From a virus: a DNA stretch of 64,000 nucleotides. The stretch lies in IMG/VR virus record IMGVR_UViG_3300029210_000253; one strand, 5' to 3'. Positions 1 through 64,000 of the stretch are shown here, in pieces. The stretch's first letter is position 1. Each line of letters opens with the position of its first letter. The position numbers and the translations under genes were made by a program. The notes below the pieces were generated by a model. That model searched no databases. It saw only the letters and a list, made by a program, of their open reading frames with translations, and was not told the DNA's origin.

Positions 1-69
1 GATAGTGGAAAACCTGATTGGTGGGGAAATGGAAGCGAATTACTCAGCGAATTTGATTTTGATGACTAA
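1..69 (+). CDS. 3' end of an upstream gene (partial, ...DSGKPDWWGNGSELLSEFDFDD*)
   Basis: Open frame from window edge to TAA at 67-69; co-directional with array. Confidence 0.3.
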   Translation, partial: DSGKPDWWGNGSELLSEFDFDD

Positions 70-81
70 TAGAGGGAATGA

Positions 82-342
82 ATGAAAGCAATTTTACGAT
101 ATATGGATTATGTAGAAGACGGCAAAATAATTTTTTCTGTATTGAGCGAACATAATGTTGAAATTCTAAGGACAAAACACGATGCATCAATTTATCCTAA
201 AGTTACGATTCGAATAAAAGATAACGGTGAATTAATGGAATTACTTCATGACCTTAATTATAAATGTTTTCATGAAGTAAGTGTTGTAAAAATAAAGACG
301 GAAGCCGGAATTATCGAAAGGATTAAGAGAATATTTGAGTAG
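82..342 (+). CDS. hypothetical protein (86 aa)
   Basis: ORF with AGAGGGAA RBS upstream of ATG. Confidence 0.5.
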   Translation: MKAILRYMDYVEDGKIIFSVLSEHNVEILRTKHDASIYPKVTIRIKDNGELMELLHDLNYKCFHEVSVVKIKTEAGIIERIKRIFE

Positions 343-376
343 ATGAAAACGATATTCCAGAGAAAGGTGAGATAAA

Positions 377-730
377 ATGGGTGAATTGAATTTAATTCAG
401 ATTGCAAGAGAACTTTTAGCAATCCATGAAGAATTTCCTTATCATTTAAAAAATTATGATGACAATAATATTAATGATTTTGAAATGGAAACCTTCACAC
501 AGTTATGGGGTAATACAAGTGGAGGTTTTGAAAGCATGGGTGGTGCAGCAATGATTATTCAGAGAACTTATGTATTTATACCTACAGTTAATGATGAAGA
601 TTGTCAGGTGTATTTTGGAGGAGCTTATGCATATTCAGTTCCATATTCGAAAGAATTTGAGGATGATGTTAAAGCGCATAACGTAGCTGGAAAATATCAT
701 AAAGGAAAATATTTAAAAGGAGATAAATAA
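377..730 (+). CDS. hypothetical protein (117 aa)
   Basis: ORF with AAAGGTGAG RBS. Confidence 0.5.
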   Translation: MGELNLIQIARELLAIHEEFPYHLKNYDDNNINDFEMETFTQLWGNTSGGFESMGGAAMIIQRTYVFIPTVNDEDCQVYFGGAYAYSVPYSKEFEDDVKAHNVAGKYHKGKYLKGDK

Positions 731-731
731 T

Positions 732-2795
732 ATGGATGGATTTATGGAGTTTAAGGAAGCTTTACAGGAACATTTCAATGAAATGCAGAAGGATGCAGAC
801 AAATTATTCGAGGTGTTAGTAGATAAGGATGAGCTGTGGAATACTTATTTAAACAGTTTTCCAGCGGGTACTAACCCTATCTACCGTGAGAGAACTGAAC
901 ATGATTGTAGCTGCTGTAGATATTTTATTAAGAATATTGGCGTGGCAGTAGTTATTAAGGATAACCAGATGCATACAATTTGGGAACTTAAATTAAATGA
1001 CCCTACATATCAGACAGTTGCTAATGCGCTGGATAAATTCGTAAAAGCTCATGCAGTTTCCGATATTTATTTGAGTAAGTTCAAAAAGATTGGAACAGAT
1101 TATAACTTTGAAGAAATCAATGGTAAAGCTCATAGATGGGACCACTTCTTCCTGGAACTTCCAGATAAATTTATAAATCGCACGAGTTCTTCTAATGAAG
1201 AAATCAAAGGTCAGTTCCGTGATACCAGAAATGTGTTTAAGCGTTCTTTAGACGAAATTACTATGGATGCAGTTGATACGGTATTAGAGCTGATCAATTC
1301 TAATACTTTATATAAAGGTGAGGAATGGAAAACTGCTCTAACTGAGTTCAAGAAATACAAAAAGGAATATGACAAGTTAACAACAGCAACAGATAAAGCT
1401 CTGTATACTTGGGAAAAATCTATTAAAGCGGGTATGGCGATTGGCCGTATTAGAAACCATTCTATTGGTACTTTACTTGTGAATATCAGCGAAGATATGG
1501 ATCTTGATTTAGCAGTTAAAAAGTATGAGCAGATCGTGGCTCCTGCGAATTATAAGAGGCCGAAGGCAATTTTTACTAAGAAGATGTTAGAGGACGCGAA
1601 GAAAACCATTACTGAGCTTGGTTATATGGATTCTTTACAGCGTAGATTTGCTACTTTGAATGATATTTCTGTAAACAATGTTTTGTTCTCTAATAAAGAA
1701 GCTGCCAGAAAAATGACTGATACAGACAATATTTTTGGACAGATGGAAAAGGATGTTACTGTAAATCCAAAGAAGTTCTCTAAAGTTGAAGAGATTTCAG
1801 TACAGGATTTTATTGATAAGGTACTACCAACTGCAAAAGAAATTGAAGCGTTTGTAGAGAATAAACATGAGAAGAACTTTGTATCACTGATCGCACCTGT
1901 TAATAAGGATGCGAAAACCATGTTTAAGTGGAATAACGGTCTTAGTTGGGCTTATAGCGGCAATATTACCGATTCAGACATGAAACAGAATGTTAAAGCT
2001 GCAGGAGGTAATGTTGACGGTGTGCTTAGATTTTCCATCATGTGGAACGAGGCACAAAATGATAATAGCGATCTTGATGCTCACTGTATTGAACCAAATG
2101 GTAATGAAATCTATTATGGCAATTGCAGGAAACCTCGGATGTCTAGGATGGGTGGGCAGCTTGATATTGACATTACTAGACCAATGGAGCAGATGAAGGG
2201 CAAACCTTCAGTAGAAAATATTACATGGGCGGACAAATCTCATATGAAGCCTGGTACATATAGATTCTTTGTACGTCAGTTTGCTGCTAGAGGCAGTAAG
2301 GGATTTAAAGCAGAAATTGAGTTTGATGGTGAAATTCATGCTTTTGAATATAATCATCCTGTATCTGGTGATGTAACTGTTGCAGAAGTAGTTCTTGACG
2401 AAAATGGAAACTTCTCAATTAAAGAAAAGCTGAACGGTACTTCGAGTGTTTCTAGTCGTGATATTTGGGGAGTTCAGACCAATCAGTTTGTTCCTGTATC
2501 TGTAATTAGTTATAGTCCAAATTATTTTGATGATCAGAACGGAATTGGTCATAGACATGTATTTTTCTTCCTGAAAGATTGTGTAAATACTGAGGAGCCT
2601 AATGGATTTTATCTTGAGTTCCTTGACAATGATTTAATGAAGCATAAGAGAGTATTTGAAGCTCTTGGAGCTAAGTGTCATGTACAAGATACTGATAATC
2701 AGCTTTCTGGTATTGGTTTCTCTACGACTAAGAGAGCGGAACTTGTAGTCAAAGTAAAAGGCGCAACTGAGCGTATCATGAAGATTAAATTTTAA
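732..2795 (+). CDS. large hypothetical protein (687 aa) with a C-terminal TerD-like beta-sandwich domain (tentative)
   Basis: AAAAGGAGA RBS. C-terminal ~200 aa (DLDAHCIEPNGNEIYYGN...GGQLDIDI...TYRFFVRQFAARG...) parallels TerD motifs (DLD..., FYNN, GDNLTG, FGQV). Confidence 0.55.
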   Translation: MDGFMEFKEALQEHFNEMQKDADKLFEVLVDKDELWNTYLNSFPAGTNPIYRERTEHDCSCCRYFIKNIGVAVVIKDNQMHTIWELKLNDPTYQTVANALDKFVKAHAVSDIYLSKFKKIGTDYNFEEINGKAHRWDHFFLELPDKFINRTSSSNEEIKGQFRDTRNVFKRSLDEITMDAVDTVLELINSNTLYKGEEWKTALTEFKKYKKEYDKLTTATDKALYTWEKSIKAGMAIGRIRNHSIGTLLVNISEDMDLDLAVKKYEQIVAPANYKRPKAIFTKKMLEDAKKTITELGYMDSLQRRFATLNDISVNNVLFSNKEAARKMTDTDNIFGQMEKDVTVNPKKFSKVEEISVQDFIDKVLPTAKEIEAFVENKHEKNFVSLIAPVNKDAKTMFKWNNGLSWAYSGNITDSDMKQNVKAAGGNVDGVLRFSIMWNEAQNDNSDLDAHCIEPNGNEIYYGNCRKPRMSRMGGQLDIDITRPMEQMKGKPSVENITWADKSHMKPGTYRFFVRQFAARGSKGFKAEIEFDGEIHAFEYNHPVSGDVTVAEVVLDENGNFSIKEKLNGTSSVSSRDIWGVQTNQFVPVSVISYSPNYFDDQNGIGHRHVFFFLKDCVNTEEPNGFYLEFLDNDLMKHKRVFEALGAKCHVQDTDNQLSGIGFSTTKRAELVVKVKGATERIMKIKF

Positions 2796-2815
2796 AAATA
2801 AAGGAGAATATTATT

Positions 2816-3202
2816 ATGACGAACAATGAATTATTTGTAAAGGCAACCCGTGAGAATTTTCAGTTTCCATTTAGAGGAATGGTAAATGTTATTGATCTTT
2901 GGACTTTATCATTAAATAACTTGGATTCTGTTTTTAAGGCGCTTAATGCAGAAGTAAAGAAAACAGAAGAGGAAAGTCTTCTGCATGCTAAGTCAAAGGA
3001 AGATGAAGAACTTTCCGAGAAGATTGAAATTGTAAAATATATTGTCGGCGTTAAGTTGGAAGAGATTAAGTCAAGGGAAGATGCCAAGAAGAATAAGGAA
3101 ATGAAGCAGAGACTTCTGGAAATTAAAGCAAAGAGACAGGATGCGGCATTAGAGAATATGTCTGATGAAGAATTAGACAAGGCCCTTGCTGAATTAGATT
3201 AA
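2816..3202 (+). CDS. hypothetical K/E-rich coiled-coil protein
   Basis: ORF with AAAGGAGAA RBS. Confidence 0.5.
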   Translation: MTNNELFVKATRENFQFPFRGMVNVIDLWTLSLNNLDSVFKALNAEVKKTEEESLLHAKSKEDEELSEKIEIVKYIVGVKLEEIKSREDAKKNKEMKQRLLEIKAKRQDAALENMSDEELDKALAELD

Positions 3203-3299
3203 TAGATTTTGTCGAGCTAAATTAACAATATATCAAGGTTGGTTGGCGTCACAACCAATCAACCTATTTCTAAAATACATAGCAAAGGAGAACGTGATT

Positions 3300-3944
3300 A
3301 TGACGAACTATGAGAAGTATAAAGATAAGATTGATAAGATTTGGGAAAGTGGGGATATTGCTTGCTTTACAAAAAATGGTGAGATAAAACCTTGTTATGA
3401 AATAACTTGTCCTGAATGTGAATTTAATGGAGAGGAAGGTTGCAGCTTAAATTCAAAGAAATGGCTCGTATCTGAATACAAAGATCCAGCAGAAAATGTG
3501 GATTGGAGCAAAGTACCAATAGATACGCCAGTATTGGTAAGAGAATACGAAACTGATAAATGGATACCAAGATATTTTGCCGGAATTAATGGGGATGGAA
3601 ATGTTATTGCATTTGAAAACGGCGCTACATCTTGGTCTGATAATGGGAAAAATTTTACTTTAAGTTGGGAGTGTACCAAACTTGCCAATCCAGACGATCT
3701 GAAGAAATCTGAGTTTCATCAGGAGAAGAGAAAATATACTGATAAAGAATTGATCGATATGTTGGCCGCAAATTACGCTGAAAAAGTAGATAATGACATA
3801 TATTTCAATCAGGAAAATTATAAAGAGTTTCTTGAGGCGGTATATTGGTTTTGGAAATGTACAACAAATAATTTCAATAAAAGAAGTATCGCAGAAGCAA
3901 TAAATAAAATGCTTAATTTGGAATTTAAAGGTGACTTATTATGA
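3300..3944 (+). CDS. hypothetical protein; start moved to internal ATG 3300 behind a strong RBS (track ORF starts 3243)
   Basis: AAAGGAGAACGTGATT precedes ATG 3300; the in-frame upstream extension lacks an RBS. Confidence 0.5.
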   Translation: MTNYEKYKDKIDKIWESGDIACFTKNGEIKPCYEITCPECEFNGEEGCSLNSKKWLVSEYKDPAENVDWSKVPIDTPVLVREYETDKWIPRYFAGINGDGNVIAFENGATSWSDNGKNFTLSWECTKLANPDDLKKSEFHQEKRKYTDKELIDMLAANYAEKVDNDIYFNQENYKEFLEAVYWFWKCTTNNFNKRSIAEAINKMLNLEFKGDLL

Positions 3945-4114
3945 AAGAAAATAAAAAACGATTAATTGGTTCTGGATTATATCTTTGTGGATTTGTTTCG
4001 TATGTTACTTTTATGGGATTATTGAACAAGTGTGGAGGCAATGCTGGATTATATGGATTAGGTGCCTCCATTAGTGCAGTTGTTTTTTGCGGTGCATTGT
4101 ATAGTTTACATTAG
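3941..4114 (+). CDS. small hydrophobic protein (57 aa, MKENKKRLIGSGLYLCGFVSYVTFMGLL...)
   Basis: ATGA overlap with the upstream stop; fills the gap between genes; predicted TM segments. Confidence 0.35.
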   Translation: MKENKKRLIGSGLYLCGFVSYVTFMGLLNKCGGNAGLYGLGASISAVVFCGALYSLH

Positions 4115-4123
4115 AAGGTTTAT

Positions 4124-4471
4124 ATGGGTAAAGTCGGGAATGTAGAAGTTGAATGGAGCGGTGGATATCCATGTTTGTGCCATGGCAAATGGACATTAAA
4201 AGTAGATGGAAGAGACGTTTCAGATAAGATTCCAGAAGATCTGAGAAAAGATGACATGAATACATATAAATCATATCGAAAATGGCATTTTAATGAAGAT
4301 TATCGTGAAGAATGGGAATATTATAATGACGGTCTGAGATGTGAAGATTGGATTAAAGTCAATGGCTATTGGCTCAATAAAATCGTTGCAGATAAAGATA
4401 TTCAGAAGTGTGTATTTTATGCAATCAATGAGGAAGATTGGAGACATAGTAGCTGTGGCGGATGTGTCTAA
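4124..4471 (+). CDS. hypothetical Cys-rich protein (115 aa)
   Basis: ORF; 8 Cys. Confidence 0.5.
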   Translation: MGKVGNVEVEWSGGYPCLCHGKWTLKVDGRDVSDKIPEDLRKDDMNTYKSYRKWHFNEDYREEWEYYNDGLRCEDWIKVNGYWLNKIVADKDIQKCVFYAINEEDWRHSSCGGCV

Positions 4472-4510
4472 AAAGGTAAAAAACAAATTTTAATATAATA
4501 AAAGGAGAAA

Positions 4511-5128
4511 ATGATTATGATGAACAATTTTTTAAACGGTATGTTTGGTAAAGTAGGAAGTGGTATGTGTAGACTTTCCATGAATGGTGGCATTGCAGTT
4601 AAAACATCAAATGGATATAAAACATACAATGTGAAGACTGGCAAACTTACAAACTGTAGCAATTTTGTATTTGATATTGGTGAAGAGTTTTTCTTTGTTA
4701 TTCCAACTAATAAAGTAGAAGCAGGAGATATTATCCTGGTTAATGGTAAGCCCAAATGTGTTATCGAAGCAGATAAAACTAAAATTACAGTTATTAATTA
4801 TGAAGATTCTACTGTGGAAACTATTCTTCCAGAAAGACATGTTTTTATGGGTAATACATATTTCTATGGAAAGATTGTATCTATGTTTGGCAGTGATATT
4901 CTTAAGGGAAAGAAAGGCACAAATAATATCTTTAAATATATGATGCTGTCTCAGATGATGAAGAGTGATGGAAATGCTTCTAGTATGATGAGTGGTAATG
5001 GTATGAGTTCTATGCTTCCACTTATGATGATGGGTGGTAATATGGGTAATATGTTTGACGGATTATTCGATTTTGATATGGACGTTGATACAGAAAATGA
5101 TGAAGATGTAGAAGAGGAGGATGCATAA
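4511..5128 (+). CDS. hypothetical protein with a Met/Gly-rich low-complexity region and an acidic C-terminal tail
   Basis: AAAGGAGAAA RBS. C-terminus reads MMLSQMMKSDGNASSMMSGNGMSSMLPLMMMGGNMGNM then DVDTENDEDVEEEDA. Confidence 0.55.
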   Translation: MIMMNNFLNGMFGKVGSGMCRLSMNGGIAVKTSNGYKTYNVKTGKLTNCSNFVFDIGEEFFFVIPTNKVEAGDIILVNGKPKCVIEADKTKITVINYEDSTVETILPERHVFMGNTYFYGKIVSMFGSDILKGKKGTNNIFKYMMLSQMMKSDGNASSMMSGNGMSSMLPLMMMGGNMGNMFDGLFDFDMDVDTENDEDVEEEDA

Positions 5129-5129
5129 T

Positions 5130-6008
5130 ATGGGATGTGGTTCATGGACAAGAGATAGTTATGTAAGTTATTCAACAGCAAAAGGTATGAGTGTTTCAAC
5201 GGATGGTATGATTAGCGGTTCTTATTCTAATCAGGATATGTTTAAGGCAAGGAATATTGATTCTGCACTTGATCCTAAGAATGTCATTAGAGAGTGTTGC
5301 GATACAGAGGAACATCCAAACACAATTCCTGTTATTCTTGCACTTGATGTAACTGGTTCTATGGGACAGGCTGCTGTTGAAGTGGCAAAGAAGTTAAATG
5401 TAATTATGACTAAGTTATATGAAAAGGTTACAGATGTTGAGTTCCTTATCATGGGTATTGGTGATTTGGCTTGTGATAGCTGTCCAATTCAGGCTTCACA
5501 GTTTGAATCAGATATTCGTATTGCTGAACAACTTGACAAGATTTATTTTGAATTTGGCGGTGGTGGAAACAGTTATGAATCCTATACAGCAGCATGGTAT
5601 TTCGGTTCTCGTCACACAAAGCTTGATTGTTTAAATCGTGGAAGAAAAGGAATTATTATTACAATGGGAGATGAGCAGTTAAATCCATATCTTCCATTTA
5701 AGGGTAGAGGTCATGGTTTATCAGAGGTAACAGGTGATAATCTTCAGTCTGATGTAGAGACTAAGGATTTATACGAAGAGGCTTCTCAGAAGTTTAACAT
5801 TTATCATTTAGATGTAAATCATACTCGCAGATGGGATGAAGAAGAAATTGAGAAGTCTTACAAGAAGTATCTTGATGATACACACTTTAGAAGAGTAACT
5901 ATGGATAGTATTACAAATGAGATTGTAGATATTATTGTTAGTGAAGCAGAGAATAATGTTACAGATATAGTTACTACACCTTCTAATTCAGAAGGAATTA
6001 CTTGGTAG
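5130..6008 (+). CDS. von Willebrand factor A (vWA) domain protein
   Basis: MIDAS motif D-x-S-x-S in LALDVTGSMGQAA. Start moved to ATG 5130 behind GAGGAGGA RBS (track start 5121). Confidence 0.7.
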   Translation: MGCGSWTRDSYVSYSTAKGMSVSTDGMISGSYSNQDMFKARNIDSALDPKNVIRECCDTEEHPNTIPVILALDVTGSMGQAAVEVAKKLNVIMTKLYEKVTDVEFLIMGIGDLACDSCPIQASQFESDIRIAEQLDKIYFEFGGGGNSYESYTAAWYFGSRHTKLDCLNRGRKGIIITMGDEQLNPYLPFKGRGHGLSEVTGDNLQSDVETKDLYEEASQKFNIYHLDVNHTRRWDEEEIEKSYKKYLDDTHFRRVTMDSITNEIVDIIVSEAENNVTDIVTTPSNSEGITW

Positions 6009-6025
6009 GATAGGAGATTTAAGAG

Positions 6026-7123
6026 ATGAAAGACATTAAGATTGTGATAGGTGCTAATTTTGGAGATTGTGGAAAAGGATTAATGACAGATTATTTCTCA
6101 CAGAAACCTAATAGTATTGTTGTTTGTTCAAATGGTGGTGCTCAGAGAGGACATACCGTAACAACGCCTGGTGGAATCAGACATGTCTTTCATCATTTTG
6201 GATCTGGAACATTCACTCATGCAAGTACATATTTATCTGAGGATTTTATTGTTAATCCAATTATTTTTAAGCAGGAATATGATGAGTTGATGAAATTAGG
6301 ATATATTCCAAATGTTTATATCAATCAAGATTGTATGTTGACTACACCTTTTGATATGATGGCAAATCAGATTATAGAGGAAAATCGTGGGAAAAATAAA
6401 CATGGTAGTTGTGGCTTGGGAATTTTTGAAACTATCAAAAGATATAAAGCTGGTATAACTGATGTAGATGATCATATCAGGGAATATTACTTAGAACAAT
6501 TTGAAAGAGAGAATATTATATTAACAGATGAATGGTCAAGAATATTCCTTGATAATGGTATATTTGAACACTTTTTAGATGATTGGGATTTTATGAATAA
6601 TCACTCATTGGCTATATCAGATAATTATTTTTTAAATCAGTTTGATAATATTGTATTTGAAGCTGCACAAGGTTTATTGCTTGATCAGAATAACACAGAA
6701 TATTTTCCACATCTAACACCATCTAATACAGGTATTAAAAATCCCAAGAGAATAATTGAAAATGTTGAATGGAATGAAGAGATAAACATTGAAACTTGTT
6801 ATGTGTCTCGTGCATATCTTACACGGCATGGTACAGGAAAATTTCCATCAGAGTGTGATAAAAATCAGATCAACAAATATATTTTTGATAAAACTAATAT
6901 ACCAAATCCATTCCAGGATACATTGAGATATGGAACATTAGATTTAAAAGAATTGTATAACAGATGCAGTAAGGATGTAGGAGATTTTGGAAATAAGAAA
7001 TCATTAGCGCTTATGCACTGCAATGAATGTGACTGGGATGACGAAGAGTTGATTAGCCTATTTAAAGGTTGGAATATATATTATTCTGATGGAGAGACAA
7101 GAGAAGATATTAGATTGAGGTAA
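6026..7123 (+). CDS. adenylosuccinate synthetase homolog, short PurA/PurZ type (365 aa)
   Basis: GANFGDCGKG matches PurA GDEGKGK, NGGAQRGHT matches GG(H)NAGHT, HGSCGLGI matches TTGRGIGP. AGGAGA RBS. Confidence 0.75.
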   Translation: MKDIKIVIGANFGDCGKGLMTDYFSQKPNSIVVCSNGGAQRGHTVTTPGGIRHVFHHFGSGTFTHASTYLSEDFIVNPIIFKQEYDELMKLGYIPNVYINQDCMLTTPFDMMANQIIEENRGKNKHGSCGLGIFETIKRYKAGITDVDDHIREYYLEQFERENIILTDEWSRIFLDNGIFEHFLDDWDFMNNHSLAISDNYFLNQFDNIVFEAAQGLLLDQNNTEYFPHLTPSNTGIKNPKRIIENVEWNEEINIETCYVSRAYLTRHGTGKFPSECDKNQINKYIFDKTNIPNPFQDTLRYGTLDLKELYNRCSKDVGDFGNKKSLALMHCNECDWDDEELISLFKGWNIYYSDGETREDIRLR

Positions 7124-7127
7124 AAAT

Positions 7128-7595
7128 ATGAGATTAAGTGAAATTGCAGAATGGATAGTAAAAAATAATCCAGACTGTCTTATGGTGCCAAATTATATTG
7201 TTGTTAATGGTTGCAGAGAAGACTGGTATGAAGAATCATTAATCGAACCACTTATGAACCATTGGATGTACGAAGATTTAGGTTTATGTGATTGTGGTTG
7301 TCCTGAATATACATATGAAGTAATCAGAAAATTTTTACATATTCGTCAGGATTGGCGAGAAAATAAACTTGAATATACCGAAGTTCTTAATAGGTATAAA
7401 AGAGATTTACATGTTGAGGACAATGACAACAATCAATTTGGATTGCTTCAGTTCATGATGTATATTTTAGATGAACATGAATTCATAGAGCATGGTAGTA
7501 GTATCACAGGTTGTTGGCTTACCGAAAAAGGTGAAATGCTATTGGTTACTTTAGATGCATGGCATGAAAAGAATATGAAAACAGAAGCCGATTAA
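7128..7595 (+). CDS. hypothetical protein (155 aa)
   Basis: ORF with GAGGT RBS. Confidence 0.5.
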   Translation: MRLSEIAEWIVKNNPDCLMVPNYIVVNGCREDWYEESLIEPLMNHWMYEDLGLCDCGCPEYTYEVIRKFLHIRQDWRENKLEYTEVLNRYKRDLHVEDNDNNQFGLLQFMMYILDEHEFIEHGSSITGCWLTEKGEMLLVTLDAWHEKNMKTEAD

Positions 7596-7620
7596 ATGTT
7601 GGTTTCAATAGGAGAATCTA

Positions 7621-7983
7621 ATGGATATATTATTCGGTTACGACTGTATAGATAGTTGTGATTGCGATAAAAGTAGCAGTTGCAAATATGCTAAACATAA
7701 ATTTATTCCATTTAAAATTTCACATTTACTATTTGTTTATCCAAGATGTATCAAATTGAGTGGCACAAATAAATGTCCATACAATAAAACAAGAAACTAT
7801 ACATGTGCAAGTTGTGCCAATAGTAATTCATTCGAAGAATGTGATATTCCTTTTAATGAGAGAAAACCATATATTCCTAAAGATAGGTGGAAGAAATATA
7901 GTAGATGTGGTAGTTATAAAAAATGTAAATGGGCAGATGACTGTTTATATGATGGTGTGTATGTAAGCAGAAATCAGCTCTAA
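7621..7983 (+). CDS. hypothetical Cys-rich protein (16 Cys in 120 aa)
   Basis: ORF with TAGGAGAA RBS; CxxC and CxC clusters. Confidence 0.5.
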   Translation: MDILFGYDCIDSCDCDKSSSCKYAKHKFIPFKISHLLFVYPRCIKLSGTNKCPYNKTRNYTCASCANSNSFEECDIPFNERKPYIPKDRWKKYSRCGSYKKCKWADDCLYDGVYVSRNQL

Positions 7984-8308
7984 CTTGTTTAGAGTGTTAA
8001 TTATTATCTACTACTTATTATATCTACTATTTATATCTGTGGCAGTTCTTGCAAAATTTTACATGAACTTCATCTGAGTTTTCAAAAGTTATTGTCAAAA
8101 AATGTAATAACATCCGCCATAGGAAAATATGATTATTCCGCTGCGGCGAAGCCGCCTATCCGGAACAATGGTTTCCTCATTCCGGACAGGTGGTGTAAAA
8201 GCACCCGTAATATTCAAAAATACAAAAGGAATAACAGAAAGGATATGCACCCGAAGAACCGAACTATATAGATATGTCGGTATTCGGTGCGGCAAGTTAA
8301 GATAGGAG
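7984..8308. promoter_or_regulatory. 325-nt non-coding island with GC-rich hairpins and short direct repeats; candidate structured RNA or regulatory region
   Basis: Stops in all + frames. Hairpins GCGGC-GAA-GCCGC (8143-8155) and TCCGGA...TCCGGA (8159-8186). Long-range pairing GCACCCGAA...TTCGGTGC. Direct repeats ATCTACTA near 8008-8030. Confidence 0.3.
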
Positions 8309-8644
8309 TTGGCTATGTTATTAACAAATAGATTTCCAAACGAAAATCGCTCAGGTCTTCAAGAATACTATTGTGACTTAACACGAGAAATAGATCGGCT
8401 TCTTGGATTATCACCAGATCAATACTGGAAGCATTATATTCTGGCAGATAGCACAATGCTAAAGGACAAGTGTCTTGCAATTAGAATTCCTGGCGGTACA
8501 GTTGGTGGAATTTGGATTGATGATGAGAATATTATTACGAAGGTATTTGTAGACACTGAGTATTATGTTATTGAAGAATATCCAATAGATATTAATGAAA
8601 AACTGGCACATTTTGTAGGAGAGAAGATTGAATTTGTTGATTAA
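8309..8644 (+). CDS. hypothetical protein
   Basis: ORF with TAGGAG RBS. Confidence 0.5.
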   Translation: MAMLLTNRFPNENRSGLQEYYCDLTREIDRLLGLSPDQYWKHYILADSTMLKDKCLAIRIPGGTVGGIWIDDENIITKVFVDTEYYVIEEYPIDINEKLAHFVGEKIEFVD

Positions 8645-8659
8645 GAGAAAGGAATAAAT

Positions 8660-9016
8660 ATGGGAACAGATATTACTATGTTTGCAGAAGTTCGTAAAAA
8701 TAAGAAATGGACAAAGGTAGAAAGTGTATTTAAAAATCCTTGGTATCGCGAAGATAGAGTAATTGACGAATGGAATCGGCCATATACTGATCGACCTTAT
8801 GATGGTCGAAATTATGATTTATTTGCAATTCTTGCAGATGTAAGAAATGGAACTGGTTTCGCTGGATGTAGGACTTCTTATGGGTTTAATCCAATTAGTA
8901 CACCTAAAGGACTGCCAGAAGATATTACAGACGAAGTAAAAGAACTTTTATGGAATGATGGATATGCAAACTCATATTATACATTAAAGGAATTGAAAGA
9001 TTATGATTGGGATTAG
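8660..9016 (+). CDS. hypothetical protein
   Basis: ORF with AAAGGAA RBS. Confidence 0.5.
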   Translation: MGTDITMFAEVRKNKKWTKVESVFKNPWYREDRVIDEWNRPYTDRPYDGRNYDLFAILADVRNGTGFAGCRTSYGFNPISTPKGLPEDITDEVKELLWNDGYANSYYTLKELKDYDWD

Positions 9017-9061
9017 AAAGTCATTCATGTAGGTGTTATTAGTGAAGCTCAGTATATAGAA

Positions 9062-9337
9062 ATGAAAAGAATAGGAAAGAATCCAGATAGCTGGAGTGGA
9101 GATACTTCTGGGTGGGATATTGTTGTAGTATCGGCGGATACTATGGACAAGATTTTAAATAAAACTATCAGTAGAAATGATCGACTTAAATATTATGTAC
9201 AAGTGGATTTCAAACCAATTACATATAGAGAGTGTTGTTACAATTTTTTAAAGGACACAATTCCAGCGTTAGAAGAACTTGTTCCTGATGGTGGTACAGA
9301 GGAAGATGTACGAATTATTTTCAATTTTGATTGTTGA
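9062..9337 (+). CDS. hypothetical protein
   Basis: ORF in dense array. Confidence 0.45.
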   Translation: MKRIGKNPDSWSGDTSGWDIVVVSADTMDKILNKTISRNDRLKYYVQVDFKPITYRECCYNFLKDTIPALEELVPDGGTEEDVRIIFNFDC

Positions 9338-9362
9338 AATACGTGTTTCATGGAGAAATATA

Positions 9363-9503
9363 ATGAGAAGATTATGGAACAAATGGAAGAACTATTGTCT
9401 TAAAACTGGAAAGGATTATACGATGATGCCAACATTAATTGTTTATTATATTTGTTGGCTTACATTTTTAATCTTATTTGGACGATGGTTAGGAGAATGG
9501 TAG
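9363..9503 (+). CDS. small membrane protein (47 aa); 3' part of track ORF 9279-9503
   Basis: GGAGAAATATA RBS before ATG 9363; hydrophobic C-terminal half. Confidence 0.3.
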   Translation: MRRLWNKWKNYCLKTGKDYTMMPTLIVYYICWLTFLILFGRWLGEW

Positions 9504-9513
9504 GTGATAAATT

Positions 9514-9867
9514 ATGATGATTGCAGGTATGTATGATGTTGAAGACGAAGTTTATTATTATACAAATAATTTTGTCGATTTCTATGATAAAAATGAGAAT
9601 AAAATACCAGAGGAAGAATTAAAAGAATGGGCTATGTTTCTGAATAGCCCTTGGAGAGAAAAAGGTGAGAAATACGTTACAAGACGTACAAACATCATTT
9701 GGGGTGAAGAACATCTATGGGAAACATGTTATAGGGTAATGAGTCGTGATTTTGGTTGCTCTAGTATCCTTGGCTATGGCGATACACCAAGAGAGTCTTT
9801 CGAAAATTGTGTCTCTAATTTTGCAAAGGTACAAGAGAAATACAATTCAGAAGGAAAGCAATTTTGA
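9514..9867 (+). CDS. hypothetical protein
   Basis: TTAGGAGAA RBS. Confidence 0.5.
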   Translation: MMIAGMYDVEDEVYYYTNNFVDFYDKNENKIPEEELKEWAMFLNSPWREKGEKYVTRRTNIIWGEEHLWETCYRVMSRDFGCSSILGYGDTPRESFENCVSNFAKVQEKYNSEGKQF

Positions 9868-9878
9868 GGTGAAAAGCA

Positions 9879-10157
9879 ATGTATGTAGAGAATATTGTAA
9901 TAGGAAAGCCGGTTGTAGAGCCACAGCATTTATTTGCTTTAGACGAAGATGACTGGAATAGAGTAGAAAAAGAGAAAACTTATTATACAGAAGAGCGTTT
10001 CTTGCCAAGAATTCTTGTGGACATTGGTATCTATCCATCTATTAGTGAGATTCGTAGAAATAAGCCGCAGCTGGTGATCAACTTAGACCATATGGATTTT
10101 ATGGATGGATTAAAGGTAAGTAAGAAACGAAAATTATGGATTGCGATTGGAGAATAA
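9879..10157 (+). CDS. hypothetical protein
   Basis: GAGGTGAAAAG RBS. Confidence 0.5.
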   Translation: MYVENIVIGKPVVEPQHLFALDEDDWNRVEKEKTYYTEERFLPRILVDIGIYPSISEIRRNKPQLVINLDHMDFMDGLKVSKKRKLWIAIGE

Positions 10158-10161
10158 GCTT

Positions 10162-10689
10162 ATGAAGACGTTAATTGTTATAGATATGCAGAACGATTTT
10201 ATTACAGGACCATTGGGAACGACAGAAGCACGAGCAATCGTACCGAATGTAAAGAAGAAGGTTGAAGAATATCGAAAGAACGGATATAAAATTATTTTTA
10301 CAAGAGATACGCATGGAATGTTCTATCTTGATACAGCTGAAGGAAAGAAACTTCCTGTTGAGCATTGCATTAAAGATACAGATGGTTGGCAGATTGGAAT
10401 TGAAGTTACACCAGACAATTATAAGTTTATAGATAAAACTTCTTTTGGATATGCAGATTGGAAAGAAATCTTTCCAGATTATTATTATAAATCAGGAAAC
10501 GATAAAATAGAGTTAATTGGCGTATGTAGTGATATCTGTGTGATCTCGAATGCACTTATCCTTAAAGCTACTTATCCAGAAGTTGATATTACTGTAGATG
10601 CAAGCTGTTGTGCAGGTTCTACACCAGAGAAACATAAAGCTGCATTGGATGTCATGAAAAGCTGCCAGATTAATGTGATTGGAGAATAA
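10162..10689 (+). CDS. pncA: isochorismatase-family cysteine hydrolase, nicotinamidase/pyrazinamidase-like
   Basis: N-terminal KTLIVIDMQNDF and catalytic-Cys motif GVCSDICV. Start moved to ATG 10162 behind TGGAGAATAA (track 10141). Confidence 0.75.
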   Translation: MKTLIVIDMQNDFITGPLGTTEARAIVPNVKKKVEEYRKNGYKIIFTRDTHGMFYLDTAEGKKLPVEHCIKDTDGWQIGIEVTPDNYKFIDKTSFGYADWKEIFPDYYYKSGNDKIELIGVCSDICVISNALILKATYPEVDITVDASCCAGSTPEKHKAALDVMKSCQINVIGE

Positions 10690-10861
10690 TATTATAGATC
10701 TTGTAGGATATTGGTTAATGACATTAGTTGTAACAATTTTTGTCGTAATTATATTTGGTTATGATTTAGACTTTAAAGAAAAAGCAAAAATGTGTCTGTG
10801 CGAGGCACTTCTAATGGCAATGCTGATTATTGCAGTATGGTTAATGATAGGTGGGAAATAA
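10679..10861 (+). CDS. small two-TM membrane protein
   Basis: Hydrophobic 60-aa ORF; start ambiguous (TTG 10679 or ATG 10724). Confidence 0.4.
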   Translation: MENNIIDLVGYWLMTLVVTIFVVIIFGYDLDFKEKAKMCLCEALLMAMLIIAVWLMIGGK

Positions 10862-10862
10862 G

Positions 10863-11030
10863 ATGACAGATGATAAACCATTCGATAAAGAATTATTCTA
10901 TCGTTTATGTGAGAAATATAATGTAGAGCTTTCCGATAAGTACGATAAACCAATGATAAAAGAATCTGATGGTACAGTAAGGTCATTAACCGATAAAGAT
11001 GTTTTAAATATATTGGAGGTAAACAGATGA
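10863..11030 (+). CDS. small protein (55 aa)
   Basis: ATG 10863; stop overlaps the next start (ATGA at 11027-11030). Confidence 0.4.
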   Translation: MTDDKPFDKELFYRLCEKYNVELSDKYDKPMIKESDGTVRSLTDKDVLNILEVNR

Positions 11031-11761
11031 GATTCAAAGGAGATATTATCATTACTGATCCATGTTATATCTGTAAAGAAAAAGAGCTGGTTGGAGAATA
11101 TCCTAAAAGAGATGATTATTTTATCTATGGGACAGATATTGAAAAGTATCCTGATGCAGTGAGAGAAGTAATTGATATTAGCAAAGAATGTTCAGAAATG
11201 GTAAAGGTATTAGAACAGTTAGATAAAGCTTTGGGCCATACAGATCCTGAATATCGTAAGAAACATTCAAGAACACATTTTGTATCTAAGATATATGAAG
11301 AATGCAATAAAAAATATAAAGAGGCATTAGATGAATATTATGAATTGAATGAGGATGATTGGGAAAAGTCTAATTTAGGTGAAAATATGGAAGTCCTTGG
11401 AATCAATACGTATATTAGTCGTGATACTTTATATGGTGATTGGAGTTGTACAACTTATAACTCTGACACCAAAGAGAAACTTGGAGAATTTTGCGCTGAT
11501 GTAGGTGGGGTGGCAGTATTTCTTCTGGATGAAGTTCTGAAATATAATCCAGATTATGATGATCATATTGCTAAACCATGGACAACTACTTTGATTAAAG
11601 ATTTTGATGGAGAAGTAAATTTTGAAATCATTCACGATGAAGTTAGTGTAATTGGTAAAGGAAATATTAATTTCGAGACACATCAGACAGGATTTTATGA
11701 GAAGATTCGCACAAACTCTTACTTTGTTGATAAATGGGTGCATTTCGTCAGAAAGGCATGA
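11027..11761 (+). CDS. hypothetical protein (244 aa)
   Basis: TTGGAGGTAAACAG RBS. Confidence 0.55.
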   Translation: MRFKGDIIITDPCYICKEKELVGEYPKRDDYFIYGTDIEKYPDAVREVIDISKECSEMVKVLEQLDKALGHTDPEYRKKHSRTHFVSKIYEECNKKYKEALDEYYELNEDDWEKSNLGENMEVLGINTYISRDTLYGDWSCTTYNSDTKEKLGEFCADVGGVAVFLLDEVLKYNPDYDDHIAKPWTTTLIKDFDGEVNFEIIHDEVSVIGKGNINFETHQTGFYEKIRTNSYFVDKWVHFVRKA

Positions 11762-11966
11762 GACCTGTATTGCATGGTAAAGTTAGAAAGGTAGACGATT
11801 CTGGCCTTTGTATGATTAGAGGTAAAAGAGCAAAAATACGATTTGCCAATGTAGATGATATAATTGGTATCTATGATAAAAAGTCTGATTGTTATGCAGT
11901 TAAATAAAATTTCTTGAAGCAGATCGCTTAAAATTTCCATAAATAAGAGAATAAATAGGTGAATAT

Positions 11967-12998
11967 ATGATTGATGAGATTAAGAAAAAAGTCAGTAGTG
12001 GAGAATATGATTTTCTAAGAACCAATGAGCATCTTGGAAAGAATATTATTCTTCTTGGTTTGGGTGGTAGTTATGCCTATAGCACTAATGTAGAGAATTC
12101 GGACTTGGATTGCCGCGGCTGTGCCTTAAATAGCAAGATGGATATTTTGACTAATCAGAATTTTGAACAGTTCGTAAATGAACAGACTGATACAACAATA
12201 TATTCGTTCAATAAGTTAGTTTCGTTATTACTGAATGTAAATCCTAATACTATTGAGTTGTTAGGATTAAAGCCTGAGCATTATTTATACGTAACATCGA
12301 TTGGTCAGGAATTATTAGATAATGCCCATTTATTTTTATCCAGGAAAGCTGTGTATTCTTTTGGTGGTTATGCGAACCAGCAGCTTCGGCGTTTAAGTAA
12401 TAAGGCGGCAAGAGTAGTAGGGCAAGAAGAAAGAGAACAACATATTCTCAATAGTATTATGAATGCCGTATATACATTTCCTAGCAAATATGCTTATTAT
12501 CCAGAAGATTCACTTAAGCTCTATATTGATAAGTCAGATAAAGAAGATTATAATACAGAAATTTTCATGGATATGAATTTTAAACATTATCCACTGAGAG
12601 ATTATAAAGCAATGTGGTCTGAAATGAACTGTGTAGTAAAAGATTATGCGAAGATTGGGAAGCGTAATCAGAATGCTATCGAACATGGAAAACTAGGAAA
12701 ACACATGATGCATTTAGTTCGTCTTTATTATATGTGTTTTGACATTTTAGAGAATGAAAAAATTGTTACATACAGAGGAAAAGAACATGACTTATTGATG
12801 GATATTCGCAATGGTAAATATCTGGACGGTAACGATCAGCCGATTCCTGAATTTTATGAGTTGGTGGATGAGTTGGATAAAAGATTAGCTTATGATAAGA
12901 AAAATACTTCTTTACCAGAGAATCCTGATTATAATGCAGTAAATGAATTTATGGCAAGTGTTAATGAGAGAGTTGTAAAAGGAGAAATTAAATGTTAG
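11967..12998 (+). CDS. Pol-beta-superfamily nucleotidyltransferase
   Basis: GS-x9-SDLD motif in LGLGGSYAYSTNVENSDLDCRG, typical of minimal nucleotidyltransferases. Confidence 0.5.
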   Translation: MIDEIKKKVSSGEYDFLRTNEHLGKNIILLGLGGSYAYSTNVENSDLDCRGCALNSKMDILTNQNFEQFVNEQTDTTIYSFNKLVSLLLNVNPNTIELLGLKPEHYLYVTSIGQELLDNAHLFLSRKAVYSFGGYANQQLRRLSNKAARVVGQEEREQHILNSIMNAVYTFPSKYAYYPEDSLKLYIDKSDKEDYNTEIFMDMNFKHYPLRDYKAMWSEMNCVVKDYAKIGKRNQNAIEHGKLGKHMMHLVRLYYMCFDILENEKIVTYRGKEHDLLMDIRNGKYLDGNDQPIPEFYELVDELDKRLAYDKKNTSLPENPDYNAVNEFMASVNERVVKGEIKC

Positions 12999-13188
12999 AA
13001 GGTATAATTTACGGTCTAATAACTGCATGGATTTTAACATGGTTTGATGTAGATGAGATTTTTATTGACGCTTTAAAAATGTTTTGCCTAGTATTCCATT
13101 AAATACAAATCATTTTTATGTTGTTTGCGCAATTATAGGCTGCGCTAATGGTTTGATTAGCAATTTAAAGTAAAAGGAGAATAACAAG

Positions 13189-13413
13189 ATGAAAGAATTT
13201 AGAGTCACACAGGATGCAAATTATGTACAGGGCTATTTGAAGTATGGACACAGAGAAGGGATTATCGAAGCAGAATCAAAAGAAGACGCTTTAGACAAGT
13301 TAAGAAATGACAGTTATACAGATTATCTCGATTTTGTGCTGGATGATTATAGTTTAGAGGATGCAGACTATGATGATCAGCCGTTTGAAATCGAAGAGAT
13401 TGAGGAAGAATAA
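13189..13413 (+). CDS. hypothetical acidic protein
   Basis: AAAGGAGAATAAC RBS. Confidence 0.5.
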   Translation: MKEFRVTQDANYVQGYLKYGHREGIIEAESKEDALDKLRNDSYTDYLDFVLDDYSLEDADYDDQPFEIEEIEEE

Positions 13414-13592
13414 TGTGGATAAAAGATATAAAATACGAAGGTCTTGGAATCTACAGGATAGATATGCAGCCTAATAATGGAATCATTATTAAATTTGAAG
13501 CGAATAATATACAAAATTGCAAAGAACAATTCATAAAAGAAATAAGTCGCGATTTTGATATTATAGTAGATCAAAAATTGAAAGAAATTTGA
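13413..13592 (+). CDS. small protein (59 aa)
   Basis: TAATG overlap with the upstream stop; fills an inter-ORF gap. Confidence 0.35.
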   Translation: MWIKDIKYEGLGIYRIDMQPNNGIIIKFEANNIQNCKEQFIKEISRDFDIIVDQKLKEI

Positions 13593-13625
13593 AATTTTGT
13601 TTTCATACGAAAGGAGAATAACGAT

Positions 13626-14213
13626 ATGAAAGTAACACTTGAGTTGGATAATCTTGAGAATATAGTACAGACAACATTAGAAAAAAATCTTGAAAATGTT
13701 GTAAAAGAACAGATTGCTGATATTGTAAAAAAGACTGCTGATAATTTAATGAAAGATACTATCAATGCACAGGTTTCTGAGAATTTCCAGCACTTTGTTG
13801 ACGAGTATATTACAACAAAGAAAATTAAGATAGGCGGATCTTATTGGGATAATGAACCTGAGCAGGAATATACAGTAGAGCAGTATATTAAGCAGCAGCT
13901 GAAGGAAAAGTTAGATTCGAAAAAACTAAAATTAAAGAAGCAGGATAGTTACGGTCGTTATACAAATAATTACGAAGAAGTAAGCTTTGAGACATATATT
14001 TCTCGTCAGTTTGATCCTTCTGAAGAAATTAAAAAAGAATTAGATACATTTATGGATGATATTCGTAAACAGGTAAATACAACAATGAAAGAAACTTTTG
14101 ATAATTCTACCAAGTCCATGTTGTCTAATGCTGTTTTAAGTATTCTCAGCGCAAATGATACATACAGACAGATTGAGAACAATATTAAATGCATCGCAGA
14201 TAAACAGGCGTAA
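13626..14213 (+). CDS. hypothetical protein (195 aa)
   Basis: GAAAGGAGAATAAC RBS. Confidence 0.55.
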   Translation: MKVTLELDNLENIVQTTLEKNLENVVKEQIADIVKKTADNLMKDTINAQVSENFQHFVDEYITTKKIKIGGSYWDNEPEQEYTVEQYIKQQLKEKLDSKKLKLKKQDSYGRYTNNYEEVSFETYISRQFDPSEEIKKELDTFMDDIRKQVNTTMKETFDNSTKSMLSNAVLSILSANDTYRQIENNIKCIADKQA

Positions 14214-14216
14214 GAT

Positions 14217-14390
14217 ATGGAAAAAGAAGTTTTTGAAAACGATTGGGAAGACTGTGAATATTGTAAATGTTCATATTATGAATATGATACTGGTTATAGT
14301 GAATATGAGTGTTTGTTAGATAACAAAGATTGTTTTGGTGGTGAATTAGAATTTGGTTGTCCATTATCATTCAAATACATAGTTGAGTAG
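14217..14390 (+). CDS. small Cys-rich protein (57 aa, 8 Cys)
   Basis: ATG 14217 immediately after the upstream stop. Confidence 0.4.
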   Translation: MEKEVFENDWEDCEYCKCSYYEYDTGYSEYECLLDNKDCFGGELEFGCPLSFKYIVE

Positions 14391-14457
14391 AGAATAATTC
14401 TATAGAATATCATGAGTATTTCGCTCAGAAATCCAATATAAAACAATTAAATAGAGG

Positions 14458-14826
14458 GTGAATATGAAAATAGAAGCAATATCTACTCGCAGTCAGAAGA
14501 AAGAGTACGAATGGCTTTGCGTAGAAAGTAGCGTCCATTTTGACTGGAACGGATGTTTCTGCAGAAAACCATTTATGTATCTAATTGTTTGGAAAGATAA
14601 GTATTTTTCAGAGAAGCAATATGTTATCCAGGTGTCAGTTTTGGACTATGATGATTATTTTGTTGGATGTGCTTATTATCCTGGTCAGGATCGATTTACA
14701 GAGGTTTTACATGAAATCATTAACTGGATGAATGATTTGGAACATGGCGTTGTCGACTATAGAGAATATGTAAAAGACTGTGAAGGTTTCTTTCCTGACT
14801 GTGGGTGTGAGAGAGAATTGTATTAA
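14458..14826 (+). CDS. hypothetical protein
   Basis: AGAGGGTGAAT RBS. Confidence 0.5.
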   Translation: MNMKIEAISTRSQKKEYEWLCVESSVHFDWNGCFCRKPFMYLIVWKDKYFSEKQYVIQVSVLDYDDYFVGCAYYPGQDRFTEVLHEIINWMNDLEHGVVDYREYVKDCEGFFPDCGCERELY

Positions 14827-15013
14827 GGAAATTAAATAATGAAAAATAATATAACGAGAGAGGAGAACACCTTATCCTAGTGAAACTAGGTTGCTATCAG
14901 ATTAGTCTGGTGAATGATAGCGTAAAGTAGAACGGAGTGGCTGTGCCTCACTAAGCACTTAATAATGCATCCAAGCCGATTGTTATATTGCCGCGTACCA
15001 AGGATTTTGGTTT
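14827..15013 (+). ncRNA. candidate structured 5' leader or cis-regulatory RNA upstream of the PP-loop enzyme gene
   Basis: ~190-nt ORF-free spacer that is visibly GC-richer than its surroundings. Local hairpins include CCTAG-TGAAA-CTAGG and GTGC-CTCACTAA-GCAC. No family recognised. Confidence 0.25.
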
Positions 15014-15739
15014 GTGGCTGGTGTGAAAGTTTGTTGGTTTAGTACAGGAATTAGTAGTTTTGTAGCATGTTATTTAGCAAAGGACGTAGATGAGATTATT
15101 TATACTCACATTCCTAATCAGCATCCTGATAGTCTGAGATTTCTGCATGATTGCGAGAAACTTCTTGGTAGAAAGATCACAATATTGCAATCTACCAGAT
15201 TTAAAGATGTTGATGATGTGATTATGAAGACTCGTTGTATTAATACACCATATGGTGCGCCTTGTACTAAGTTTTTAAAGAAAGAAGTGCGAAAACAATG
15301 GGAGAAAGAACATCCAGATCACCATATTTATGTATGGGGATATGATATGAATGAGCAGCGTAGAGCTGATCGTTTAGTAAATACCATGACAGATTATGAT
15401 CATGAATTTCCATTAATCGAGAATAAATTTACGAAAGAAGATTGTCATGCATTGGCGAAGAAACTTGGATTAAAGAGACCAATGATGTATGAGTTAGGTT
15501 ATCCTAACAACAATTGCGTTGGATGCGTAAAAGGTGGCATGGGCTACTGGAATAAAATTCGAGTAGATTTCCCCGAAGTTTTTGAACGCAGAGCCAAGGA
15601 GGAAAGAGAAATTGGTCATAGCTGTATCAAAGGTGTATTCCTGGATGAACTTGATCCTAAACGTGGACGTATGGATCTTGAAGTAATGGAAGATTGCGGA
15701 ATCGCATGTCAGTTATTTTCAAGAGAGAATTTAGAGTAA
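15014..15739 (+). CDS. PP-loop ATP-pyrophosphatase-superfamily protein, PAPS-reductase-like
   Basis: N-terminal PP-loop variant VCWFSTGISS and C-terminal CVGCVKGG cysteine cluster. Confidence 0.55.
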   Translation: MAGVKVCWFSTGISSFVACYLAKDVDEIIYTHIPNQHPDSLRFLHDCEKLLGRKITILQSTRFKDVDDVIMKTRCINTPYGAPCTKFLKKEVRKQWEKEHPDHHIYVWGYDMNEQRRADRLVNTMTDYDHEFPLIENKFTKEDCHALAKKLGLKRPMMYELGYPNNNCVGCVKGGMGYWNKIRVDFPEVFERRAKEEREIGHSCIKGVFLDELDPKRGRMDLEVMEDCGIACQLFSRENLE

Positions 15740-15762
15740 TAGAATAGATACAAAAAGGAGAA

Positions 15763-16059
15763 ATGAATATGGGAGAGTATGGACTAAAATTTGCAATATA
15801 TATATTTGAAGATGAACGTTATTATAACATATTATATAGCGATTTTGGCATCAAAATAATTATGCACACAAAAGAAAACGGTCATAATCTCCCGCATGTT
15901 CATATTCAATATCAAGACAAAGAGGCTGTTATTAGTCTAATTGATGGTAGTGTTCTTAAAGGAAATATAAAAAAATCAAGATATAATTACGCAAAAAGAT
16001 ATGTTATAGAAAATAGAGAAGAGCTTTTGCGTAGATATAATGAAATAATTATTGTTTAG
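15763..16059 (+). CDS. DUF4160-family protein
   Basis: HNLPHVHIQYQDKEAVISL...GSVLKG pattern matches DUF4160. Confidence 0.55.
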   Translation: MNMGEYGLKFAIYIFEDERYYNILYSDFGIKIIMHTKENGHNLPHVHIQYQDKEAVISLIDGSVLKGNIKKSRYNYAKRYVIENREELLRRYNEIIIV

Positions 16060-16130
16060 AGAATAACCAACTGAAAGTTTTATTTCATGCGAATTAATGT
16101 AAATACACACAAAACAAAGGTGGTGATGAT

Positions 16131-16529
16131 ATGAAAACAGTAGTACAGACAGAATATCAGGATATTTACAGAGTTGTGGATGGTGTTCTGCTTGTTGTAA
16201 ATAAATTTGAATCGATGTATGTAGAAGGCGTAGAGTATCCAACAGTGTATCCTGTTAATAGAGCTGGTATGAGATCATATAACAAGAATTGCCAGCAGCA
16301 GTTAAAGGTTCTTAAGAATGCGTGGCATTGTAAAGAATCATGGTATGAACCAGCATGGAGCATTCCAGCAGGAACAGTTTTATATAACAGTATGCCGGTT
16401 GTTTCTGTTTCTGATAAAAGCAAGTGGCAATATGAGATTAAAACCACAGGAAATATGTTTAGTGGAAACGCAGTCGAGATTCTTGAGATGTTGCACGATA
16501 TTGAAGCTGTTGTTGGAAATGGAGAATAA
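16131..16529 (+). CDS. hypothetical protein
   Basis: AAAGGTGGTGA RBS; ends GE* inside GGAGAATAA. Confidence 0.5.
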   Translation: MKTVVQTEYQDIYRVVDGVLLVVNKFESMYVEGVEYPTVYPVNRAGMRSYNKNCQQQLKVLKNAWHCKESWYEPAWSIPAGTVLYNSMPVVSVSDKSKWQYEIKTTGNMFSGNAVEILEMLHDIEAVVGNGE

Positions 16530-16533
16530 ATAT

Positions 16534-16806
16534 ATGAAGTTAAAAATTATTTCAGTCAAAGATAAAGCTGGTAATGAGAAAACAGAATTTATGGATGAGT
16601 TAAGAAAAAATCATCCTTCTATGTCTGGCAGGTGGATTTATCCATTTCTTGCCACTCAGGACTTCGGATCATTTCATTTATTATGGGACGATCAGACTGA
16701 TAGATGCTTGGTCACATCTGCAGTAAAGAATCTTATTCAGGCCGATACTAAAGTGGTAGTAACAACACGAAATTCTGTATATGAGTTTGAGATTATTGGA
16801 GAATAA
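16534..16806 (+). CDS. hypothetical protein (90 aa); start ATG 16534, not the track's 16318 extension
   Basis: GGAGAATAAATAT precedes ATG 16534. Confidence 0.5.
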   Translation: MKLKIISVKDKAGNEKTEFMDELRKNHPSMSGRWIYPFLATQDFGSFHLLWDDQTDRCLVTSAVKNLIQADTKVVVTTRNSVYEFEIIGE

Positions 16807-16810
16807 ATAT

Positions 16811-17209
16811 ATGAGAGCAGAAGATACATTGCAGTTCATGATGGATTTCAATGGAAACTTATTTTGGAATCGTCAGAAATGTTTAGATCATTTGTTTTGT
16901 ACGATTGGAAATGGATATGAATGGGAAAACGGTGAGCTTGTAGAGAAAGATTATGATACTAAACAAATGCTTTCTCGTTGGCAGCTTATTGAGCCTGTTA
17001 AATATGCAGAACCAAGATGGTTGACAGTAGAAATTCATGAAATAAAAGATGGAATGCAAAGAAGAGGCTTTAAAGAAAATCCAAAGTGGTATCCATTATC
17101 AAAAGAATATTCTTATCTCTATAATTATCCTGATGATATTAAACCTGACTGGTTGGCGCTGATTAAAGAATGTAAACAGATGCTTATTGCAGATGGTATT
17201 GAAGTCTGA
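16811..17209 (+). CDS. hypothetical protein; start ATG 16811
   Basis: GGAGAATAAATAT precedes ATG 16811. Confidence 0.5.
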   Translation: MRAEDTLQFMMDFNGNLFWNRQKCLDHLFCTIGNGYEWENGELVEKDYDTKQMLSRWQLIEPVKYAEPRWLTVEIHEIKDGMQRRGFKENPKWYPLSKEYSYLYNYPDDIKPDWLALIKECKQMLIADGIEV

Positions 17210-17229
17210 AATATAAAAGGAGAAATTTT

Positions 17230-17493
17230 ATGGATAAACATAATTTTATTTTATCAAGAGTAGATAAAACTAATGGCCACGAAGATTATTGGTTTAAAAC
17301 AGACAAAATCTCAGATGAGGAGTTATCAAAAGATCATATGGAACAATGTATGATTGGGGTTACAGAAGTGGTTTATTCAAAAGATGAAGATATTGTTGGA
17401 ATCAAAAGATTGTTTCCTTTTAATTTCGATGTTGTTTTATTGAATGATGAAAATTTAAAAGCCATTTTAAAAGAAATAATTGATGAAAAATAA
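17230..17493 (+). CDS. hypothetical protein
   Basis: AAAAGGAGAAA RBS. Confidence 0.5.
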   Translation: MDKHNFILSRVDKTNGHEDYWFKTDKISDEELSKDHMEQCMIGVTEVVYSKDEDIVGIKRLFPFNFDVVLLNDENLKAILKEIIDEK

Positions 17494-17532
17494 AATTAAA
17501 TGATCGTTTCATCAGAGAGGTGGTGAGGATGT

Positions 17533-17758
17533 ATGATGGAAGATATTTGCTTTTTTTAAATCATGGTTATCTGTAGGTTTTGTATCAATGTTGTTGATGC
17601 AAGCTTATATGTATAGAAAAGTAGATTTTTCTATAAAATACATAACTAAAGACTTTTTAGTAGATTCAATTGTTATGACATGTTTGGGTTATATTATGGC
17701 ATTAATCTTGTTTATAAGAACATTTAGTGATTTTCTTGATTGGTTATTTTATTTTTAA
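17533..17758 (+). CDS. small membrane protein, continuous only if one T is removed from a T7 tract (MMEDICFF | KSWLSVGFVSMLLMQ...); otherwise a 56-aa ORF from ATG 17588
   Basis: GGTGAGGA RBS before ATGATG at 17533. Frame stops at TAA immediately after a T7 run; the +1 frame continues as a hydrophobic ORF to 17758. Confidence 0.3.
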
Positions 17759-17783
17759 TATATAAAAAGAAAGGATAAAACAA

Positions 17784-20396
17784 ATGATGGAAGGTTTAAG
17801 TAGCAAGGAAGTTCTACAGAATAGAGAGCTTCACGGTAGTAACAAACTCCCAGAGCCAAAATTGAATAAGTGGTATGATTTCGCAAAAGAAGCATTAAGT
17901 GAAAAAATTACAATGATTCTTATTGCAATTGCAGTATTACAGTTGGTTCTTGGTATCATGGGAGTTATGGATTTGGCAGATCCCATTATGATTTTAGTTG
18001 TCTTAGGTATTGTAACCTGTATTGCAGTAAAAACTGGATTAGGTGTTCAGAAATCAGCAGCAGAACTAAGAGCTAAAACATCTGTCAGGTATTGTGACGT
18101 AATTCGTGATGGAAAAGTACAGATAATTAATAAAAATGATTTGGTAGTGGGCGATTTAGTATGTGTTGGAATGGGACAGGAAATTTTTGCAGATGGTTAT
18201 TTAGTAGAAGGGAAAATCTCTGTAAATAATGCAGCTATTAATGGAGAAACAAAAGAGTGTGTTAAAACACCAATTCCTGAGTACGTACATACTAAAACAA
18301 CTTCTACATCAGCTTATACAAATCAGAATTGTTTATTTGCTGGTACTACCGTTATGAGTGGTGAAGGCAAGATGATTGTAACGGATGTTGGTATCAACAC
18401 TGTCAACGGTGATACATTAGTAAAGATGCAGACATTGGAGGCACCAAAGACTGCATTAGATATTGCATTAGATAACTTATGTGATTTTATTTCTAAATGG
18501 GGAACTATTGCAGCAGTTATTACTTTTGCAGTATTAACTATTTCGGGTATCTTAAATGTAGGGTTTGGAAAATATTTTAGTGGTGGAGTGTTAAACATCA
18601 TTCAGAAGTTTGCTCAGAATTTTTCAGTAGCTTTAACCATTATTGTAGCAGCTGTTCCTGAAGGACTTCCGTTAATTGTAAAGCTTGTCACTAAACAAAA
18701 TGTCAAAATAATGGAAGGATTTAACATCCTTGCAAAGAATCCTGGGAAAATTCCAGAATTAGCTTATGTCGATCTAATTTGTACTGATAAGACAGGAACT
18801 TTAACAACCGGTATTATGACGCCAAAAGTAATTATCGATGGAGCTGGTAATGAAGTAGATAAGAATTCTGATTTATGGAAGGTTATTAAAGCAAATATTA
18901 GTTTAAATAACAGTGCCACATTTGACTCAGAGAATAATATTACAGGTGGTAATTCAATTGATAGAGCAGTTTTAAGCCTGATTAAACCTGACGACTATAC
19001 TGATATTTGCAAAAGAAATCCTTTAATTCAGAAACAGGTATTTAATAGTCAGAATAAGTATTCTGCTTTTGAGAGTAAATATAATTGGGGTGACTCATTT
19101 ACATATTATAAAGGCGCTCCTGAGAAATTGCTTGAGCATTGTACACATTGGATGGATTTAGAAGCTATTCCATTTCATGAAAATGAAAAAGAGGAATTGT
19201 GTGAAAAGATTAAGTCTATGACAGAAAGATCTATTAGGTGTATTGCACTTGCATATTCTAATAGCCCTCTTGTAGAGAATGTATTACCAGATGATATGAT
19301 CTTCTTAGGAGTGATTGGTGTAGTTGATCCTGTTAGAGCAGAGGTTCCAGCAGCTGTAGAAACAGCTCATAAAGCCGGTATTCAAGTAATCGAGATTACA
19401 GGTGACTGTATCGAAACTGCAAGAGCTGTTGCTGCCGAGTGTGGTATTTATAAAGATGGAGATGTAGCCTTAACAAATGATGAATTCGAAGCTATGACAG
19501 ATGATGAAGTAAAACAGATCATCCCGTCACTGAGAGTCATTTCCAGATGTTCTCCAAATACCAAATTAAGACTTGTTACATTAGCTCAGGAAATTGGAAG
19601 GTCTGTGGCTATGACAGGTGATGGCGTAAATGATAGTCCAGCATTAAAGAGAGCAGACGTTGGATTTGGAATGCAGAGTGGATCTGATGTAGCAAAAGAG
19701 GCCTCAGATATTATTCTTACAGATGACAACTTTGCAAGTGTTGTAAAAGCGGTAGAACTGGGAAGAACATTTATGCATAACATTATGATGTTCTTGGAAT
19801 TCCAGTTACCGATTAACATTTCTTTACTTATTCTAAGTGTTATCTATCCTATGATTACAGCAAGTGCATTACTTGCATCTGTACAAATTCTTATCGTAAA
19901 TATCATTATGGATTCCCTTAATTCGTTATCATTTGGCGGAGAGCCACCAAAAGAAGAATATATGACAGAAAATCCTATTAAGAAGGGTTCTGGATTATTT
20001 ATTCGAGGAGCAAAAAAGAGAATTGCTTTAAGCACAATTACATTTATTGCACTATATGGAGTTATTACATTTGGTTCTATTTCAAAAATGTTCCCAACAG
20101 AGACAGCTACAATGACAGCAAGATTTGCTCTGTTATGCTTTATGGCGGTATTTAATGGTTTTAATATCCGTACTGAACATATTAATTTATTTAATGGTAT
20201 TGGCAAGAATAAAATGTTTTCTGCTATTGCAGTAGGAATTTTTGCTATGACATTTGCAATTTGTAATTTTGCTGGAAATCTCGTAAAGGTCACAGCATTA
20301 GATTTACAGCATTGGATGGTAATTCTGATTCTATCATTTATGGTTATTCCTGTTGACTTAATCAGAAAGATTGTCGAGAGAAAAAAGAATAATTAA
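17784..20396 (+). CDS. P-type (E1-E2) cation-transporting ATPase, Ca2+/Mg2+-type
   Basis: Phosphorylation motif ICTDKTGTLT, hinge TGDGVNDSPAL, N-terminal cation-ATPase segment, about 10 TM helices, 870 aa. Confidence 0.95.
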   Translation: MMEGLSSKEVLQNRELHGSNKLPEPKLNKWYDFAKEALSEKITMILIAIAVLQLVLGIMGVMDLADPIMILVVLGIVTCIAVKTGLGVQKSAAELRAKTSVRYCDVIRDGKVQIINKNDLVVGDLVCVGMGQEIFADGYLVEGKISVNNAAINGETKECVKTPIPEYVHTKTTSTSAYTNQNCLFAGTTVMSGEGKMIVTDVGINTVNGDTLVKMQTLEAPKTALDIALDNLCDFISKWGTIAAVITFAVLTISGILNVGFGKYFSGGVLNIIQKFAQNFSVALTIIVAAVPEGLPLIVKLVTKQNVKIMEGFNILAKNPGKIPELAYVDLICTDKTGTLTTGIMTPKVIIDGAGNEVDKNSDLWKVIKANISLNNSATFDSENNITGGNSIDRAVLSLIKPDDYTDICKRNPLIQKQVFNSQNKYSAFESKYNWGDSFTYYKGAPEKLLEHCTHWMDLEAIPFHENEKEELCEKIKSMTERSIRCIALAYSNSPLVENVLPDDMIFLGVIGVVDPVRAEVPAAVETAHKAGIQVIEITGDCIETARAVAAECGIYKDGDVALTNDEFEAMTDDEVKQIIPSLRVISRCSPNTKLRLVTLAQEIGRSVAMTGDGVNDSPALKRADVGFGMQSGSDVAKEASDIILTDDNFASVVKAVELGRTFMHNIMMFLEFQLPINISLLILSVIYPMITASALLASVQILIVNIIMDSLNSLSFGGEPPKEEYMTENPIKKGSGLFIRGAKKRIALSTITFIALYGVITFGSISKMFPTETATMTARFALLCFMAVFNGFNIRTEHINLFNGIGKNKMFSAIAVGIFAMTFAICNFAGNLVKVTALDLQHWMVILILSFMVIPVDLIRKIVERKKNN

Positions 20397-20415
20397 ATAG
20401 GAAGGAGAAATACAC

Positions 20416-21165
20416 ATGGGATTATTTAGTAAGTTATTTGGAGGAAACAAAACAGAGGTAGAAGAGAAAGTGCAGTCTACACCTGTTAATACGACAGCAT
20501 CAGTAATTGATATGTCTAAGTCAGCTGAAAATCTAAACAAGGTCCTTATTGATATGTCAAAAGGATCTAAAATCGACATGACTAAACATGTTGCAAGAGT
20601 AGCATTGGCAATGGATTATTCAGGCAGTATGGATAGGTTATATTATAACGGGGCTGTACAGAATGTTATTACTAGACTACTTCCAATTGCTTTAAAGTTT
20701 GACGATAATGGAGAATTAGAATCATGGCTATTTTCCAATCAGGAAGAAAGACTTCCAGCAGTAAATGTAAATAATTATGAAAATTATGTACAGAAAGTAA
20801 TGATGAAAGCTTGTATGAGTATGGGCGGAACAAATTACGCACCTGTTTTAAAAGATATGGTCAAGTATTATAAGGATATAGAACCAAGTAGTGTGCCTGC
20901 GTTTATTATCTTCATCACTGATGGTGAAAACTTTGATAAAGCAGAAACAAATAAGATCATCAAGGAGTTATCTAACTACAATATTTTCGTGCAGTTTATT
21001 GGAATTGGAAATGAGAGTTTTACATATCTTAAATCATTAGACAACATGGAAGGTCGTGTACATGACAATACTGGTTTTACAGCTGTAAAAGATATGAATA
21101 AGATGACAGACGGAGAATTATATACTGAGCTTCTTAGACAGTATAAAGATTGGCTGAACAAATAA
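20416..21165 (+). CDS. vWA-domain protein (TerY-like)
   Basis: MIDAS motif in ALAMDYSGSMDR; AGGAAGGAGAAA RBS. Confidence 0.75.
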   Translation: MGLFSKLFGGNKTEVEEKVQSTPVNTTASVIDMSKSAENLNKVLIDMSKGSKIDMTKHVARVALAMDYSGSMDRLYYNGAVQNVITRLLPIALKFDDNGELESWLFSNQEERLPAVNVNNYENYVQKVMMKACMSMGGTNYAPVLKDMVKYYKDIEPSSVPAFIIFITDGENFDKAETNKIIKELSNYNIFVQFIGIGNESFTYLKSLDNMEGRVHDNTGFTAVKDMNKMTDGELYTELLRQYKDWLNK

Positions 21166-21198
21166 TAAAAATATAAATAAAAGAAAGAGGTAGATATT

Positions 21199-21840
21199 AT
21201 GGCAAACGTAATCAATATGAGTAAGAATCAGAAAATCAATATGACCAAGGATGATGGAACTGCAATCAAAAACTTTTTCATTGGTGTAAATTGGGATCAG
21301 AATCGGTACGCAGGTGAAGCAGATATTGACTTTGACATTAATGGTTTTTTAACTAATAGTGACCGAAAGGTAACTTATCCAAAAGATATTGTTAATTACA
21401 ATACATATGGCGATGGCAGCGCATATCCATGGGTAGAGTATTCCGGTGATAACCTTACAGGTGATGATTCTCAGGGAATTACTTTCGATGGAAAACATTA
21501 TGATGAGTATTTTATTGTACATGCGGATACATTTCCAAAGGACAGAACAGATTTTACTATCTGCCTGACTATCTTTAGAGCAGTGCAGCGCCTTCAGAAC
21601 TTTGGAATGGTCAATAATGCAATAATGACTATTTGTGATTATGATAATCCAAATGGTACTAAGTGGGAATACGATCTTTCCGAAAATGAAAAGTTCGAAA
21701 GCCTTAATGCAGTAGAAATGGGTAGACTTTATCGATATGGTGATGGGTTTAAATTCCAGGCCCTTGGTTCAGGCTATGTCGGTGGTATGACTGAACTGTT
21801 CAAAAATTTTGGACTTGATATTGATGAAGGGAGAGATTAA
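21199..21840 (+). CDS. terD: TerD-domain protein (tellurite-resistance / Ca-binding stress protein family)
   Basis: INMSKNQKINMTK...GVNWD, SGDNLTGDD, QNFGMVNNA, ALGSGYVGGMTELFKNFGLD match TerD signatures. Confidence 0.9.
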   Translation: MANVINMSKNQKINMTKDDGTAIKNFFIGVNWDQNRYAGEADIDFDINGFLTNSDRKVTYPKDIVNYNTYGDGSAYPWVEYSGDNLTGDDSQGITFDGKHYDEYFIVHADTFPKDRTDFTICLTIFRAVQRLQNFGMVNNAIMTICDYDNPNGTKWEYDLSENEKFESLNAVEMGRLYRYGDGFKFQALGSGYVGGMTELFKNFGLDIDEGRD

Positions 21841-21843
21841 TCA

Positions 21844-22578
21844 ATGAATGGATTAATTTGGTTAATTTTCATTGCGATTATTGTTATTTTATTGTTTTTT
21901 ACAAAGACAGGCAAGAGGATTAGAATGAGGGCTTCTGGTACTGCTGATGAGATTATTACCAAGGACGCATCTACACCAGAAGGTGCCAAAGCATATTACA
22001 ATAAAGCAATTGAAGCTAAAGAACAGGATTACCAGAAAGCAAGTGCAATTCATGCTCAGATGCTTGGAAAGATTGAAAATTACGAGGATCAGCTACGCTC
22101 TTTAAAAAAGGAGAATATGCAGTTGGATTTAAATATCAATTCTTGTGTAGATAAGAATGATGATGAAGGTGCGAAAGTATATTTAAAGCGTCAGCAGGAA
22201 GTAACTGATAAAATTGAAATTATCAAAGATGCTTTAAAGGAATTAAAAGAAAATGCTGCCTTACAGGGAGAAACTGTAAAAGATATTTTTGAAAAGCTTG
22301 GTGAGTTAAAAGCAGAAAAAGAAACTGCTGTACTTACTCTTGAAACAGCTCAAGTGGCAAAGTCATTACAGGCTACTCCTGGTATCAATTCTAGTGAAGA
22401 AGATAAGATGCTGGAAAAGGTTCGTGATGGAATTAAGAAAACCAAAGAAGAATCTGATGGTAACAGGGTAGTGTATGAGAATTCCATCGCTGTTCAGATG
22501 AAGCGTCTTGACAAGAAAATGAAGGATGAAGAAATCCAGAAAAAATTAGATCAGCTAAAGGGGGCGAAGAATAAATGA
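21844..22578 (+). CDS. PspA/IM30 (phage-shock protein A / LiaH)-like coiled-coil protein with an N-terminal TM anchor
   Basis: Long heptad-like coiled coil paralleling PspA (KAIEAKEQDYQKASAIHAQM...LKRQQEVTDKIE...AALQGETV); N-terminal hydrophobic helix. Confidence 0.55.
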   Translation: MNGLIWLIFIAIIVILLFFTKTGKRIRMRASGTADEIITKDASTPEGAKAYYNKAIEAKEQDYQKASAIHAQMLGKIENYEDQLRSLKKENMQLDLNINSCVDKNDDEGAKVYLKRQQEVTDKIEIIKDALKELKENAALQGETVKDIFEKLGELKAEKETAVLTLETAQVAKSLQATPGINSSEEDKMLEKVRDGIKKTKEESDGNRVVYENSIAVQMKRLDKKMKDEEIQKKLDQLKGAKNK

Positions 22579-22707
22579 TTGTACTAAATATCGGTGTTTT
22601 TGTAATCTGTCTTGGTGTATGCTTTGGAGCAGGTTTTATCGTAGGAAAACGTAGGAAGAATAAATAATTCAAGAGTTGGTAGGTGTCATAGCCTACTAAC
22701 CCTATCA

Positions 22708-22759
22708 ATACACCATATATAGTAATTGTAAAATATAATATGTGCTATATATGGTGTAT
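22708..22759. repeat. perfect 15-bp inverted repeat (ATACACCATATATAG / CTATATATGGTGTAT) with a 22-nt AT spacer; candidate operator or attenuator
   Basis: Read directly from the sequence; lies in a rare non-coding spacer after the TerD/PspA block and overlaps the annotated start of the next ORF. Confidence 0.6.
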
Positions 22760-22790
22760 AAATTGCATTAGAAAGAAACGCACATTTCAT

Positions 22791-23186
22791 ATGGTTATGG
22801 AAGTAGGTGAGAAAGTGAAAAATATATTTTTAGAAGCTGCTATGAACTATGATAAGATGAGCGATTCAGAAAAAATAAAAGTAAACGATAATGTCAGAAA
22901 ACAATTTGACAATATCATTCATGGCAAACCTCCAAAAACAGAACAAGAAAAAGAGTTTTACAAACTTGGAAAAGAAGAACTAGAAGGATATAGACGAAAG
23001 AAGAAAGCCTTTTATAATAATCATATTCATTGGGACAACAATAAACGTAGAAAGCACGGACTTCCTGTATTAAGAGGCAATGTTAATAAACACCGTTTGA
23101 AAAAATATTCAGGATTCCATCCGTCTGTACGATTCTTTGGTATGATGGAAGATTTATTTGATGAGGTATTGATTACAACTATGTAA
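22791..23186 (+). CDS. hypothetical basic protein with an HWDNNKR-type motif; paralog of 52004-52264
   Basis: FYNNHIHWDNNKRRKHGLPVLR resembles FYANPIHWDNNKRKRAGLHTLR in the other gene; start at the internal ATG. Confidence 0.5.
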   Translation: MVMEVGEKVKNIFLEAAMNYDKMSDSEKIKVNDNVRKQFDNIIHGKPPKTEQEKEFYKLGKEELEGYRRKKKAFYNNHIHWDNNKRRKHGLPVLRGNVNKHRLKKYSGFHPSVRFFGMMEDLFDEVLITTM

Positions 23187-23273
23187 GATAATCTAAATTC
23201 TTTTGTAGAAGTAAAAGATTTGGCAGTTGGTGATGCGAATGTGTTTAGAGTGAGTGAATAGGAGAATAACAGT

Positions 23274-23525
23274 ATGGAGTTATCACAAGATGAAAGACAA
23301 AAATTTTTAGAGTTAATAGATAAAGTAAGTCCATGTGCTGCAATTTCTGAAAAAGAAAATCTTGAAAAGTTTAAAGAGTGGCTGGATAGTGATATGTCAA
23401 AAAAAGTTACATTTGTTGAAGCTCCAAAAATATTTAAAGATCAGGTTGGAAATGACAAAGTGCTTCTTATACCAACAAATGACGAAGCTATAAAGCCAAT
23501 AAAAGTAATATTCGAAGGAGAATAA
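23274..23525 (+). CDS. hypothetical protein
   Basis: GGAGAATAACAGT RBS. Confidence 0.5.
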   Translation: MELSQDERQKFLELIDKVSPCAAISEKENLEKFKEWLDSDMSKKVTFVEAPKIFKDQVGNDKVLLIPTNDEAIKPIKVIFEGE

Positions 23526-23529
23526 CAGT

Positions 23530-23808
23530 ATGAACAAAAGACAGAAAAAGAAATTATTTAAACAGACGCTTATTAAGGTTAGAAAACTGTATCCACAAAA
23601 AGGTGATGTGATTTGTTTTCAGCCAGATTTAGATTGGATTGATGCTGAAACTATGTGCCAGTTTATGAAAGTTTATTCGAATAATGATGTTTTCGGTGAA
23701 TCGAAGTTGGCTTTTGTACCTGCCAATATTAAGCAGCTTAAGTATAAAAAGAACGCTCAGATATATATTAACAAGCTGCAGAGTATTGTAGATCAGATGG
23801 GAGAATAA
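23530..23808 (+). CDS. hypothetical protein
   Basis: GGAGAATAACAGT RBS. Confidence 0.5.
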   Translation: MNKRQKKKLFKQTLIKVRKLYPQKGDVICFQPDLDWIDAETMCQFMKVYSNNDVFGESKLAFVPANIKQLKYKKNAQIYINKLQSIVDQMGE

Positions 23809-23857
23809 TAATACAACTTAATTGAATTAAGAAACAAGTGATTAGGAAGGAGAAAAT

Positions 23858-24325
23858 ATGATTTATAAATTAGTATTAGGTGATTGGTCAGATGATGGAC
23901 ATGGAATTTCAAAGGATTTTTTATTTGAATGTAATTACGATGTACACAAAATTAGACAAGCATATAAAGATAGCTGTAAAAAGTTAGGCGTTACATTTAA
24001 TCATAATAAAGATTATACAGGTCTTGGGTTAGGATATGGAAACGAGAGACAGGTGTGGACTGAATATGAGGAAGATGGTATTAGTAAAACAGCATTTGAA
24101 ATTTTAGATAAGGCTAACTGTTTTAATGGAATAGAATATTACGAAGATAATGATAAATATTACATTGAGTGTGATGAAGACTGTGCGAAACTTATTATGA
24201 ATTTTATTGCCTTATCTATGCCAGAAGATTTTACATACAAACTAATCGAGCAGGAATATGAATATATCAATGGTTATTGGAATGATGAATTAAATCATCA
24301 ATTTGGATATGGATTATTTGATTAG
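23858..24325 (+). CDS. hypothetical protein
   Basis: GGAAGGAGAAAAT RBS. Confidence 0.5.
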   Translation: MIYKLVLGDWSDDGHGISKDFLFECNYDVHKIRQAYKDSCKKLGVTFNHNKDYTGLGLGYGNERQVWTEYEEDGISKTAFEILDKANCFNGIEYYEDNDKYYIECDEDCAKLIMNFIALSMPEDFTYKLIEQEYEYINGYWNDELNHQFGYGLFD

Positions 24326-24435
24326 CAGGAATGAAGCATTTCTTGTTGATTTTATCTAAGAGCGTTTCTGCTCACAATTTCCAAATAAAAGAGAGAATAT
24401 ATAAGTGACAATAAAATTTTAAAGGAGATGTCACT

Positions 24436-25137
24436 ATGAGCAAAAAGAATTTTTTTAAAGGTCTTAAATTTCATTATCGTTTTAACGATAAGGAGTTATT
24501 AGACAAATATGAAACTATTGAAGATTTCTTAAATACAAGTTTTCCCAAGAATAATAATCCATTATCGCCAAATTTGGATACAGAAATTTTTAAGATTGTT
24601 TGGAATAGACATTTACTTTCTGATTATATTCCTAACCAGATTAAAACAGTAAAAGATTTGTTAATTATTTTGAGTAATGAAGATATTTGTAATGCTTTAT
24701 TAACTAAGCAATTTTGCAAATCAAAACTAAAGCAAAAACAAAAACACGAGGACTTGATTCGCAAAGAAGTATATTCCATTGATGAAGTTAGAGAAAAAGT
24801 AAAAGACATTCTATTTGAAAAAGATAAGAGAAATGCAAAGATTGATTTCGATGGAGATTTGATTAAGGGTAACAGTCAAAGATATCAGACTTTTTTCACA
24901 AAAGGTTGTAAATGCGCAATTTGTGGAATTGAAGGAAAATATTTTGCAAAAGAAAGACATTTACAAGATAAAGCATATCATCTGAATTTATATGCAGTTG
25001 ATGATAATGATACAGAAATTTTAATGACAAAAGATCATATTTTACCACGCTCAAAAGGTGGTATTGATGATATTAGTAACTATCAAACAATGTGTAAGCC
25101 TTGTAATGAAGCTAAAGGTAACAAATTAGAAAATTAA
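24436..25137 (+). CDS. HNH endonuclease (homing-endonuclease-like)
   Basis: C-terminal CKCAICG...H...NYQTMCKPCN HNH/zinc motif. Confidence 0.85.
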   Translation: MSKKNFFKGLKFHYRFNDKELLDKYETIEDFLNTSFPKNNNPLSPNLDTEIFKIVWNRHLLSDYIPNQIKTVKDLLIILSNEDICNALLTKQFCKSKLKQKQKHEDLIRKEVYSIDEVREKVKDILFEKDKRNAKIDFDGDLIKGNSQRYQTFFTKGCKCAICGIEGKYFAKERHLQDKAYHLNLYAVDDNDTEILMTKDHILPRSKGGIDDISNYQTMCKPCNEAKGNKLEN

Positions 25138-25206
25138 GAAGAAAGGAAAAATTGGAAAAGTTCCCATGGGAGTAAAGTGCGCACTACTTACTAAGGTAAG
25201 AGGAAC

Positions 25207-26373
25207 TTGGAAAACAAAGAAAGAGCATTAGCACATATTGAAAAAATTGAATGGGTAAGACCAATTGAAGGAGCAGATAACATCGAATTAATTGGAGTGT
25301 TAGGTTGGATTTGTATTGCAAAAAAGGGAGAATTTCAACCTGGCGATCTAGCCGTTTACATTGAAATTGACAGTAAATGTCCTGAGAATGATGAGAGATT
25401 CGCTTTCTTAGAGAGTAAGAAATACAAAGTCAAAACAATGAAACTCGGAAAATTCAATGTAATCAGCCAGGGACTTGCATTACCTGCAATTTTATTTCCC
25501 GAAGTAGCAAATGATTCAATTGGTACAGATATTACTGAAAAATTACATATTACATATTATTCAACAGATGATATCGCAAGAAAGTCTAATAAAATCGATC
25601 CAAATTCTAAATACAAATCTATGGCAGCTCGCCATAAAAATCTCGCAAAGAAAAAATGGTTCAGATGGTTAATGAAACACAGTTGGGGAAAGAAAATTCT
25701 CTTTCTATTCTTTGGAAAGAAAAAAGATAATCCAAAAGAATTTCCTAAGTGGATTGTTAAAACTGATGAAACGAGAATCGAAAATGCACCGTTTTATTTA
25801 CAAAGCACAGAAAAATGGGTAAAGACAGAAAAATTAGATGGTACAAGTTGCACTTTTGCTGTGGATCACAAGAAAAAAGGCAAGGATAAATTTGAATTTA
25901 TTGTTTGTAGCCGTAATGTAAGACAGGCAGACCGAGATCAGGCATGTTACCACGATAACAATATTTATTGGGAACTCGCTGATAAATATGACATTGAGAA
26001 GAAACTTACAGAATTAGCAATTACTGGTGGTTATGATCGCGTAGTTTTACAAGGTGAAGGCATAGGTTCGGTTCAGGGTAATCCGTATAAATTAAAAGAG
26101 AATGATTTATATATATTTAACCTAATTATTAATGGTATAAGAACAGGAACGGTGGTAATGGCTGAATATTGCGACAATCATGGTTTTAAACATGTGCCGA
26201 TTATTGATACAGCCTACGAACTTCCACATACAATGGAAGAAATGAAACTTGAAGCTGATGGCTACAGTGAGATTAATCCGAAAGTAAAAAGAGAAGGTTT
26301 CGTATATCGATCTCAAGATGGGCAGCAGAGTTTTAAAAACGTTAGCCGTGAGTATTTACTGAAACATTCATAA
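25207..26373 (+). CDS. ATP-dependent RNA ligase (Rnl family)
   Basis: Nucleotidyltransferase motif I KTEKLDGTS (KxDG) and an N-terminal OB-like segment; TTG start. Confidence 0.7.
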   Translation: MENKERALAHIEKIEWVRPIEGADNIELIGVLGWICIAKKGEFQPGDLAVYIEIDSKCPENDERFAFLESKKYKVKTMKLGKFNVISQGLALPAILFPEVANDSIGTDITEKLHITYYSTDDIARKSNKIDPNSKYKSMAARHKNLAKKKWFRWLMKHSWGKKILFLFFGKKKDNPKEFPKWIVKTDETRIENAPFYLQSTEKWVKTEKLDGTSCTFAVDHKKKGKDKFEFIVCSRNVRQADRDQACYHDNNIYWELADKYDIEKKLTELAITGGYDRVVLQGEGIGSVQGNPYKLKENDLYIFNLIINGIRTGTVVMAEYCDNHGFKHVPIIDTAYELPHTMEEMKLEADGYSEINPKVKREGFVYRSQDGQQSFKNVSREYLLKHS

Positions 26374-26384
26374 GGAGATTTTAG

Positions 26385-26768
26385 ATGAATAAACCTAAGT
26401 TGTATATTATTACAGGTCTGAGTGGTAGTGGTAAATCCACTATCGCCCAGGAACTGGCAAAAGAAAATCCAAATACAGTAATTGTGTCATCGGATGCTAT
26501 TAGAGAAGAATTAACTGGCAAAGTAGAAGACCAGACTAAAAATGAAGAAGTATTCAATATTTTTCACAATAGGATTCGTAAAAATTTGGAAAATAAAAAG
26601 AATGTAATAGCAGATGCAACCAACATTACTATGAAGTCACGTAGAGCAATTATGATGAAAGTAAATGGATTAGATATTGAGAAAATCTGTTATTTGATTC
26701 CAAAACCATATGAACAGTGTAAGGTTGATAATAAGAATAGATTGCATCCTGTTCTGATGAAGTGTTAG
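26385..26768 (+). CDS. P-loop polynucleotide 5'-kinase-like protein
   Basis: Walker A GLSGSGKST; small kinase fold next to the ligase and the HD protein. Confidence 0.6.
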   Translation: MNKPKLYIITGLSGSGKSTIAQELAKENPNTVIVSSDAIREELTGKVEDQTKNEEVFNIFHNRIRKNLENKKNVIADATNITMKSRRAIMMKVNGLDIEKICYLIPKPYEQCKVDNKNRLHPVLMKC

Positions 26769-27316
26769 ATAAACAGATCATGCGGTTTCAAGTGCCGTTT
26801 TATGGAGAAAATTTCGATAAAATTATTATTCATAAAGATGATAGTTGGGATAAATATCAGATGGATAGTATTAAAATGTTTTTAGCAATGTTTGGATTTG
26901 ATCAGAAAAATCCACATCATAACATGACATTAGATGATCATTGTTTGAATACATACAACTTGTTCTGTGATAAAATCCCACATAAAACATTATTAAATCT
27001 CGAATATGTTAATGGGTATGCAATGGGAGCAAAACTACACGATTTTGGCAAAATCATGGTTCAGACATTTGATGAAAACGGTATTGCCCACTACTACGGA
27101 CATTCTAGTACAGGATCGTATTTTATTCTTTCTCAAATGGTAAAACCTCTTGTATGGACAGACGATATGTTATTAGATTGTTGTTTTCTTATCAATTATC
27201 ATATGATGCCGTTTAATTGGACAAGTGATGAAGCAAATAAACGTTGGAAGAAAAGATTTGGAGAATATAAATATCAGATGCTATTAGATTTCAATGAATG
27301 TGATCGAGCGAGGTAA
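26762..27316 (+). CDS. HD-domain metal-dependent phosphohydrolase (candidate 2',3'-cyclic phosphodiesterase/phosphatase)
   Basis: H...HD signature in NPHHNMTLDDH and LHDFGK; GTG start overlaps the kinase stop. Confidence 0.7.
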   Translation: MLDKQIMRFQVPFYGENFDKIIIHKDDSWDKYQMDSIKMFLAMFGFDQKNPHHNMTLDDHCLNTYNLFCDKIPHKTLLNLEYVNGYAMGAKLHDFGKIMVQTFDENGIAHYYGHSSTGSYFILSQMVKPLVWTDDMLLDCCFLINYHMMPFNWTSDEANKRWKKRFGEYKYQMLLDFNECDRAR

Positions 27317-27320
27317 CTGT

Positions 27321-27506
27321 ATGAGTAGCATTTCAGTTGGAGAATTAAAGGCAATACTCGAAAATTATCCAGATGATTATGAAGTTGTTATGAACATTAA
27401 GCATAAATATCCAATCTCTAAGAAAGAAGGTCTTAGAGGCTGGTATGCTTATATCAATGGTGTAAAAGCTGATGACGATTTTCGAGAGATTAGGTTGATG
27501 AACTAG
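27321..27506 (+). CDS. hypothetical protein
   Basis: ATG 27321 behind GAGCGAGGTAA. Confidence 0.45.
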   Translation: MSSISVGELKAILENYPDDYEVVMNIKHKYPISKKEGLRGWYAYINGVKADDDFREIRLMN

Positions 27507-27515
27507 GAGAAATTT

Positions 27516-28163
27516 ATGAAACTATTAAAAAAATATAGTTGTATTTTTTGCAAATATAGAAAACTTAACAAAAATCATGATTATGCTTGTATGGACAGTT
27601 GGGAGAAAGATGAATCTGGTTATCCAATTGGCAAATGTAATTCATTATCAAATATATACTATGGTAAAATCGTTAAACTTTTTCCATTCAAGCAAATTGA
27701 TTATTGGCGCACTGAGAGAGCATATAAAAAAGAAGAAAAATATAATGAAGCAATGGATAAAAAATATGAAGATTGTTGTATAGAAACAGATGATTGGAAA
27801 TTCATTTGGGGAATAACAAGCTGGGATGATTTATCTGGTCACGAAGCCAATATGTATACCATGAATGATATAGATATTACATATGACAAGCAGAAAAAAG
27901 AATATATGCTTGGAGTAGAAACAGCATATATGTTTGAAACATATGCTTCAGCGTGTAATTATCTAAGAACATGTTTGGATGCATTTTCAAAATATATGGA
28001 CGCTAATGGATTAGATAAGAACAAGCAGTATAGTTTATTCATGAGCAATCCTTGTACAAGTATGGTAGCTGATTCGATTGAGGATTTATATACCAATTTT
28101 AAAATTTTTGTTGATGGATTTTGCAGTCAGAGTACCACAGAAAATAAAAAAGATGGAGAATAA
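27516..28163 (+). CDS. hypothetical protein (215 aa)
   Basis: CTAGGAGAAA RBS; ends GE*. Confidence 0.5.
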   Translation: MKLLKKYSCIFCKYRKLNKNHDYACMDSWEKDESGYPIGKCNSLSNIYYGKIVKLFPFKQIDYWRTERAYKKEEKYNEAMDKKYEDCCIETDDWKFIWGITSWDDLSGHEANMYTMNDIDITYDKQKKEYMLGVETAYMFETYASACNYLRTCLDAFSKYMDANGLDKNKQYSLFMSNPCTSMVADSIEDLYTNFKIFVDGFCSQSTTENKKDGE

Positions 28164-28165
28164 TT

Positions 28166-28345
28166 ATGTGTAACTGTTGTGATTATAACTCACCTGACAA
28201 TCAGATATATGTTGATCCATTAACGAATGAATATTATTTAGACATTGAAACATCTGAATGGGATGAGTACGATGATGGATTTGTTCATCAACGAGAGTAT
28301 ATTTTGTATTGTCCTTATTGCGGCAGGAAATTAAGAGGTAATTGA
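28166..28345 (+). CDS. small zinc-ribbon-like protein (59 aa; CNCC...CPYC)
   Basis: ATG 28166 directly after the upstream stop; terminal TGA overlaps the next start. Confidence 0.4.
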   Translation: MCNCCDYNSPDNQIYVDPLTNEYYLDIETSEWDEYDDGFVHQREYILYCPYCGRKLRGN

Positions 28346-28920
28346 TGAGATGCAGAGATTGGCCTTATGGAATTGAAGATTTTACATTAAGAATAGAAAT
28401 GTATAAAGAGGTATATGGGAAATATCCAGACGAAGATAGAGCCAATAAATCGGAAGAGTTTGTTTGGTGCGATAAAGTTGGTGGTAAAGTTAAATGGTTT
28501 GGAAGATGCTCTGAATATAGTCGTGAAAATCTATACGATGAAACCCATCTTTCATCCAGAAAAATTAGACTCACAGCCACCGATTATAAGAAGAAAAAGT
28601 CTCGTGATCGGAGAAATTCAGAGAATAAATATAAGACACATCTAAAATTTCTTGCTGATAATCTTAAGAGGTATCCTTCACCTGTATACCCAGTTAATCG
28701 AAATGGTAAACCTTCAGAAAAATGGAATTTCCAAAATGGCTCATATACGTTAGGCGAAATCGCACGATATAAGAGATGCTGGCTTTCTAAAAGTGGACAT
28801 GGAAATTTAGCTGGGTATTATAAAAAGATGGCAAATCGTGCTGTGAGAAAAGATAAAACCATAATACATAGAGGTTGTTTTTATAAAAAAGTTTATGACT
28901 ATTGGTGGAAAATAATTTAG
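28345..28920 (+). CDS. hypothetical basic protein
   Basis: ORF; K/R-rich. Confidence 0.5.
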   Translation: MRCRDWPYGIEDFTLRIEMYKEVYGKYPDEDRANKSEEFVWCDKVGGKVKWFGRCSEYSRENLYDETHLSSRKIRLTATDYKKKKSRDRRNSENKYKTHLKFLADNLKRYPSPVYPVNRNGKPSEKWNFQNGSYTLGEIARYKRCWLSKSGHGNLAGYYKKMANRAVRKDKTIIHRGCFYKKVYDYWWKII

Positions 28921-28961
28921 AGAATATAAATGTGGAGGTGACATAGACGGAGAATAAATAT

Positions 28962-29177
28962 ATGAAACAGACATTAAAACCGTGTCCATTTTGTGGTAGT
29001 GATAAGTTAAAGATAGATAATCGTAAAGGAACATATTCTATTAGATGTAATAGATGCCACGCAAGAGGTTGTACAAGTAGCACTTGGAATATCAATAATA
29101 TAATTAGTGAAGAGGATGCTATTAATAAAGCAATTGAGGCGTGGAACAGGAGAGTAAGTTTAGATGGAATTAAATAA
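28962..29177 (+). CDS. Lar-family restriction-alleviation-like protein
   Basis: CPFCG...C..C...AWNRR pattern; GGAGAATAAATAT RBS. Confidence 0.55.
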   Translation: MKQTLKPCPFCGSDKLKIDNRKGTYSIRCNRCHARGCTSSTWNINNIISEEDAINKAIEAWNRRVSLDGIK

Positions 29178-29394
29178 TAAAACTAAACAGCTATTGTATA
29201 TTATTGCTGCTGGTGTAGTACAGGCTACAATAATGATTATTATTTTCTTTGCAGAATATTATATGATTTGCATTGATGATAATATGACAGTGTTTCTGAC
29301 GTCTATTATTATAAGTGATGTACTATTATATACATGGCACTTTCTGTATAAGAAAGTAGAAAAATTAGGAGAAGATGATAAAGATGAGAAATAA
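29164..29394 (+). CDS. small membrane protein
   Basis: Two predicted TM helices. Confidence 0.45.
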   Translation: MELNNKTKQLLYIIAAGVVQATIMIIIFFAEYYMICIDDNMTVFLTSIIISDVLLYTWHFLYKKVEKLGEDDKDEK

Positions 29395-29635
29395 AATTGG
29401 AGATGTAATTTTAGTTTTAGGATTTCTTATTGGTTTGTATGTAGGTGGATGGCTGATGTTAATTAAACCAATTCTTGACTGCTATGCTGCATACGGATCA
29501 GGAGCATTAACATGGGGAATAATCGGATGGAATTTCTTGAAGTTCTGTTTTGCTGGTCCAGTGATTTGGTTTATTGCATGGGGTGGCGCAATTGTAAGAC
29601 TGGTTGTAGTTAAATGGAATAAAAATAAAGAATAA
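29375..29635 (+). CDS. small membrane protein
   Basis: Three predicted TM helices; W/G-rich. Confidence 0.45.
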   Translation: MIKMRNKIGDVILVLGFLIGLYVGGWLMLIKPILDCYAAYGSGALTWGIIGWNFLKFCFAGPVIWFIAWGGAIVRLVVVKWNKNKE

Positions 29636-29650
29636 GAGAGGAAAGACAAT

Positions 29651-29917
29651 ATGAGAAAGTTGACTGAAAATGAAGTAGAAATGTTAAAAGGATTAAGTGC
29701 AGATGAGATTATGAAAGAACTAGAGAATATCTATAAAGATGATAAAGATACGCTGTTAAAAATTCAGGAATGCGAAAGTATCAAAGAGTCTTTGCAGTGG
29801 ATCGAGACATATCCTGCTTATGCAAAGTCTTATGAAATGTTTATTGAACATTTACGTGAAATGATGGATCAGATTGGATATTATAATGAAGCATTAGTAA
29901 ATCTTCAGAAGGAATAA
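29651..29917 (+). CDS. hypothetical protein
   Basis: AGAGAGGAAAG RBS. Confidence 0.5.
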   Translation: MRKLTENEVEMLKGLSADEIMKELENIYKDDKDTLLKIQECESIKESLQWIETYPAYAKSYEMFIEHLREMMDQIGYYNEALVNLQKE

Positions 29918-29953
29918 AAGAATAAATAAGTGGCTGAGAAATCAGTCACATCT

Positions 29954-30026
29954 AGCGAATTAGTATAATCAGGTAGTACACTGAGGTTTGATCTCAGAAG
30001 TATCGGTTCAAATCCGGTATTCGCCG
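29954..30026 (+). tRNA. tRNA-Gln (anticodon UUG)
   Basis: Hand-folded cloverleaf: acceptor AGCGAAT/ATTCGCC, U8, D-stem GTAT/GTAC with GG in the loop, anticodon stem CTGAG/CTCAG with loop GTTTGAT (U33, UUG, A37), T-arm ATCGG-TTCAAAT-CCGGT. No encoded CCA. Confidence 0.75.
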
Positions 30027-30173
30027 TCGGCTCTGATTCATCTGTGATGTGGAAAGTCGCAGAACGGTGGCAAGAGGATGTAAAACTTTAAAAACAAATT
30101 TCCCATCGGATTGTTATTGCTTGGTTGATGCGCAGACTTAAGCAACAGAGCCACTTAATAAAACGTTTATGGT

Positions 30174-30242
30174 TTCTCATTGGTGTAATAGGAAGCACGG
30201 CAGCTCACTCTGTAAAACTTGGTTCGAGTCCAAGATGAGGAA
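30174..30242 (+). tRNA. tRNA-like element: canonical T-arm (CTTGG-TTCGAGT-CCAAG) plus a pairing acceptor stem, but no canonical anticodon arm; likely a degenerate tRNA or tRNA 3' fragment
   Basis: Perfect GGTTCGAGTCC T-arm and a 7-bp acceptor (one G-U); the internal 37 nt cannot be folded into standard D and anticodon arms. Confidence 0.3.
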
Positions 30243-30271
30243 GTAATAAAAATAAAAAGGAGTGATAAATA

Positions 30272-31042
30272 TTGAGTGTATTTGTAACAGGCGATTGCCA
30301 TGCGGATGTAAGCAGGTTCAGTAAAGATTGTTTCTATGAACAAAAAGATTTTAGCGGAAACAAGGATGAAAATTTTGTAATCATCTGTGGTGATTTTGGT
30401 CTTGTATGGCAGCGTGATTGTGAAAGAAAATCAGAGCATTATTGGTTAGACTGGTTAGAAGATAAACCATTTACAACCTTATTCGTAGATGGGAACCATG
30501 AGAATCATAAAAGAATGGCTACATATCCAGTAAAAGAATGGCATGGTGGTATGGTTCACGAAATTAGACCACATGTTCTACATATGATGCGTGGTGAGGT
30601 TTTCAATATTCAGGGTAAAAAATTCTTTACATTCGGTGGTGCAAGTTCGCACGATATTTCAGATGGTATTCTTAATTATAACGATGAGGATTGGCGAGAA
30701 CAAGCCAAGGAATTGGAAGCAAGTGGTAAATGGATGTACCGTGTAAAAGATCTGACTTGGTGGGAAGAAGAACTTCCAACTGGTCAGGAAATGCAATATG
30801 GATTGGACAAATTAAAAGAGAATAATAATGTAGTAGATTATATTATCACTCATAGTCCACCTGCGTCAGTTATCGCTTTATTAGGACAAGGCTTGTATGA
30901 ACAGGATATTCTTACGAAGTATCTGGAGAATATTAGAGCAGAAACCGAATATAAGTATTGGTTCATGGGACATATGCATGTTAATAGAGCAATCAATGAT
31001 AAAGATATGATTCTGTACGAGCAGATTGTACAGGTATTATAA
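30272..31042 (+). CDS. calcineurin-like metallophosphoesterase
   Basis: Motifs GDCHAD, CGDFG, GNHENH, GHMH; TTG start behind AAAGGAG. Confidence 0.7.
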   Translation: MSVFVTGDCHADVSRFSKDCFYEQKDFSGNKDENFVIICGDFGLVWQRDCERKSEHYWLDWLEDKPFTTLFVDGNHENHKRMATYPVKEWHGGMVHEIRPHVLHMMRGEVFNIQGKKFFTFGGASSHDISDGILNYNDEDWREQAKELEASGKWMYRVKDLTWWEEELPTGQEMQYGLDKLKENNNVVDYIITHSPPASVIALLGQGLYEQDILTKYLENIRAETEYKYWFMGHMHVNRAINDKDMILYEQIVQVL

Positions 31043-31069
31043 AAAATAAAAAGAAAAGAGGACAAAAGT

Positions 31070-31210
31070 ATGGGAATCACATGTAAGTCAATTGGTAAGA
31101 TGGGAAGCATTATGGCAAAGCTTAATAATGAACTTGCTAAGGAGAAAATGGCAGCCAAGAAAGATACAAAGAAGAACGAGAAGAATAAAGACAAGAAGGA
31201 GAATAAATAA
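31070..31210 (+). CDS. small basic protein (46 aa)
   Basis: ATG 31070 with AAGAGGA RBS; the overlapping track ORF 31092-31283 in another frame is judged spurious. Confidence 0.35.
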   Translation: MGITCKSIGKMGSIMAKLNNELAKEKMAAKKDTKKNEKNKDKKENK

Positions 31211-31212
31211 TT

Positions 31213-31530
31213 ATGGAAGAATTATTAGCAAAGTTACTAGAAAATCCAGAGGCATTATTAGAGATTGGAAAGACTTATGTTGAGAAGTATAAGCCAGTAG
31301 CTTATGGAGTGGCACAGGAATTTGCCAATGTATATAAGGATTATTCCGAAAATACTGAGTATCCTGCAATTGTAGCAAAGGTTAAGAAGAATATGTATGA
31401 TGCCTATCTGAATGTTGGATTTACTGAGGATCAGGCGCTGGCCCTTATGATTAATGACAATCTGAAACTAATGGACAATGTTAAGAGAATTGGTAATAAG
31501 AGTAGTTCTGTAAAAAAGGAGAAGAAATAA
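31213..31530 (+). CDS. hypothetical protein
   Basis: GGAGAATAAATAATT RBS. Confidence 0.5.
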   Translation: MEELLAKLLENPEALLEIGKTYVEKYKPVAYGVAQEFANVYKDYSENTEYPAIVAKVKKNMYDAYLNVGFTEDQALALMINDNLKLMDNVKRIGNKSSSVKKEKK

Positions 31531-31704
31531 ATGAATCCAATTATGTTTCCTTTAGTTATTGTGGCAGCAATCATATTATGGTTTCTGTTGGCAGCAATTT
31601 TTAAACCTGTAGGTGCAATTTTAGAACTTCTTTGGAATGATGTTAAAAAAGCACTTAAAGGTAACGAAAAAGAAAAGAAAGAGGAGAATAAAGAGAATGA
31701 GTAA
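31531..31704 (+). CDS. small membrane protein (57 aa) with a K/E-rich tail
   Basis: ATG directly after the upstream TAA; one TM helix. Confidence 0.4.
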   Translation: MNPIMFPLVIVAAIILWFLLAAIFKPVGAILELLWNDVKKALKGNEKEKKEENKENE

Positions 31705-32623
31705 AGGTTTAATTGGCGGAGTAGGTTTAGCGGTATTAATTGCTGGTGGTCTGTTTGTAGGAATTAAGTGTACAGAGAAAATTCCAGCTGGATATGTGGG
31801 AATCGTGTACAACAGCATGAACGGCGGGGTTGATGGAGAAGTTATCACACAGGGATGGCATTTTGTGGCTCCAACAAAAAAAGTAACTACATATTCTATT
31901 GGTATTGAACAGTCTTATCTTACATCAGAAGAAAAAGGGGATTCCCCAGCAGACGAAAGTTTTTCCACTCCAACATCTGATGGTAAGTCGTTAAAAGTTG
32001 ATCTTGAATTTTCATATAAGTTTGATCAGACAAAGATTGCAGATACATTTATTATGTTTAAAGGACAGCCTGGAAAGTCTATTAAAGATACATTTATTAA
32101 ACCAAAGATGAGAGCATGGACACAGGAAGTAACTGCTAAGTATCCTGTAACTGATGTATTCGGTGATAAGCGCCAGGAACTGAATGAAGCACTTGATGTA
32201 TATTTAAAACAGAAATTTGAACCTTATGGAATTATCATTGACACAGTAAACTTTACCAATATTTCCACAGACTCTGAAACATCTGCAGCAATCCAGAAGA
32301 AAGTAACCGCGCAGCAGGAGCTTGAGCTTGCGAACATCGAAGCAAAGACAGCGAAGGTACAGGCTGATAAGGATAAGTAAGTTGCTCTTATTGCAGCAGA
32401 ACAGGAAAAAGAAAAGGCTTCTATTGTTGCAGAACAGAAGAAGATTCAGGCAGAAGGTGAAGCTGAAGCTATGAGAATTAAATCTGAGGCAGAAGCAGCT
32501 GCTAATGCTAAGATTGCGGCATCTCTTACTCCTGAACTAATTGAAAAGCAGAAGATTGAGAAATGGAAAGGTGAAGTCCCACAGGTTCAGGGTAGTGCTA
32601 CTCCAATTGTAAATATGCAGTAA
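31697..32623 (+). CDS. SPFH/Band-7 (prohibitin/HflK-C-like) membrane protein, interrupted by an in-frame TAA at 32378-32380
   Basis: SPFH core (PAGYVGIVYN...VITQGWHFVAP...) from ATG 31697. After the TAA the same frame continues 80 codons (VALIAAEQEKEKASIVAEQKKIQAEGEAEAMRIK...) matching the prohibitin C-terminal coiled coil. Confidence 0.7.
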
Positions 32624-32630
32624 TCGCGAG

Positions 32631-32843
32631 GTGTTGACATTGTTATTTGGTTTAGTCGGTGCAGTTATTGTATTTTGTATTGGTGTCGCAATAGCTCTTA
32701 TAGTTTTATTTGGAGTTTTCTATTTGGCACTACGAATTTCTACATATATTGGAAAAGTTTATTATTTGTTTTCTCAAAAAGAGAATAAATTAAACGACCT
32801 TTATGATGAATTGTTTAATCCTTGGTATCCAAAAAGATACTAA
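32631..32843 (+). CDS. small membrane protein (two TM helices) downstream of the SPFH gene
   Basis: Hydrophobic ORF; TTG/GTG start. Confidence 0.45.
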   Translation: MLTLLFGLVGAVIVFCIGVAIALIVLFGVFYLALRISTYIGKVYYLFSQKENKLNDLYDELFNPWYPKRY

Positions 32844-32890
32844 ATTAAAGAAAGCAGCATTTCTTGGTGTAGATTGGAGAATATATAGTT

Positions 32891-33121
32891 ATGAATAATA
32901 TGTTTTTGGTGCAATATGAACCACTAACAACAATGGTAAGAAGAATTTTATCTTTAGGTTTTGAGCCAAAACCAACTCAAGAAATGATTGAAAAATTTTA
33001 CGATGAAGTAAATGCTTCTGATTTTTATCATAATTCAATTGTTCTTGTAGTTAAAGCAAAAAGTGTGCATGAAATTAGAAGACAGATTATTGAAACTTTT
33101 AATGTTTTATATAGGAAATAA
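32891..33121 (+). CDS. hypothetical protein
   Basis: GGAGAATATATAGTT RBS. Confidence 0.5.
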   Translation: MNNMFLVQYEPLTTMVRRILSLGFEPKPTQEMIEKFYDEVNASDFYHNSIVLVVKAKSVHEIRRQIIETFNVLYRK

Positions 33122-33135
33122 GAGAGAATATATAG

Positions 33136-33339
33136 TTGGAGGCTCTTATGAAAATGTATAGAGTTGTTAAAATAGTTGCTTATGGAGCATGGGGTGATGT
33201 TCAGTATGGAGATACCATTAAAATATTTTCAACCAGAGGAGAAGCAGAAAGATATTTAGATGACAATTATCAAGGTTGGAGAGAAGATTCGTGGCGGTCA
33301 GTTGCTATTAAAGAAGAAAACATCGAGGAGGAAGAATAA
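33136..33339 (+). CDS. hypothetical protein
   Basis: TTGGAGG RBS. Confidence 0.5.
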   Translation: MEALMKMYRVVKIVAYGAWGDVQYGDTIKIFSTRGEAERYLDDNYQGWREDSWRSVAIKEENIEEEE

Positions 33340-33687
33340 ATGGAATTATAAGAAGAGGTAAATAAGTCACTAACGTTATCAAAGGTAGAACAGATGCATG
33401 ATTTTAAAGGTTGGAGTCATAAACTTCCTGCTTTTTACTTTGATAGAGAATGAGATGTAAAAATTATTCCACCATTTGCAGGTGCGATTATCAGATTTGT
33501 AATTGATTATAATGGAAAACATGTGTCAGTATATTTTGATGCGTATTCAGAACTTGGATGGATGTGTGATGAAGATGAGCAGCCAATTCCGTATTTTGAA
33601 TATTATGATGGTGAAGATACTCACAGATATTATCTTGATGAGTCAGAACAGATGATGAATGACATTAGAAATTTCTTGAATAATTAG
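33340..33687 (+). pseudogene. protein-like 115-codon frame with a strong-RBS start but two in-frame stops (TAA 33349-33351, TGA 33451-33453)
   Basis: Single frame reads MEL*EEVNKSLTLSKVEQMHDFKGWSHKLPAFYFDRE*DVKIIPPFAGAIIRFVIDYNGKHVSVYFDAY...NN. No start codon after the TGA; composition matches neighbouring genes. Confidence 0.4.
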
Positions 33688-33941
33688 TCTTAGCGATTCA
33701 GCTAACAAATTCCAAAACAAGATATCTCGAAAATTATATAAAAATCGAGACAAAACAAGAGAATAAATGAGGAAAACATTTGTATGGGTGGAAGAACAGC
33801 ATACCCTTGGGTTCTTATACTCAAAAACCACTGTTTAACATAGACGTTTATCTTATAGATTTACTTTCTGTGTTCCGCCTGAGAAGGCGTTTAGATAAAT
33901 TGGTTATTAATAAAAATTATTATATTAGGAGGTCATTTTAA

Positions 33942-35135
33942 ATGGCAAAGAAAGAAAAAAAGGTATTAGAGAAAAAGAGCTGGTCTAATTCATTTGTACT
34001 CATTGGTGAAGCAAAAATCAATGACTATACATATAAGTTAGATGAAAAATCTGATAAATCAGATTGGATTTATAACAGTTTAAATCTCGGTGTGTACTGC
34101 GGTGAAACTTGTGGAACTGTATATGCAGAACTCATGGGTGGCTATGGCGCAGAAAGAGATAATGTTATTTATGTTCATGGAAAAGATGAAGACGGTAGAG
34201 ATGATTTTGATAATAGATTTACAATTGATTGGGATGATAGATTTGATGAAACAATTCTTGAATCAGTCGGAGATCTTTGTTTCTTAACAGTTGGCCTTGA
34301 AAGAGATAAGGGTGGTAAGGTTTATTATAAGAAATTCCTTACACCATATGACATGATTGCATATATTAATGCAAATCTGGAAGACGGAATGGTTGTAAAC
34401 GTAAAAGGTAGTTTAAAATACTCTACATATAACGACAATGTGCAGGTCAAGAAGGAAATTAATAGTATTGTACTTTCCAAGGTTGATGATTCTAGTAAAT
34501 ACAGTGCAAGATTTACACAGACAATGCTTTTAACAAAAGATAGTCTTGGAAAAGTTGATAAAACTACAGGCATTCTTCAGATTTATGCGAAGGTTCTTGA
34601 TTATGTTAAAGAATACAAAGGGAAAGAAGTTAGAACTAATATTCCTTATGATAAAACATTTGAGTTTGAATTAGATTTATCTAAGCCTGAAATTGCGCAG
34701 AAGGTAGTGGAAAAGGTATTTAAAGTGAAGAAAGGTGTTGCCGAAGTTACTTTTGAAGGAGACCTTATTGAAGGTGGCGCACTGGTTACTGCTACAGAAG
34801 ATGATATCCCAGATGATATTAAAGCACTTATTGCAATTAACGTATATACGCTTGAAGAAGCGCTTGCTAAGTGTACTGTAAGTTCTGGACGTGAAAAGAG
34901 AATGGTTATTAGAAAGCCTTCTATTAAAATGGTCGAAGATAAAGAAGGTAATAAGACGCCTGTTATTCAGAAATTTGAGCAGAAGTATGATGAAGATGAT
35001 TTGATTCTTGATTTTATGTATGAAACAGATAATAATGCAGACGATACAGAATCCGATACATTGCCATTTGCAGAATCTGAAGAAGAAGTAGCAGCTAAAG
35101 CAAATGATGATAATGATTGGTTAAACAATCTGTAA
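33942..35135 (+). CDS. putative ssDNA-binding / recombination-accessory protein with an acidic C-terminal tail (SSB-like; tentative)
   Basis: TTAGGAGG RBS. Acidic tail ...DDNDWLNNL. Sits just upstream of the Sak4-like ATPase, as phage SSBs usually do. Confidence 0.4.
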   Translation: MAKKEKKVLEKKSWSNSFVLIGEAKINDYTYKLDEKSDKSDWIYNSLNLGVYCGETCGTVYAELMGGYGAERDNVIYVHGKDEDGRDDFDNRFTIDWDDRFDETILESVGDLCFLTVGLERDKGGKVYYKKFLTPYDMIAYINANLEDGMVVNVKGSLKYSTYNDNVQVKKEINSIVLSKVDDSSKYSARFTQTMLLTKDSLGKVDKTTGILQIYAKVLDYVKEYKGKEVRTNIPYDKTFEFELDLSKPEIAQKVVEKVFKVKKGVAEVTFEGDLIEGGALVTATEDDIPDDIKALIAINVYTLEEALAKCTVSSGREKRMVIRKPSIKMVEDKEGNKTPVIQKFEQKYDEDDLILDFMYETDNNADDTESDTLPFAESEEEVAAKANDDNDWLNNL

Positions 35136-35216
35136 AAATTATAACAATAGAATAACATTAGGGGGTCGCATTTTGCGACCTCAAAATAATAAAGATAAAA
35201 TAAAGGAGTTTATAAA

Positions 35217-36356
35217 ATGGCATACGGAAAGAAAAATCATGTAAAGTTAGATCCATTATCATATAATATTTGTCTTCTTGGTGAAAGTAAAGTTGGTAAA
35301 ACAACTCTTATTAAAGAGGTTTGTGAGAAACTTGCTGGTGATGATGGATATATGTTTTTAGAATGCGGTCAGGAACGTGGTGCTGATGCAATTGAGAATA
35401 TCTCATATGTAAACTGTCCAGAATGGCAGATGGATTATGATGAATTTTCAAATAGTGCAGGTTTTGAAGATGTATGCGATGACATCATTGAAAACAAAAC
35501 AACAGATTATCCTAATTTAAAGGTTGTTATTGTAGACACATACGATCAGCTGATTACTCTTGCAGAGGAAGAATCTAAAAGATTATGGAATAGAGAGAAT
35601 CCAGATAAGAGAACTAATTCTATTAACGCTGCATGGGGCGGTTTTGGAAAAGGTGAGAAAAAAGCTATTGAGATTATGTTCAATAAAATTGCTGAATTAA
35701 GAAATGTCGGTGTTTCAACAATTATTATTGGTCATATTAAAACCAAGGATATTTCTGATCCAGTATCAGGTGAGACATATCAGATTCTTACATCTGATCA
35801 GCAGCAGAATTATTTTAATGCACTTAAGAAAAATCTTCATTTCTTAGGGCTTGCATATATTGATAGGCAGATTATTAAAGAAAAGACTGGAAAGAAAAAT
35901 ATTGTTACCAACAAAGAGGAACAGGTTAATAAAGTAAAAAGTGAGTCAAGAAAGATTAAGTTTAGAGACGATAATTTTTGCGTAGATAGTGGTTCACGTT
36001 TTGCCAATATCATTCCTGAAATTGATTTAGATGCAGATCAGTTTATCAAGGCTTTAACAGACGCAATTAAAGCTGAACAGTCAAAATCTGGCAAAACAAT
36101 TGAACAGTCAAAGGCTGAACAGGAAGCCGAAGAGGCAAAAAAGTTAAAAGAAGTTGCAGAAGTTGAAAGAGCTAAAAAAGAGTCTAAAAAGCTTGAAGAT
36201 ATAATTATGCAGATTACCGATTATATTAAAGCTAACAAGTCTGATATGGATAAAATTAAGCCTATCATTGCCAAAACAAAAGAACTTGGATACGAAAATC
36301 CAACAACAATTAGCAAAATTGAAGATGCCGAATCAGTATTAGCACTTATTTCATAA
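35217..36356 (+). CDS. RecA-fold AAA ATPase, Sak4-like (phage recombination/replication ATPase)
   Basis: Walker A LGESKVGKTT near the N-terminus; AAA_24-like architecture. Confidence 0.6.
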   Translation: MAYGKKNHVKLDPLSYNICLLGESKVGKTTLIKEVCEKLAGDDGYMFLECGQERGADAIENISYVNCPEWQMDYDEFSNSAGFEDVCDDIIENKTTDYPNLKVVIVDTYDQLITLAEEESKRLWNRENPDKRTNSINAAWGGFGKGEKKAIEIMFNKIAELRNVGVSTIIIGHIKTKDISDPVSGETYQILTSDQQQNYFNALKKNLHFLGLAYIDRQIIKEKTGKKNIVTNKEEQVNKVKSESRKIKFRDDNFCVDSGSRFANIIPEIDLDADQFIKALTDAIKAEQSKSGKTIEQSKAEQEAEEAKKLKEVAEVERAKKESKKLEDIIMQITDYIKANKSDMDKIKPIIAKTKELGYENPTTISKIEDAESVLALIS

Positions 36357-36827
36357 ATGTCTGGGGGGATTGAATTGAGAATGACGAGTATTGAAAAAAA
36401 ACAATTGGATGAATTATACCAATATGTAAAAAAAGAAATACTCTTTTATGATGATTCTCAGTCAATCCCTTCTAGCTTCGTATTGAGGCTAAAGGGATTG
36501 ACAAAAGGGAAATATTTAGAGAATAAAAAAATTGAAGATAAAGCTGATTATTCATATCAAATTATTCTTTTTACTTTTCAAATTTGCAAACCCCAAATTA
36601 TGAATGCCATTAGTAGTAAGGAATTTAAAAATGAACAGCAGAAATTTAATTATATCTGCAAAATAGTAGAAAACAATATAAATGATGTGTATATGAGAGT
36701 TCAAAAGACCCAAAAGGTTGAAGAAAATATTCAGTCTTTAGATACAGATATTCTTTCTCATGATGGTGGTACATACCAGAAAAAGACTGAAGAAGTAAAA
36801 AATAAACGATTAAATGAACTGTGGTAA
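36357..36827 (+). CDS. hypothetical protein
   Basis: ATG overlaps the upstream TAA. Confidence 0.5.
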   Translation: MSGGIELRMTSIEKKQLDELYQYVKKEILFYDDSQSIPSSFVLRLKGLTKGKYLENKKIEDKADYSYQIILFTFQICKPQIMNAISSKEFKNEQQKFNYICKIVENNINDVYMRVQKTQKVEENIQSLDTDILSHDGGTYQKKTEEVKNKRLNELW

Positions 36828-38349
36828 GGCGGTGGACACAATAGCAACAGCAAAAAATACTACAAAGGGTAATAAACTAACTCCGTTTGAACAAGAGTTA
36901 GTTGAGACAATAAAGAAAATAAATGAATACAAGGAAGCATGTGAGGCTAATGTAGTAAGCATTTTATATAAAAATCCAGATTCTATTTTTGAGACTAATC
37001 TTACATTGGAAGAGTTTCATAATAATATATGGCGTGTATATTGGACTATCGCAAATGATATCGTAAAGATTGAAAAGAAAAATGTACTTGATGATATTAC
37101 GGTGGGCTTATATCTTGAAAAACATCCTAAATTAAGAAGCAAGTATGAAGAGTATGGTGGATATGACACAATTGTAAATGCTGGTGCTTATGTTAATACA
37201 GATAATTTGTATGGCTATATCCAGGAATTACGAAAATGGAATGGAGTAATAAAACTTGCAAAACGTGGGTGTCCTGTAAAAGATAGATTAAGTGATTACT
37301 GTGATATGACAGCAGAGGAAATCTATAATGAGTGGGAAGCATTTATTAATGATATATTTGTAAACATTGATTGCGATGTTAAAAGTTATGATATTTGCGA
37401 TGGAATTTACAATCTAATTGAAGAACTTGATGAAGGTCTGGCAATTGGTCTTCCATATCATAACATGGATATGATAACCAAGGAAACAGGTGGGCAGTAT
37501 TTAGGATCTATCACACTGGTTGGTGGTTTAAGTAATGTCGGAAAGTCTACATTTGCCAGAAATGCCACGATACCAACAGCAATAAAAGAACAAGAACGTG
37601 TTGTGGCAATGATCAATGAGGATAATTTAAAGAAATGGCAAAGAGAACTTCTTATATTTGTTGCAAATAATATCATAAAGGAAGACTTACAGAAACATAT
37701 TGTTAGAGATGGCCATTACCAGGATAATACTAAGGCATTGCTTTATAAAGCTGCTGATTGGATTAAAGAACAGACCCAAAATCATATTATTACTGTGGTG
37801 CCATTTAAACAATATAAAACTAAAAATGCTATCAAGATTATTAAAAAATATTCGAGTATGGGTGTAAAGTATTTTATTCTTGATACATTCAAAATGGATG
37901 CTGGCGATGTAAGCGATAAATCATGGCTTGAAATGCAGCAGAATATGGTTGAAATCAATGATGTTATAAAACCAGAATCTAAAAATTTACATATCTTGAT
38001 TACATTTCAGTTAGCAAAAGGTAGTGTAAAACAAAGATATTACACACAGGATAATATTGGTATGTCAAAAAATATTATTGATCCTGCTTCAACTTGTATC
38101 ATGATTCGTGATTTATATGATGATGAATACACAGGCGAAAGAAGAGAATTAAAAGTATACAGGCTTGAAGGGAAAAATGGTAAAACAAAAATTCCAGTTA
38201 AATTAGACAAGGATAAACATTATCAAATTGCGTTTATTATAAAAAACAGAGAAGGATCTGCTAATAGATACCAGGTGGTATTCGAACATGACATGTCTCG
38301 AAATATCATGAAAGAAATTGGCATTACAAATGTTCCTGTCGATTTTTAA
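36814..38349 (+). CDS. DnaB-like replicative DNA helicase
   Basis: RecA-like C-terminal domain with Walker A LVGGLSNVGKSTFARN; size and N-terminal domain fit DnaB. Confidence 0.7.
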   Translation: MNCGKAVDTIATAKNTTKGNKLTPFEQELVETIKKINEYKEACEANVVSILYKNPDSIFETNLTLEEFHNNIWRVYWTIANDIVKIEKKNVLDDITVGLYLEKHPKLRSKYEEYGGYDTIVNAGAYVNTDNLYGYIQELRKWNGVIKLAKRGCPVKDRLSDYCDMTAEEIYNEWEAFINDIFVNIDCDVKSYDICDGIYNLIEELDEGLAIGLPYHNMDMITKETGGQYLGSITLVGGLSNVGKSTFARNATIPTAIKEQERVVAMINEDNLKKWQRELLIFVANNIIKEDLQKHIVRDGHYQDNTKALLYKAADWIKEQTQNHIITVVPFKQYKTKNAIKIIKKYSSMGVKYFILDTFKMDAGDVSDKSWLEMQQNMVEINDVIKPESKNLHILITFQLAKGSVKQRYYTQDNIGMSKNIIDPASTCIMIRDLYDDEYTGERRELKVYRLEGKNGKTKIPVKLDKDKHYQIAFIIKNREGSANRYQVVFEHDMSRNIMKEIGITNVPVDF

Positions 38350-38364
38350 GGTGGTGAAAGTTAT

Positions 38365-39441
38365 ATGACCGTTTTGGAATTAAAAAAATATATTTTCCAA
38401 AAAGGTAAAATTGAATTTATATTAAATGAGATTGGGTGCGGTCATATACTATATCACCCATCTAAAGAATATTATAGTTGTTCTAATTGTAATGGCGACA
38501 ATAAAACAGCCATAAATATAAAAAATAATGAATATTTAAATTGCGTGAATTATACCAGAGAAAAATATTTTGATGATAATTCTGATTTGCTTACTCTTGT
38601 ACAATATAACAAAAGTATCAATGATAAGAGTTTTACTTTTTTTGATACGGTTAAATATCTACATAAAATCTTAGGGCTTCCCCTTACTTTTAAAAAAGAA
38701 GAAAAGAAAGAAGTAATTGATCCATTATATATATTTAAAAAAATCAAAGCAAGAAAGAAGCGTCAAAATGTTCTTGATTTTAATATATTAGACGAAAATG
38801 AATTACACGATTTTGTACCATATATTCATATTGATTTATATAGAGAAGGGATAATGCCATGGACCATTAAAAAGTTTGGTTTGGCATATAGTTATAGATA
38901 TAAACGCAATGTATTCCCATTAAGATATTGGTTAACAGGCGAATTGCTTGGTTTTAATATGAGGACGTCAATTGAAAATTATGAACTTTTTGACATCAAG
39001 AAATATTTTATAACGCCTGGATATCCTAAACAAATGAATTTGTATGGATTATGGGAAAATAAAAAAACAATACAAGAAAAAGGATATGTTGTTGTTTTTG
39101 AAGCAGAAAAATCAGTTCTTAAACGGGATAGTTTAAATGATAGCACAGGTGTTGCTGTTAGTGGACATGAAATTTCTGATGAGCAAGCAAAAATACTTAT
39201 TGGTCTAAATTGCGAAATTATTATTGCATTTGATAAAGATATAGAAATTGAACATGTAAGACATTGTTGTGAAAAGTTTTATGGTATTAGAAAAGTATCT
39301 TATATATGGGATAAATATGATTTACTAGGAAAGAAAGACAGTCCGGCAGATGCAGCAAATAAGATATATAAATATTTATTTGAATATCGGATTGTTTATG
39401 ATGAATTGGAACATAAAAAATATATAAAAAGTTTAAGATAG
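38365..39441 (+). CDS. DNA primase (zinc-finger + TOPRIM)
   Basis: N-terminal CGH...C..C zinc-binding segment. TOPRIM signatures VVVFEAEKSV (conserved Glu) and IIIAFDKDIE (DxD). Confidence 0.65.
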   Translation: MTVLELKKYIFQKGKIEFILNEIGCGHILYHPSKEYYSCSNCNGDNKTAINIKNNEYLNCVNYTREKYFDDNSDLLTLVQYNKSINDKSFTFFDTVKYLHKILGLPLTFKKEEKKEVIDPLYIFKKIKARKKRQNVLDFNILDENELHDFVPYIHIDLYREGIMPWTIKKFGLAYSYRYKRNVFPLRYWLTGELLGFNMRTSIENYELFDIKKYFITPGYPKQMNLYGLWENKKTIQEKGYVVVFEAEKSVLKRDSLNDSTGVAVSGHEISDEQAKILIGLNCEIIIAFDKDIEIEHVRHCCEKFYGIRKVSYIWDKYDLLGKKDSPADAANKIYKYLFEYRIVYDELEHKKYIKSLR

Positions 39442-39449
39442 GTTGGTGT

Positions 39450-40643
39450 TTGATGGGCAGAAAAACTAAAGAAGAACTAGAAAAAGTAAAAAAGAAATAT
39501 AATGTAGATCAATTATGGAGTTGGAGCAGATTTAATTCATATCATAACAGTCCATATGAATACTACTTAAAATATATAGCAAAAAAACCAGAAGATAGAC
39601 AGGATTGTATTTATACAACAACGGGTGGAATGGCACATGATATTATGGAAAAGCTATATACTGGCAAAATAGCATATGAAAATATGGATGTAGATTTCGA
39701 AGATGTGTGGATGACGGCTGGTATTGCAGAATTAAAATTTGATAGAAACGATTCTGAAAAGAACAAAAAGATTTCTGATAAGTATTATAAAAATCTCAAA
39801 CATTTCTTTAATCATCATATTAAAATTCCATATAAATTACAAATTGAACAATTTATTACGGTGTTAATTGGCAAAAATGTATTCCAGGGTTATATAGATG
39901 CTTGTTATAAGGACGAAGATGGTGTTTACAACATTTTAGATTGGAAAACCAGTTCAATATATAAAGGTGAAAAAGCACTTAATGAATGTGGGCAGCTAGT
40001 AGTATATGCAATTGGATTGCATCAGATGGGGATTCCATTTGAAAATATAAAGATATGTTGGAACTTTTTAAAATATGTAAAAGTTGATTGTAAACAGGCT
40101 AATGGTAAATGGACAACAAGAGAAATAGAAAGATGTGAAATTGGATCAAAGTTACAAACAAGTGCCAAAATGTGGTTAAAGAAATATGGATATGAAGATC
40201 AGTTAATAGAATATCTTGATGCTTTAGTTCAGACAAATGATATTAGTAGTCTTCCAGAAGATGTACAGTCTAATTTTGTGTTTCATGATTGTACAGTGTA
40301 TGTTGATTTAACGCAGGATCTAATTGATAGATGGGTAACTGATATCGTAAATACGATTGATGAAATTGAAGATAAAGAAAAAAGATACTATATGTCTCAT
40401 GATGAAAAAATATTTTATGATACTCCAGAACAAGTAGAAAAACAAAGTTATTATTTTTCAACATTGTGTGCGTATTCTCCTAATTTACATAAACCATATA
40501 AATTGTATTTAGATAAATTAGAAGCTAAGAAAAATGGCGGCAATTTTTTTGATGGTATGGGGATGAATACAGATGACAAAGAGCTGACAACTGAGAATAA
40601 TGTTGTAGAAGATGAAGATTTATCCTGGTTAGATCAATTATAA
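39450..40643 (+). CDS. PD-(D/E)xK nuclease (RecB/Cas4-like exonuclease)
   Basis: Core motifs GYIDACYKDEDGVYNILDWKTSS (D...E.K / iDyKT). Confidence 0.6.
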   Translation: MMGRKTKEELEKVKKKYNVDQLWSWSRFNSYHNSPYEYYLKYIAKKPEDRQDCIYTTTGGMAHDIMEKLYTGKIAYENMDVDFEDVWMTAGIAELKFDRNDSEKNKKISDKYYKNLKHFFNHHIKIPYKLQIEQFITVLIGKNVFQGYIDACYKDEDGVYNILDWKTSSIYKGEKALNECGQLVVYAIGLHQMGIPFENIKICWNFLKYVKVDCKQANGKWTTREIERCEIGSKLQTSAKMWLKKYGYEDQLIEYLDALVQTNDISSLPEDVQSNFVFHDCTVYVDLTQDLIDRWVTDIVNTIDEIEDKEKRYYMSHDEKIFYDTPEQVEKQSYYFSTLCAYSPNLHKPYKLYLDKLEAKKNGGNFFDGMGMNTDDKELTTENNVVEDEDLSWLDQL

Positions 40644-40648
40644 AAGAG

Positions 40649-43600
40649 GTGAGAACAATCGCAAGCAAAAATTATACAATATATCATTTGCATAGTGATT
40701 TATCAAATGGTGTAACAAATATAGACAGTGTGACAAAGTATCATGAATATATTGAAGCTGCAAAAAATTGTGGTATGAAAGCTATGGGTTTCGCAGAACA
40801 TGGATCAATACTTGAGTGGGTTCATAAAAAGACTAAGATTGAAGCTGCCGGAATGAAATATATCCATGGTGAAGAATTTTATGTAACAGAAAAATTATAT
40901 TTTGATCCAGAGATTCCTGATGAATTATATGAGTCACTACTTGGATGTGATCCAAAAGAATCGCAAGCTGAAATAGAAGAATATATTGAAAGTAATAAAA
41001 CTCAAAAAAGAGATAATTATCATGTGGTTTTAATTGCAAAAAATTACGATGGAGTAGTTGAGTTAAATGAATTATCATCAAGAGCATTCCGAAGAGATGG
41101 TCATTTTTATTACAACCCACGAATTTCATTTGATGAATTAATTTCTACATCTGATAACATTATCGTATGTACGGCGTGTATTGGTGGTATTTTAGCAAGT
41201 GGAACACCGGAAATTCAAGAATCATTTTTGAAGTTTCTTATAAAAAATAAAGATAGGTGTTATCTTGAAATACAGCATCATAATGACGATATACAGATTA
41301 AATATAATCAGTATTTGGATATGATTTCAAAAAAACATGGCATTCCATTAATTGCTGGCACAGATACTCATGCATTAAATGAAGATCATTTACGTGGTAG
41401 AGCTATCATGCAAAAATCTAAAGAAGTTAAATTTGATATTGAAAGTAATTGGGATTTAACCTTTAAAACTTATGACGAATTAGTTGCTGCTTATGAAAAA
41501 CAGGGTGCTTTGGCAAAAGATATTTATTTGACAGCAATTGAGAATACGAATGTAATGGCTGATAGAATTGAAGAATTTAAGTTGGATTATACAAAAAAAT
41601 ATCCTAAGTTGTATAGCGATTCTATGGCGGTGTTCAAACAAAAAATTCTTGAAGGAATAAAACAACGTGGTGTAAATAAATATCCAAATTTTCAGAAATA
41701 TAAAGATAAAATTACATATGAGCTTGAAACGTACAAACATAATGATGCTATTGATTTTATGTTGCTTGAAGAAGACTATAAACGTGAATTAAGAAAGCAA
41801 GGCGTACATTATGGATATTCAAGAGGCTCTGTTTCTGGAAGTATTATTGCTTATTTATTAGGCATTACTGATGTTGATAGTATTAAATATAATCTAAACT
41901 TTGAGCGTTTCATGAACAAGGAAAGAGTTAGTCTTGCAGATGTTGATTCTGATTGGTTTAGCGAAGATAGATGGAAAGTAAGAAAATATCTTTTTGAAAA
42001 AGAAGGCTTGTATTGTTGTAATATTGTTACATTTAATACAATCAAAATGCGTGGTGCTATTAAAGATGTTGGAAGAGCATTAGGAATGACTCCACAAGAA
42101 ACACAAGATATTTGTAATCAGGTACAAGAAGACGAAAAGAAAAAGGAATTTGTAGCAGATAAAGTACGAGAAAAATATAAATTGTTATTTGAATATGTTG
42201 ATATAGTTACTGGTACAATTACTTCCCTTGGAAGACACGCTGCAGGTCTTGTTGTTTCACCACATGAAGTAGATAAAGCTTTTGGAACATTATATATTTC
42301 TTCGGATGATAAACCTGTATCACAGATAAATATGAAAGAGATTGATTCTCTAAACTATGTCAAACTTGATGTGCTTGGCTTAGATGCTGTAGGACTTATT
42401 GATAAAACATGTAAAGCAGCAGGTATTCCATTTTTAACACCTGATAATATGGATTTTAATGATAAAGCTGTTTGGGATGACATTTCAAAAGATACTACTC
42501 TTATTTTTCAGTTTGAATCAGATTTTGCTGGTTCATATCTTAGAGATATTCTTCGAGAATCCACAATTAAAAATATTAAAAAGAAGAACCCTAATTTCTC
42601 ATATATTGACTTGATGAGTATGGCTAATGGTGCTATTAGACCGGCAGGTGAATCATATCGAACAGAACTATCTCAAGGAATTTATAGAGATAATGGGCAT
42701 CCAGCGCTAAATGAATTTTTAGCACCAACATTAGGTTATTTGGTATATCAGGAGCAAATTATTGAATTTTTACATAAATTCTGTGGTTTTACAATGGGTG
42801 AAGCAGATGTTGTTAGAAGACATTTTAGCAAAAAAACAGGTACAGAAACAGATATTCCAATTATTAAAGATGGCGGATATTTATCAGATAACAAAACACA
42901 TTACATAAAAGGCTTTGTTCAAACTATGAAGGAAGAATATAATGTTGAAAAAGATGAAGCAGAACAACTCATTGGTAATTTTTTACAGGTTATTATAGAT
43001 GCAAGCGATTATCTTTTTTCGAAAAACCATGCTGATCCATATACATTCTTGGGGTTTGCATGTGCATATTTAAGACATTATTATCCATTAGAAACAATAA
43101 CATCAGCTCTAAATATTTATGTTTCAGATAAAGAAAAATCATTGAATATTAAAGAGTATGCAATAACCAAAGGATATTCTATCGAACCAATTAAATTCCG
43201 AAAATCAAGGGCAGAATATGAGTTTGATAAAGAGAATAACAAAATATATCAAGGTATTGCATCTATTAAATATTGTAATAGTATTATCGCAGATGAGTTA
43301 TATGCGTTAAAAGATAATAAATATAATACGTTTGTCGAGTTACTTGCTGATATTAAAAATAAAACATCTGTTAATACTAGACAGTTAGAAATTCTAACAG
43401 GTCTTAATTTCTTTTCAGAGTTTGGGAAAAATAAATATCTTCTTAATGTTATAAGTATCTATGATAAGTTTTCATCTTGTAAACAGATCAATAAATCTAA
43501 ACTAGACTCCCTTGGGATTACTGAATTCATTGCAAAAAAATATTCAGAAAAAGAAACGGCTTCTTTATTCAAAGGAATTGACAACATTGGATTAGTAACA

Positions 43601-43972
43601 GAATTATGTAAGAATTTAGAGAATAAAGAAATGGGTATTATTGAGATGGTTAAGTTTGAAAAAGAACATCTTGAAATGGTTGTATATACAAATGAAAAAG
43701 TAGGAAATGATTATTATATTATTGTTGACTATAAAACTTATAAAGATACGACCAAACCTTATTTTACAGCAAGGAAAATTAGAACAGGTGAAGAAATTCA
43801 TTCAAGGATTAAACAAAGTAAAATATTTAAGGAAAATCCATTTGGCTTATATTCTGTATTAAAAATAAGAGAATTTACACCAGATTTTAAAAAGAAGTTT
43901 ATTGATGGCGAATGGAGAGTCACAGATGAAACAGAAGATATCTTGACCGAATATGAGGTGATAAAAAGTTGA
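40649..43972 (+). CDS. dnaE: DNA polymerase III alpha subunit (DnaE-type, N-terminal PHP domain)
   Basis: N-terminal IYHLHSDLSNG matches the PHP motif FxHLHVHSxYSxLDG; 1107 aa; GTG start. Confidence 0.85.
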   Translation: MRTIASKNYTIYHLHSDLSNGVTNIDSVTKYHEYIEAAKNCGMKAMGFAEHGSILEWVHKKTKIEAAGMKYIHGEEFYVTEKLYFDPEIPDELYESLLGCDPKESQAEIEEYIESNKTQKRDNYHVVLIAKNYDGVVELNELSSRAFRRDGHFYYNPRISFDELISTSDNIIVCTACIGGILASGTPEIQESFLKFLIKNKDRCYLEIQHHNDDIQIKYNQYLDMISKKHGIPLIAGTDTHALNEDHLRGRAIMQKSKEVKFDIESNWDLTFKTYDELVAAYEKQGALAKDIYLTAIENTNVMADRIEEFKLDYTKKYPKLYSDSMAVFKQKILEGIKQRGVNKYPNFQKYKDKITYELETYKHNDAIDFMLLEEDYKRELRKQGVHYGYSRGSVSGSIIAYLLGITDVDSIKYNLNFERFMNKERVSLADVDSDWFSEDRWKVRKYLFEKEGLYCCNIVTFNTIKMRGAIKDVGRALGMTPQETQDICNQVQEDEKKKEFVADKVREKYKLLFEYVDIVTGTITSLGRHAAGLVVSPHEVDKAFGTLYISSDDKPVSQINMKEIDSLNYVKLDVLGLDAVGLIDKTCKAAGIPFLTPDNMDFNDKAVWDDISKDTTLIFQFESDFAGSYLRDILRESTIKNIKKKNPNFSYIDLMSMANGAIRPAGESYRTELSQGIYRDNGHPALNEFLAPTLGYLVYQEQIIEFLHKFCGFTMGEADVVRRHFSKKTGTETDIPIIKDGGYLSDNKTHYIKGFVQTMKEEYNVEKDEAEQLIGNFLQVIIDASDYLFSKNHADPYTFLGFACAYLRHYYPLETITSALNIYVSDKEKSLNIKEYAITKGYSIEPIKFRKSRAEYEFDKENNKIYQGIASIKYCNSIIADELYALKDNKYNTFVELLADIKNKTSVNTRQLEILTGLNFFSEFGKNKYLLNVISIYDKFSSCKQINKSKLDSLGITEFIAKKYSEKETASLFKGIDNIGLVTELCKNLENKEMGIIEMVKFEKEHLEMVVYTNEKVGNDYYIIVDYKTYKDTTKPYFTARKIRTGEEIHSRIKQSKIFKENPFGLYSVLKIREFTPDFKKKFIDGEWRVTDETEDILTEYEVIKS

Positions 43973-46263
43973 GAAATAAAAATGAAAAAGAAATTCTGTT
44001 TAAAGGAAAGATTATAAGGAAAACTTATGATGGTGGTGATTATAAAATCTATGCGGTAGATGTTAATAAAAACATCTACCCTGACATTAAATTTACTAAA
44101 TATGGAAGTGCTACAATTTGTGGAGAAATGTATGAACTCGGTACTGGAATTGAATATGAAATCAAAGCTATAGAACAAAATACAAAATATGGATACAGCT
44201 ATAAAGTTCTTAATATTAGGAGAGACAGGCCACAATCAGCTTCGGACATGTATGCATTTTTACAAGAAATACTTACGCCAAAACAGGCTAAAACTTTATA
44301 TGAGGTATATCCAGATATTGTTGATAGGGTAATGAATAATCGGCTTGATGATATTGATTTAAATAAATTATATGGTATTAAAGAATATACATTCAATATT
44401 ATAAAAGATAAAATTATTGAAAATTTTTGTCTTGCAGAATTGGTAGTTGAATTTCAAGGGTTATTAAGCCTTTCAATGCTGAAAAAATTATATGAGAAAT
44501 ATACCTCTATTAATATGATAAAGAAAAAACTTAGAGAAGATCCTTATAAATGTCTATGTGGATTAGCCAGAGTTGGATTCACAACTGCCGATGGGATTCT
44601 TTTAGAACTTGAGAAAACATCAAAAGATGGCAAGGCTATTATTGAATTTGATACTGATTTAAAAACAAGTAAACATAGGTGTTTGTCATGCATGTTATAT
44701 CTTCTTGAAAAAAATGAAGATGATGGCCATACACTAATGACTATAAATGAATTAAGAAATCAATGTATTAAATTAGTTCCTGCATGTGCAGATCATTTTG
44801 TAGAATGTATAAAACATGAAAGTATTTATTATAATAAAGATTCTATGGTGGTTTCACTAAAATCTACTTATGAGATTGAAAGGTATATAGCAAAAAATAT
44901 AATAGCAGGGCTTGTTAATACACGTAATAAATGGGAGTTTGATTATAAAAAGTATCATCTTGTGAATGGATGCGAGCTTTCAGATGAACAGCTAGAAATT
45001 GTAAAAAATATTTGCAGATATAATATATGCATCCTTAATGGCGCTGGTGGTACAGGTAAGTCTTTCTGTACTCAAGCGGTTATAAATATGTTAAAGGATA
45101 ATGATAAATCATTTAAATTATTTTCTCCAACTGGGAAAGCAGCAAAAGTATTATCAGATTATACAAATGAAATAGCAACAACAATACATAGAGGACTTGG
45201 TTATAAGCCGCCTGATATATGGGAATTTAATGAAGAACATACTCTTGATTGTGATGTTCTTGTAATTGATGAATTCTCCATGACAGACATTTTCTTATTT
45301 AAAAGGATATTAGATGCAATTGACTTTAGTAGAACAAAATTATTAATGATTGGAGACAACGCACAGCTGCCATCAGTTTCATGCGGAAATATCTTACATG
45401 ATTTTATGGAGTCACATATTATACCTACAGTTACGTTAACAAAAGTGTTTCGTTATGGAGAAGGTGGTTTAATGAAAGTGGCTACAGATGTTCGCTTTTG
45501 TAAACCATATTTAAATAATATTCATAATCAGTTCACTTGGTTTGGCACTAATAAAGATTATGCTTTTGTGAATATCAGCAGCGATATAATGGTAAAAAAT
45601 GCTGTTGCGCTATATAGTAAATTGCTTTCACAAGGATATAAAACAGAAGACATTCAAGTGCTAACCGCATATAAAAAGGGCGATATCGGTTCATTGGCAA
45701 TCAATAATGCTATTCAAAAAGTGGCAAATCAGAATTATGGCAGCGATGATTTTATGAAGATCGGAGATGTTGTTTATTACAAAGGCGATCTTGTAATTCA
45801 GAATGTCAATAATTATCATGCACAATTATATATTGATGATGATTTTTGCTCAGATGAAGAAACATTTATTGCAAATGGCGAGACTGGAATTGTTAAAGAA
45901 GTCACGAAGGAATATTTATTAATCGATTTTGATGGTGTTAAAGTTAAATACTCTCGAAATGATATGCAAATGGTTGGTCTTGGTTACTGTATTACAATTC
46001 ACAAATCACAAGGTAGTTCAATTAAGGTTGTTATTTTACTTACACCTCAATCACACACGTTTATGCTTAATTCTAATTTGATTTATGTTGGATTAACTAG
46101 AATGAAAGAAAAGTGTTTTCATCTTGGGAATGTAGATACAGTAAATTTAGCAGTCAAAAAGAAAGCTAATTTTACAAGAGATACATTTATGCAAAAAATG
46201 TTAAAAGAAGAATGTGTGAAGATTAAATTAGAGAATAATACATCAGGAGGTGCAAACCAATGA
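43969..46263 (+). CDS. RecD-like SF1 DNA helicase
   Basis: Walker A LNGAGGTGKSF, Walker B VLVIDEFSM, C-terminal ITIHKSQGSS; TTG start. Confidence 0.8.
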   Translation: MRNKNEKEILFKGKIIRKTYDGGDYKIYAVDVNKNIYPDIKFTKYGSATICGEMYELGTGIEYEIKAIEQNTKYGYSYKVLNIRRDRPQSASDMYAFLQEILTPKQAKTLYEVYPDIVDRVMNNRLDDIDLNKLYGIKEYTFNIIKDKIIENFCLAELVVEFQGLLSLSMLKKLYEKYTSINMIKKKLREDPYKCLCGLARVGFTTADGILLELEKTSKDGKAIIEFDTDLKTSKHRCLSCMLYLLEKNEDDGHTLMTINELRNQCIKLVPACADHFVECIKHESIYYNKDSMVVSLKSTYEIERYIAKNIIAGLVNTRNKWEFDYKKYHLVNGCELSDEQLEIVKNICRYNICILNGAGGTGKSFCTQAVINMLKDNDKSFKLFSPTGKAAKVLSDYTNEIATTIHRGLGYKPPDIWEFNEEHTLDCDVLVIDEFSMTDIFLFKRILDAIDFSRTKLLMIGDNAQLPSVSCGNILHDFMESHIIPTVTLTKVFRYGEGGLMKVATDVRFCKPYLNNIHNQFTWFGTNKDYAFVNISSDIMVKNAVALYSKLLSQGYKTEDIQVLTAYKKGDIGSLAINNAIQKVANQNYGSDDFMKIGDVVYYKGDLVIQNVNNYHAQLYIDDDFCSDEETFIANGETGIVKEVTKEYLLIDFDGVKVKYSRNDMQMVGLGYCITIHKSQGSSIKVVILLTPQSHTFMLNSNLIYVGLTRMKEKCFHLGNVDTVNLAVKKKANFTRDTFMQKMLKEECVKIKLENNTSGGANQ

Positions 46264-46475
46264 AATTCATTTCACGATTATTAACTCGCAATTTTACAAA
46301 GATTCCATTATTATGGATTGGTTTCAATCTACAGAAGTTTCGGCAGGATGGTCCAGAAAATTCCTGCTACTGTGAGCTGCATCCTGAGTTAAAAAATGAT
46401 CAGCATATCATTTCCACTATGAATGAACTTTGTGATTATATTAGAGAGCATTATGATATGGAGAAAACTGTATGA
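46260..46475 (+). CDS. hypothetical protein
   Basis: AGGAGGTG RBS; overlapping start. Confidence 0.45.
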   Translation: MKFISRLLTRNFTKIPLLWIGFNLQKFRQDGPENSCYCELHPELKNDQHIISTMNELCDYIREHYDMEKTV

Positions 46476-46612
46476 CGATAGAAGAGGCAATTTGGATTTT
46501 ATGGCCTAAGACATCAGCAGGCATGATCTATCAGAGGACGAAATTATGGATAAAATTAACAAAGCATGTGTACTTGCATGTGAAATTATGAAGAAACACT
46601 TAAAGGAGAACG

Positions 46613-47038
46613 ATGCCAATGCCAATTAAATTTCCAGATAAGACATCAATTTATTTCTTCAATAATGAAACAAACGAAAAACTTGGACAAGTTGATGATG
46701 TTAAAAGCATAGATTTTACAATTAATCAGAAGGATACAGTAGATCGCTATGGTAATCTCATTGATCGAGAAGAAAATCATACATGCACATTTGATATGGT
46801 AGAACCTATGGATACCGACAAGTTATATAAAGTATTAGGAATAGACGAGGCAAGTATGCCAGACAAGTATGATATCCAGGTACTTAAAGTTGTTCAGTGT
46901 AGAAGACACAAAAAGAAGAGAATAAACAAGAAGTGGAAAAAGAAGTATGGATATAAGCAGACGCATGTTGCTATGAAAGGTTGGAAAATGCACAGCAACT
47001 GTAATGGAGAAGTTGAGTTTATAAAAGATGGAGAATAA
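46613..47038 (+). CDS. hypothetical protein
   Basis: AAAGGAGAACG RBS; ends GE*. Confidence 0.5.
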   Translation: MPMPIKFPDKTSIYFFNNETNEKLGQVDDVKSIDFTINQKDTVDRYGNLIDREENHTCTFDMVEPMDTDKLYKVLGIDEASMPDKYDIQVLKVVQCRRHKKKRINKKWKKKYGYKQTHVAMKGWKMHSNCNGEVEFIKDGE

Positions 47039-47055
47039 GTGGAGGATGATTAATT

Positions 47056-47859
47056 ATGCCAGTACATGACGATTTAGGTATTAGAATGAAAACATTTTAT
47101 GAGCAGGTTCCAAAGACGAGATTGATACGGCGCTGCCCAGTCGCTATTAGAATTGATGGAAAGGCGTTTCACACGTTTACAAGAAAATTTCAGAAGCCAT
47201 TTGATGAGATTTTAATTAAATCAATGCAAGATACTATGAAATATCTTTGTGAGAATATTCAGGGATGCGTTTTAGGATACACTCAGTCAGATGAGATTAC
47301 ATTAATTCTTGTAGATTATAAAAAACTAACATCCGATGCTTGGTTTGATTACGAAGTGCAGAAAATGTGTAGCATCGCAGCTTCAATGGCAACAATGGCG
47401 TTCAATAAATTTTTTGGAAATAATGTTGGAGATTATTGCACATATAATTCTGAAAGAGAAGATGATACACATGAACAATACGAACATACATTATATTCAG
47501 CAGCCAATAAAGGAGCTATGTTTGATGCTCGTTGCTTCAACATTCCAAAAGAAGAAGTCACTAATCTCGTATACTGGAGGCAACTTGACGCGACTCGCAA
47601 TTCTATTCAGATGGTAGGACAGGCCAATTTCTCACATAAGGAACTTCAGAATAAATCATGCAATCAAATTCAGGATATGTTGATGACTCAGAAAGGTATT
47701 AATTGGAATGATTTCCCAGTTTATCAGAAAAGAGGTAGCTGCTGTATTAAAGAAGTAGACGAGTCTGGTAGAGGAAAATGGATTATTGATAAAAATATTC
47801 CTATTTTTAAAGGTGAGGATAGAGAATATATTGATAAGCTAGTTTTTGTAGACGAGTAA
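47056..47859 (+). CDS. Thg1-like protein (tRNA 3'-5' nucleotidyltransferase family)
   Basis: N-terminal IRIDGKAFHTFTRKFQKPFDE and YTQSDEITLIL match Thg1/TLP signatures. Confidence 0.65.
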   Translation: MPVHDDLGIRMKTFYEQVPKTRLIRRCPVAIRIDGKAFHTFTRKFQKPFDEILIKSMQDTMKYLCENIQGCVLGYTQSDEITLILVDYKKLTSDAWFDYEVQKMCSIAASMATMAFNKFFGNNVGDYCTYNSEREDDTHEQYEHTLYSAANKGAMFDARCFNIPKEEVTNLVYWRQLDATRNSIQMVGQANFSHKELQNKSCNQIQDMLMTQKGINWNDFPVYQKRGSCCIKEVDESGRGKWIIDKNIPIFKGEDREYIDKLVFVDE

Positions 47860-47888
47860 ACTGTGCTTTCATTGGGAAGGAAATATTA

Positions 47889-48341
47889 ATGAACGATAGT
47901 TTAAAAATACCATGCACTAAAAGTTTTATAGAAAAATATATAGTTCCTATAAAACATAATATTGATCTTGACAGTATAGAAATCTGTAAAATAAATAATG
48001 ATGGAACGCTTGCTGAAGAAGTATATGATTTTAAATTAATACGTGACGCACTTCCTAATATAATCATTCCTACTAAGCAGATTAAAAATCAAAAATATTT
48101 CATCAAATATTTATATTCGCCCAAAGAAGACTTCGTTTCAAAAAAACCAATGAATAAAGTGTTGCGTAATTTCCCAGTGTCAGCAGATTTACAAAAACAT
48201 AAAGAAATCGCATTAAATCTTCTCAAGAACAATAATCAATATGAAACTGCAAAAATTATAGAAGAGTTATTTGAATATGAAATATTGCGCCGTCAACTTT
48301 TTGGAGTTTGGAAAGTGGAATCTGAAATGGAAGGAGAATAA
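47889..48341 (+). CDS. hypothetical protein
   Basis: GGGAAGGAAA RBS; ends GE*. Confidence 0.5.
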   Translation: MNDSLKIPCTKSFIEKYIVPIKHNIDLDSIEICKINNDGTLAEEVYDFKLIRDALPNIIIPTKQIKNQKYFIKYLYSPKEDFVSKKPMNKVLRNFPVSADLQKHKEIALNLLKNNNQYETAKIIEELFEYEILRRQLFGVWKVESEMEGE

Positions 48342-48345
48342 TATT

Positions 48346-48528
48346 ATGGCAGAAAATATGTTAGATATATCTTCTGATTAGGATTTAGAAGAATATAAGA
48401 AAAATGCCTGCGAAATTCTTTATAAAAATACACAGTATGCAACGAGAAAAATAGTAGAGGAATTGTTTAACAAAGAATTGGAAATGAGAAAGCTTATTAG
48501 GATTTTAAACACTATTCCAAACTCATAA
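48346..48528 (+). pseudogene. partial duplicate of the C-terminus of the upstream gene, with an in-frame TAG at 48379-48381
   Basis: MAENMLDISSD*DLEEYKKNACEILYKNTQYATRKIVEELFNKELEMRKL... parallels ...ALNLLKNNNQYETAKIIEELFEYEILRRQL... of 47889-48341; strong RBS. Confidence 0.4.
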
Positions 48529-48545
48529 AACAGGAGAATAACTAT

Positions 48546-48788
48546 ATGAAAATCAAAAATATTAAAGATGTAGAAGCCTTTCTGTCAACAGTAGATAAGT
48601 GTAGTGGAGATGTGATCTTGACATCGGTATATGGAGACAAACTTAATCTCAAGTCTAAGCTGACGCAATACATTGCGATTGCAAAGCTGCTAGGAGAACA
48701 TGGTGAAGAGTTGGAGCTGTGGTGTTCTGATAAGAACGATGAGAGTAAATTCTTTGAGATGTTTAGTGAACATCCTGAAATGGTATAG
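48546..48788 (+). CDS. hypothetical protein
   Basis: AGGAGAATAAC RBS. Confidence 0.5.
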   Translation: MKIKNIKDVEAFLSTVDKCSGDVILTSVYGDKLNLKSKLTQYIAIAKLLGEHGEELELWCSDKNDESKFFEMFSEHPEMV

Positions 48789-48800
48789 GAGAATGCTTAT

Positions 48801-49373
48801 ATGGTGTACGGAGTTTTTAGTGGCTGTTATAGCGATTGGAGTGTACATGGCTACTTCAATAGTAAGGAAGATGCAGATAAATATTGTTGTGTATGTAATA
48901 AGAATGGTGAATACGATAATTACTATGTTAAACCATTAGAAAACCTTGAAAATGAGATTGATTTATCTTCAATTTCTCTCAAATATGAATATTGTATTGT
49001 TTTTACAAAAAGAAATTCAATGAAAAATGGTATAAAAAGTGTTCCACAATATTCTTCTTGTGAATTGGATTATCAATGTTATACAGGAGATGAATTTCGT
49101 TACAACAAAATAGAATATTACGATCCAAACACAACAAGAATTTGTGTTAATATCGATTCTGATGATTATAATTTAGCTCAAAAAATTGCTCAGGATTATT
49201 TTGCTCAATTACGTTCATACGGAGATGGAAAAGTTTTAAAAAAGAATGTTGATTTAATGAACGATGCTTTTAAGGCCCCTTATCTTGAAAAGAAACGCTT
49301 AGAAGAAGAGGCTAAATTAAAAGAAAAAGAATTGGAAGAACTTGCAAGATTAAAAGAGAAGTATGAGAAATAG
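48801..49373 (+). CDS. hypothetical protein
   Basis: TAGGAGAATG RBS. Confidence 0.5.
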   Translation: MVYGVFSGCYSDWSVHGYFNSKEDADKYCCVCNKNGEYDNYYVKPLENLENEIDLSSISLKYEYCIVFTKRNSMKNGIKSVPQYSSCELDYQCYTGDEFRYNKIEYYDPNTTRICVNIDSDDYNLAQKIAQDYFAQLRSYGDGKVLKKNVDLMNDAFKAPYLEKKRLEEEAKLKEKELEELARLKEKYEK

Positions 49374-49384
49374 GGAGAATAATT

Positions 49385-49900
49385 ATGGAGCGTAAATTTG
49401 ATTTTGTGATTCATGATGATGCTTTTAGCAGAGATATACTTCGTTTCTATCCTAGAAGATCACATGTACATGGATATACTGATGAACCACCAACAAATTG
49501 GAAAGCTGTATATAAAGTATATTATTCTTGGGCGGTGATTCGACATTACTACTATAATGGTGAAATTGAACCAGAAAGTGGTGAGAAGCTTTTTGATATG
49601 CCAATGGACGAATGTAGTGAACTTCCTGAGTTATCCGAGATAATCAAGCATGTAGTTTTAACAGGTGAACCGTTTGATAGTTTTACAGTTGGACAACCTG
49701 CAGGCGAGTGGTGTATTAAAAAAGAAAAATGTCATAATATCTTTAATGATAGTGAAAACATTTTTTATGAATTTCAGGTATTTAATAATCTAACTAATCA
49801 AGGATATAGGTTTTGTTTTAATGAAATTGAAGCATTAGAGTTCTGTGATTGGCTAGATGCGGTAAATCAATACATGCTAGAACATAGTGAGGGCATCTGA
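49385..49900 (+). CDS. hypothetical protein
   Basis: GGGAGAATAATT RBS. Confidence 0.5.
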   Translation: MERKFDFVIHDDAFSRDILRFYPRRSHVHGYTDEPPTNWKAVYKVYYSWAVIRHYYYNGEIEPESGEKLFDMPMDECSELPELSEIIKHVVLTGEPFDSFTVGQPAGEWCIKKEKCHNIFNDSENIFYEFQVFNNLTNQGYRFCFNEIEALEFCDWLDAVNQYMLEHSEGI

Positions 49901-50153
49901 TATGATGTGGTATGCAGAAATCAAAAGGAATAACTGGCATTTAATCCGTGGATGGGATGCTATTGTATGGTACAGGCAATATCTTCGGAATAAATGGTGG
50001 GAATTTCTTACCGATGAAGAGAAGAAAAAGTATGAAGCTGAAATAGAACGGGAGTTCCAAAAAATTTACAGATTAAAGAATGCTTGTCTGTCATATATAA
50101 ACAGAGTATGTAATGAGCGATTGGATTTAATTAAGGAAATTAATGGTATTTAA
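49887..50153 (+). CDS. hypothetical protein
   Basis: ORF overlapping the upstream gene end. Confidence 0.45.
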   Translation: MRASDMMWYAEIKRNNWHLIRGWDAIVWYRQYLRNKWWEFLTDEEKKKYEAEIEREFQKIYRLKNACLSYINRVCNERLDLIKEINGI

Positions 50154-50163
50154 AGGAGTATAA

Positions 50164-50724
50164 ATGAGTACAAAAGACAATACATACACAAACATTGAAA
50201 AGCGATTATATTTTTTATCAGACGATGTAGATAATTCTTCTATTGGACAACTTACGTGGAGTATTTTATATCAAATTGCAGAAGATAATGAAAAAGATAA
50301 GAAAGAAAAGGATTATAAGAGAGAACCGATTAAACTCTATATCAATTCATATGGCGGTGCTGTTTATGATATGTGGGGTTTAATTGATGTAATCCAGAAT
50401 AGTAAGACTCCTGTTTATACATATTGCACTGGATACGCAATGAGTGCAGCTTTTAAGATTTTTCTTGCTGGGCATAAAAGATATTGTTATAAACATTCTA
50501 CATTTATGTATCATCAAATGCATTATTATAGTAGTGGAAAATATCAAGATCATGTTGAAGACAGAACCGAAAAAGATTTAATGAACAAAGAAATTGAAGA
50601 ATATGTAATCGAAAGAACCAAACTTACCAAAGAGGATATCGATGATATTCGTGAAAAGAAAAAAGATTTTTATATTCATTCATGCGATGCGTTCAAATAT
50701 GGAATTGTAGATGAAATTTTGTAG
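50164..50724 (+). CDS. ClpP-family serine peptidase
   Basis: LYINSYGGAVYDMWGLIDVIQ...GYAMSAAFKIF...MYHQM matches ClpP (INSPGG, GxAAS active-site Ser, IHQP His). Confidence 0.75.
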   Translation: MSTKDNTYTNIEKRLYFLSDDVDNSSIGQLTWSILYQIAEDNEKDKKEKDYKREPIKLYINSYGGAVYDMWGLIDVIQNSKTPVYTYCTGYAMSAAFKIFLAGHKRYCYKHSTFMYHQMHYYSSGKYQDHVEDRTEKDLMNKEIEEYVIERTKLTKEDIDDIREKKKDFYIHSCDAFKYGIVDEIL

Positions 50725-50736
50725 GGAGGTACGTTT

Positions 50737-51399
50737 ATGCCAACACTTTATACAGCATTTATAGAAGATAGGACAATTACAAATGGAGCGGATTTTTTGA
50801 AACTTTGTACAAGAAATTTTGGAATTGCATCTGATATAAGAGATGAACCACTTCCAATTTTACCACCAATTCATTTTGAACCAGATCCGTATTATGAACA
50901 GACATATAAAAGAGCAGTGGAAAGAAATAATAAAGTTCAACATATGACTTTTGAGGAAGCAAAACAGGAGATAATCGAAAAGTGTAAATCTGAAGCCGAA
51001 TCTTCCAGAATATATTATGAAGATTGTATTGAAAATAATCATAAGTATTTAAAAATTAAAAAAGAAGTTTTGAATTGGATACCGCCCACTAAAGAACATG
51101 AAAATATTAAAAAATTTGCTTTAGAGCAGATCGATACTTGCATCACGTCAGAAAAAGATCTTCGTAGATATAATCTTGATGCAGATCTAAAAGATGCGGG
51201 ATTGTACTGTACCGATAAAGAAGTACAAGAGTATTTAGATGATAAAAAGCAATACGAAAAAGATAATGTAAAAAGTGCGTATCAACGTTGGCAGGAAGCT
51301 ATCAAAGATGCTGAAATGAAGAATCTTTGGATGAGGCAATTTCTGGATAGTTTAGGAACGATTTCTAATGAAATGTCCGTTTCAGAAGAAGGCGAATAA
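50737..51399 (+). CDS. hypothetical protein
   Basis: GGGAGGTACG RBS; ends GE*. Confidence 0.5.
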   Translation: MPTLYTAFIEDRTITNGADFLKLCTRNFGIASDIRDEPLPILPPIHFEPDPYYEQTYKRAVERNNKVQHMTFEEAKQEIIEKCKSEAESSRIYYEDCIENNHKYLKIKKEVLNWIPPTKEHENIKKFALEQIDTCITSEKDLRRYNLDADLKDAGLYCTDKEVQEYLDDKKQYEKDNVKSAYQRWQEAIKDAEMKNLWMRQFLDSLGTISNEMSVSEEGE

Positions 51400-51654
51400 A
51401 TGAGTCTAATTGTATTATTTGTTATAGTACATATCATAGGAGCTATTATTACTATTATTATTCATTGTAAAAACGGCACAATGGAAGCTGCAATAAAATA
51501 TGGTGATGGAATTAGATTAGCAAGACCATCAGATGTTATCTTTATAGATTGTGCGTCATGGGAAGTTTTATGGTTGATGAAGGCAGTAGATAATGTAGAT
51601 TATTATATAAACAGAAAATTTGAAGAGTATTTTATGGATAATTGTGAGAGGTGA
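51400..51654 (+). CDS. hypothetical protein with an N-terminal TM helix
   Basis: ATG directly after the upstream TAA. Confidence 0.45.
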   Translation: MSLIVLFVIVHIIGAIITIIIHCKNGTMEAAIKYGDGIRLARPSDVIFIDCASWEVLWLMKAVDNVDYYINRKFEEYFMDNCER

Positions 51655-51657
51655 GAT

Positions 51658-52017
51658 ATGTATTTTTTCGAAGATTGTTTAGTTTGGTTGAGATCTGCTA
51701 TGGAACATAGAATGGGCGCATATAATGTATCATTTTTGGAAGAAACTAATATGCATGATATGGCTATTACAATGTCCGCTGTACCTGCATATGCGTTACC
51801 AAAAAAGTTCACAGTAGGAGATATTGTTACATTAGGTGATATGTGTGGAAGATATACTTATCAAAGAACAGTCGCCATAAGAATATTTAAGAAAAATCTT
51901 GATGAAAAATATAAGATTATTGATGTAGAATATGCAAATTTCCCACGATGGCAATTTTGGAATAAGAACAAATATCCATTTGCATATTTGGTAGAAAGGG
52001 TAAATGATGTTTTATAA
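51658..52017 (+). CDS. hypothetical protein
   Basis: GAGAGGTGAGAT RBS. Confidence 0.5.
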   Translation: MYFFEDCLVWLRSAMEHRMGAYNVSFLEETNMHDMAITMSAVPAYALPKKFTVGDIVTLGDMCGRYTYQRTVAIRIFKKNLDEKYKIIDVEYANFPRWQFWNKNKYPFAYLVERVNDVL

Positions 52018-52264
52018 TAAAACCTTATTAGATGCTAAGTCTAAAATTGAGAAACAATTTCGCCAGGATAAAGAAAAATATGAAATCGACAAGCAGAAAT
52101 TCTATGCTAATCCTATACATTGGGATAATAATAAAAGAAAAAGAGCTGGATTACATACGTTAAGAAGAACCTGTAATAATGACAGAAATAAAAGTTTCGA
52201 TGTTTTAGAACAAGTCAAGATCTTTTTAAAATATTTGATGATGTTATTGACAAATATTTGTTAG
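52004..52264 (+). CDS. small basic protein with an HWDNNKR motif; paralog of 22791-23186
   Basis: Shared FY.N.IHWDNNKR..GL..LR segment. Confidence 0.5.
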   Translation: MMFYNKTLLDAKSKIEKQFRQDKEKYEIDKQKFYANPIHWDNNKRKRAGLHTLRRTCNNDRNKSFDVLEQVKIFLKYLMMLLTNIC

Positions 52265-52345
52265 ATAAATTTAACGAGAATTGGTTTGATAATTTTGTAG
52301 AAGTAAGGAATTTAAACCATAATGATATGGAAGGAGAATATTTAT

Positions 52346-52633
52346 ATGAAGCCAGTAGTATATTTTGATTTTGAAGATATCGGAAATGGAAAAGTTTCCG
52401 TTGACAAGAAACGATTAAAAGAGATTCTGGATGAAGTTTACCATGCCGGATATGATGATGGTAAGAATTCTAATGGTGTTCATTGGACTTTACCTGTTCC
52501 AAGTAATCCTATAACGCCAAATATGCCTTGGGAAATTACGGCAAAATCACCAATTAATTTAGAAAAACCGACATATAAGACGAATATTACTTGCGAACAT
52601 ACGAAGGCTGCACAGTTACAGGAGAATATATGA
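52346..52633 (+). CDS. hypothetical protein; start ATG 52346
   Basis: GGAAGGAGAATATTTAT precedes ATG 52346. Confidence 0.5.
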   Translation: MKPVVYFDFEDIGNGKVSVDKKRLKEILDEVYHAGYDDGKNSNGVHWTLPVPSNPITPNMPWEITAKSPINLEKPTYKTNITCEHTKAAQLQENI

Positions 52634-53154
52634 AAGTAGCATTAACAGGTCATAGACCACAAAGATTAGGACTGCCAGAAGATGAATCAGATATCGCCTG
52701 GAAGAAAATTGAAGAATGGATTATAGAACAGCTTTTTAAAATGAATGAAGTTTCTTATTTAAATGGAAAAAATTTGGAAGTTTATTGTGGTATGGCTTCT
52801 GGAAGCGATTTTGTATTTGGAACTGTAGCCGCATTAGCAAAAGTAAATAGAATTATTCCATTAGTGTTACATTGTGTTCTGCCATGTAAAAATTATAATT
52901 CATCGCATCCATTTTATAAAGACATGAAGAAGTATGCAGATGAATGGGTAGAATTATCAGATGAATTCTATAAAGGCTGTGATAATGTAAGAGATCAATA
53001 CATGGTTGATCATTGTGATGTATTATTAGCAATTTGGGACGGAAACAAATCTGGCGGTGTTTGGTCTACGATTCGCAAAGCTCAAAAGGCTGGTAAGGAA
53101 ATTGTTTTTTGCCCTAAAGAGGTGTTAGAACATGACGGAAATTATAGCAGTTAA
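52630..53154 (+). CDS. DUF1273 / YpsA-like SLOG-domain protein
   Basis: MKVALTGHRPQRLGL matches B. subtilis YpsA MKVAVTGYKPHELGI. Start ATG 52630 behind GGAGAATAT. Confidence 0.7.
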   Translation: MKVALTGHRPQRLGLPEDESDIAWKKIEEWIIEQLFKMNEVSYLNGKNLEVYCGMASGSDFVFGTVAALAKVNRIIPLVLHCVLPCKNYNSSHPFYKDMKKYADEWVELSDEFYKGCDNVRDQYMVDHCDVLLAIWDGNKSGGVWSTIRKAQKAGKEIVFCPKEVLEHDGNYSS

Positions 53155-53410
53155 AGATGTTGAAAACCACAATATTTATATTATTCCTACAGCAAATGAT
53201 AAGCCTGTAAAATTTGTTTTAGAAAAAGATGCAAAAGAATTTGTAGATGACGGAATAGTATATACGAAAGATGCTATTCACAAAGTAATCGAAAAAGTAA
53301 AAGCAGTTAATGGAGATTTAGATCTAGCTGCTGAAAACCTTATTAAAGATCAAATTAAATTAGATATTATATCTATTCCTGAGCGTTTCTGCTCAAAAAA
53401 TCCAGAATAA
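53132..53410 (+). CDS. hypothetical protein
   Basis: GAGGTG RBS. Confidence 0.45.
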   Translation: MTEIIAVKDVENHNIYIIPTANDKPVKFVLEKDAKEFVDDGIVYTKDAIHKVIEKVKAVNGDLDLAAENLIKDQIKLDIISIPERFCSKNPE

Positions 53411-53415
53411 ATAAA

Positions 53416-53475
53416 AGAATAACAAATCAGAAAGGAAGTAAAGCGCAGCTGCTGTAAACCATATGGACTTTCTGG
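53416..53475 (+). promoter_or_regulatory. conserved 22-nt motif AGAATAACAAATCAGAAAGGAA plus hairpin (CAGAAAG...CTTTCTG) before the Dam-like MTase gene
   Basis: Same 22-mer repeated at 55032-55053. The 3' arm CTTTCTGG lies about 10 nt upstream of the ATG in both copies. Confidence 0.4.
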
Positions 53476-53482
53476 TAAATAA

Positions 53483-54214
53483 ATGGTATATCAAGGGAGT
53501 AAAAATAGATTAGCTAAATTTTTAGTGCCAATTATTCAAAGATATATTGATGATAATAATATAAAAACTTATATAGAACCTATGTGCGGAAGTTGTTCAA
53601 TCATTGAAAAAATTAAATGTGAAAATAGAATTGCTTCTGATGTAAATGATGAATTAATAGCTTTATTACAGTATGTAAAGTCAGATTCTATTTTATCAAT
53701 TGCCCCAATAGATTGCGATTTTGAGCATTATGCAGAAGTCAGAGAGAATAGAAGGTTAGGAACTAATAAATATTCTAAAGAATATACAGCTTTGATTGGA
53801 TACTGTGGATCATATGGTGGTAGATATTACGATGGAGGTTGGGGGAAAGACAAGACAGGTAAACGTAATATTTATCAAGAAAGAGTTAAAAATTTAAAAG
53901 AAGATTCTCCATTACTTCAGAATATTGAAATAATGTGTTGTGATTATTCGAATTTTGCAAATTACAAGAATTGTCTTTTTTATTTTGATCCACCTTATTT
54001 TGGAACAAAACAGTATTCTAAACAGTCAATAGACTATGATTCTTTTTACGATTTTCTTCGTAAACTTTCAGAGAATAATATAGTATTAGTAAGCGAATAT
54101 AATATGCCAGATGATTTTACTTGTATTTGGCAAAAAGAACGTAAGGTACTACAAAAATCAGATAGGATTAGTGGTGATACAGCTACAGAAAAATTATTTA
54201 AAATAAAAGAATAA
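53483..54214 (+). CDS. DNA adenine methyltransferase, Dam/D12 class (DPPY)
   Basis: N-terminal QGSKNRLAKFL (Dam GGK-like) and catalytic FYFDPPYF. Confidence 0.75.
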   Translation: MVYQGSKNRLAKFLVPIIQRYIDDNNIKTYIEPMCGSCSIIEKIKCENRIASDVNDELIALLQYVKSDSILSIAPIDCDFEHYAEVRENRRLGTNKYSKEYTALIGYCGSYGGRYYDGGWGKDKTGKRNIYQERVKNLKEDSPLLQNIEIMCCDYSNFANYKNCLFYFDPPYFGTKQYSKQSIDYDSFYDFLRKLSENNIVLVSEYNMPDDFTCIWQKERKVLQKSDRISGDTATEKLFKIKE

Positions 54215-54275
54215 TAATACGAAAGGAGCAGGAGATTTGCTGCAGCGTAAAATCATGATTTGCTCTAAGTATTAG

Positions 54276-55016
54276 ATGTTAGAAATCAACAAAATTTACA
54301 ATGAAGATTGTCTTGAAGGTATGAAGAAAATTGATGATAAATCAATAGATGCGATCATCACAGATCTTCCTTTTGGAATTACTAGCCGCAATAAATGGGA
54401 TTCTGTTATTCCGTTTGAACCATTATGGGAACAATATGAAAGAATTATTAAGGATAATGGTGCAATTATCCTATTTGGGAGTGGTATGTTCACGGCTGAT
54501 TTAATGGAGAGCAATCGCAAGCTTTGGAAATATAATCTTATCTGGCAGAAAACACAGCCAACTGGATTTCTAAATGCCAAAAAGATGCCGTTGCGTTCTC
54601 ATGAAGATATTTGTGTTTTTTATAAGAAACCACCTACATATAATCCTCAAATGACAGACGGACATGAAAGAAAAGTGTCAAAAGCAGCACATCATGTAAA
54701 TGCAAAAGAATCAACGGATTATGGTAAGAGTGAATGGCAAGATTATGACTCTACAAAGAGATACCCTAAGTCAGTATGGACATTTGCCAAGGATACGCAG
54801 AAAGCAGCCTTCCACAATACACAAAAACCCGTTGCGCTGATCGAAGAACTTATTAAAACATATTCTAATCCTGGCGATTTGATTTTGGATTCTTGTGCCG
54901 GTAGTTGTACAACAGCAATTGCAGCTATGAACACAGGAAGAAATTATATTTGTTTCGAAAAGGATAAAGACATTTTTGAAATAGGAAGTAAAAGAGTAAC
55001 AGAATATAGCAATTAA
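54276..55016 (+). CDS. beta-class DNA methyltransferase (N6-adenine/N4-cytosine; N6_N4_Mtase family)
   Basis: N-terminal IYNEDCLEGMKKIDDKSIDAIITDLPFG and C-terminal ILDSCAGSCTTAIAA SAM motif. Confidence 0.85.
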   Translation: MLEINKIYNEDCLEGMKKIDDKSIDAIITDLPFGITSRNKWDSVIPFEPLWEQYERIIKDNGAIILFGSGMFTADLMESNRKLWKYNLIWQKTQPTGFLNAKKMPLRSHEDICVFYKKPPTYNPQMTDGHERKVSKAAHHVNAKESTDYGKSEWQDYDSTKRYPKSVWTFAKDTQKAAFHNTQKPVALIEELIKTYSNPGDLILDSCAGSCTTAIAAMNTGRNYICFEKDKDIFEIGSKRVTEYSN

Positions 55017-55031
55017 CATCTAATAAATAAG

Positions 55032-55092
55032 AGAATAACAAATCAGAAAGGAAAAAGTTAGGGTAGCTACTAAGGACATGTCACCTTTCTGG
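55032..55092 (+). promoter_or_regulatory. second copy of the 22-nt motif plus an 8-bp long-range hairpin (CAGAAAGG...CCTTTCTG) before the gamma-class MTase gene
   Basis: Exact 22-mer shared with 53416-53437; a diverged third copy AGAATAATAATACGAAAGGAG lies at 54208-54230 before the middle MTase. Confidence 0.4.
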
Positions 55093-55099
55093 TGAAGAA

Positions 55100-55708
55100 A
55101 TGAACAACAAGAAAGTATTAGCGGGTGCAAAGCTTGCTGGCGGCAATCCAGAAAATGGAAGGGTTGAAGATGATTACTATGCAACTAATCCAGAAGCAGT
55201 AAAAATGTTGCTGACTAAATATACATTTGATGCACATACAATTTTGGAGCCTTGTGTTGGTGGTGGGCATATCGCTAATGCAATCAATGATTTTTATACA
55301 ACCAAGAGAGAAATTACAGGGATGGACTTAGTAGATCGAGGATACCCTGGAACAATTGTTGCTGATTTCCTTACATATAAAACTGATAAAAAATATGAAG
55401 GAATTATCACAAATCCACCGTACTCGCTCGCAAAGGAATTTGTAGAAAAGGGTATGGAGTTACTGGAAGATGATGGTCAAATGGCTATGTTTCTCAAAAT
55501 CCAGTTCTTGGAAGGTGCTAAGAGGAAGGAGTTATTTGACAAATATCCGCCGAAGTACATTTATGTTTTCAGAAACAGAATGGCGACTTGGAATAGTGGA
55601 TTAGAGAAAGACCCAAAGACAGGAAAACGTTGGGCGACAACTATGTGTCATGCTTGGTTTGTTTGGGAGAAAGGAAGTACATCTGAACCGGTAGTAAGAT
55701 GGTTATAG
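55100..55708 (+). CDS. gamma-class N6-adenine DNA methyltransferase (NPPY)
   Basis: SAM motif EPCVGGGHI and catalytic IITNPPY. Confidence 0.8.
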   Translation: MNNKKVLAGAKLAGGNPENGRVEDDYYATNPEAVKMLLTKYTFDAHTILEPCVGGGHIANAINDFYTTKREITGMDLVDRGYPGTIVADFLTYKTDKKYEGIITNPPYSLAKEFVEKGMELLEDDGQMAMFLKIQFLEGAKRKELFDKYPPKYIYVFRNRMATWNSGLEKDPKTGKRWATTMCHAWFVWEKGSTSEPVVRWL

Positions 55709-55804
55709 TATGTAATGCTACTATATATAGTGACTGCCATTAGGATAATATACAATATATAGATGCAAAATTATGATGAAAGTGAATTTTGAGGAGAAAA
55801 CAAT

Positions 55805-55951
55805 ATGAAAAAATGTGTAGTTTTAGAAATTGAAAGTAGAGTAGAATTTGAAAATAAAATGAACGAGTATTTATCAGAAGGGTACAAAGTAGAAGCAAGT
55901 TCTTGCAATAGCAAATATTATAAAGCAATTTTGGTACTAGAAGAAGAATAA
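55805..55951 (+). CDS. small protein (48 aa)
   Basis: GAGGAGAAAACAAT RBS. Confidence 0.35.
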   Translation: MKKCVVLEIESRVEFENKMNEYLSEGYKVEASSCNSKYYKAILVLEEE

Positions 55952-55976
55952 ACTGCGCTTCTGAGAAAGGTGTTCT

Positions 55977-56114
55977 ATGGGAAACAAATGTAAAGAATGT
56001 ATTTATTATCATAAAAACAATGGTACTTGCCAGCTTAAAAAGTGTTCAACTACAGGGTATGGATATGTAACAGTTGCGGATACATTATCTTGTAGATATT
56101 CAAAAGTGCAATAG
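55977..56114 (+). CDS. small Cys-rich protein (45 aa)
   Basis: ATG ORF in a gap; 6 Cys. Confidence 0.3.
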   Translation: MGNKCKECIYYHKNNGTCQLKKCSTTGYGYVTVADTLSCRYSKVQ

Positions 56115-56126
56115 GAGACGGCAGAT

Positions 56127-56297
56127 ATGGATAAAATAGATCAAATCAGAAAAGAAATTTTTACATCCATGAAGATTTTGGATACATCTATGAAAGGTAT
56201 TAAAGAATCCGAAGAGTATAAAATTGCACAAGCATATAATCAAGGATTGAGGGATGCTATGGCTATTTTTGAAAAAGAGATGAAATACAATCATTGA
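56127..56297 (+). CDS. small protein (56 aa)
   Basis: ATG ORF with AGGAGACGGCAGAT upstream. Confidence 0.35.
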   Translation: MDKIDQIRKEIFTSMKILDTSMKGIKESEEYKIAQAYNQGLRDAMAIFEKEMKYNH

Positions 56298-56392
56298 AAG
56301 AAGTGAGATGAACATTTATTTTATCATTTATTACGGCATAGCAATGTTAAACCTAGGTATAGCGCTTGCAAATCACGGAAAGAAGATTAATT

Positions 56393-56980
56393 ATGGATTA
56401 TGTATTTGATTTGAATCCTGCTGGCGAAGAAGATATAAATAAACGGATCGAAATGCAGCTTGCCTATATAGAGTTGCGGAGACCAATAATAATTGCTTCT
56501 GAAGAAAGAGATAAAATGAATAAGATTTTAGAGTACAATGGGTATAAGACAAGAATCGTCTATAGCCAGAAAGATAATGTTTACTGCGGAGCAATCATTA
56601 ATATTGGAGATTCCGTTAGTTTTCATTCTGAGAATATTTCTACAATCGAAGATGAGTTCCATAAAGCTGTAGATGATTATATAGAGATGTGTAAATCAAT
56701 TGGTAAGAATCCAAGATTGAACGGTGACAGAATGGTAAAGTTTTCAATTCTAAAGACGATTCTTGACTCGGAAAAAATCATGACTGAAATCCAGTTATAT
56801 GAAAATTCACAGAAAAGATCTCCATACATATTTGTAAACGGCAAGATGATTAGTTCATTTTCTGTAGTTCCACTCATGAATACTATTGAGTTAGATGAGA
56901 ATGGATATCTAGGAGAATATAAAGGATATAAGGTATTCCGTAATGATGACCTAAAATATGGCGAAATGGAGTTGAGATAA
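56393..56980 (+). CDS. hypothetical protein; start ATG 56393
   Basis: ORF in array. Confidence 0.5.
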   Translation: MDYVFDLNPAGEEDINKRIEMQLAYIELRRPIIIASEERDKMNKILEYNGYKTRIVYSQKDNVYCGAIINIGDSVSFHSENISTIEDEFHKAVDDYIEMCKSIGKNPRLNGDRMVKFSILKTILDSEKIMTEIQLYENSQKRSPYIFVNGKMISSFSVVPLMNTIELDENGYLGEYKGYKVFRNDDLKYGEMELR

Positions 56981-57186
56981 TGGCAAAACAGTATAAGTAT
57001 TATGCCTGTTGTAAGGATATGTCTGGAAATGGTGTAACATGTGCAGGAAAAGATACGGTGGAAGAAGCTTATAAGGATTTAGAAGAATTAAAAGGACATA
57101 CGACTAATGGAATGATCTTCATTGGTGTGATTAAATGTGCTGGAAATCCATTAGGGCATATTTGCCACTTAAATACAAAGGAGTAG
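56980..57186 (+). CDS. small Cys-rich protein
   Basis: ATGG overlap with the upstream stop; 6 Cys in 68 aa. Confidence 0.45.
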   Translation: MAKQYKYYACCKDMSGNGVTCAGKDTVEEAYKDLEELKGHTTNGMIFIGVIKCAGNPLGHICHLNTKE

Positions 57187-57189
57187 AAT

Positions 57190-57420
57190 GTGGGAAAGAA
57201 CAAACCAAGGCATGATCCTAACAAATGGCAGAACAAATTAGGAGATAAATGCTGTTATTATGAAGGATATAATGAACATTTTTGGTGCGAACATGGATAC
57301 GATATCACTAAATGCGGTGGCAATCCTCATAATTGTTGTAAGGTTAAATATCAAATTTTAGCAAGCAGAAGTGATATTCAGAAAAATAATGGAATTGGGA
57401 TTACCCATAAATATTATTAA
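57190..57420 (+). CDS. small Cys-rich protein
   Basis: AAAGGAG RBS before GTG; 8 Cys in 76 aa. Confidence 0.45.
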   Translation: MGKNKPRHDPNKWQNKLGDKCCYYEGYNEHFWCEHGYDITKCGGNPHNCCKVKYQILASRSDIQKNNGIGITHKYY

Positions 57421-57579
57421 TATAATCAGTAAATTTTAGAGCAGTTCAGCTCAGATTCCCAAAAAACGATTAACCCAAAAAATGGTGGGCGAAAAAACAC
57501 TGTAAAATGGGCATTTTTTGAGGGTGATTTTTCAAAATTTGCCGATGAAAGTTCAGTTTCATCAGAAAGGATAAATACA

Positions 57580-57717
57580 TATGAATTCAAAAGTATTAAA
57601 GAAGAAATATGTAGGATATTTGACTAAATCAGGAAAATATATCTCTACAGGATTATTTTTCAACATTAACAACTGGATTTATAAAATCATAACAATACCA
57701 TATGGTGGAGGTGCCTA
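57580..57717 (+). CDS. small protein (45 aa)
   Basis: ATG after CAGAAAGGATAAATACAT RBS. Confidence 0.3.
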
Positions 57718-57876
57718 GTGAAGAATATAATGCTAGATTTCATGATGGGAATAATTTGTATTTTATTAACAATAACAGTAATCGGAATGGTTGCATTACC
57801 AGATGTACTAAGTGCTTGGTCAGCAATGAGAATGAATGAGATTTGGAAGGAGAAGGAAGAAAATGAAAACGATTTT
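57718..57876 (+). CDS. small membrane protein (52 aa)
   Basis: GTG after GGTGGAGGTG; one TM helix. Confidence 0.3.
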
Positions 57877-58555
57877 TAATTGGATTGGCGATGATTGGAG
57901 AAGAGTAAAAAATCATTGTAGAACAACAGATAATAAGGATTTTACAGAAAAAGATGCCACAGATGTTTTTAAGAAAAAACTGCTTATTTCTGAGCATAGT
58001 CCTATTAGATTGCTTGAATTTGATTGGACTTGGAAAGCAATTAAATATTGGTTGAGCACTGAAATGAGCCGTCACAAATATGAAAAATTTATATCTACAG
58101 CAAGAGACGATAGAGGATTTTCAGAACTTAATACTGAAAAAGGTTATACAGTATGGGATGAAACTACAAAACAGAATATTGAATATCATCCATTATCCAG
58201 AGATGACGCTCCACAGAAAAATTCTGTAAATTTTGATGGTTATGCTAACATGCAGAATTTAATTGATGTTTGGCGTAAGAGATTATGTTTTTGTTGCACT
58301 AAAGACGCAAGAGAATTGGCAGAAGATTTTAAAATAACATTACATAAAACACATCCGGCAGAATCTGATGTACTCACACCAAACTGCATATACAGATTTG
58401 GTTGTCCTGAATTCAAAACATGTGGATATATTAAGAGGTTTATAAATTGGGCAAAAGATAAATATGGTGATGTAGATTTGGCGGATATCCAGAAGAGATA
58501 CGATCTGTATAATGAATATTTCTATGAAACACATAAAGAGGTGAATACGTTATAG
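57863..58555 (+). CDS. hypothetical protein (230 aa); start ATG 57863
   Basis: GGAAGGAGAAGGAAGAAA precedes the ATG. Confidence 0.55.
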   Translation: MKTIFNWIGDDWRRVKNHCRTTDNKDFTEKDATDVFKKKLLISEHSPIRLLEFDWTWKAIKYWLSTEMSRHKYEKFISTARDDRGFSELNTEKGYTVWDETTKQNIEYHPLSRDDAPQKNSVNFDGYANMQNLIDVWRKRLCFCCTKDARELAEDFKITLHKTHPAESDVLTPNCIYRFGCPEFKTCGYIKRFINWAKDKYGDVDLADIQKRYDLYNEYFYETHKEVNTL

Positions 58556-58848
58556 CAGGTAAAAGAAAATATAGTTGCAATTATAATTATTTTGATGTAA
58601 TTGATTCACATGATAAAGCTTATTGGTTAGGTTTTATTTTAGCAGATGGATGCGTAATGCATCATATACGAATTAGGCACTTAAAATGATGTTTTCAACG
58701 CCTTATTTAATACTATCAGAGACTCGTTAGATTGGGCGTATGAAGTAGAGAATAAGGAATATGCGAGTTACGTCAATGGAGTTATTACTTTAGGTGACAA
58801 ACTATTAAGCCAATTAGATAAAAATGATCAAAGCAAGGAGGGCTGGAC
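58537..58848 (+). pseudogene. remnant of a LAGLIDADG homing endonuclease gene
   Basis: Frame with no start codon reads ...DSHDKAYWLGFILADGCV... (LAGLIDADG-type motif) and terminates 14 codons later; further fragments lie in other frames up to ligA. Confidence 0.45.
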
Positions 58849-60840
58849 TTGGTGGGAAAAACACAAAGACTTAGAGAGCTTATCAAAATCTTAAATGATG
58901 CTCGTAATCAGTATTATAACAATTCAAATAGTCTAATGAGCGACTATGAATATGATAATCTGTATGATGAGCTAGAGCAGTTAGAACATGAAACAAATAT
59001 TATTTATGGTAATTCGCCTACTCAGACTGTGGGGTATGAAGTAAAGTCAAAACTGGAAAAGATAACACACTCACATCCAATGTTATCTTTGGACAAAACC
59101 AAAGCAACAGATGATCTAGTTAAGTTTTCTGATGGAAGAGATTGTATTATTTCTTTAAAGTTAGACGGATTAACAACACTATGTACTTTTGAGAATGGCA
59201 GATTAATTCAGGGTGAAACTCGTGGCAATGGTGAGATTGGTGAATTGATCACTCATAATGCTAAAGTCTTTGATAATTTACCGCTAAAGGTTTCAAATAC
59301 GCATAAGTTTGAAATCGAAGGCGAAGCAATTATCACCAAAGAAGATTTTGAAAAGATCAATAGTAAATTAGCAGAGAACGATAAGTATAAGAATCCAAGA
59401 AATCTTGCTTCTGGATCGGTACGTCAGCTGGATAGTAAGATTGCAAAAGAACGTCATATAAGATTTGTTGCATGGAAAGTGCCATATGGATTTACAAGAT
59501 TTACTGATGGATTTAATTATGCAAAAGAGCAAGGTTTTGAAGTTGTTCCATACATTCTTTATAACAGTGATAAAGATGACATTAATAAGATCATTGATGA
59601 ATTAAAAGCTGTCGCAGAAGAAAAATCATATCCTATCGATGGTCTCGTTATTACATACAATGATGTAGAATATGGTAAATCTCTTGGTATGACAGGACAT
59701 CATCCGAGACATTCCTTAGCATTTAAATTTTATGATGAGGAAGTTACAACCACATTAAAAGATATTGAATGGGGAATGGGTAAGACTGGCGTTTTAACTC
59801 CTGTTGCGGTCTTTGAACCCGTGGAACTAGAACAGACAATTGTTGAAAGGGCTTCATTGCATAACATTTCTATTATGGCTGATCTTTTACATAAACCATT
59901 CAAAGGTCAGGAAATTGGCGTATGCAAGAAAAACCAAATTATACCGCAGGTGACATGGGGAGAACATTCAGATAATAATTCTGATGTATCATTTATCTCC
60001 ATTCCTGATACTTGTCCTATCTGTGGTGGAAAAACTCAGATTATAAAAGAAAATGACTCAGAGCAGCTGATCTGTACTAATCCAGATTGTAAAGGTAAAC
60101 TACTTGGTAAACTGACTCACGCAGTAAGTCGTAATGCGTTAAATATTGACGGTCTTTCAGAAGCAACCATTGAAAAATTCATTTCTCTTGGTTGGCTTAC
60201 TTCTATTAAAGATATCTATCATCTGCATTCCCACGAAAAAGTAATGAAAACCTTAGATGGTTTTGGCAAAAAGTCTGTAGATAAACTTCTTAGCTCTATC
60301 GAAGCAAGTCGTAATACAACTTTATCTCGTTTCCTATATTCACTTTCAATTCCACTTTTGGGTAAGACAGCAAGTGCTGCAATCGCAGAAGCAGTAGATA
60401 GTGATTACGGAACATTCATTCATGTAATGACTGTAGAAGGAGCAGATTATTTCAGACATCTGCCAGGTGTAGGCGATTCACTTATTGGCTCTATGAATAC
60501 TTATTTCAAGAAACATATTGATGATGTAATGGATCTTTCCACAGAATTTATTTTTGAACTGCCAGTGTCTTTACTAAACGAAGCTATGGATGCCTTGGAC
60601 TCTATGAAGTTGGAAGGTAAGACATTTGTCATTACTGGTAGTTTAAATCACTATACCAATCGTGATGCTGTCAAAGCGGAGATCTTGACTTATGGTGGTA
60701 AAGTATCTGATTCTGTAAGTGCCAAGACTTCATATCTTGTAAACAATGATATTAATTCTAGTAGTTCGAAGAATAAGAAAGCAAAGTCACTTGGAATTCC
60801 GATTATCACAGAAGAAGAACTAATGGCAATGATTCACTAA
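58849..60840 (+). CDS. ligA: NAD+-dependent DNA ligase
   Basis: N-terminal L..L...YY...P..SD.EYD, adenylation motif SLKLDG, OB, Cys4 zinc finger CPICGG...C..C, HhH, C-terminal BRCT. Confidence 0.95.
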   Translation: MVGKTQRLRELIKILNDARNQYYNNSNSLMSDYEYDNLYDELEQLEHETNIIYGNSPTQTVGYEVKSKLEKITHSHPMLSLDKTKATDDLVKFSDGRDCIISLKLDGLTTLCTFENGRLIQGETRGNGEIGELITHNAKVFDNLPLKVSNTHKFEIEGEAIITKEDFEKINSKLAENDKYKNPRNLASGSVRQLDSKIAKERHIRFVAWKVPYGFTRFTDGFNYAKEQGFEVVPYILYNSDKDDINKIIDELKAVAEEKSYPIDGLVITYNDVEYGKSLGMTGHHPRHSLAFKFYDEEVTTTLKDIEWGMGKTGVLTPVAVFEPVELEQTIVERASLHNISIMADLLHKPFKGQEIGVCKKNQIIPQVTWGEHSDNNSDVSFISIPDTCPICGGKTQIIKENDSEQLICTNPDCKGKLLGKLTHAVSRNALNIDGLSEATIEKFISLGWLTSIKDIYHLHSHEKVMKTLDGFGKKSVDKLLSSIEASRNTTLSRFLYSLSIPLLGKTASAAIAEAVDSDYGTFIHVMTVEGADYFRHLPGVGDSLIGSMNTYFKKHIDDVMDLSTEFIFELPVSLLNEAMDALDSMKLEGKTFVITGSLNHYTNRDAVKAEILTYGGKVSDSVSAKTSYLVNNDINSSSSKNKKAKSLGIPIITEEELMAMIH

Positions 60841-60857
60841 GAAAGGAGAATATATAA

Positions 60858-61097
60858 ATGGAGATGACTATCCAATTAAATAATGTTCAGGATGCAGGTT
60901 TATTTGTTGCTCAGTGCAATGAATATGCAGAGAATATCGACTATAGATTCGATCACTATATTGTCGATGCAAAATCATTATTAGGTGTGATTTCAGCAGG
61001 ATTTAATAAAAAATGTATCGTTTCTATCAATACATCTGATTCTGTTGTTCTGGATAAATTCTATAAAGACATGGAAATGTGGAGGAATAACATATGA
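60858..61097 (+). CDS. hypothetical protein
   Basis: AAAGGAGAATATATAA RBS. Confidence 0.5.
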   Translation: MEMTIQLNNVQDAGLFVAQCNEYAENIDYRFDHYIVDAKSLLGVISAGFNKKCIVSINTSDSVVLDKFYKDMEMWRNNI

Positions 61098-61645
61098 TTT
61101 TTATTGCAGGTAAGACTTGTAGTGGAAAAACGAGAATTGTATCTGAACTTTGTAAGAAGTTCGGATATAAGAAAATCGTTACATACACTACAAGACCTAT
61201 TAGAAATAAGGAAGTAGATGGAGTTGACTATCACTTTATTTCCGAAGAAGAGTTCGAGAAAAAGATTGAAGAAGGATTTTTTGCAGAATATAAAGTATAT
61301 GATGCAGAATTTGGCAGATGTCATTATGGTGTAGCAGCAGAAGATGTGACAAATGCTGGTCCAAAGGATTTACTTATTGTAACATCGGCTGGATATAAGG
61401 ATATCATTGAGAATTATTCTGTACCACATCGGTTGCTTTATATCTATGCTAATAATTCTACCATCAGGAAAAGATTAAAAGATCGTGGAGATGATGATAA
61501 GGAAGCAGAGCGTAGAGTAAAGACTGATAATGATGATTTTAAAGGCTTTGAAACTGTAGCAGATAGAATCTGTTATAACAACTACAATGACGATCTTGAC
61601 CAGACATTAAACTATATTAATGAATATCTGGAGGATCATGTATGA
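61094..61645 (+). CDS. guanylate-kinase-family nucleoside-monophosphate kinase
   Basis: GKTCSGKT P-loop and TYTTRPIRNKEVDGVDYHFISEEEF closely match Gmk HTTRPPR.GEVDGVDYHFVS.EEF. Confidence 0.6.
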   Translation: MIFIAGKTCSGKTRIVSELCKKFGYKKIVTYTTRPIRNKEVDGVDYHFISEEEFEKKIEEGFFAEYKVYDAEFGRCHYGVAAEDVTNAGPKDLLIVTSAGYKDIIENYSVPHRLLYIYANNSTIRKRLKDRGDDDKEAERRVKTDNDDFKGFETVADRICYNNYNDDLDQTLNYINEYLEDHV

Positions 61646-62214
61646 TAAGAAAGAAATTATTTTTAGATTTTGATGGTGTAATTGCAAATACTATTGAAGG
61701 AATCATTTCTTTATATAATGAAGATTTTGCCGCTTATCCTGATTTTCAGTATGTCCCTTGGTGGATGGTGGAGACATGGTGCTTTAAAGAGTGTAAATGT
61801 GCTACACCAGATTATATTGACTGCTATTTTAATCAGCAGCGATTTTTTGACAGGCTAAACTTTATGCCGTGGGCAAAAGAAGTTATCTCAATTCTCTGTA
61901 AAGTCTATGATGTAACAGTCGTGTCTCATGGGTATTCACCTAATTTACTTCTCAAAGAAGCTTGGGTCAAAGCACAATTTCCTGATATTAAATTCATTGG
62001 TGTAGATTTAGATAAACATAGTGATAAATCATGTGTAGATATGTATGGCGGTATCTTTATTGATGATAATGCTAACAATCTTAAAACATCAAATGCTCAG
62101 TATAAATTCTGTTTTGGGGATTTATATGAGTGGAACAAAGATTGGTATGGAGAAAGATTATATAACTGGACAGACGTATATCTTAAGCTGATCGGTGGTG
62201 ATATTAAGTTTTGA
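61642..62214 (+). CDS. HAD-superfamily hydrolase, 5'(3')-deoxyribonucleotidase-like
   Basis: Motif I LFLDFDGVIANT (DxDGV). Confidence 0.5.
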   Translation: MIRKKLFLDFDGVIANTIEGIISLYNEDFAAYPDFQYVPWWMVETWCFKECKCATPDYIDCYFNQQRFFDRLNFMPWAKEVISILCKVYDVTVVSHGYSPNLLLKEAWVKAQFPDIKFIGVDLDKHSDKSCVDMYGGIFIDDNANNLKTSNAQYKFCFGDLYEWNKDWYGERLYNWTDVYLKLIGGDIKF

Positions 62215-62396
62215 TCACTAATTCAGAAATGCTTGCAAAGGAATTACTTAAGGAAAATGATTTTATCACTGTAATGCTAAATAATAGAGAATATATTATT
62301 GAGAACATCGGAAGGGTATTTGGATGTGGTGACACACCAAGTTCTCATAGGTGTTTAAAAATTAGAGAAACAGGAAGTGGGTGTTTATTGAGATGA
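62211..62396 (+). CDS. small protein
   Basis: ORF; start ambiguous. Confidence 0.35.
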   Translation: MITNSEMLAKELLKENDFITVMLNNREYIIENIGRVFGCGDTPSSHRCLKIRETGSGCLLR

Positions 62397-62533
62397 CAAA
62401 GAATGATAAGAGATTACTTATTGAACTAATCTGTGAAAAACAGACCAAGATGATTGCAAAGGATCATACGAAGTATTCTTCAGAAAAGTATAAGCATTTG
62501 GAGAGACTTAAAGTGATGATCAAAGATATGTGA
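62393..62533 (+). CDS. small protein (46 aa)
   Basis: ATGA overlap with the upstream stop. Confidence 0.35.
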   Translation: MTKNDKRLLIELICEKQTKMIAKDHTKYSSEKYKHLERLKVMIKDM

Positions 62534-62544
62534 GGTGATACATA

Positions 62545-62727
62545 ATGGCAGATATTACCATGTGTCTAGCAGAAAAATGCAAAAAGAAAGATAAATGTTA
62601 TCGATGTACAGCAGTTCCAAGTTATCACCAAAGTTGGAGTAACTTAACGAATTTCTGCAATGAAGATAATAATTATAAATTTTTCATCGAAGATTGGCGA
62701 ACAATCGTAGATGCATGTAGGAAATAG
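62545..62727 (+). CDS. small Cys-rich protein
   Basis: GTGAGGTGATACATA RBS; 7 Cys in 60 aa. Confidence 0.4.
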   Translation: MADITMCLAEKCKKKDKCYRCTAVPSYHQSWSNLTNFCNEDNNYKFFIEDWRTIVDACRK

Positions 62728-62738
62728 GAGGATAAGAG

Positions 62739-64000
62739 ATGCAGGTTATTAAAAGAGATTGTACAGAAGTACCATTTGACAAGTCTAAAATTTCTTCTGC
62801 TATTTTAAAGGCAATGAAGAATGGCTCAGGCATTGTAAAACCTAAAATTGCAGAGGATATTGCGACAGAAATTGAACTAGAATGCAAGGATAAAGACGAG
62901 GTAAATATTTCCGAAATTGAATCAATGGTTTACGATAAACTAATCACAAAAAAACAGCGTCTTACTGCAAAAGCATATGAGGGTTATAGAAGCATCAGAG
63001 AATTTCAGCGTGAAAATAGTAATACGACAGATGATGAAATTTTAAGATTAGTAGAAGACCTTGATGAATATTGGAAAGACGAAAATGCCAATAAAAATCC
63101 CGTGTTAAATCCAACTAAAAGAGATTATATTGCTGGATCGGTAAGTACAGATGCAACCAAAAGATATTTACTTTCACCTGAAATTATTCAGGCTCATATG
63201 GAAGGACAGATTCATTTTCATGATGCAGATTACTTTATCCAGCATATGCATAACTGCGGATTAGTTAATCTTGAAGATATGCTTCAGAATAATACTGTAA
63301 TTAGCGAAGTGTTAATTGAAAAACCACATGCATTTTCTACTGCTTGCAATATTGCTACACAGGCAATTGCACAGATTGCTAGTAATCAGTATGGTGGACA
63401 AAGTATTTCCTTAGCTCATCTGGCTCCATTTGTAGATATCAGCAGACAAAAAATTCGCAAACAGGTAGATGAAGAATTAACCTTAGTTGAAAATATCTAT
63501 GCATTATCTAAAGAACAGTTAATTAATAATATTGTCGAAAAACGATTAAAAGAAGAGATTGAAAAAGGAATTCAGACAATCCAGTATCAATTGGTAACTC
63601 TTATGACAACCAACGGACAGGCCCCATTTATCAGTATTTTTATGTACTTAAATGAAGCAAAAAATGAACAGGAAAAACATGATTTAGCTTTACTAATCGA
63701 AGAAATGCTTCGTCAGCGAATTTTAGGAGTAAAAAATGAAGACGGGGCATATGTTGCACCCGCATTTCCTAAATTAATCTATGTTCTTGAAAATGATAAC
63801 ATCCAGGAAGATTCACCATATTGGTCTTTAACACAGTTAGCTGCCGAATGCTCTTCTAAACGTCTTGTTCCTGATTATATCTCTGAAAAAATGATGCTTG
63901 AATTAAAAGGCGATGTTTACACTTGCATGGGTTGTCGCAGTTTTCTTACCGTAGATCGCTTTTCTAAAACATGTGGGAATATTTCCAATTCTAAAAATTT
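62739..64000 (+). CDS. nrdD: anaerobic ribonucleoside-triphosphate reductase (class III RNR), 5' part; runs off the window
   Basis: AGGAGGATAAGAG RBS. N-terminal ATP-cone (VIKRDCTEVPFDKSKI) followed by an NrdD-like core including ...CMGCRSF.... Frame open to the window end. Confidence 0.85.
   Translation, partial: MQVIKRDCTEVPFDKSKISSAILKAMKNGSGIVKPKIAEDIATEIELECKDKDEVNISEIESMVYDKLITKKQRLTAKAYEGYRSIREFQRENSNTTDDEILRLVEDLDEYWKDENANKNPVLNPTKRDYIAGSVSTDATKRYLLSPEIIQAHMEGQIHFHDADYFIQHMHNCGLVNLEDMLQNNTVISEVLIEKPHAFSTACNIATQAIAQIASNQYGGQSISLAHLAPFVDISRQKIRKQVDEELTLVENIYALSKEQLINNIVEKRLKEEIEKGIQTIQYQLVTLMTTNGQAPFISIFMYLNEAKNEQEKHDLALLIEEMLRQRILGVKNEDGAYVAPAFPKLIYVLENDNIQEDSPYWSLTQLAAECSSKRLVPDYISEKMMLELKGDVYTCMGCRSFLTVDRFSKTCGNISNSKN

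Follow-up and report, generated by a model that had tools for sequence, protein, structure and literature searches.

A phage gene cassette of a Ca2+-type P-type ATPase, a TerF-type vWA protein, TerD, and a membrane-anchored PspA-like protein, best read as a Ter-type operon

What does a phage do with four adjacent genes for a cation pump and three proteins of the membrane and stress-response types? The question is raised by the IMG/VR virus record IMGVR_UViG_3300029210_000253, of which a stretch of 64,000 nucleotides (the window) was analyzed. The four open reading frames that the original prediction had placed between positions 17533 and 22578 are all found there on the + strand. They are co-directional (17784–22578) with intergenic gaps of 19, 33, and 3 nt, and their identity as a PMCA/LMCA1-type Ca2+ ATPase, a TerF-type vWA protein, TerD, and a TM-anchored protein of the PspA/Vipp1/ESCRT-III superfamily was confirmed. 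With the small membrane ORFs on either side the features are:

17533..17758, + strand, small two-TM membrane ORF, broken (RBS, hydrophobic frame, comparison with relative L004)
17784..20396, + strand, P2-type (PMCA/LMCA1-like) Ca2+ P-type ATPase, 870 aa (Pfam, NCBIfam, PDB relatives)
20416..21165, + strand, TerF-type (copine-like) vWA protein, 249 aa (PF10138, Copine, MIDAS residues)
21199..21840, + strand, TerD-domain protein of the Ca2+-binding beta-sandwich family, 213 aa (PF02342, 2KXT/3IBZ alignment)
21844..22578, + strand, membrane-anchored PspA-like protein, 244 aa (fold, homolog L075, family profile)
22575..22667, + strand, single-pass membrane peptide MIVLNIGVFVICLGVCFGAGFIVGKRRKNK, 30 aa (ATGA overlap with the PspA-like gene)

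The ATPase carries the motifs CTDKTGTLT (D335) and MTGDGVNDSPALK and matches five Pfam domains. It had been predicted to be of the Ca2+/Mg2+ type, of which only the Ca2+ part can be kept: the NCBIfam equivalog model of PMCA-type Ca2+-ATPases (TIGR01517) is passed, although barely (509.4 versus a cutoff of 507.05 bits, a margin of ~2 bits), whereas the Mg2+-ATPase model gives 215 versus a cutoff of 611. The best PDB relatives are ACA8 (1.8e-102), LMCA1 (2e-90), SPCA1, and PMCA, and it should be noted that SPCA-like Ca2+/Mn2+ pumps score near LMCA1 against the window ATPase, SPCA1 almost equally. Across 49 variants, the most distant at 48% identity, D335 (DKTGT), E293 (PEGL), N706/D710 (M6), TGD, GDGxND, and KGAPE are all retained. 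Thus the catalytic site and the Ca2+-site-II residues are intact and the protein carries the full motif set of an active exporter, for which we infer Ca2+ as the specific ion. With Listeria LMCA1, plant ACA8, and PMCA the pump has in common the P2-type architecture and a single Ca2+ site, made up of the E of PEGL with N and D of M6; in size it is close to LMCA1. It differs from them in that the identity is only ~30%, that calmodulin-binding or autoinhibitory tails are missing, that the TGES loop of the A-domain is NGET (153–156), and that its gene is part of a Ter/PspA operon. Chlorella viruses are a precedent for a virus-encoded Ca2+ ATPase (as cited in PMC12880540).

The second gene product is indeed a vWA protein with a MIDAS motif, but it is TerF-type rather than TerY-like as originally proposed: the vWA-TerF-like family PF10138 is matched with E=6e-62, the VWA and Copine models are both above their cutoffs (Copine 38.9 versus 27 bits), and the complete MIDAS (D67-x-S69-x-S71, T139, D169) is kept in 42 variants. 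Its N-terminus MGLFSKLFGG resembles helix alpha0 of PspA/Vipp1 (MGLFDRLGRVV in Vipp1), with the start MG.F.KLFG conserved among variants. Such an alpha0-like N-terminal motif is present in 9 of 3,883 ORFs, and all nine are partners of a PspA-like gene. Residues 30–58 mimic the N-terminus of TerD.

The third product is, as had been claimed, a bona fide TerD-domain protein (PF02342, E=5e-35), aligning end to end with Klebsiella TerD (2KXT, 2e-22) and with 3IBZ (1e-21). DIDFDI and SGDNxTGdD are conserved. Klebsiella TerD is a Ca2+ binder (Pan et al., 2011, as cited in PMC8123226); Ca2+ binding by the window TerD is only putative because its acidic Ca2+ loop carries an insertion.

While the Pfam profiles thus bear out the predicted TerD, vWA, and ATPase domains, that of PspA_IM30 (PF04012) gives only 21.3 bits with the window protein, which is below the Pfam threshold of 33.9 bits, and by this test the PspA call nominally fails. 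It is through relatives, family profile, and predicted fold that the protein encoded at 21844–22578 is established as a member of the PspA/Vipp1/ESCRT-III superfamily. A homolog (L075), linked to it by tblastn (2e-13) and hhalign (98.4%), passes PF04012 with 42.4 bits (cutoff 33.9), which is matched by 39 of the 74 family members; the family profile finds Vipp1/PspA as top PDB matches (4e-6) and reaches canonical alpha0-bearing PspA proteins. In the AF2 model the hairpin has a pLDDT >90, and in a Foldseek comparison with the PDB 16 of the top 17 matches are Vipp1, PspA, or CdvB, the E-values being modest. E. coli PspA (4WHE) superposes on the model at 1.8 Å over 116 columns. The structure comparison with Vipp1/PspA therefore supports the prediction of a PspA-like protein, and its TM anchor is likewise found: an N-terminal TM helix (residues 2–19) stands in place of the amphipathic helix alpha0 and is followed by the alpha1/alpha2-3 hairpin (45–176). 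The PspA_IM30/ESCRT-III hairpin fold and helix layout are those of canonical PspA, LiaH, and Vipp1 (IM30), but instead of alpha0 there is the TM helix, and the protein is phage-encoded without the partners PspB/C/F or LiaI/G of the canonical systems. Its partners here (Ca2+ pump, TerD, and vWA) are missing from the published catalogue of PSP partners (PMC11237479).

Do the four genes belong together? The same order is found in ~60 IMG/VR contigs (100–250 kb) from the human gut and is kept down to 48–56% identity, with unrelated or variable flanks. In relatives anchored on an RNA ligase gene the cassette is present all or none, on either side of the ligase. The dN/dS values of ATPase (0.16), vWA (0.12), PspA-like protein (0.10), and TerD (0.03) indicate strong purifying selection over all four core genes (0.03–0.16). 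The four genes are one conserved unit, moving together. Constraint is tightest on TerD, which is 82–93% identical between relatives where the neighboring genes are 60–75% identical. The view that such genes are rarely together in phages thus holds for isolated phages, but not for the present uncultured gut clade, in which the combination is common. The cassette is dispensable, because many relatives have no copy near the same locus; in the only decayed one (L030) the pump is truncated and the PspA-like gene retained. In sister phages the locus is occupied instead by an ABC transporter and a homologous TM-PspA-like gene, the latter being the constant partner of alternative transporters. The hosts of these ~200 kb phages are probably Bacillota; hints come from DnaE, which resembles that of Clostridioides and Bacillus phages, and from one contig of an Oscillospiraceae MAG.

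Phage Ter operons (TerD/TerC/TerF/TelA) have already been described for jumbo phages (Iyer et al., 2021; PMC7824862), and from the gene content the present operon is best read as a variant of that of Caulobacter jumbo phages, in which a Ca2+ pump replaces TerC, a PspA-like protein replaces TelA, and vWA and TerD are homologous. The operons of Caulobacter and Brevundimonas phages read TelA-vWA-TerC-TerD (TerC/DUF475). For example, gp219–222 of CcrColossus are likewise a four-gene phage operon for a vWA, a TerD, a membrane cation transporter, and a helical sub-membrane protein, with the TerF-type vWA (gp221) 32% identical (E=1e-28) and TerD 26–31% identical to those of the window, and both operons adjoin RNA-repair genes. 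They differ in gene order, in host phylum, and in the transporter, which is TerC/DUF475 there and a P-type Ca2+ ATPase here; TelA and the TM-anchored PspA-like protein are unrelated (hhalign probability 0.06%).

The module in Bacillus phage G (gp243–gp250), MT835556, and the sister phages L103/L104 contains a homologous TM-anchored PspA-like protein with the motif (S/K)TP(E/D)GA, an upstream partner with an alpha0-like N-terminal motif as in the window vWA, and an ATP-driven membrane transporter, and in L103/L104 it occupies the genomic locus of the window cassette. Its transporter, however, is of the ABC type (permease/ATPase) and has an NMT1-type binding protein to which OmpA/MotB is fused, TerD and vWA are missing, and the partner is an uncharacterized protein of 186–204 aa.

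Jug phages, published in 2025–26 (PMC12880540; PMC12363816), have a Ca2+ P-type ATPase and a terD/pspA-like gene pair, and these homologous genes are highly transcribed in the human gut (PMC12880540). Their genomes are larger (360–402 kb versus ~200 kb), their hosts are Bacteroides/Phocaeicola, ATPase and terD lie in operons apart from each other with no vWA mentioned, whereas here all is in one operon, and their pspA-like gene is likened to that of the window by description only. According to the same paper the ATPase occurs in 81 further huge phages (PMC12880540), which probably include members of the present clade. The parts are therefore not new, since phage Ca2+ ATPases and the terD/pspA-like pair are published for Jug phages. 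What is new is that the four genes are linked, that a family of PspA proteins is TM-anchored, and that different transporter modules alternate; the set of four is no already described common phage cassette of known function.

Bacterial ter clusters (terZABCDEF of IncHI2 R478 and E. coli O157; yceC-H of B. subtilis) also combine TerD-domain proteins and a TerF-type vWA with a link to a membrane cation exporter. They differ from the window operon in having TerB, TerC, TerZ, TelA, and genes of nucleotide-metabolite biosynthesis, and in that vWA is fused to TerD rather than encoded separately. Cells that carry them withstand pore-forming colicins as well as phages (Whelan et al., 1997, via PMC8123226). 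Tellurite resistance is unlikely to be the selected function of the window operon.

What then is the function? The original suggestion, a manipulation of host cation flux or envelope stress, fits the gene identities, the all-or-none pattern, and the purifying selection, whereas the role itself we can only infer. With about even confidence we propose a Ter-type phage operon built around calcium that would keep the membrane and Ca2+ balance of the infected cell. The operon would be expressed from the early/accessory gene region; promoter, terminator, and timing signal were sought for the cassette and none was established. The pump would enter the host cytoplasmic membrane and export Ca2+ (possibly also Mn2+). 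TerD and vWA, the latter recruited by its alpha0-like amphipathic motif, may be Ca2+/divalent-metal-dependent adaptors at the inner membrane face, which could engage the membrane-anchored PspA-like polymer and thus stabilize or seal the stressed membrane. Ion gradients and membrane integrity would be maintained for as long as a ~200 kb phage needs for its lengthy infection cycle, although the membrane may be damaged when the genome is injected, by superinfection, by abortive-infection effectors that attack membranes, or by membrane proteins of the phage itself. In favor of this reading are also the protection that bacterial ter clusters give, the pairing of transporter and PspA-like gene in the sister phages, the divalent-metal export by TerC proteins and the riboswitch class common to TerC genes and a P-type ATPase, the high transcription of the Jug genes, and a GC-rich faecal contig on which a Ca2+-type ATPase and TerD genes are likewise linked.

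It is conceivable, although rather unlikely, that the operon serves superinfection exclusion by remodeling the sub-membrane layer and the ion conditions and so blocking DNA entry of later phages. Iyer et al. (2021; PMC7824862) gave this role to the TerD/TerC/TerF/TelA operons that jumbo phages carry, with which the window has homologous vWA and TerD in common; bacterial ter clusters inhibit phages (as reported via PMC8123226), and the cassette is surrounded by conflict-type accessory genes (RNA repair, NAMPT/NAD synthase, methyltransferases). The proposal is, however, reasoned purely from bacterial phenotypes and leaves unexplained why the partner of the PspA-like protein varies between a Ca2+ exporter and an ABC importer-like module. 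It overlaps with the maintenance of membrane and Ca2+ balance, and a single mechanism may have exclusion as one of its outcomes.

Somewhat less probable still is an auxiliary-metabolic role, in which the pump lowers cytosolic Ca2+ to reprogram host physiology and TerD, vWA, and the PspA-like protein are unlinked general stress helpers. Such a role has been proposed for Jug phages with their separate, highly transcribed ATPase and terD/pspA-like operons (PMC12880540), and the complete exporter motifs of the pump are consistent with it. Yet it is TerD rather than the pump that selection constrains most, and the decayed cassette has lost part of the pump and not the PspA-like gene. Strict all-or-none linkage and movement as a unit in the present clade argue for one mechanism.

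That the pump is an SPCA/MgtA-like exporter of Mn2+(/Ca2+) doing the job of TerC, providing Mn2+ at the membrane or detoxifying it, e.g., for membrane or secreted enzymes on which the phage depends, we consider improbable. TerC proteins are divalent-metal exporters whose Mn2+ export metalates exoenzymes (PMC10550928), TerC genes are regulated by a riboswitch class that also acts on a pneumococcal Mn2+/Ca2+ P-type ATPase (PMC11672702), the pump is in the position of TerC/DUF475 of the Caulobacter-phage operon, and the near equality of SPCA1 and LMCA1 in score points the same way. But the best matches and the sole equivalog model passed are Ca2+ pumps, TerD is documented as a Ca2+ binder (via PMC8123226), and a Mn-riboswitch or other RNA element was sought at the cassette and not found.

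Hardly credible is a passively carried bacterial stress operon without a role in the phage life cycle: the four domains are typically bacterial, the GC-rich faecal contig with a Ca2+-type ATPase linked to two TerD genes is probably bacterial, and some relatives are without the cassette, but among 185,579 species genomes the PspA-like subfamily is all but missing (one match, to a probable phage contig in a MAG), the cassette is conserved over deep divergence under strong purifying selection, and its composition and orientation are phage-like.

The ORFs flanking the core are accessory. Upstream of the ATPase a frameshift-interrupted small membrane ORF had been predicted, and the interruption is real: a strong RBS (GGTGGTGAGGA) precedes ATG 17533, the frame from there ends after 8 codons, and the hydrophobic ORF runs on in the +1 frame to 17758. 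The window has one extra T (T7, 17551–17557) compared with the T6 of the nearest relative L004, in which the two-TM ORF is intact (74 aa) and which has the only counterpart. L005 and L058–L072 have small TM ORFs, unrelated to that of the window, abutting the ATPase start, and in Jug phages a gene for 77–91 aa upstream of the ATPase is co-transcribed with it (PMC12880540). The two-TM ORF is thus outside the core. On the other side, the gene for the 30-aa membrane peptide is translationally coupled to the PspA-like gene by the ATGA overlap. This accessory gene is frequent: of 47 distinct loci, 20 have it immediately 3′ of the PspA-like stop (L062 has one more copy, interrupted by a stop codon); loci without it have a hairpin directly 3′ of that stop. 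The start M-I/V-V-L-N-x-G-x-F of the peptide is conserved, and its dN/dS is 0.43.

The cassette is a real and well conserved finding, in which Ter proteins, a Ca2+ pump and an ESCRT-III-like PspA protein are joined in one four-gene unit. It is this joining that is new; phage Ter operons and phage Ca2+ ATPases are already known and the cassette is not a categorically new system. Its genes, together with a small ORF absent from the gene list of the original prediction, are:

17784–20396, + strand: ORF1, P2-type ATPase resembling PMCA and LMCA1, 870 aa, with all five Pfam cation P-type ATPase domains present
20416–21165, + strand: ORF2, TerF-like vWA protein (PF10138, E = 6e-62), 249 aa
21199–21840, + strand: ORF3, TerD protein (PF02342, E = 5e-35), 213 aa
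21844–22578, + strand: ORF4, PspA-like protein with a transmembrane (TM) anchor, 244 aa, below the gathering score of PF04012
22575–22667, + strand: ORF of 30 codons with a single TM helix, overlapping the stop codon of ORF4 via ATGA (translationally coupled)

The cassette is inherited and selected as a unit. The four genes (17784–22578) are separated by only 19, 33, and 3 nt and lie in a window that is phage DNA: long ORFs are all on the + strand, the GC content is near 32% with a strong positive GC skew, and there is a replication module of DnaE-type polymerase, DnaB-like helicase, primase, exonucleases, NAD ligase, and RNA ligase. IMG/VR searches with ORF4 and ORF2 yielded 70 loci, mostly on contigs of 100–250 kb, and in every sufficiently long locus the order is ATPase, vWA, TerD, PspA-like, with varying flanking genes and with identities down to 48% (ATPase), 56% (TerD), and 55% (PspA-like). 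When the RNA ligase was used as an independent anchor, relatives were found to have within 10 kb either all four genes or none, the position of the cassette relative to the ligase (upstream or downstream) varying between genomes. The median dN/dS values are 0.16 for the ATPase, 0.12 for the vWA protein, 0.03 for TerD, and 0.10 for the PspA-like protein, which makes TerD by far the most constrained. One locus (L030:7057–8720) carries a decayed cassette: vWA and TerD are deleted, and what is left of the ATPase, an N-terminal fragment of 305 aa, directly precedes an intact PspA-like gene. In the window an HNH endonuclease gene (24436–25137) is found between cassette and RNA ligase. Its presence varies among relatives that are otherwise syntenic, which fits a mobile element of the homing type.

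The phages carrying the cassette are uncultured, and a nucleotide search of GenBank phages gave no match to it. Each cluster of the PspA-like protein is represented by between dozens and more than 100 metagenome contigs. The contigs derive from samples of the human digestive system, and a number of them are rated complete at about 212 kb. The cassette is also present on two contigs of 394,739 and 404,970 bp (L124 and L127), about twice the usual genome size of about 200 kb, which could be concatemer assemblies or belong to a larger lineage. Their flanks contain phage accessory genes (among them NAMPT plus NAD synthase, nSTAND3 ATPase, a radical-SAM enzyme, methyltransferases) and no host chromosome.

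To judge from its sequence, ORF1 is a Ca2+-type exporter with intact phosphorylation and nucleotide/phosphatase motifs and is predicted to transport Ca2+. D335 is located within the phosphorylation motif CTDKTGTLT, and the motifs DKTGT, TGD, GDGxND, and KGAPE are kept across 49 variants. The protein passes the NCBIfam equivalog model for PMCA-type Ca2+-ATPases (TIGR01517), albeit marginally, by 2 bits (509.4 versus a cutoff of 507.05), and remains far below the cutoffs of the SERCA, PMR1, Mg2+, H+, Na/K, and heavy-metal models. The ATPase had been put down as of the "Ca2+/Mg2+ type", of which the Ca2+ half stands and the Mg2+ half has to be dropped. The closest solved structures are all Ca2+ pumps, with ACA8 from Arabidopsis (1.8e-102) and LMCA1 from Listeria (2e-90) followed by SPCA1 and PMCA. 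The putative ligands of Ca2+ site II, E293 in the PEGL motif of M4 and N706 and D710 in M6, align with those of ACA8 and are conserved throughout the clade. Also clade-wide, the TGES loop of the A-domain reads N153-G-E-T156 (window 18240–18251), the catalytic Glu being retained and Thr replaced by Asn.

The TerD assignment of the original prediction holds over the full length of the domain (PF02342, 121 bits versus a cutoff of 25.3, model positions 3–187 of 187), and ORF3 aligns end to end with Klebsiella TerD (2KXT) and also with 3IBZ. Klebsiella TerD is a Ca2+-binding protein (Pan et al., 2011, as cited in PMC8123226). When the Ca2+-binding motifs DxDxD and GDN(R/L)TGEGDGDDE were sought, the acidic motifs DIDFDI and SGDNLTGDD (SGDNxTG) were found conserved, the second being broken by an insertion of 8–9 residues. 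The vWA protein, by contrast, is not the TerY-like protein it had been taken for: its best model is TerF-like, and neither a Ser/Thr kinase nor a PP2C phosphatase gene is a neighbor, which speaks against a TerY-P triad. It also passes the Copine A-domain model and has a complete MIDAS site, D67, S69, S71, T139, and D169 being kept (29–49 distinct variants per gene). ORF2 lacks the N-terminal TerD domain that TerF carries in fusion with its vWA domain; TerD is encoded by its own gene. Residues 30–58 of the vWA protein (window 20503–20589) contain a short repeat, VIDMSK...LIDMSKGSKIDMTKH, like the N-terminus of TerD (VINMSKNQKINMTK), which may be a remnant of TerF's TerD domain or a strand docking onto TerD. 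PADLOC gave no defense-system match for the cassette, and its only hit, PDC-M08B, was sub-significant (E = 0.007); the cassette is therefore neither TerY-P nor another catalogued system.

ORF4 is a PspA at the superfamily level, as indicated by four independent routes. In the Pfam search that the original prediction had proposed as a check, however, it stays below the threshold: the score with PF04012 (PspA_IM30) is 21.3 bits versus a cutoff of 33.9. An AlphaFold (AF2) model built from 18 homologs has an N-terminal TM helix (residues 2–19), a hairpin of helices 45–103 and 107–176 with pLDDT above 90, and helices 184–203 and 228–243. In a Foldseek search of the PDB 16 of the 17 best matches are Vipp1, PspA, or archaeal CdvB, with modest E-values, and E. 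coli PspA(1–144) (4WHE) superposes with 1.8 Å over 116 columns; the comparison with Vipp1/PspA proposed for this product has thus turned out positive for the predicted hairpin. A homolog on the faecal contig MT835556 (tblastn 2e-13; hhalign 98.4%, E = 4e-15) does pass PF04012 (42.4 versus 33.9 bits), and 39 of the 74 members of the family match it at E < 1e-3 (best E 7e-13). Against the PDB, the 74-member profile ranks Vipp1/PspA first at 4e-6, above generic coiled coils, whereas a shallow profile of 18 sequences gave only chance coiled-coil and WH2 matches. Residues 183–200 (window 22390–22443), with the conserved EEDKMLEKVRDGIKKTK, weakly resemble the actin-binding WH2 motif of N-WASP (profile E = 0.0011), and this resemblance is probably due to chance.

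The defining difference from canonical PspA is at the N-terminus: where canonical PspA has the amphipathic helix α0, the ORF4 family has a TM helix, namely in 81 of 95 full-length representatives. When 1.84 billion representatives were searched exhaustively with a profile, the family was found to be small, with 209 matches at E ≤ 1e-3, nearly all of 240–260 aa, and canonical TM-less proteins of the PspA type were reached at E values of about 1e-10 to 1e-7. The latter begin with α0 (MGFFDRI..., MGIFDRI...) and read "NPEAVYE.AI" at the position of the phage family's "TPEGAKAYYN.AI". In 185,579 species-representative genomes the subfamily is nearly absent; the single match is on a 49.6 kb contig of an Oscillospiraceae MAG, which is a probable phage contig, and beyond it the scan revealed no bacterial origin or host. 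Partners of the PSP system (PspBCF, LiaIG, PspM/N, etc.) do not adjoin ORF4. Identity with TelA was also considered and rejected, since hhalign gave a probability of 0.06% against TelA of the Caulobacter jumbo phage CcrColossus and PF05816 was not matched.

The PspA-like protein is not confined to the cassette. In two close relatives without cassette (L103 and L104) a different module is found at the same place, just past the RNA ligase (L103:11269–15619), with genes for an ABC permease, an ABC ATPase, a 186-aa protein, a TM-PspA-like protein (29% identical), and an NMT1-type binding protein fused to OmpA/MotB. This ABC module is also present in the Bacillus jumbo phage G (gp243–gp250) and on MT835556 (L075:1469–5528), the partner protein encoded before the TM-PspA-like gene having 186–204 aa. 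Since the same family occurs in both modules, it appears as the constant partner of alternative ATP-driven transporters. A short motif opens the upstream partner in both modules. The vWA protein starts with MGLFSKLFGG (residues 1–10, window 20416–20445), which resembles helix α0 of Vipp1, MGLFDRLGRVV. The L103 partner starts with MGLFEKLGLVEK (L103:12659–12694), and those of phage G and MT835556 contain ...KKSFFE(K/R)(L/I)G (L074:6332–6373; L075:2468–2509). Among 3,883 distinct ORFs from all fetched loci only nine have an MGLF(S/E)K(L)-type start, and all nine are upstream partners of a TM-PspA-like gene. This suggests that the partner may have taken over the membrane-binding function of α0 from the PspA-like protein; the motif is short, however, and should be taken as a lead rather than as proof.

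Abbreviated Ter operons (TerD, TerC, TerF-vWA, TelA) have been described in Caulobacter jumbo phages, with superinfection exclusion as proposed function (Iyer et al., 2021; PMC7824862). CcrColossus and Brevundimonas phages arrange these genes as TelA, vWA, TerC/DUF475, TerD, with genes for RtcB, a phosphoesterase, and an HD protein behind them. The vWA protein of the window is a true homolog of CcrColossus gp221 (32% identity, E = 1e-28) and its TerD is homologous to gp219, whereas the pump is unrelated to TerC and the PspA-like protein is without detectable similarity to TelA. The two operons thus have the same four-part design, a membrane cation exporter, a sub-membrane helical protein, vWA, and TerD, with two non-homologous replacements. 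TerC, TerB/TerZ, TelA, and PRTase/HAD metabolite genes were found neither in the neighborhood in the window nor in about 60 related loci, although both TerC and TelA are present in versions of the operon from other phages. The exchange of TerC for a pump is biochemically sensible, because TerC proteins export Mn2+ (PMC10550928) and because a riboswitch class of TerC genes, which responds to Ca2+, also controls a pneumococcal Mn2+/Ca2+ P-type ATPase (PMC11672702). Further variants are the TerD-TerD-TerC version of Herelleviridae phages and a GC-rich faecal contig with a Ca2+-type ATPase linked to two TerD genes. The Herelleviridae phages YungSlug and LysYB1 were rejected as PspA carriers, the gene of about 245 aa after TerD being TerC; their "ATPase domain protein" of 856 aa is likewise devoid of P-type domains. 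Around the cassette there is an RNA-repair set (11967–12998, 25207–26373, 26385–26768, 26762–27316, and 30272–31042) comprising a RlaP-like nucleotidyltransferase, RNA ligase, Pnkp-like kinase, HD-like protein, and metallophosphoesterase; the Ter operon of CcrColossus is likewise near such genes.

The ATPase and Ter genes have also been reported for the Jug phages, jumbo phages of the gut (bioRxiv, August 2025; Sci Adv, February 2026; PMC12880540). These have three terD genes, one of them beside a "pspA-like" gene, the ATPase/terD-type genes are highly transcribed in vivo, and the same ATPase was noted in 81 other huge gut phages, some of them Bacillota-like (PMC12880540). Members of the cassette clade are listed in the huge-phage table of that work (preprint tables). 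It should be noted, however, that there the ATPase and terD regions are separate operons and vWA is never mentioned (PMC12880540), whereas in the clade described here all are in one operon with vWA. TerD, vWA, calcium, and P-type ATPases all go unmentioned in the survey of PSP partners by Ravi et al. (2024; PMC11237479); Ca2+ pump, TerD, and vWA are thus a genomic context of PspA missing from the published partner catalogue. A literature search found no paper on phage-encoded PspA/ESCRT-III homologs as such. Also new is a phage-restricted, TM-anchored branch of PspA with interchangeable ATP-driven transporter partners.

With respect to function, we see about an even chance that Ca2+ export, metal-dependent adaptors, and a PspA-like polymer together keep the membrane of the infected cell sealed and energised. 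The pump would export Ca2+, possibly also Mn2+, from the infected cell, and TerD and the vWA protein would be divalent-cation-dependent adaptors at the membrane that cooperate with the PspA-like polymer. This reading has contextual support, since the cassette sits among conflict-type genes, e.g., for RNA repair and NAMPT/NAD synthase. In literature cited in PMC8123226, the ter clusters of bacteria confer protection from pore-forming colicins and from phages, and in literature cited in PMC11237479, PspA proteins repair proton leakage. Three other explanations partly overlap with it. Superinfection exclusion, the function proposed for the Caulobacter operons, we consider unlikely. Manipulation of host Ca2+ appears rather improbable, and export of Mn2+, the activity of TerC proteins, very unlikely as the function of the operon.

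Sealing of the membrane can be taken a step further. In eukaryotic wound repair, Ca2+ influx recruits sensors of the C2/copine/ALG-2 type and ESCRT-III. The operon could be a prokaryotic counterpart of this pathway, a virus-encoded, calcium-triggered membrane-repair machine, a proposal that we regard as attractive and improbable. TerD, as putative Ca2+-binding β-sandwich, and the copine-like MIDAS vWA protein would sense an inward Ca2+ leak, the vWA protein bearing the α0-type membrane helix that the PspA-like protein would have lost; both would initiate assembly of the TM-anchored PspA/ESCRT-III-like polymer where the membrane is damaged, after which the pump would clear the Ca2+ and thereby reset the system. 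If true, the phage could in this way survive membrane-targeting abortive-infection effectors or superinfection, and the long-enigmatic Ter proteins would have a defined biochemical role.

Ter proteins (TerD, TerF-vWA, TelA, TerC) are widespread and linked to phage, colicin, and tellurite resistance, yet their function has been unclear for decades. The operon is a natural swap experiment: in the place of TerC there is a pump whose substrate (Ca2+) can be inferred, and in that of TelA a protein whose class of mechanism is known (membrane stabilisation, PspA/ESCRT-III). It therefore suggests that Ter systems work, at their core, by exporting divalent cations and protecting the membrane, an idea that is directly testable with four small genes. 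The cassette also offers an explanation for the presence of Ca2+ pumps in abundant human-gut phages. And if the module counters membrane-attacking bacterial defenses, it would represent a new class of phage counter-defense.

Several small ORFs adjoin the cassette. The frameshifted membrane ORF noticed earlier upstream of the ATPase gene is real: a strong ribosome-binding site precedes the ATG at 17533, and a run of seven T (17551–17557) interrupts the ORF in the window, where the nearest relative has six T and an intact 74-aa protein with two TM helices. As only this relative has a homolog, the ORF does not belong to the core and was rejected as core pump regulator. In two other subclades the ATPase start is directly preceded by small membrane ORFs that are not homologous to it, and in Jug phages a small gene is co-transcribed with the ATPase gene (PMC12880540). 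The 30-aa TM ORF behind ORF4 recurs, its start motif being conserved, in 20 of 47 distinct loci and has a dN/dS of 0.43; one further copy has a stop codon.

In a scan for promoters and terminators, sigma70-like sites were not overrepresented and canonical terminators were lacking; a signal for expression timing was not found either, nor was a metal riboswitch or other RNA element near the cassette. In six loci of one subclade (L006, L014, L016, L021, L033, L055) a terminator-like hairpin followed by a conserved TTTGTTATAGAT box is located about 35–90 nt upstream of the ATPase start; this box is absent from the window, is not enriched elsewhere, and may be a promoter local to the cassette. The TTGTTATAGAT box found upstream of the ATPase gene in one subclade is enriched neither in the window nor in L014 and is therefore not a general phage promoter.

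Elsewhere in the window, 6026–7123 encodes a short (365 aa), divergent homolog of adenylosuccinate synthetase, for which a PurZ role (Z-genome, 2-aminoadenine) is not supported (PurA models 99 bits, PurZ 39.7 bits, far below all cutoffs). tRNA genes were called at 29953–30028 and 30173–30243; the second tRNA-like call (ARAGORN) reads an abnormal 2-nt anticodon loop and is without Rfam confirmation, whereas a gene for tRNA-Gln(TTG) is confirmed by Rfam.

Follow-up and report, generated by a model that had tools for sequence, protein, structure and literature searches.

Calcium signaling in bacteria is poorly understood, and we know of no clear physiological partner of TerD proteins so far. Ca2+ P-type ATPases of phages have already been published, for the Jug phages and for 85 other gut phages (Chen et al., bioRxiv 2025; Sci Adv 2026; PMC12880540), and the ATPases of the 85 non-Jug phages resemble pumps of Bacteroidaceae or Bacillota (PMC12880540). 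The Jug ATPase lineage lies near Bacteroides/Phocaeicola pumps, is co-transcribed with a conserved upstream gene of 77-91 aa and occurs in genomes of 360-402 kb with a GC content of 27-30% (Chen et al. 2026). The Ca2+-ATPase, terD and pspA-like genes of Jug phages are highly transcribed in the human gut, and the terD/pspA region and the ATPase region are reported to form separate transcription units (PMC12880540). Among eukaryotic viruses, the Chlorella virus protein M535L/C785L is a functional virus-encoded Ca2+ P-type ATPase (Bonza et al. 2010, as cited in PMC12880540).

Here we describe a pump of this kind in the window, a 64-kb stretch of DNA that is probably from a huge gut phage of Ruminococcus. 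Because of the reports of 2025/2026, the phage pump itself is not the first of its kind, and the initial annotation had overestimated its novelty. The new leads are a five-gene cassette, which has not been described before, a micro-ORF within it and the recurrent linkage of pump and TerD genes. The cassette consists, in this order, of the pump, a vWA-TerF-like protein, a TerD protein, a membrane-anchored PspA/Vipp1-like protein and the micro-ORF. The pump had been regarded as a lone, costly insert, but it is the first gene of this conserved cassette; likewise, the surroundings are nucleic-acid-centered, as had been claimed, in the wider window but not in the immediate neighborhood, which is made up of the vWA-TerF-like, TerD and PspA-like genes. 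We favor, with a probability of roughly 0.6, a function in which Ca2+ export is coupled to Ca2+ sensing or buffering and to membrane stabilization during infection.

The pump and its ion-binding site

The pump ORF (17784..20396, plus strand) starts with ATG and encodes 870 aa with about ten hydrophobic segments, in agreement with the full-length pump of the initial annotation. On the basis of Pfam, TIGR01517 and alignments, we assign the product, which is intact, to the PMCA-like (P2B) P-type ATPases and predict one Ca2+ site. Five Pfam domains were found, including Hydrolase and E1-E2_ATPase, and the protein aligned over its full length with the solved Ca2+-ATPases ACA8 (1.8e-102), LMCA1 (2e-90) and SPCA1 (1e-88). 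The top NCBIfam model was the PMCA-type TIGR01517, which scored 509.4 bits and thus passed its cut-off of 507.05 only marginally, by 2 bits. Assignment to the MgtA-type (P3B) Mg2+-ATPases was rejected because TIGR01524 scored 214.8 bits, under the cut-off of 610.75. The SERCA type (P2A) was rejected as well, since TIGR01116 scored 338.8 bits, under the cut-off of 703.4, and the site I residues are hydrophobic: in the alignment, SERCA E771 and E908 (residues according to PMC11468904) correspond to L681 and A788, so that site I is absent.

Inspection of the catalytic motifs largely bore out the claim that every signature is present. The phosphorylation motif ICTDKTGTLT, which contains D335, was the same in all homologues, and the nucleotide-binding and hinge motifs K443-GAPE, D515-PVR, T539-GD and T611-GDGVND were invariant or nearly so in two alignments; the PEGLP motif was also found. 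The exception is the TGES dephosphorylation loop of the A-domain, which reads NGET (N153-G154-E155-T156), a natural variant that retains the catalytic Gly-Glu pair. This loop could be taken as a sign that the pump is a non-transporting relic. We rejected this reading, however, because dN/dS is about 0.1 and NGE[ST] is invariant in the pump family, outnumbers TGES by 36 to 7 among the roughly 60 nearest cluster representatives and is present in bona fide chromosomal pumps. The motifs were unchanged across more than 80 homologues of 68-97% identity, and the dN/dS values of 0.08-0.12 indicate strong purifying selection. Thus, judged by its sequence, the phage-borne pump is under selection and is not decayed, as had been proposed.

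Key residues in the membrane region are E293 (TM4), N678 (TM5), and N706 and D710 (TM6). The ion-site residues E293, N706 and D710 are invariant, as is the catalytic D335, so that the check for degeneracy of the catalytic Asp and the TM ion-site residues revealed no decay. The same three ion-site residues align with E292, N716 and D720 of LMCA1, which coordinate Ca2+ (PMC11468904). The transported ion is presumably Ca2+, and the presumed direction of transport is export. An AF2 model of the pump, built from 13 sequences of at least 85% identity, had a pLDDT of 31.7 and was unusable.

Transport of another cation, such as Mn2+ by a pump of the SPCA/PMR1 type, would make the cassette a system for transition-metal supply or toxicity with respect to phage enzymes. 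The PMR1-type model TIGR01522 was indeed second best (407 bits), SPCA1 was among the best solved matches, the cut-off of the PMCA-type model was passed by the narrow margin given above, and a response of ter operons to Zn(II) and Mn(II) has been described (PMC12054061). However, the PMR1-type score is far under its cut-off of 798, PMCA-type Ca2+ pumps head the matches among solved structures as well as among HMMs, and the loops of the TerD proteins are of the canonical Ca2+-binding type. We consider this alternative very improbable.

Genes flanking the pump

A small hydrophobic ORF at 17533..17758 (plus strand, 226 nt) had been suggested, as a speculation, to encode a regulator of the pump. 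It is not intact, because the ATG at 17533 meets TAA at 17557-17559, and what is left is a 56-aa remnant at 17588..17758. Comparison with relatives showed a T7 run at 17551-17557 in the window against a T6 run in L003, L081, L001 and L083, and the T6 run gives these relatives an intact ORF of 74 aa. The ORF is confined to the closest relatives; an unrelated 63-aa ORF occupies the site in one other branch, and most lineages have nothing comparable at this position. Neither Pfam nor PHROG gave a match to it, and an Rfam scan for a riboswitch or leader 5′ of the pump found none, the only hit in the window being a tRNA elsewhere. In view of this frameshift and of the narrow distribution of the ORF, the idea of a conserved regulator is unsupported for the upstream ORF and was abandoned. 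The cassette does include a conserved small single-TM protein, which is, however, encoded at the opposite end (22575..22667).

Downstream, the vWA-TerF-like, or copine-like, protein (20416..21165, plus strand) matched PF10138 (6.4e-62), Copine (8.4e-10) and phrog_5359, and both its MIDAS motif DxSxS (DYSGS) and its N-terminus MG[FL][FL]xKLFG are conserved. Its gene begins 19 nt past the pump stop and overlaps the pump gene by 17 nt in L116-118. The next gene (21199..21840, plus strand) encodes a TerD-domain protein with the Ca2+-binding fold (PF02342, 5.4e-35; phrog_5698). In a motif survey the GDNxTGxGxGDDE loops of TerD were conserved; the protein of the window carries a variant GDNLTGDD loop, and many relatives have, in place of this gene, three tandem canonical TerD genes with the loops GDNRTGEGDGDDE.

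The gene for the PspA/Vipp1-like coiled-coil protein of the ESCRT-III superfamily (21844..22578, plus strand) begins 3 nt past the TerD stop. This assignment comes from a weak Pfam match together with an AF2 model and Foldseek. The match to PspA_IM30 (PF04012) was 2.2e-4, and 1.6e-5 for the homologue in L099, with scores of 21.3-25.1 bits that are below the gathering score of 33.9. The AF2 model had a pLDDT of 74, and its best Foldseek matches in the PDB were Vipp1/PspA proteins (E 3e-4 to 4e-2, TM 0.5-0.78), including 8qbs (3.1e-4) and 4whe (rmsd 1.8 A over 116 columns). When the family profile was compared with PDB sequences, no PspA was found, and the sole match was short and WH2-like. An N-terminal transmembrane helix, which is conserved, replaces the amphipathic helix.

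Small single-TM regulators of P-type pumps are known, namely sarcolipin/phospholamban, KdpF and MgtS/MgtR. The last gene of the cassette, a previously unannotated micro-ORF (22575..22667, plus strand), encodes a 30-aa single-TM peptide, MIVLNIGVFVICLGVCFGAGFIVGKRRKNK. It has the right size and topology for such a regulator, yet it is coupled to the PspA-like gene, whose stop codon its start overlaps (ATGA). We found the micro-ORF in 75 of the 83 PspA-bearing loci and in 79 loci in all. There are 44 different versions of it at the DNA level and 33 at the protein level, pN/pS is 0.33, and M1, F9 and G20 were invariant. In L081 it was called as a gene by the gene caller. Pfam gave no family match for it, and nothing meaningful for three small ORFs scanned.

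Recurrence of the cassette and its genomic setting

The pump was found in more than 140 IMG/VR viral (huge-phage) contigs, in which the cassette is kept while the flanks vary. In essentially every locus the pump is followed by vWA and TerD, or by three TerD genes, and then by the PspA-like gene; conversely, when the PspA-like protein was used as the seed of the search, the pump lay upstream of it in all the 57 loci with enough sequence. The intergenic gaps within the cassette are 3-33 nt, a Shine-Dalgarno sequence precedes each gene, and overlaps between starts and stops occur; the genes are probably co-transcribed. A promoter scan gave 36 promoter-like sites against 34 expected, no signal above shuffles, and a terminator scan found no terminators.

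The partners of this arrangement can be exchanged. In L126-type phages the vWA and PspA proteins are kept at 67-69% identity, whereas the pump is from a different clade (48%; grouped with L103 at 80% bootstrap), and in L001 a 97% identical pump is followed by three TerD genes in place of vWA and TerD. Tandem TerD genes also adjoin pumps that are 30-36% identical to that of the window in several other viral lineages, with GC contents of 0.25-0.56, and likewise adjoin the pump in MT840059.1. This is evidence that the pairing of pump and TerD arose repeatedly in phages. Viral pump lineages without an adjacent TerD exist as well (L271-276), so that the coupling is frequent but not obligatory.

Such a setting could also belong to a system of superinfection exclusion or defense against competitors, in which the Ter-type proteins, together with the pump and the PspA-like protein, would protect the infected or carrier cell against other phages and pore-forming bacteriocins, like the plasmid ter operon, and would not serve the replication physiology of the phage itself. 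Transposon insertions in terD, terC and terZ of enterobacterial ter operons abolish phage inhibition and colicin resistance (as summarized in PMC12054061), and the cassette lies among variable accessory genes with flanks that are reshuffled between close relatives, as is typical of competition and defense loci. However, TerC, TerB and TelA, which form the membrane core of classical Ter systems, were not found among the cassette genes or the immediate neighbors scanned, PADLOC gave no match to a defense system, and nearly all members of the family have the cassette in a syntenic arrangement, in contrast to the patchy occurrence of defense islands. We regard exclusion as unlikely.

The genes of the window form a single-strand array, in which PHROG identified functions in replication and repair; an HNH endonuclease gene and a tRNA are also present, and the local GC is 0.31-0.35. 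No capsid or terminase gene was found within the 64 kb, and some related contigs are binned into bacterial MAGs (GTDB); from these two points the window might be part of a bacterial chromosome or megaplasmid with an ordinary pump. The gene array and gene content just described argue against this, as does the occurrence of the pump in the viral contigs counted above, two of which the HPGC table (Chen et al.) lists as huge phages rated high-quality by CheckV. A bacterial origin of the window, like a relic pump, has a practically negligible probability. Megablast of the region against GenBank phages gave no match, and tblastn gave only matches of at most 34% identity, many of them to host-contaminated records.

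The nearest cellular pumps, which are 67-70% identical, are chromosomal pumps of Ruminococcus/Oscillospiraceae; they have a housekeeping context and were nested within the phage clade in 86 of 100 bootstrap replicates. In addition, the assembly of the cultured Ruminococcus sp. AM36-2AA (scaffold QTYB01000001.1, 499 kb) carries the phage-type cassette locus. These observations would suit a moron that benefits the host, that is, a recently captured Ruminococcus housekeeping pump expressed in a carrier, pseudolysogenic or prophage state for host fitness in the Ca2+-rich gut lumen, with the Ter genes adjacent through incidental co-capture. Against it, Ter, PspA-like and micro-ORF genes are all missing next to the chromosomal pumps, and the 64 kb of the window revealed neither an integrase gene nor a lysogeny gene. 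Furthermore, the recurrence of pump-TerD adjacency with unrelated pumps and the swap of the pump in situ in L126-type phages argue against incidental linkage, and transcription of the Jug homologue is high in vivo (PMC12880540). The moron is therefore improbable; were the pump just a host-derived homeostasis gene, it would be a solid but incremental addition to the reports of 2025-26.

Proposed function and comparison with known systems

From the domain functions alone, we infer a membrane-leak scenario, with its order of events and its benefit to the phage, for the favored coupling of Ca2+ export, Ca2+ sensing or buffering and membrane stabilization. The pump would sit in the cytoplasmic membrane of the host during infection, bind one Ca2+ at the TM4/TM6 site and export cytoplasmic Ca2+ at the expense of ATP, probably against H+. 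Ca2+ may leak in through breaches of the envelope, which genome injection, superinfection, holins that act too early or pore-forming abortive defenses of the host could cause. The TerD and vWA proteins, which are predicted cytoplasmic binders of divalent cations, would sense or buffer the rise of Ca2+, the PspA-like protein and the micro-peptide would stabilize the membrane, and the pump would bring cytosolic Ca2+ back to a low level. Together, these activities could keep an infected Ruminococcus-type cell energized until the huge phage has completed its long cycle.

A more far-reaching idea, which we put forward tentatively and consider unlikely, is that the five genes form a phage module for Ca2+-triggered membrane repair and Ca2+ reset, analogous to the eukaryotic Ca2+-dependent wound repair by ESCRT-III. 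TerD and the copine-like vWA protein would then sense Ca2+ at the lesion and recruit or activate the PspA-like polymer and the 30-aa TM peptide, after which the P2B pump would clear the Ca2+ signal; the micro-peptide might also modulate the pump in the manner of sarcolipin. If this were true, the pairing of pump and TerD in unrelated phages would point to a general, undescribed role of Ca2+ signaling in infected bacteria.

The fixed cassette ties a predicted Ca2+ exporter to Ca2+-binding TerD/vWA proteins, a membrane protein of the ESCRT-III family and a conserved micro-peptide, and the idea that phages manipulate Ca2+ and membrane integrity of the host becomes directly testable. The cultured Ruminococcus isolate, which apparently carries such a phage, could make the system tractable.

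The classical ter operon (terZABCDEF; IncHI2 plasmids, E. coli O157, Klebsiella), which has been linked to stress from metals and at the membrane as well as to phenotypes involving phages and colicins, shares with the cassette TerD-domain proteins and a vWA domain of the TerF C-terminal type. The cassette differs in that it has no TerC, TerB, TerA/Z or TelA, includes the P-type pump, the PspA-like protein and the micro-peptide as further members, and is encoded by a phage. The PspA-like protein resembles PspA/Vipp1/IM30 in its predicted helical-hairpin fold and in a weak full-length PF04012 match, whereas it has an N-terminal TM anchor where PspA/Vipp1 have the amphipathic helix alpha-0. A survey of PSP contexts makes no mention of one with TerD, vWA and a Ca2+ pump (0 occurrences; PMC11237479).

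As for the pump, the chromosomal Ruminococcus/Oscillospiraceae pumps share with it the NGE[ST], PEGLP and NIIMDSLNSLSFG motifs and the 50%-identity cluster. Their neighbors are housekeeping genes (release factor, gpmI, DnaB_2/DnaI-type, ilvA, ridA, leuA), and the GC content of these loci is 0.40-0.47. LMCA1 and the P2B pumps PMCA/ACA8 have, like the window pump, the single Ca2+ site II (TM4 Glu, TM6 Asn and Asp) and no site I. LMCA1 is similarly compact (both about 870-880 aa) at about 30% identity. At site I, L681/A788 of the window pump stand against Ala691/Arg795 of LMCA1, and because an equivalent of Arg795 is absent, Arg-based alkaline pH tuning is not expected. Eukaryotic PMCA/ACA pumps have a calmodulin-binding autoinhibitory extension, which the window pump lacks. 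The A-domain loop of the window pump, NGET, sets it apart from both LMCA1 and the PMCA/ACA8-type pumps. The Chlorella virus Ca2+-ATPase, which is set beside the phage pump by description, belongs to a eukaryotic giant virus and has no known Ter/PspA context.

The Jug phages are the closest parallel in kind: a full-length 10-TM Ca2+ P-type ATPase, apparently of host-lineage origin, is found in a huge gut phage whose genome also contains terD and pspA-like genes. Nevertheless, the window is not from a Jug phage, because the pump clade, the GC content and the upstream gene all differ. The probable Jug pumps L286, L287 and L318, whose Jug status is deduced, are 31-32% identical to the window pump and have TGES instead of NGET; the probable Jug contigs (a 400-kb contig, GC about 0.3) have a soluble upstream ORF of 77 aa that is absent here. 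The nearest cellular relatives are those of Ruminococcus for the window pump and of Bacteroides for Jug, which makes the former a second, independent lineage of phage pumps, Ruminococcus-like and not Bacteroides-like. Unlike in Jug, this pump sits in a single cassette with the vWA/TerD, PspA-like and micro-ORF genes.

The pump and its ion site

The ORF at 17784..20396 (+ strand) starts with ATG and encodes a P-type ATPase of 870 aa (the pump), as the initial annotation had proposed from the sequence, and a hydropathy scan was compatible with the ten transmembrane (TM) segments assigned to it there. The protein could be aligned over its whole length with Ca2+ pumps of solved structure (Arabidopsis ACA8, 1.8e-102; LMCA1, the Listeria monocytogenes Ca2+-ATPase 1, 2e-90; human SPCA1, 1e-88). 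The top NCBIfam model was TIGR01517 ('calcium-translocating P-type ATPase, PMCA-type'), for which 509.4 bits is a marginal pass over the cut-off of 507.05 bits, and the NCBIfam models for PMR1, SERCA, H+ and Mg2+ pumps followed well behind, all under their own cut-offs.

Among homologues with 68-97% identity to the pump, D335 (ICTDKTGTLT), KGAPE, DPVR, TGD and TGDGVND were invariant, as were the ion-site residues in TM4 (PEGLP, E293), TM5 (N678) and TM6 (N706 and D710); neither the catalytic Asp nor the ion site is degenerate. The earlier statement that every catalytic signature is present holds for these motifs and fails for the A-domain loop, which reads NGET, not TGES. This NGE[T/S] loop was invariant in all phage homologues, was also found in genuine chromosomal pumps, and was carried by most of the ~60 nearest cluster representatives in a library of 1.84 billion proteins. 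We regard it as a subfamily trait, not as decay. Pairwise dN/dS against relatives was 0.08-0.12, in agreement with the selection postulated earlier, and on sequence criteria the pump is real, intact and under selection.

E293, N706 and D710 are the aligned counterparts of LMCA1 E292, N716 and D720, which coordinate a single Ca2+ according to cryo-EM and MD (PMC11468904). Where SERCA has the site I residues E771 and E908, the pump has L681 and A788, and therefore only one Ca2+ site is expected. LMCA1 has Arg795, whereas the pump lacks an equivalent. A single-site Ca2+ exporter of the PMCA/LMCA1 type, with activity predicted from sequence, is the best supported reading; a much less likely rival is that the pump carries a different cation.

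Genes around the pump

The pump had been described as lying in a nucleic-acid-centred region. This is true of the wider window, with its PHROG replication and nucleic-acid genes, and not of the immediate surroundings, where the 3' neighbours form a Ter/PspA-like cassette with the pump. All four are on the same (+) strand: a vWA-TerF-like / copine-like protein (20416-21165; PF10138, 6e-62), a TerD protein (21199-21840; 5e-35), a PspA/IM30-like protein (21844-22578; weak Pfam match) and an unannotated 30-aa single-TM micro-ORF (22575-22667; MIVLNIGVFVICLGVCFGAGFIVGKRRKNK), the ATG of which overlaps the PspA-like stop codon. The gaps from the pump to the PspA-like gene are 19, 33 and 3 nt, each gene has a Shine-Dalgarno sequence, and some relatives have a 17-nt overlap between the pump gene and the vWA gene.

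Assignment of the 21844-22578 product as PspA-like rests on near-full-length but sub-threshold PF04012 matches, on precomputed PF04012 matches and the JGI name 'phage shock protein A' of some family members, and on an AF2 model (pLDDT 74), for which Vipp1/PspA were the top matches in the PDB. An N-terminal TM helix is always present. PspA and Vipp1 start with an amphipathic helix alpha-0, whereas the PspA-like protein of the cassette has none. The vWA-TerF-like N-terminus (20416-20445) carries a conserved motif, MG[FL][FL]xKLFG, which we take to resemble this membrane-binding helix (MGIFSRF / MGLFDRL). The only significant PDB sequence match of the PspA-like family profile was the N-WASP tandem WH2 actin-binding motif (E 3.9e-4), matched by residues ~167-207 of the PspA-like protein (EEDKMLEKVRDGIKKTKEE vs RDALLDQIRQGIQLKK); this may be a chance likeness of a charged helix.

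The micro-ORF was found in 79 loci overall and in 75 of the 83 that bear the PspA-like gene, as 44 different DNA sequences and 33 different protein sequences. Its pN/pS was 0.33, with synonymous sites close to saturation; M1, F9 and G20 were invariant and the C-terminal tail is basic. In one related locus (L081) it was predicted by an independent gene caller. It was absent from Ruminococcus chromosomal pump loci. Its conservation pattern supports it well as a real gene.

On the 5' side, the initial annotation had raised a small hydrophobic ORF at 17533-17758 as a speculative pump regulator. This interval is 226 nt long, translation from the ATG at 17533 ends at TAA 17557-17559, and only a 56-aa part (17588..17758, + strand) is left open. 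The window has T7 at 17551-17557, where an alignment of four close relatives shows T6, and restoring T6 gives a hydrophobic ORF of 74 aa. A second homopolymer difference from close relatives, A4 vs A3, lies at 17777-17780, within 300 nt of the first, which is the one that breaks the 74-aa ORF. Both may be sequencing or assembly errors or a real lesion; if they are errors, other frameshifts are possible in the window. No family match for the 74-aa ORF was found in Pfam or PHROG. The gene immediately 5' of the pump differs greatly from one member of the phage family to another: most lineages have unrelated soluble proteins with a gap of ~130 nt, and a further branch carries an unrelated ORF of 63 aa with two TM segments. 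The intact 74-aa ORF is limited to the closest relatives, and conservation therefore gives no support for a pump partner.

The wider window is phage-like in gene content. All of its large ORFs are on one strand, and PHROG matches include DnaE-type polymerase, helicase, primase, exonucleases, NAD ligase, RNA ligase and methyltransferases; a tRNA is present as well. A short adenylosuccinate-synthetase homologue (365 aa; 6026-7123, +; PF00709 1e-34; phrog_1211) resembles the PurZ enzymes found in phages whose DNA has 2-aminoadenine in place of adenine. The window also carries an RNA-repair and tRNA-related set, consisting of an RlaP-type nucleotidyltransferase (11967-12998), an RNA ligase (25207-26373) and a Thg1-like tRNA-His guanylyltransferase (47056-47859), as well as tRNA-Gln (29953-30028) and another tRNA-like call whose anticodon loop is abnormal (30173-30243).

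Conservation and exchange of the cassette

At least 140 IMG/VR contigs (95-250 kb) carry the pump at 68-97% identity, and cassette proteins were found on contigs of up to 338-493 kb in a metagenome protein collection. Essentially all loci covered by sufficient sequence showed the order pump, vWA and TerD or three tandem TerD genes, PspA-like gene and micro-ORF, and the flanks differed between loci. An independent search seeded with the PspA-like protein gave 62 loci, with a pump upstream in all 57 that had sufficient upstream DNA. The pump of locus L001 is 97% identical to that of the window, yet is followed by the triple-TerD version, so the middle module has been exchanged by recombination. 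In another group (L126-L135, e.g. IMGVR_UViG_3300045988_166216) the vWA and PspA-like proteins are 67-69% identical to those of the window and the pumps only 48-49%, grouping with a different clade (L103; 80% bootstrap), which looks like in-situ replacement of the pump gene within the cassette. Two different whole-cassette copies (L142 and L179; pumps 68% and 71% identical to the window's) lie ~200 kb apart on a 'high-quality' viral contig, IMGVR_UViG_3300029402_000234 (250,027 bp), which is either a two-cassette genome or an assembly chimera of two related phages.

The GTDB relatives were of two kinds. Those of low GC carry the whole cassette and are probably phage contigs that ended up in MAG bins. 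Such a locus (L099) is in a cultured isolate, Ruminococcus sp. AM36-2AA, on scaffold 1 (QTYB01000001.1, 499,154 bp, its largest); the cassette (6001-11040, GC 0.33) lies among phage-like genes, including a NAD ligase interrupted by an HNH/NUMOD4 endonuclease, and the scaffold may represent an episome, a huge prophage or the genome of the phage. Metagenomic contigs of 474-493 kb likewise encode cassette proteins. The second kind, Ruminococcus/Oscillospiraceae MAG contigs of GC 0.40-0.47, has pumps 67-70% identical to the window's and no cassette partners, one (L091) in a clear housekeeping context. In NJ trees these chromosomal pumps formed one monophyletic group (87%) that fell inside the phage diversity (86/100 bootstraps), and the whole clade forms a single 50%-identity cluster, with the next representatives at 41-47%. 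Gene flow, in one direction or the other, between this phage family and Ruminococcus-type hosts is clear. A rival reading of the pump, less likely than the superinfection exclusion treated below, is a host-benefit moron.

Pump and TerD in other phages

A search seeded with distant pumps indicated hundreds of P2-type pumps in IMG/VR (242-518 confirmed stretches). In several other viral lineages (L257-L270, L278-L280, L289), with pumps only 30-36% identical to the window's and GC of 0.25, 0.28, 0.35, 0.46 and 0.49-0.56, the pump has a tandem of two or three TerD genes as its direct neighbours, 5' or 3', and therefore the pump-TerD linkage is recurrent. Pump-TerD-TerD was also found in a high-GC GenBank 'Bacteriophage sp.' fragment; no TerD adjoined the pump in the L271-276 lineages. 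The PspA-like gene and micro-ORF are specific to the phage family of the window.

That the pump works with the TerD/vWA proteins, the PspA-like protein and the micro-peptide is well supported by gene context. The cassette module would buffer or sense Ca2+ entry and stabilise the infected cell's membrane, with the pump bringing cytosolic Ca2+ back to a low level. The foremost rival role, less likely than this one, is superinfection exclusion; classical ter operons are tied to phage inhibition and colicin resistance (PMC12054061). A wide-ranging survey of the gene neighbourhoods of PspA mentions neither TerD, vWA nor calcium.

Chen et al. (bioRxiv Aug 2025; Sci Adv Feb 2026; PMC12880540) report Ca2+ P-type ATPases 'not detected previously in phages' for the Jug phages, of 360-402 kb and with Bacteroides/Phocaeicola hosts, and for another 81 huge phages and 4 smaller ones from the gut, with Bacteroidaceae- or Bacillota-like pumps. 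In their account, the Jug ATPase is highly transcribed in vivo, a 77-91-aa upstream gene is co-transcribed, and terD and pspA-like genes form separate operons; the accessible text describes no pump-Ter-PspA cassette, micro-ORF or Ruminococcus link. Two contigs of the window's family are in the huge-phage table of that paper, not flagged as Jug clusters. Three of our contigs (L286, L287, L318) match the published description (up to 400 kb, GC ~0.3, TGES, 77-aa soluble upstream ORF) and look like Jug phages; in one of them (L318) TerD lies ~1.7 kb from the pump. Phage Ca2+ pumps are thus already published, and that of the window is a new, independently acquired member, to which the present data add a cassette of five genes that is conserved, a pump-TerD pairing that recurs, a 30-aa micro-protein and a possible cultured host.
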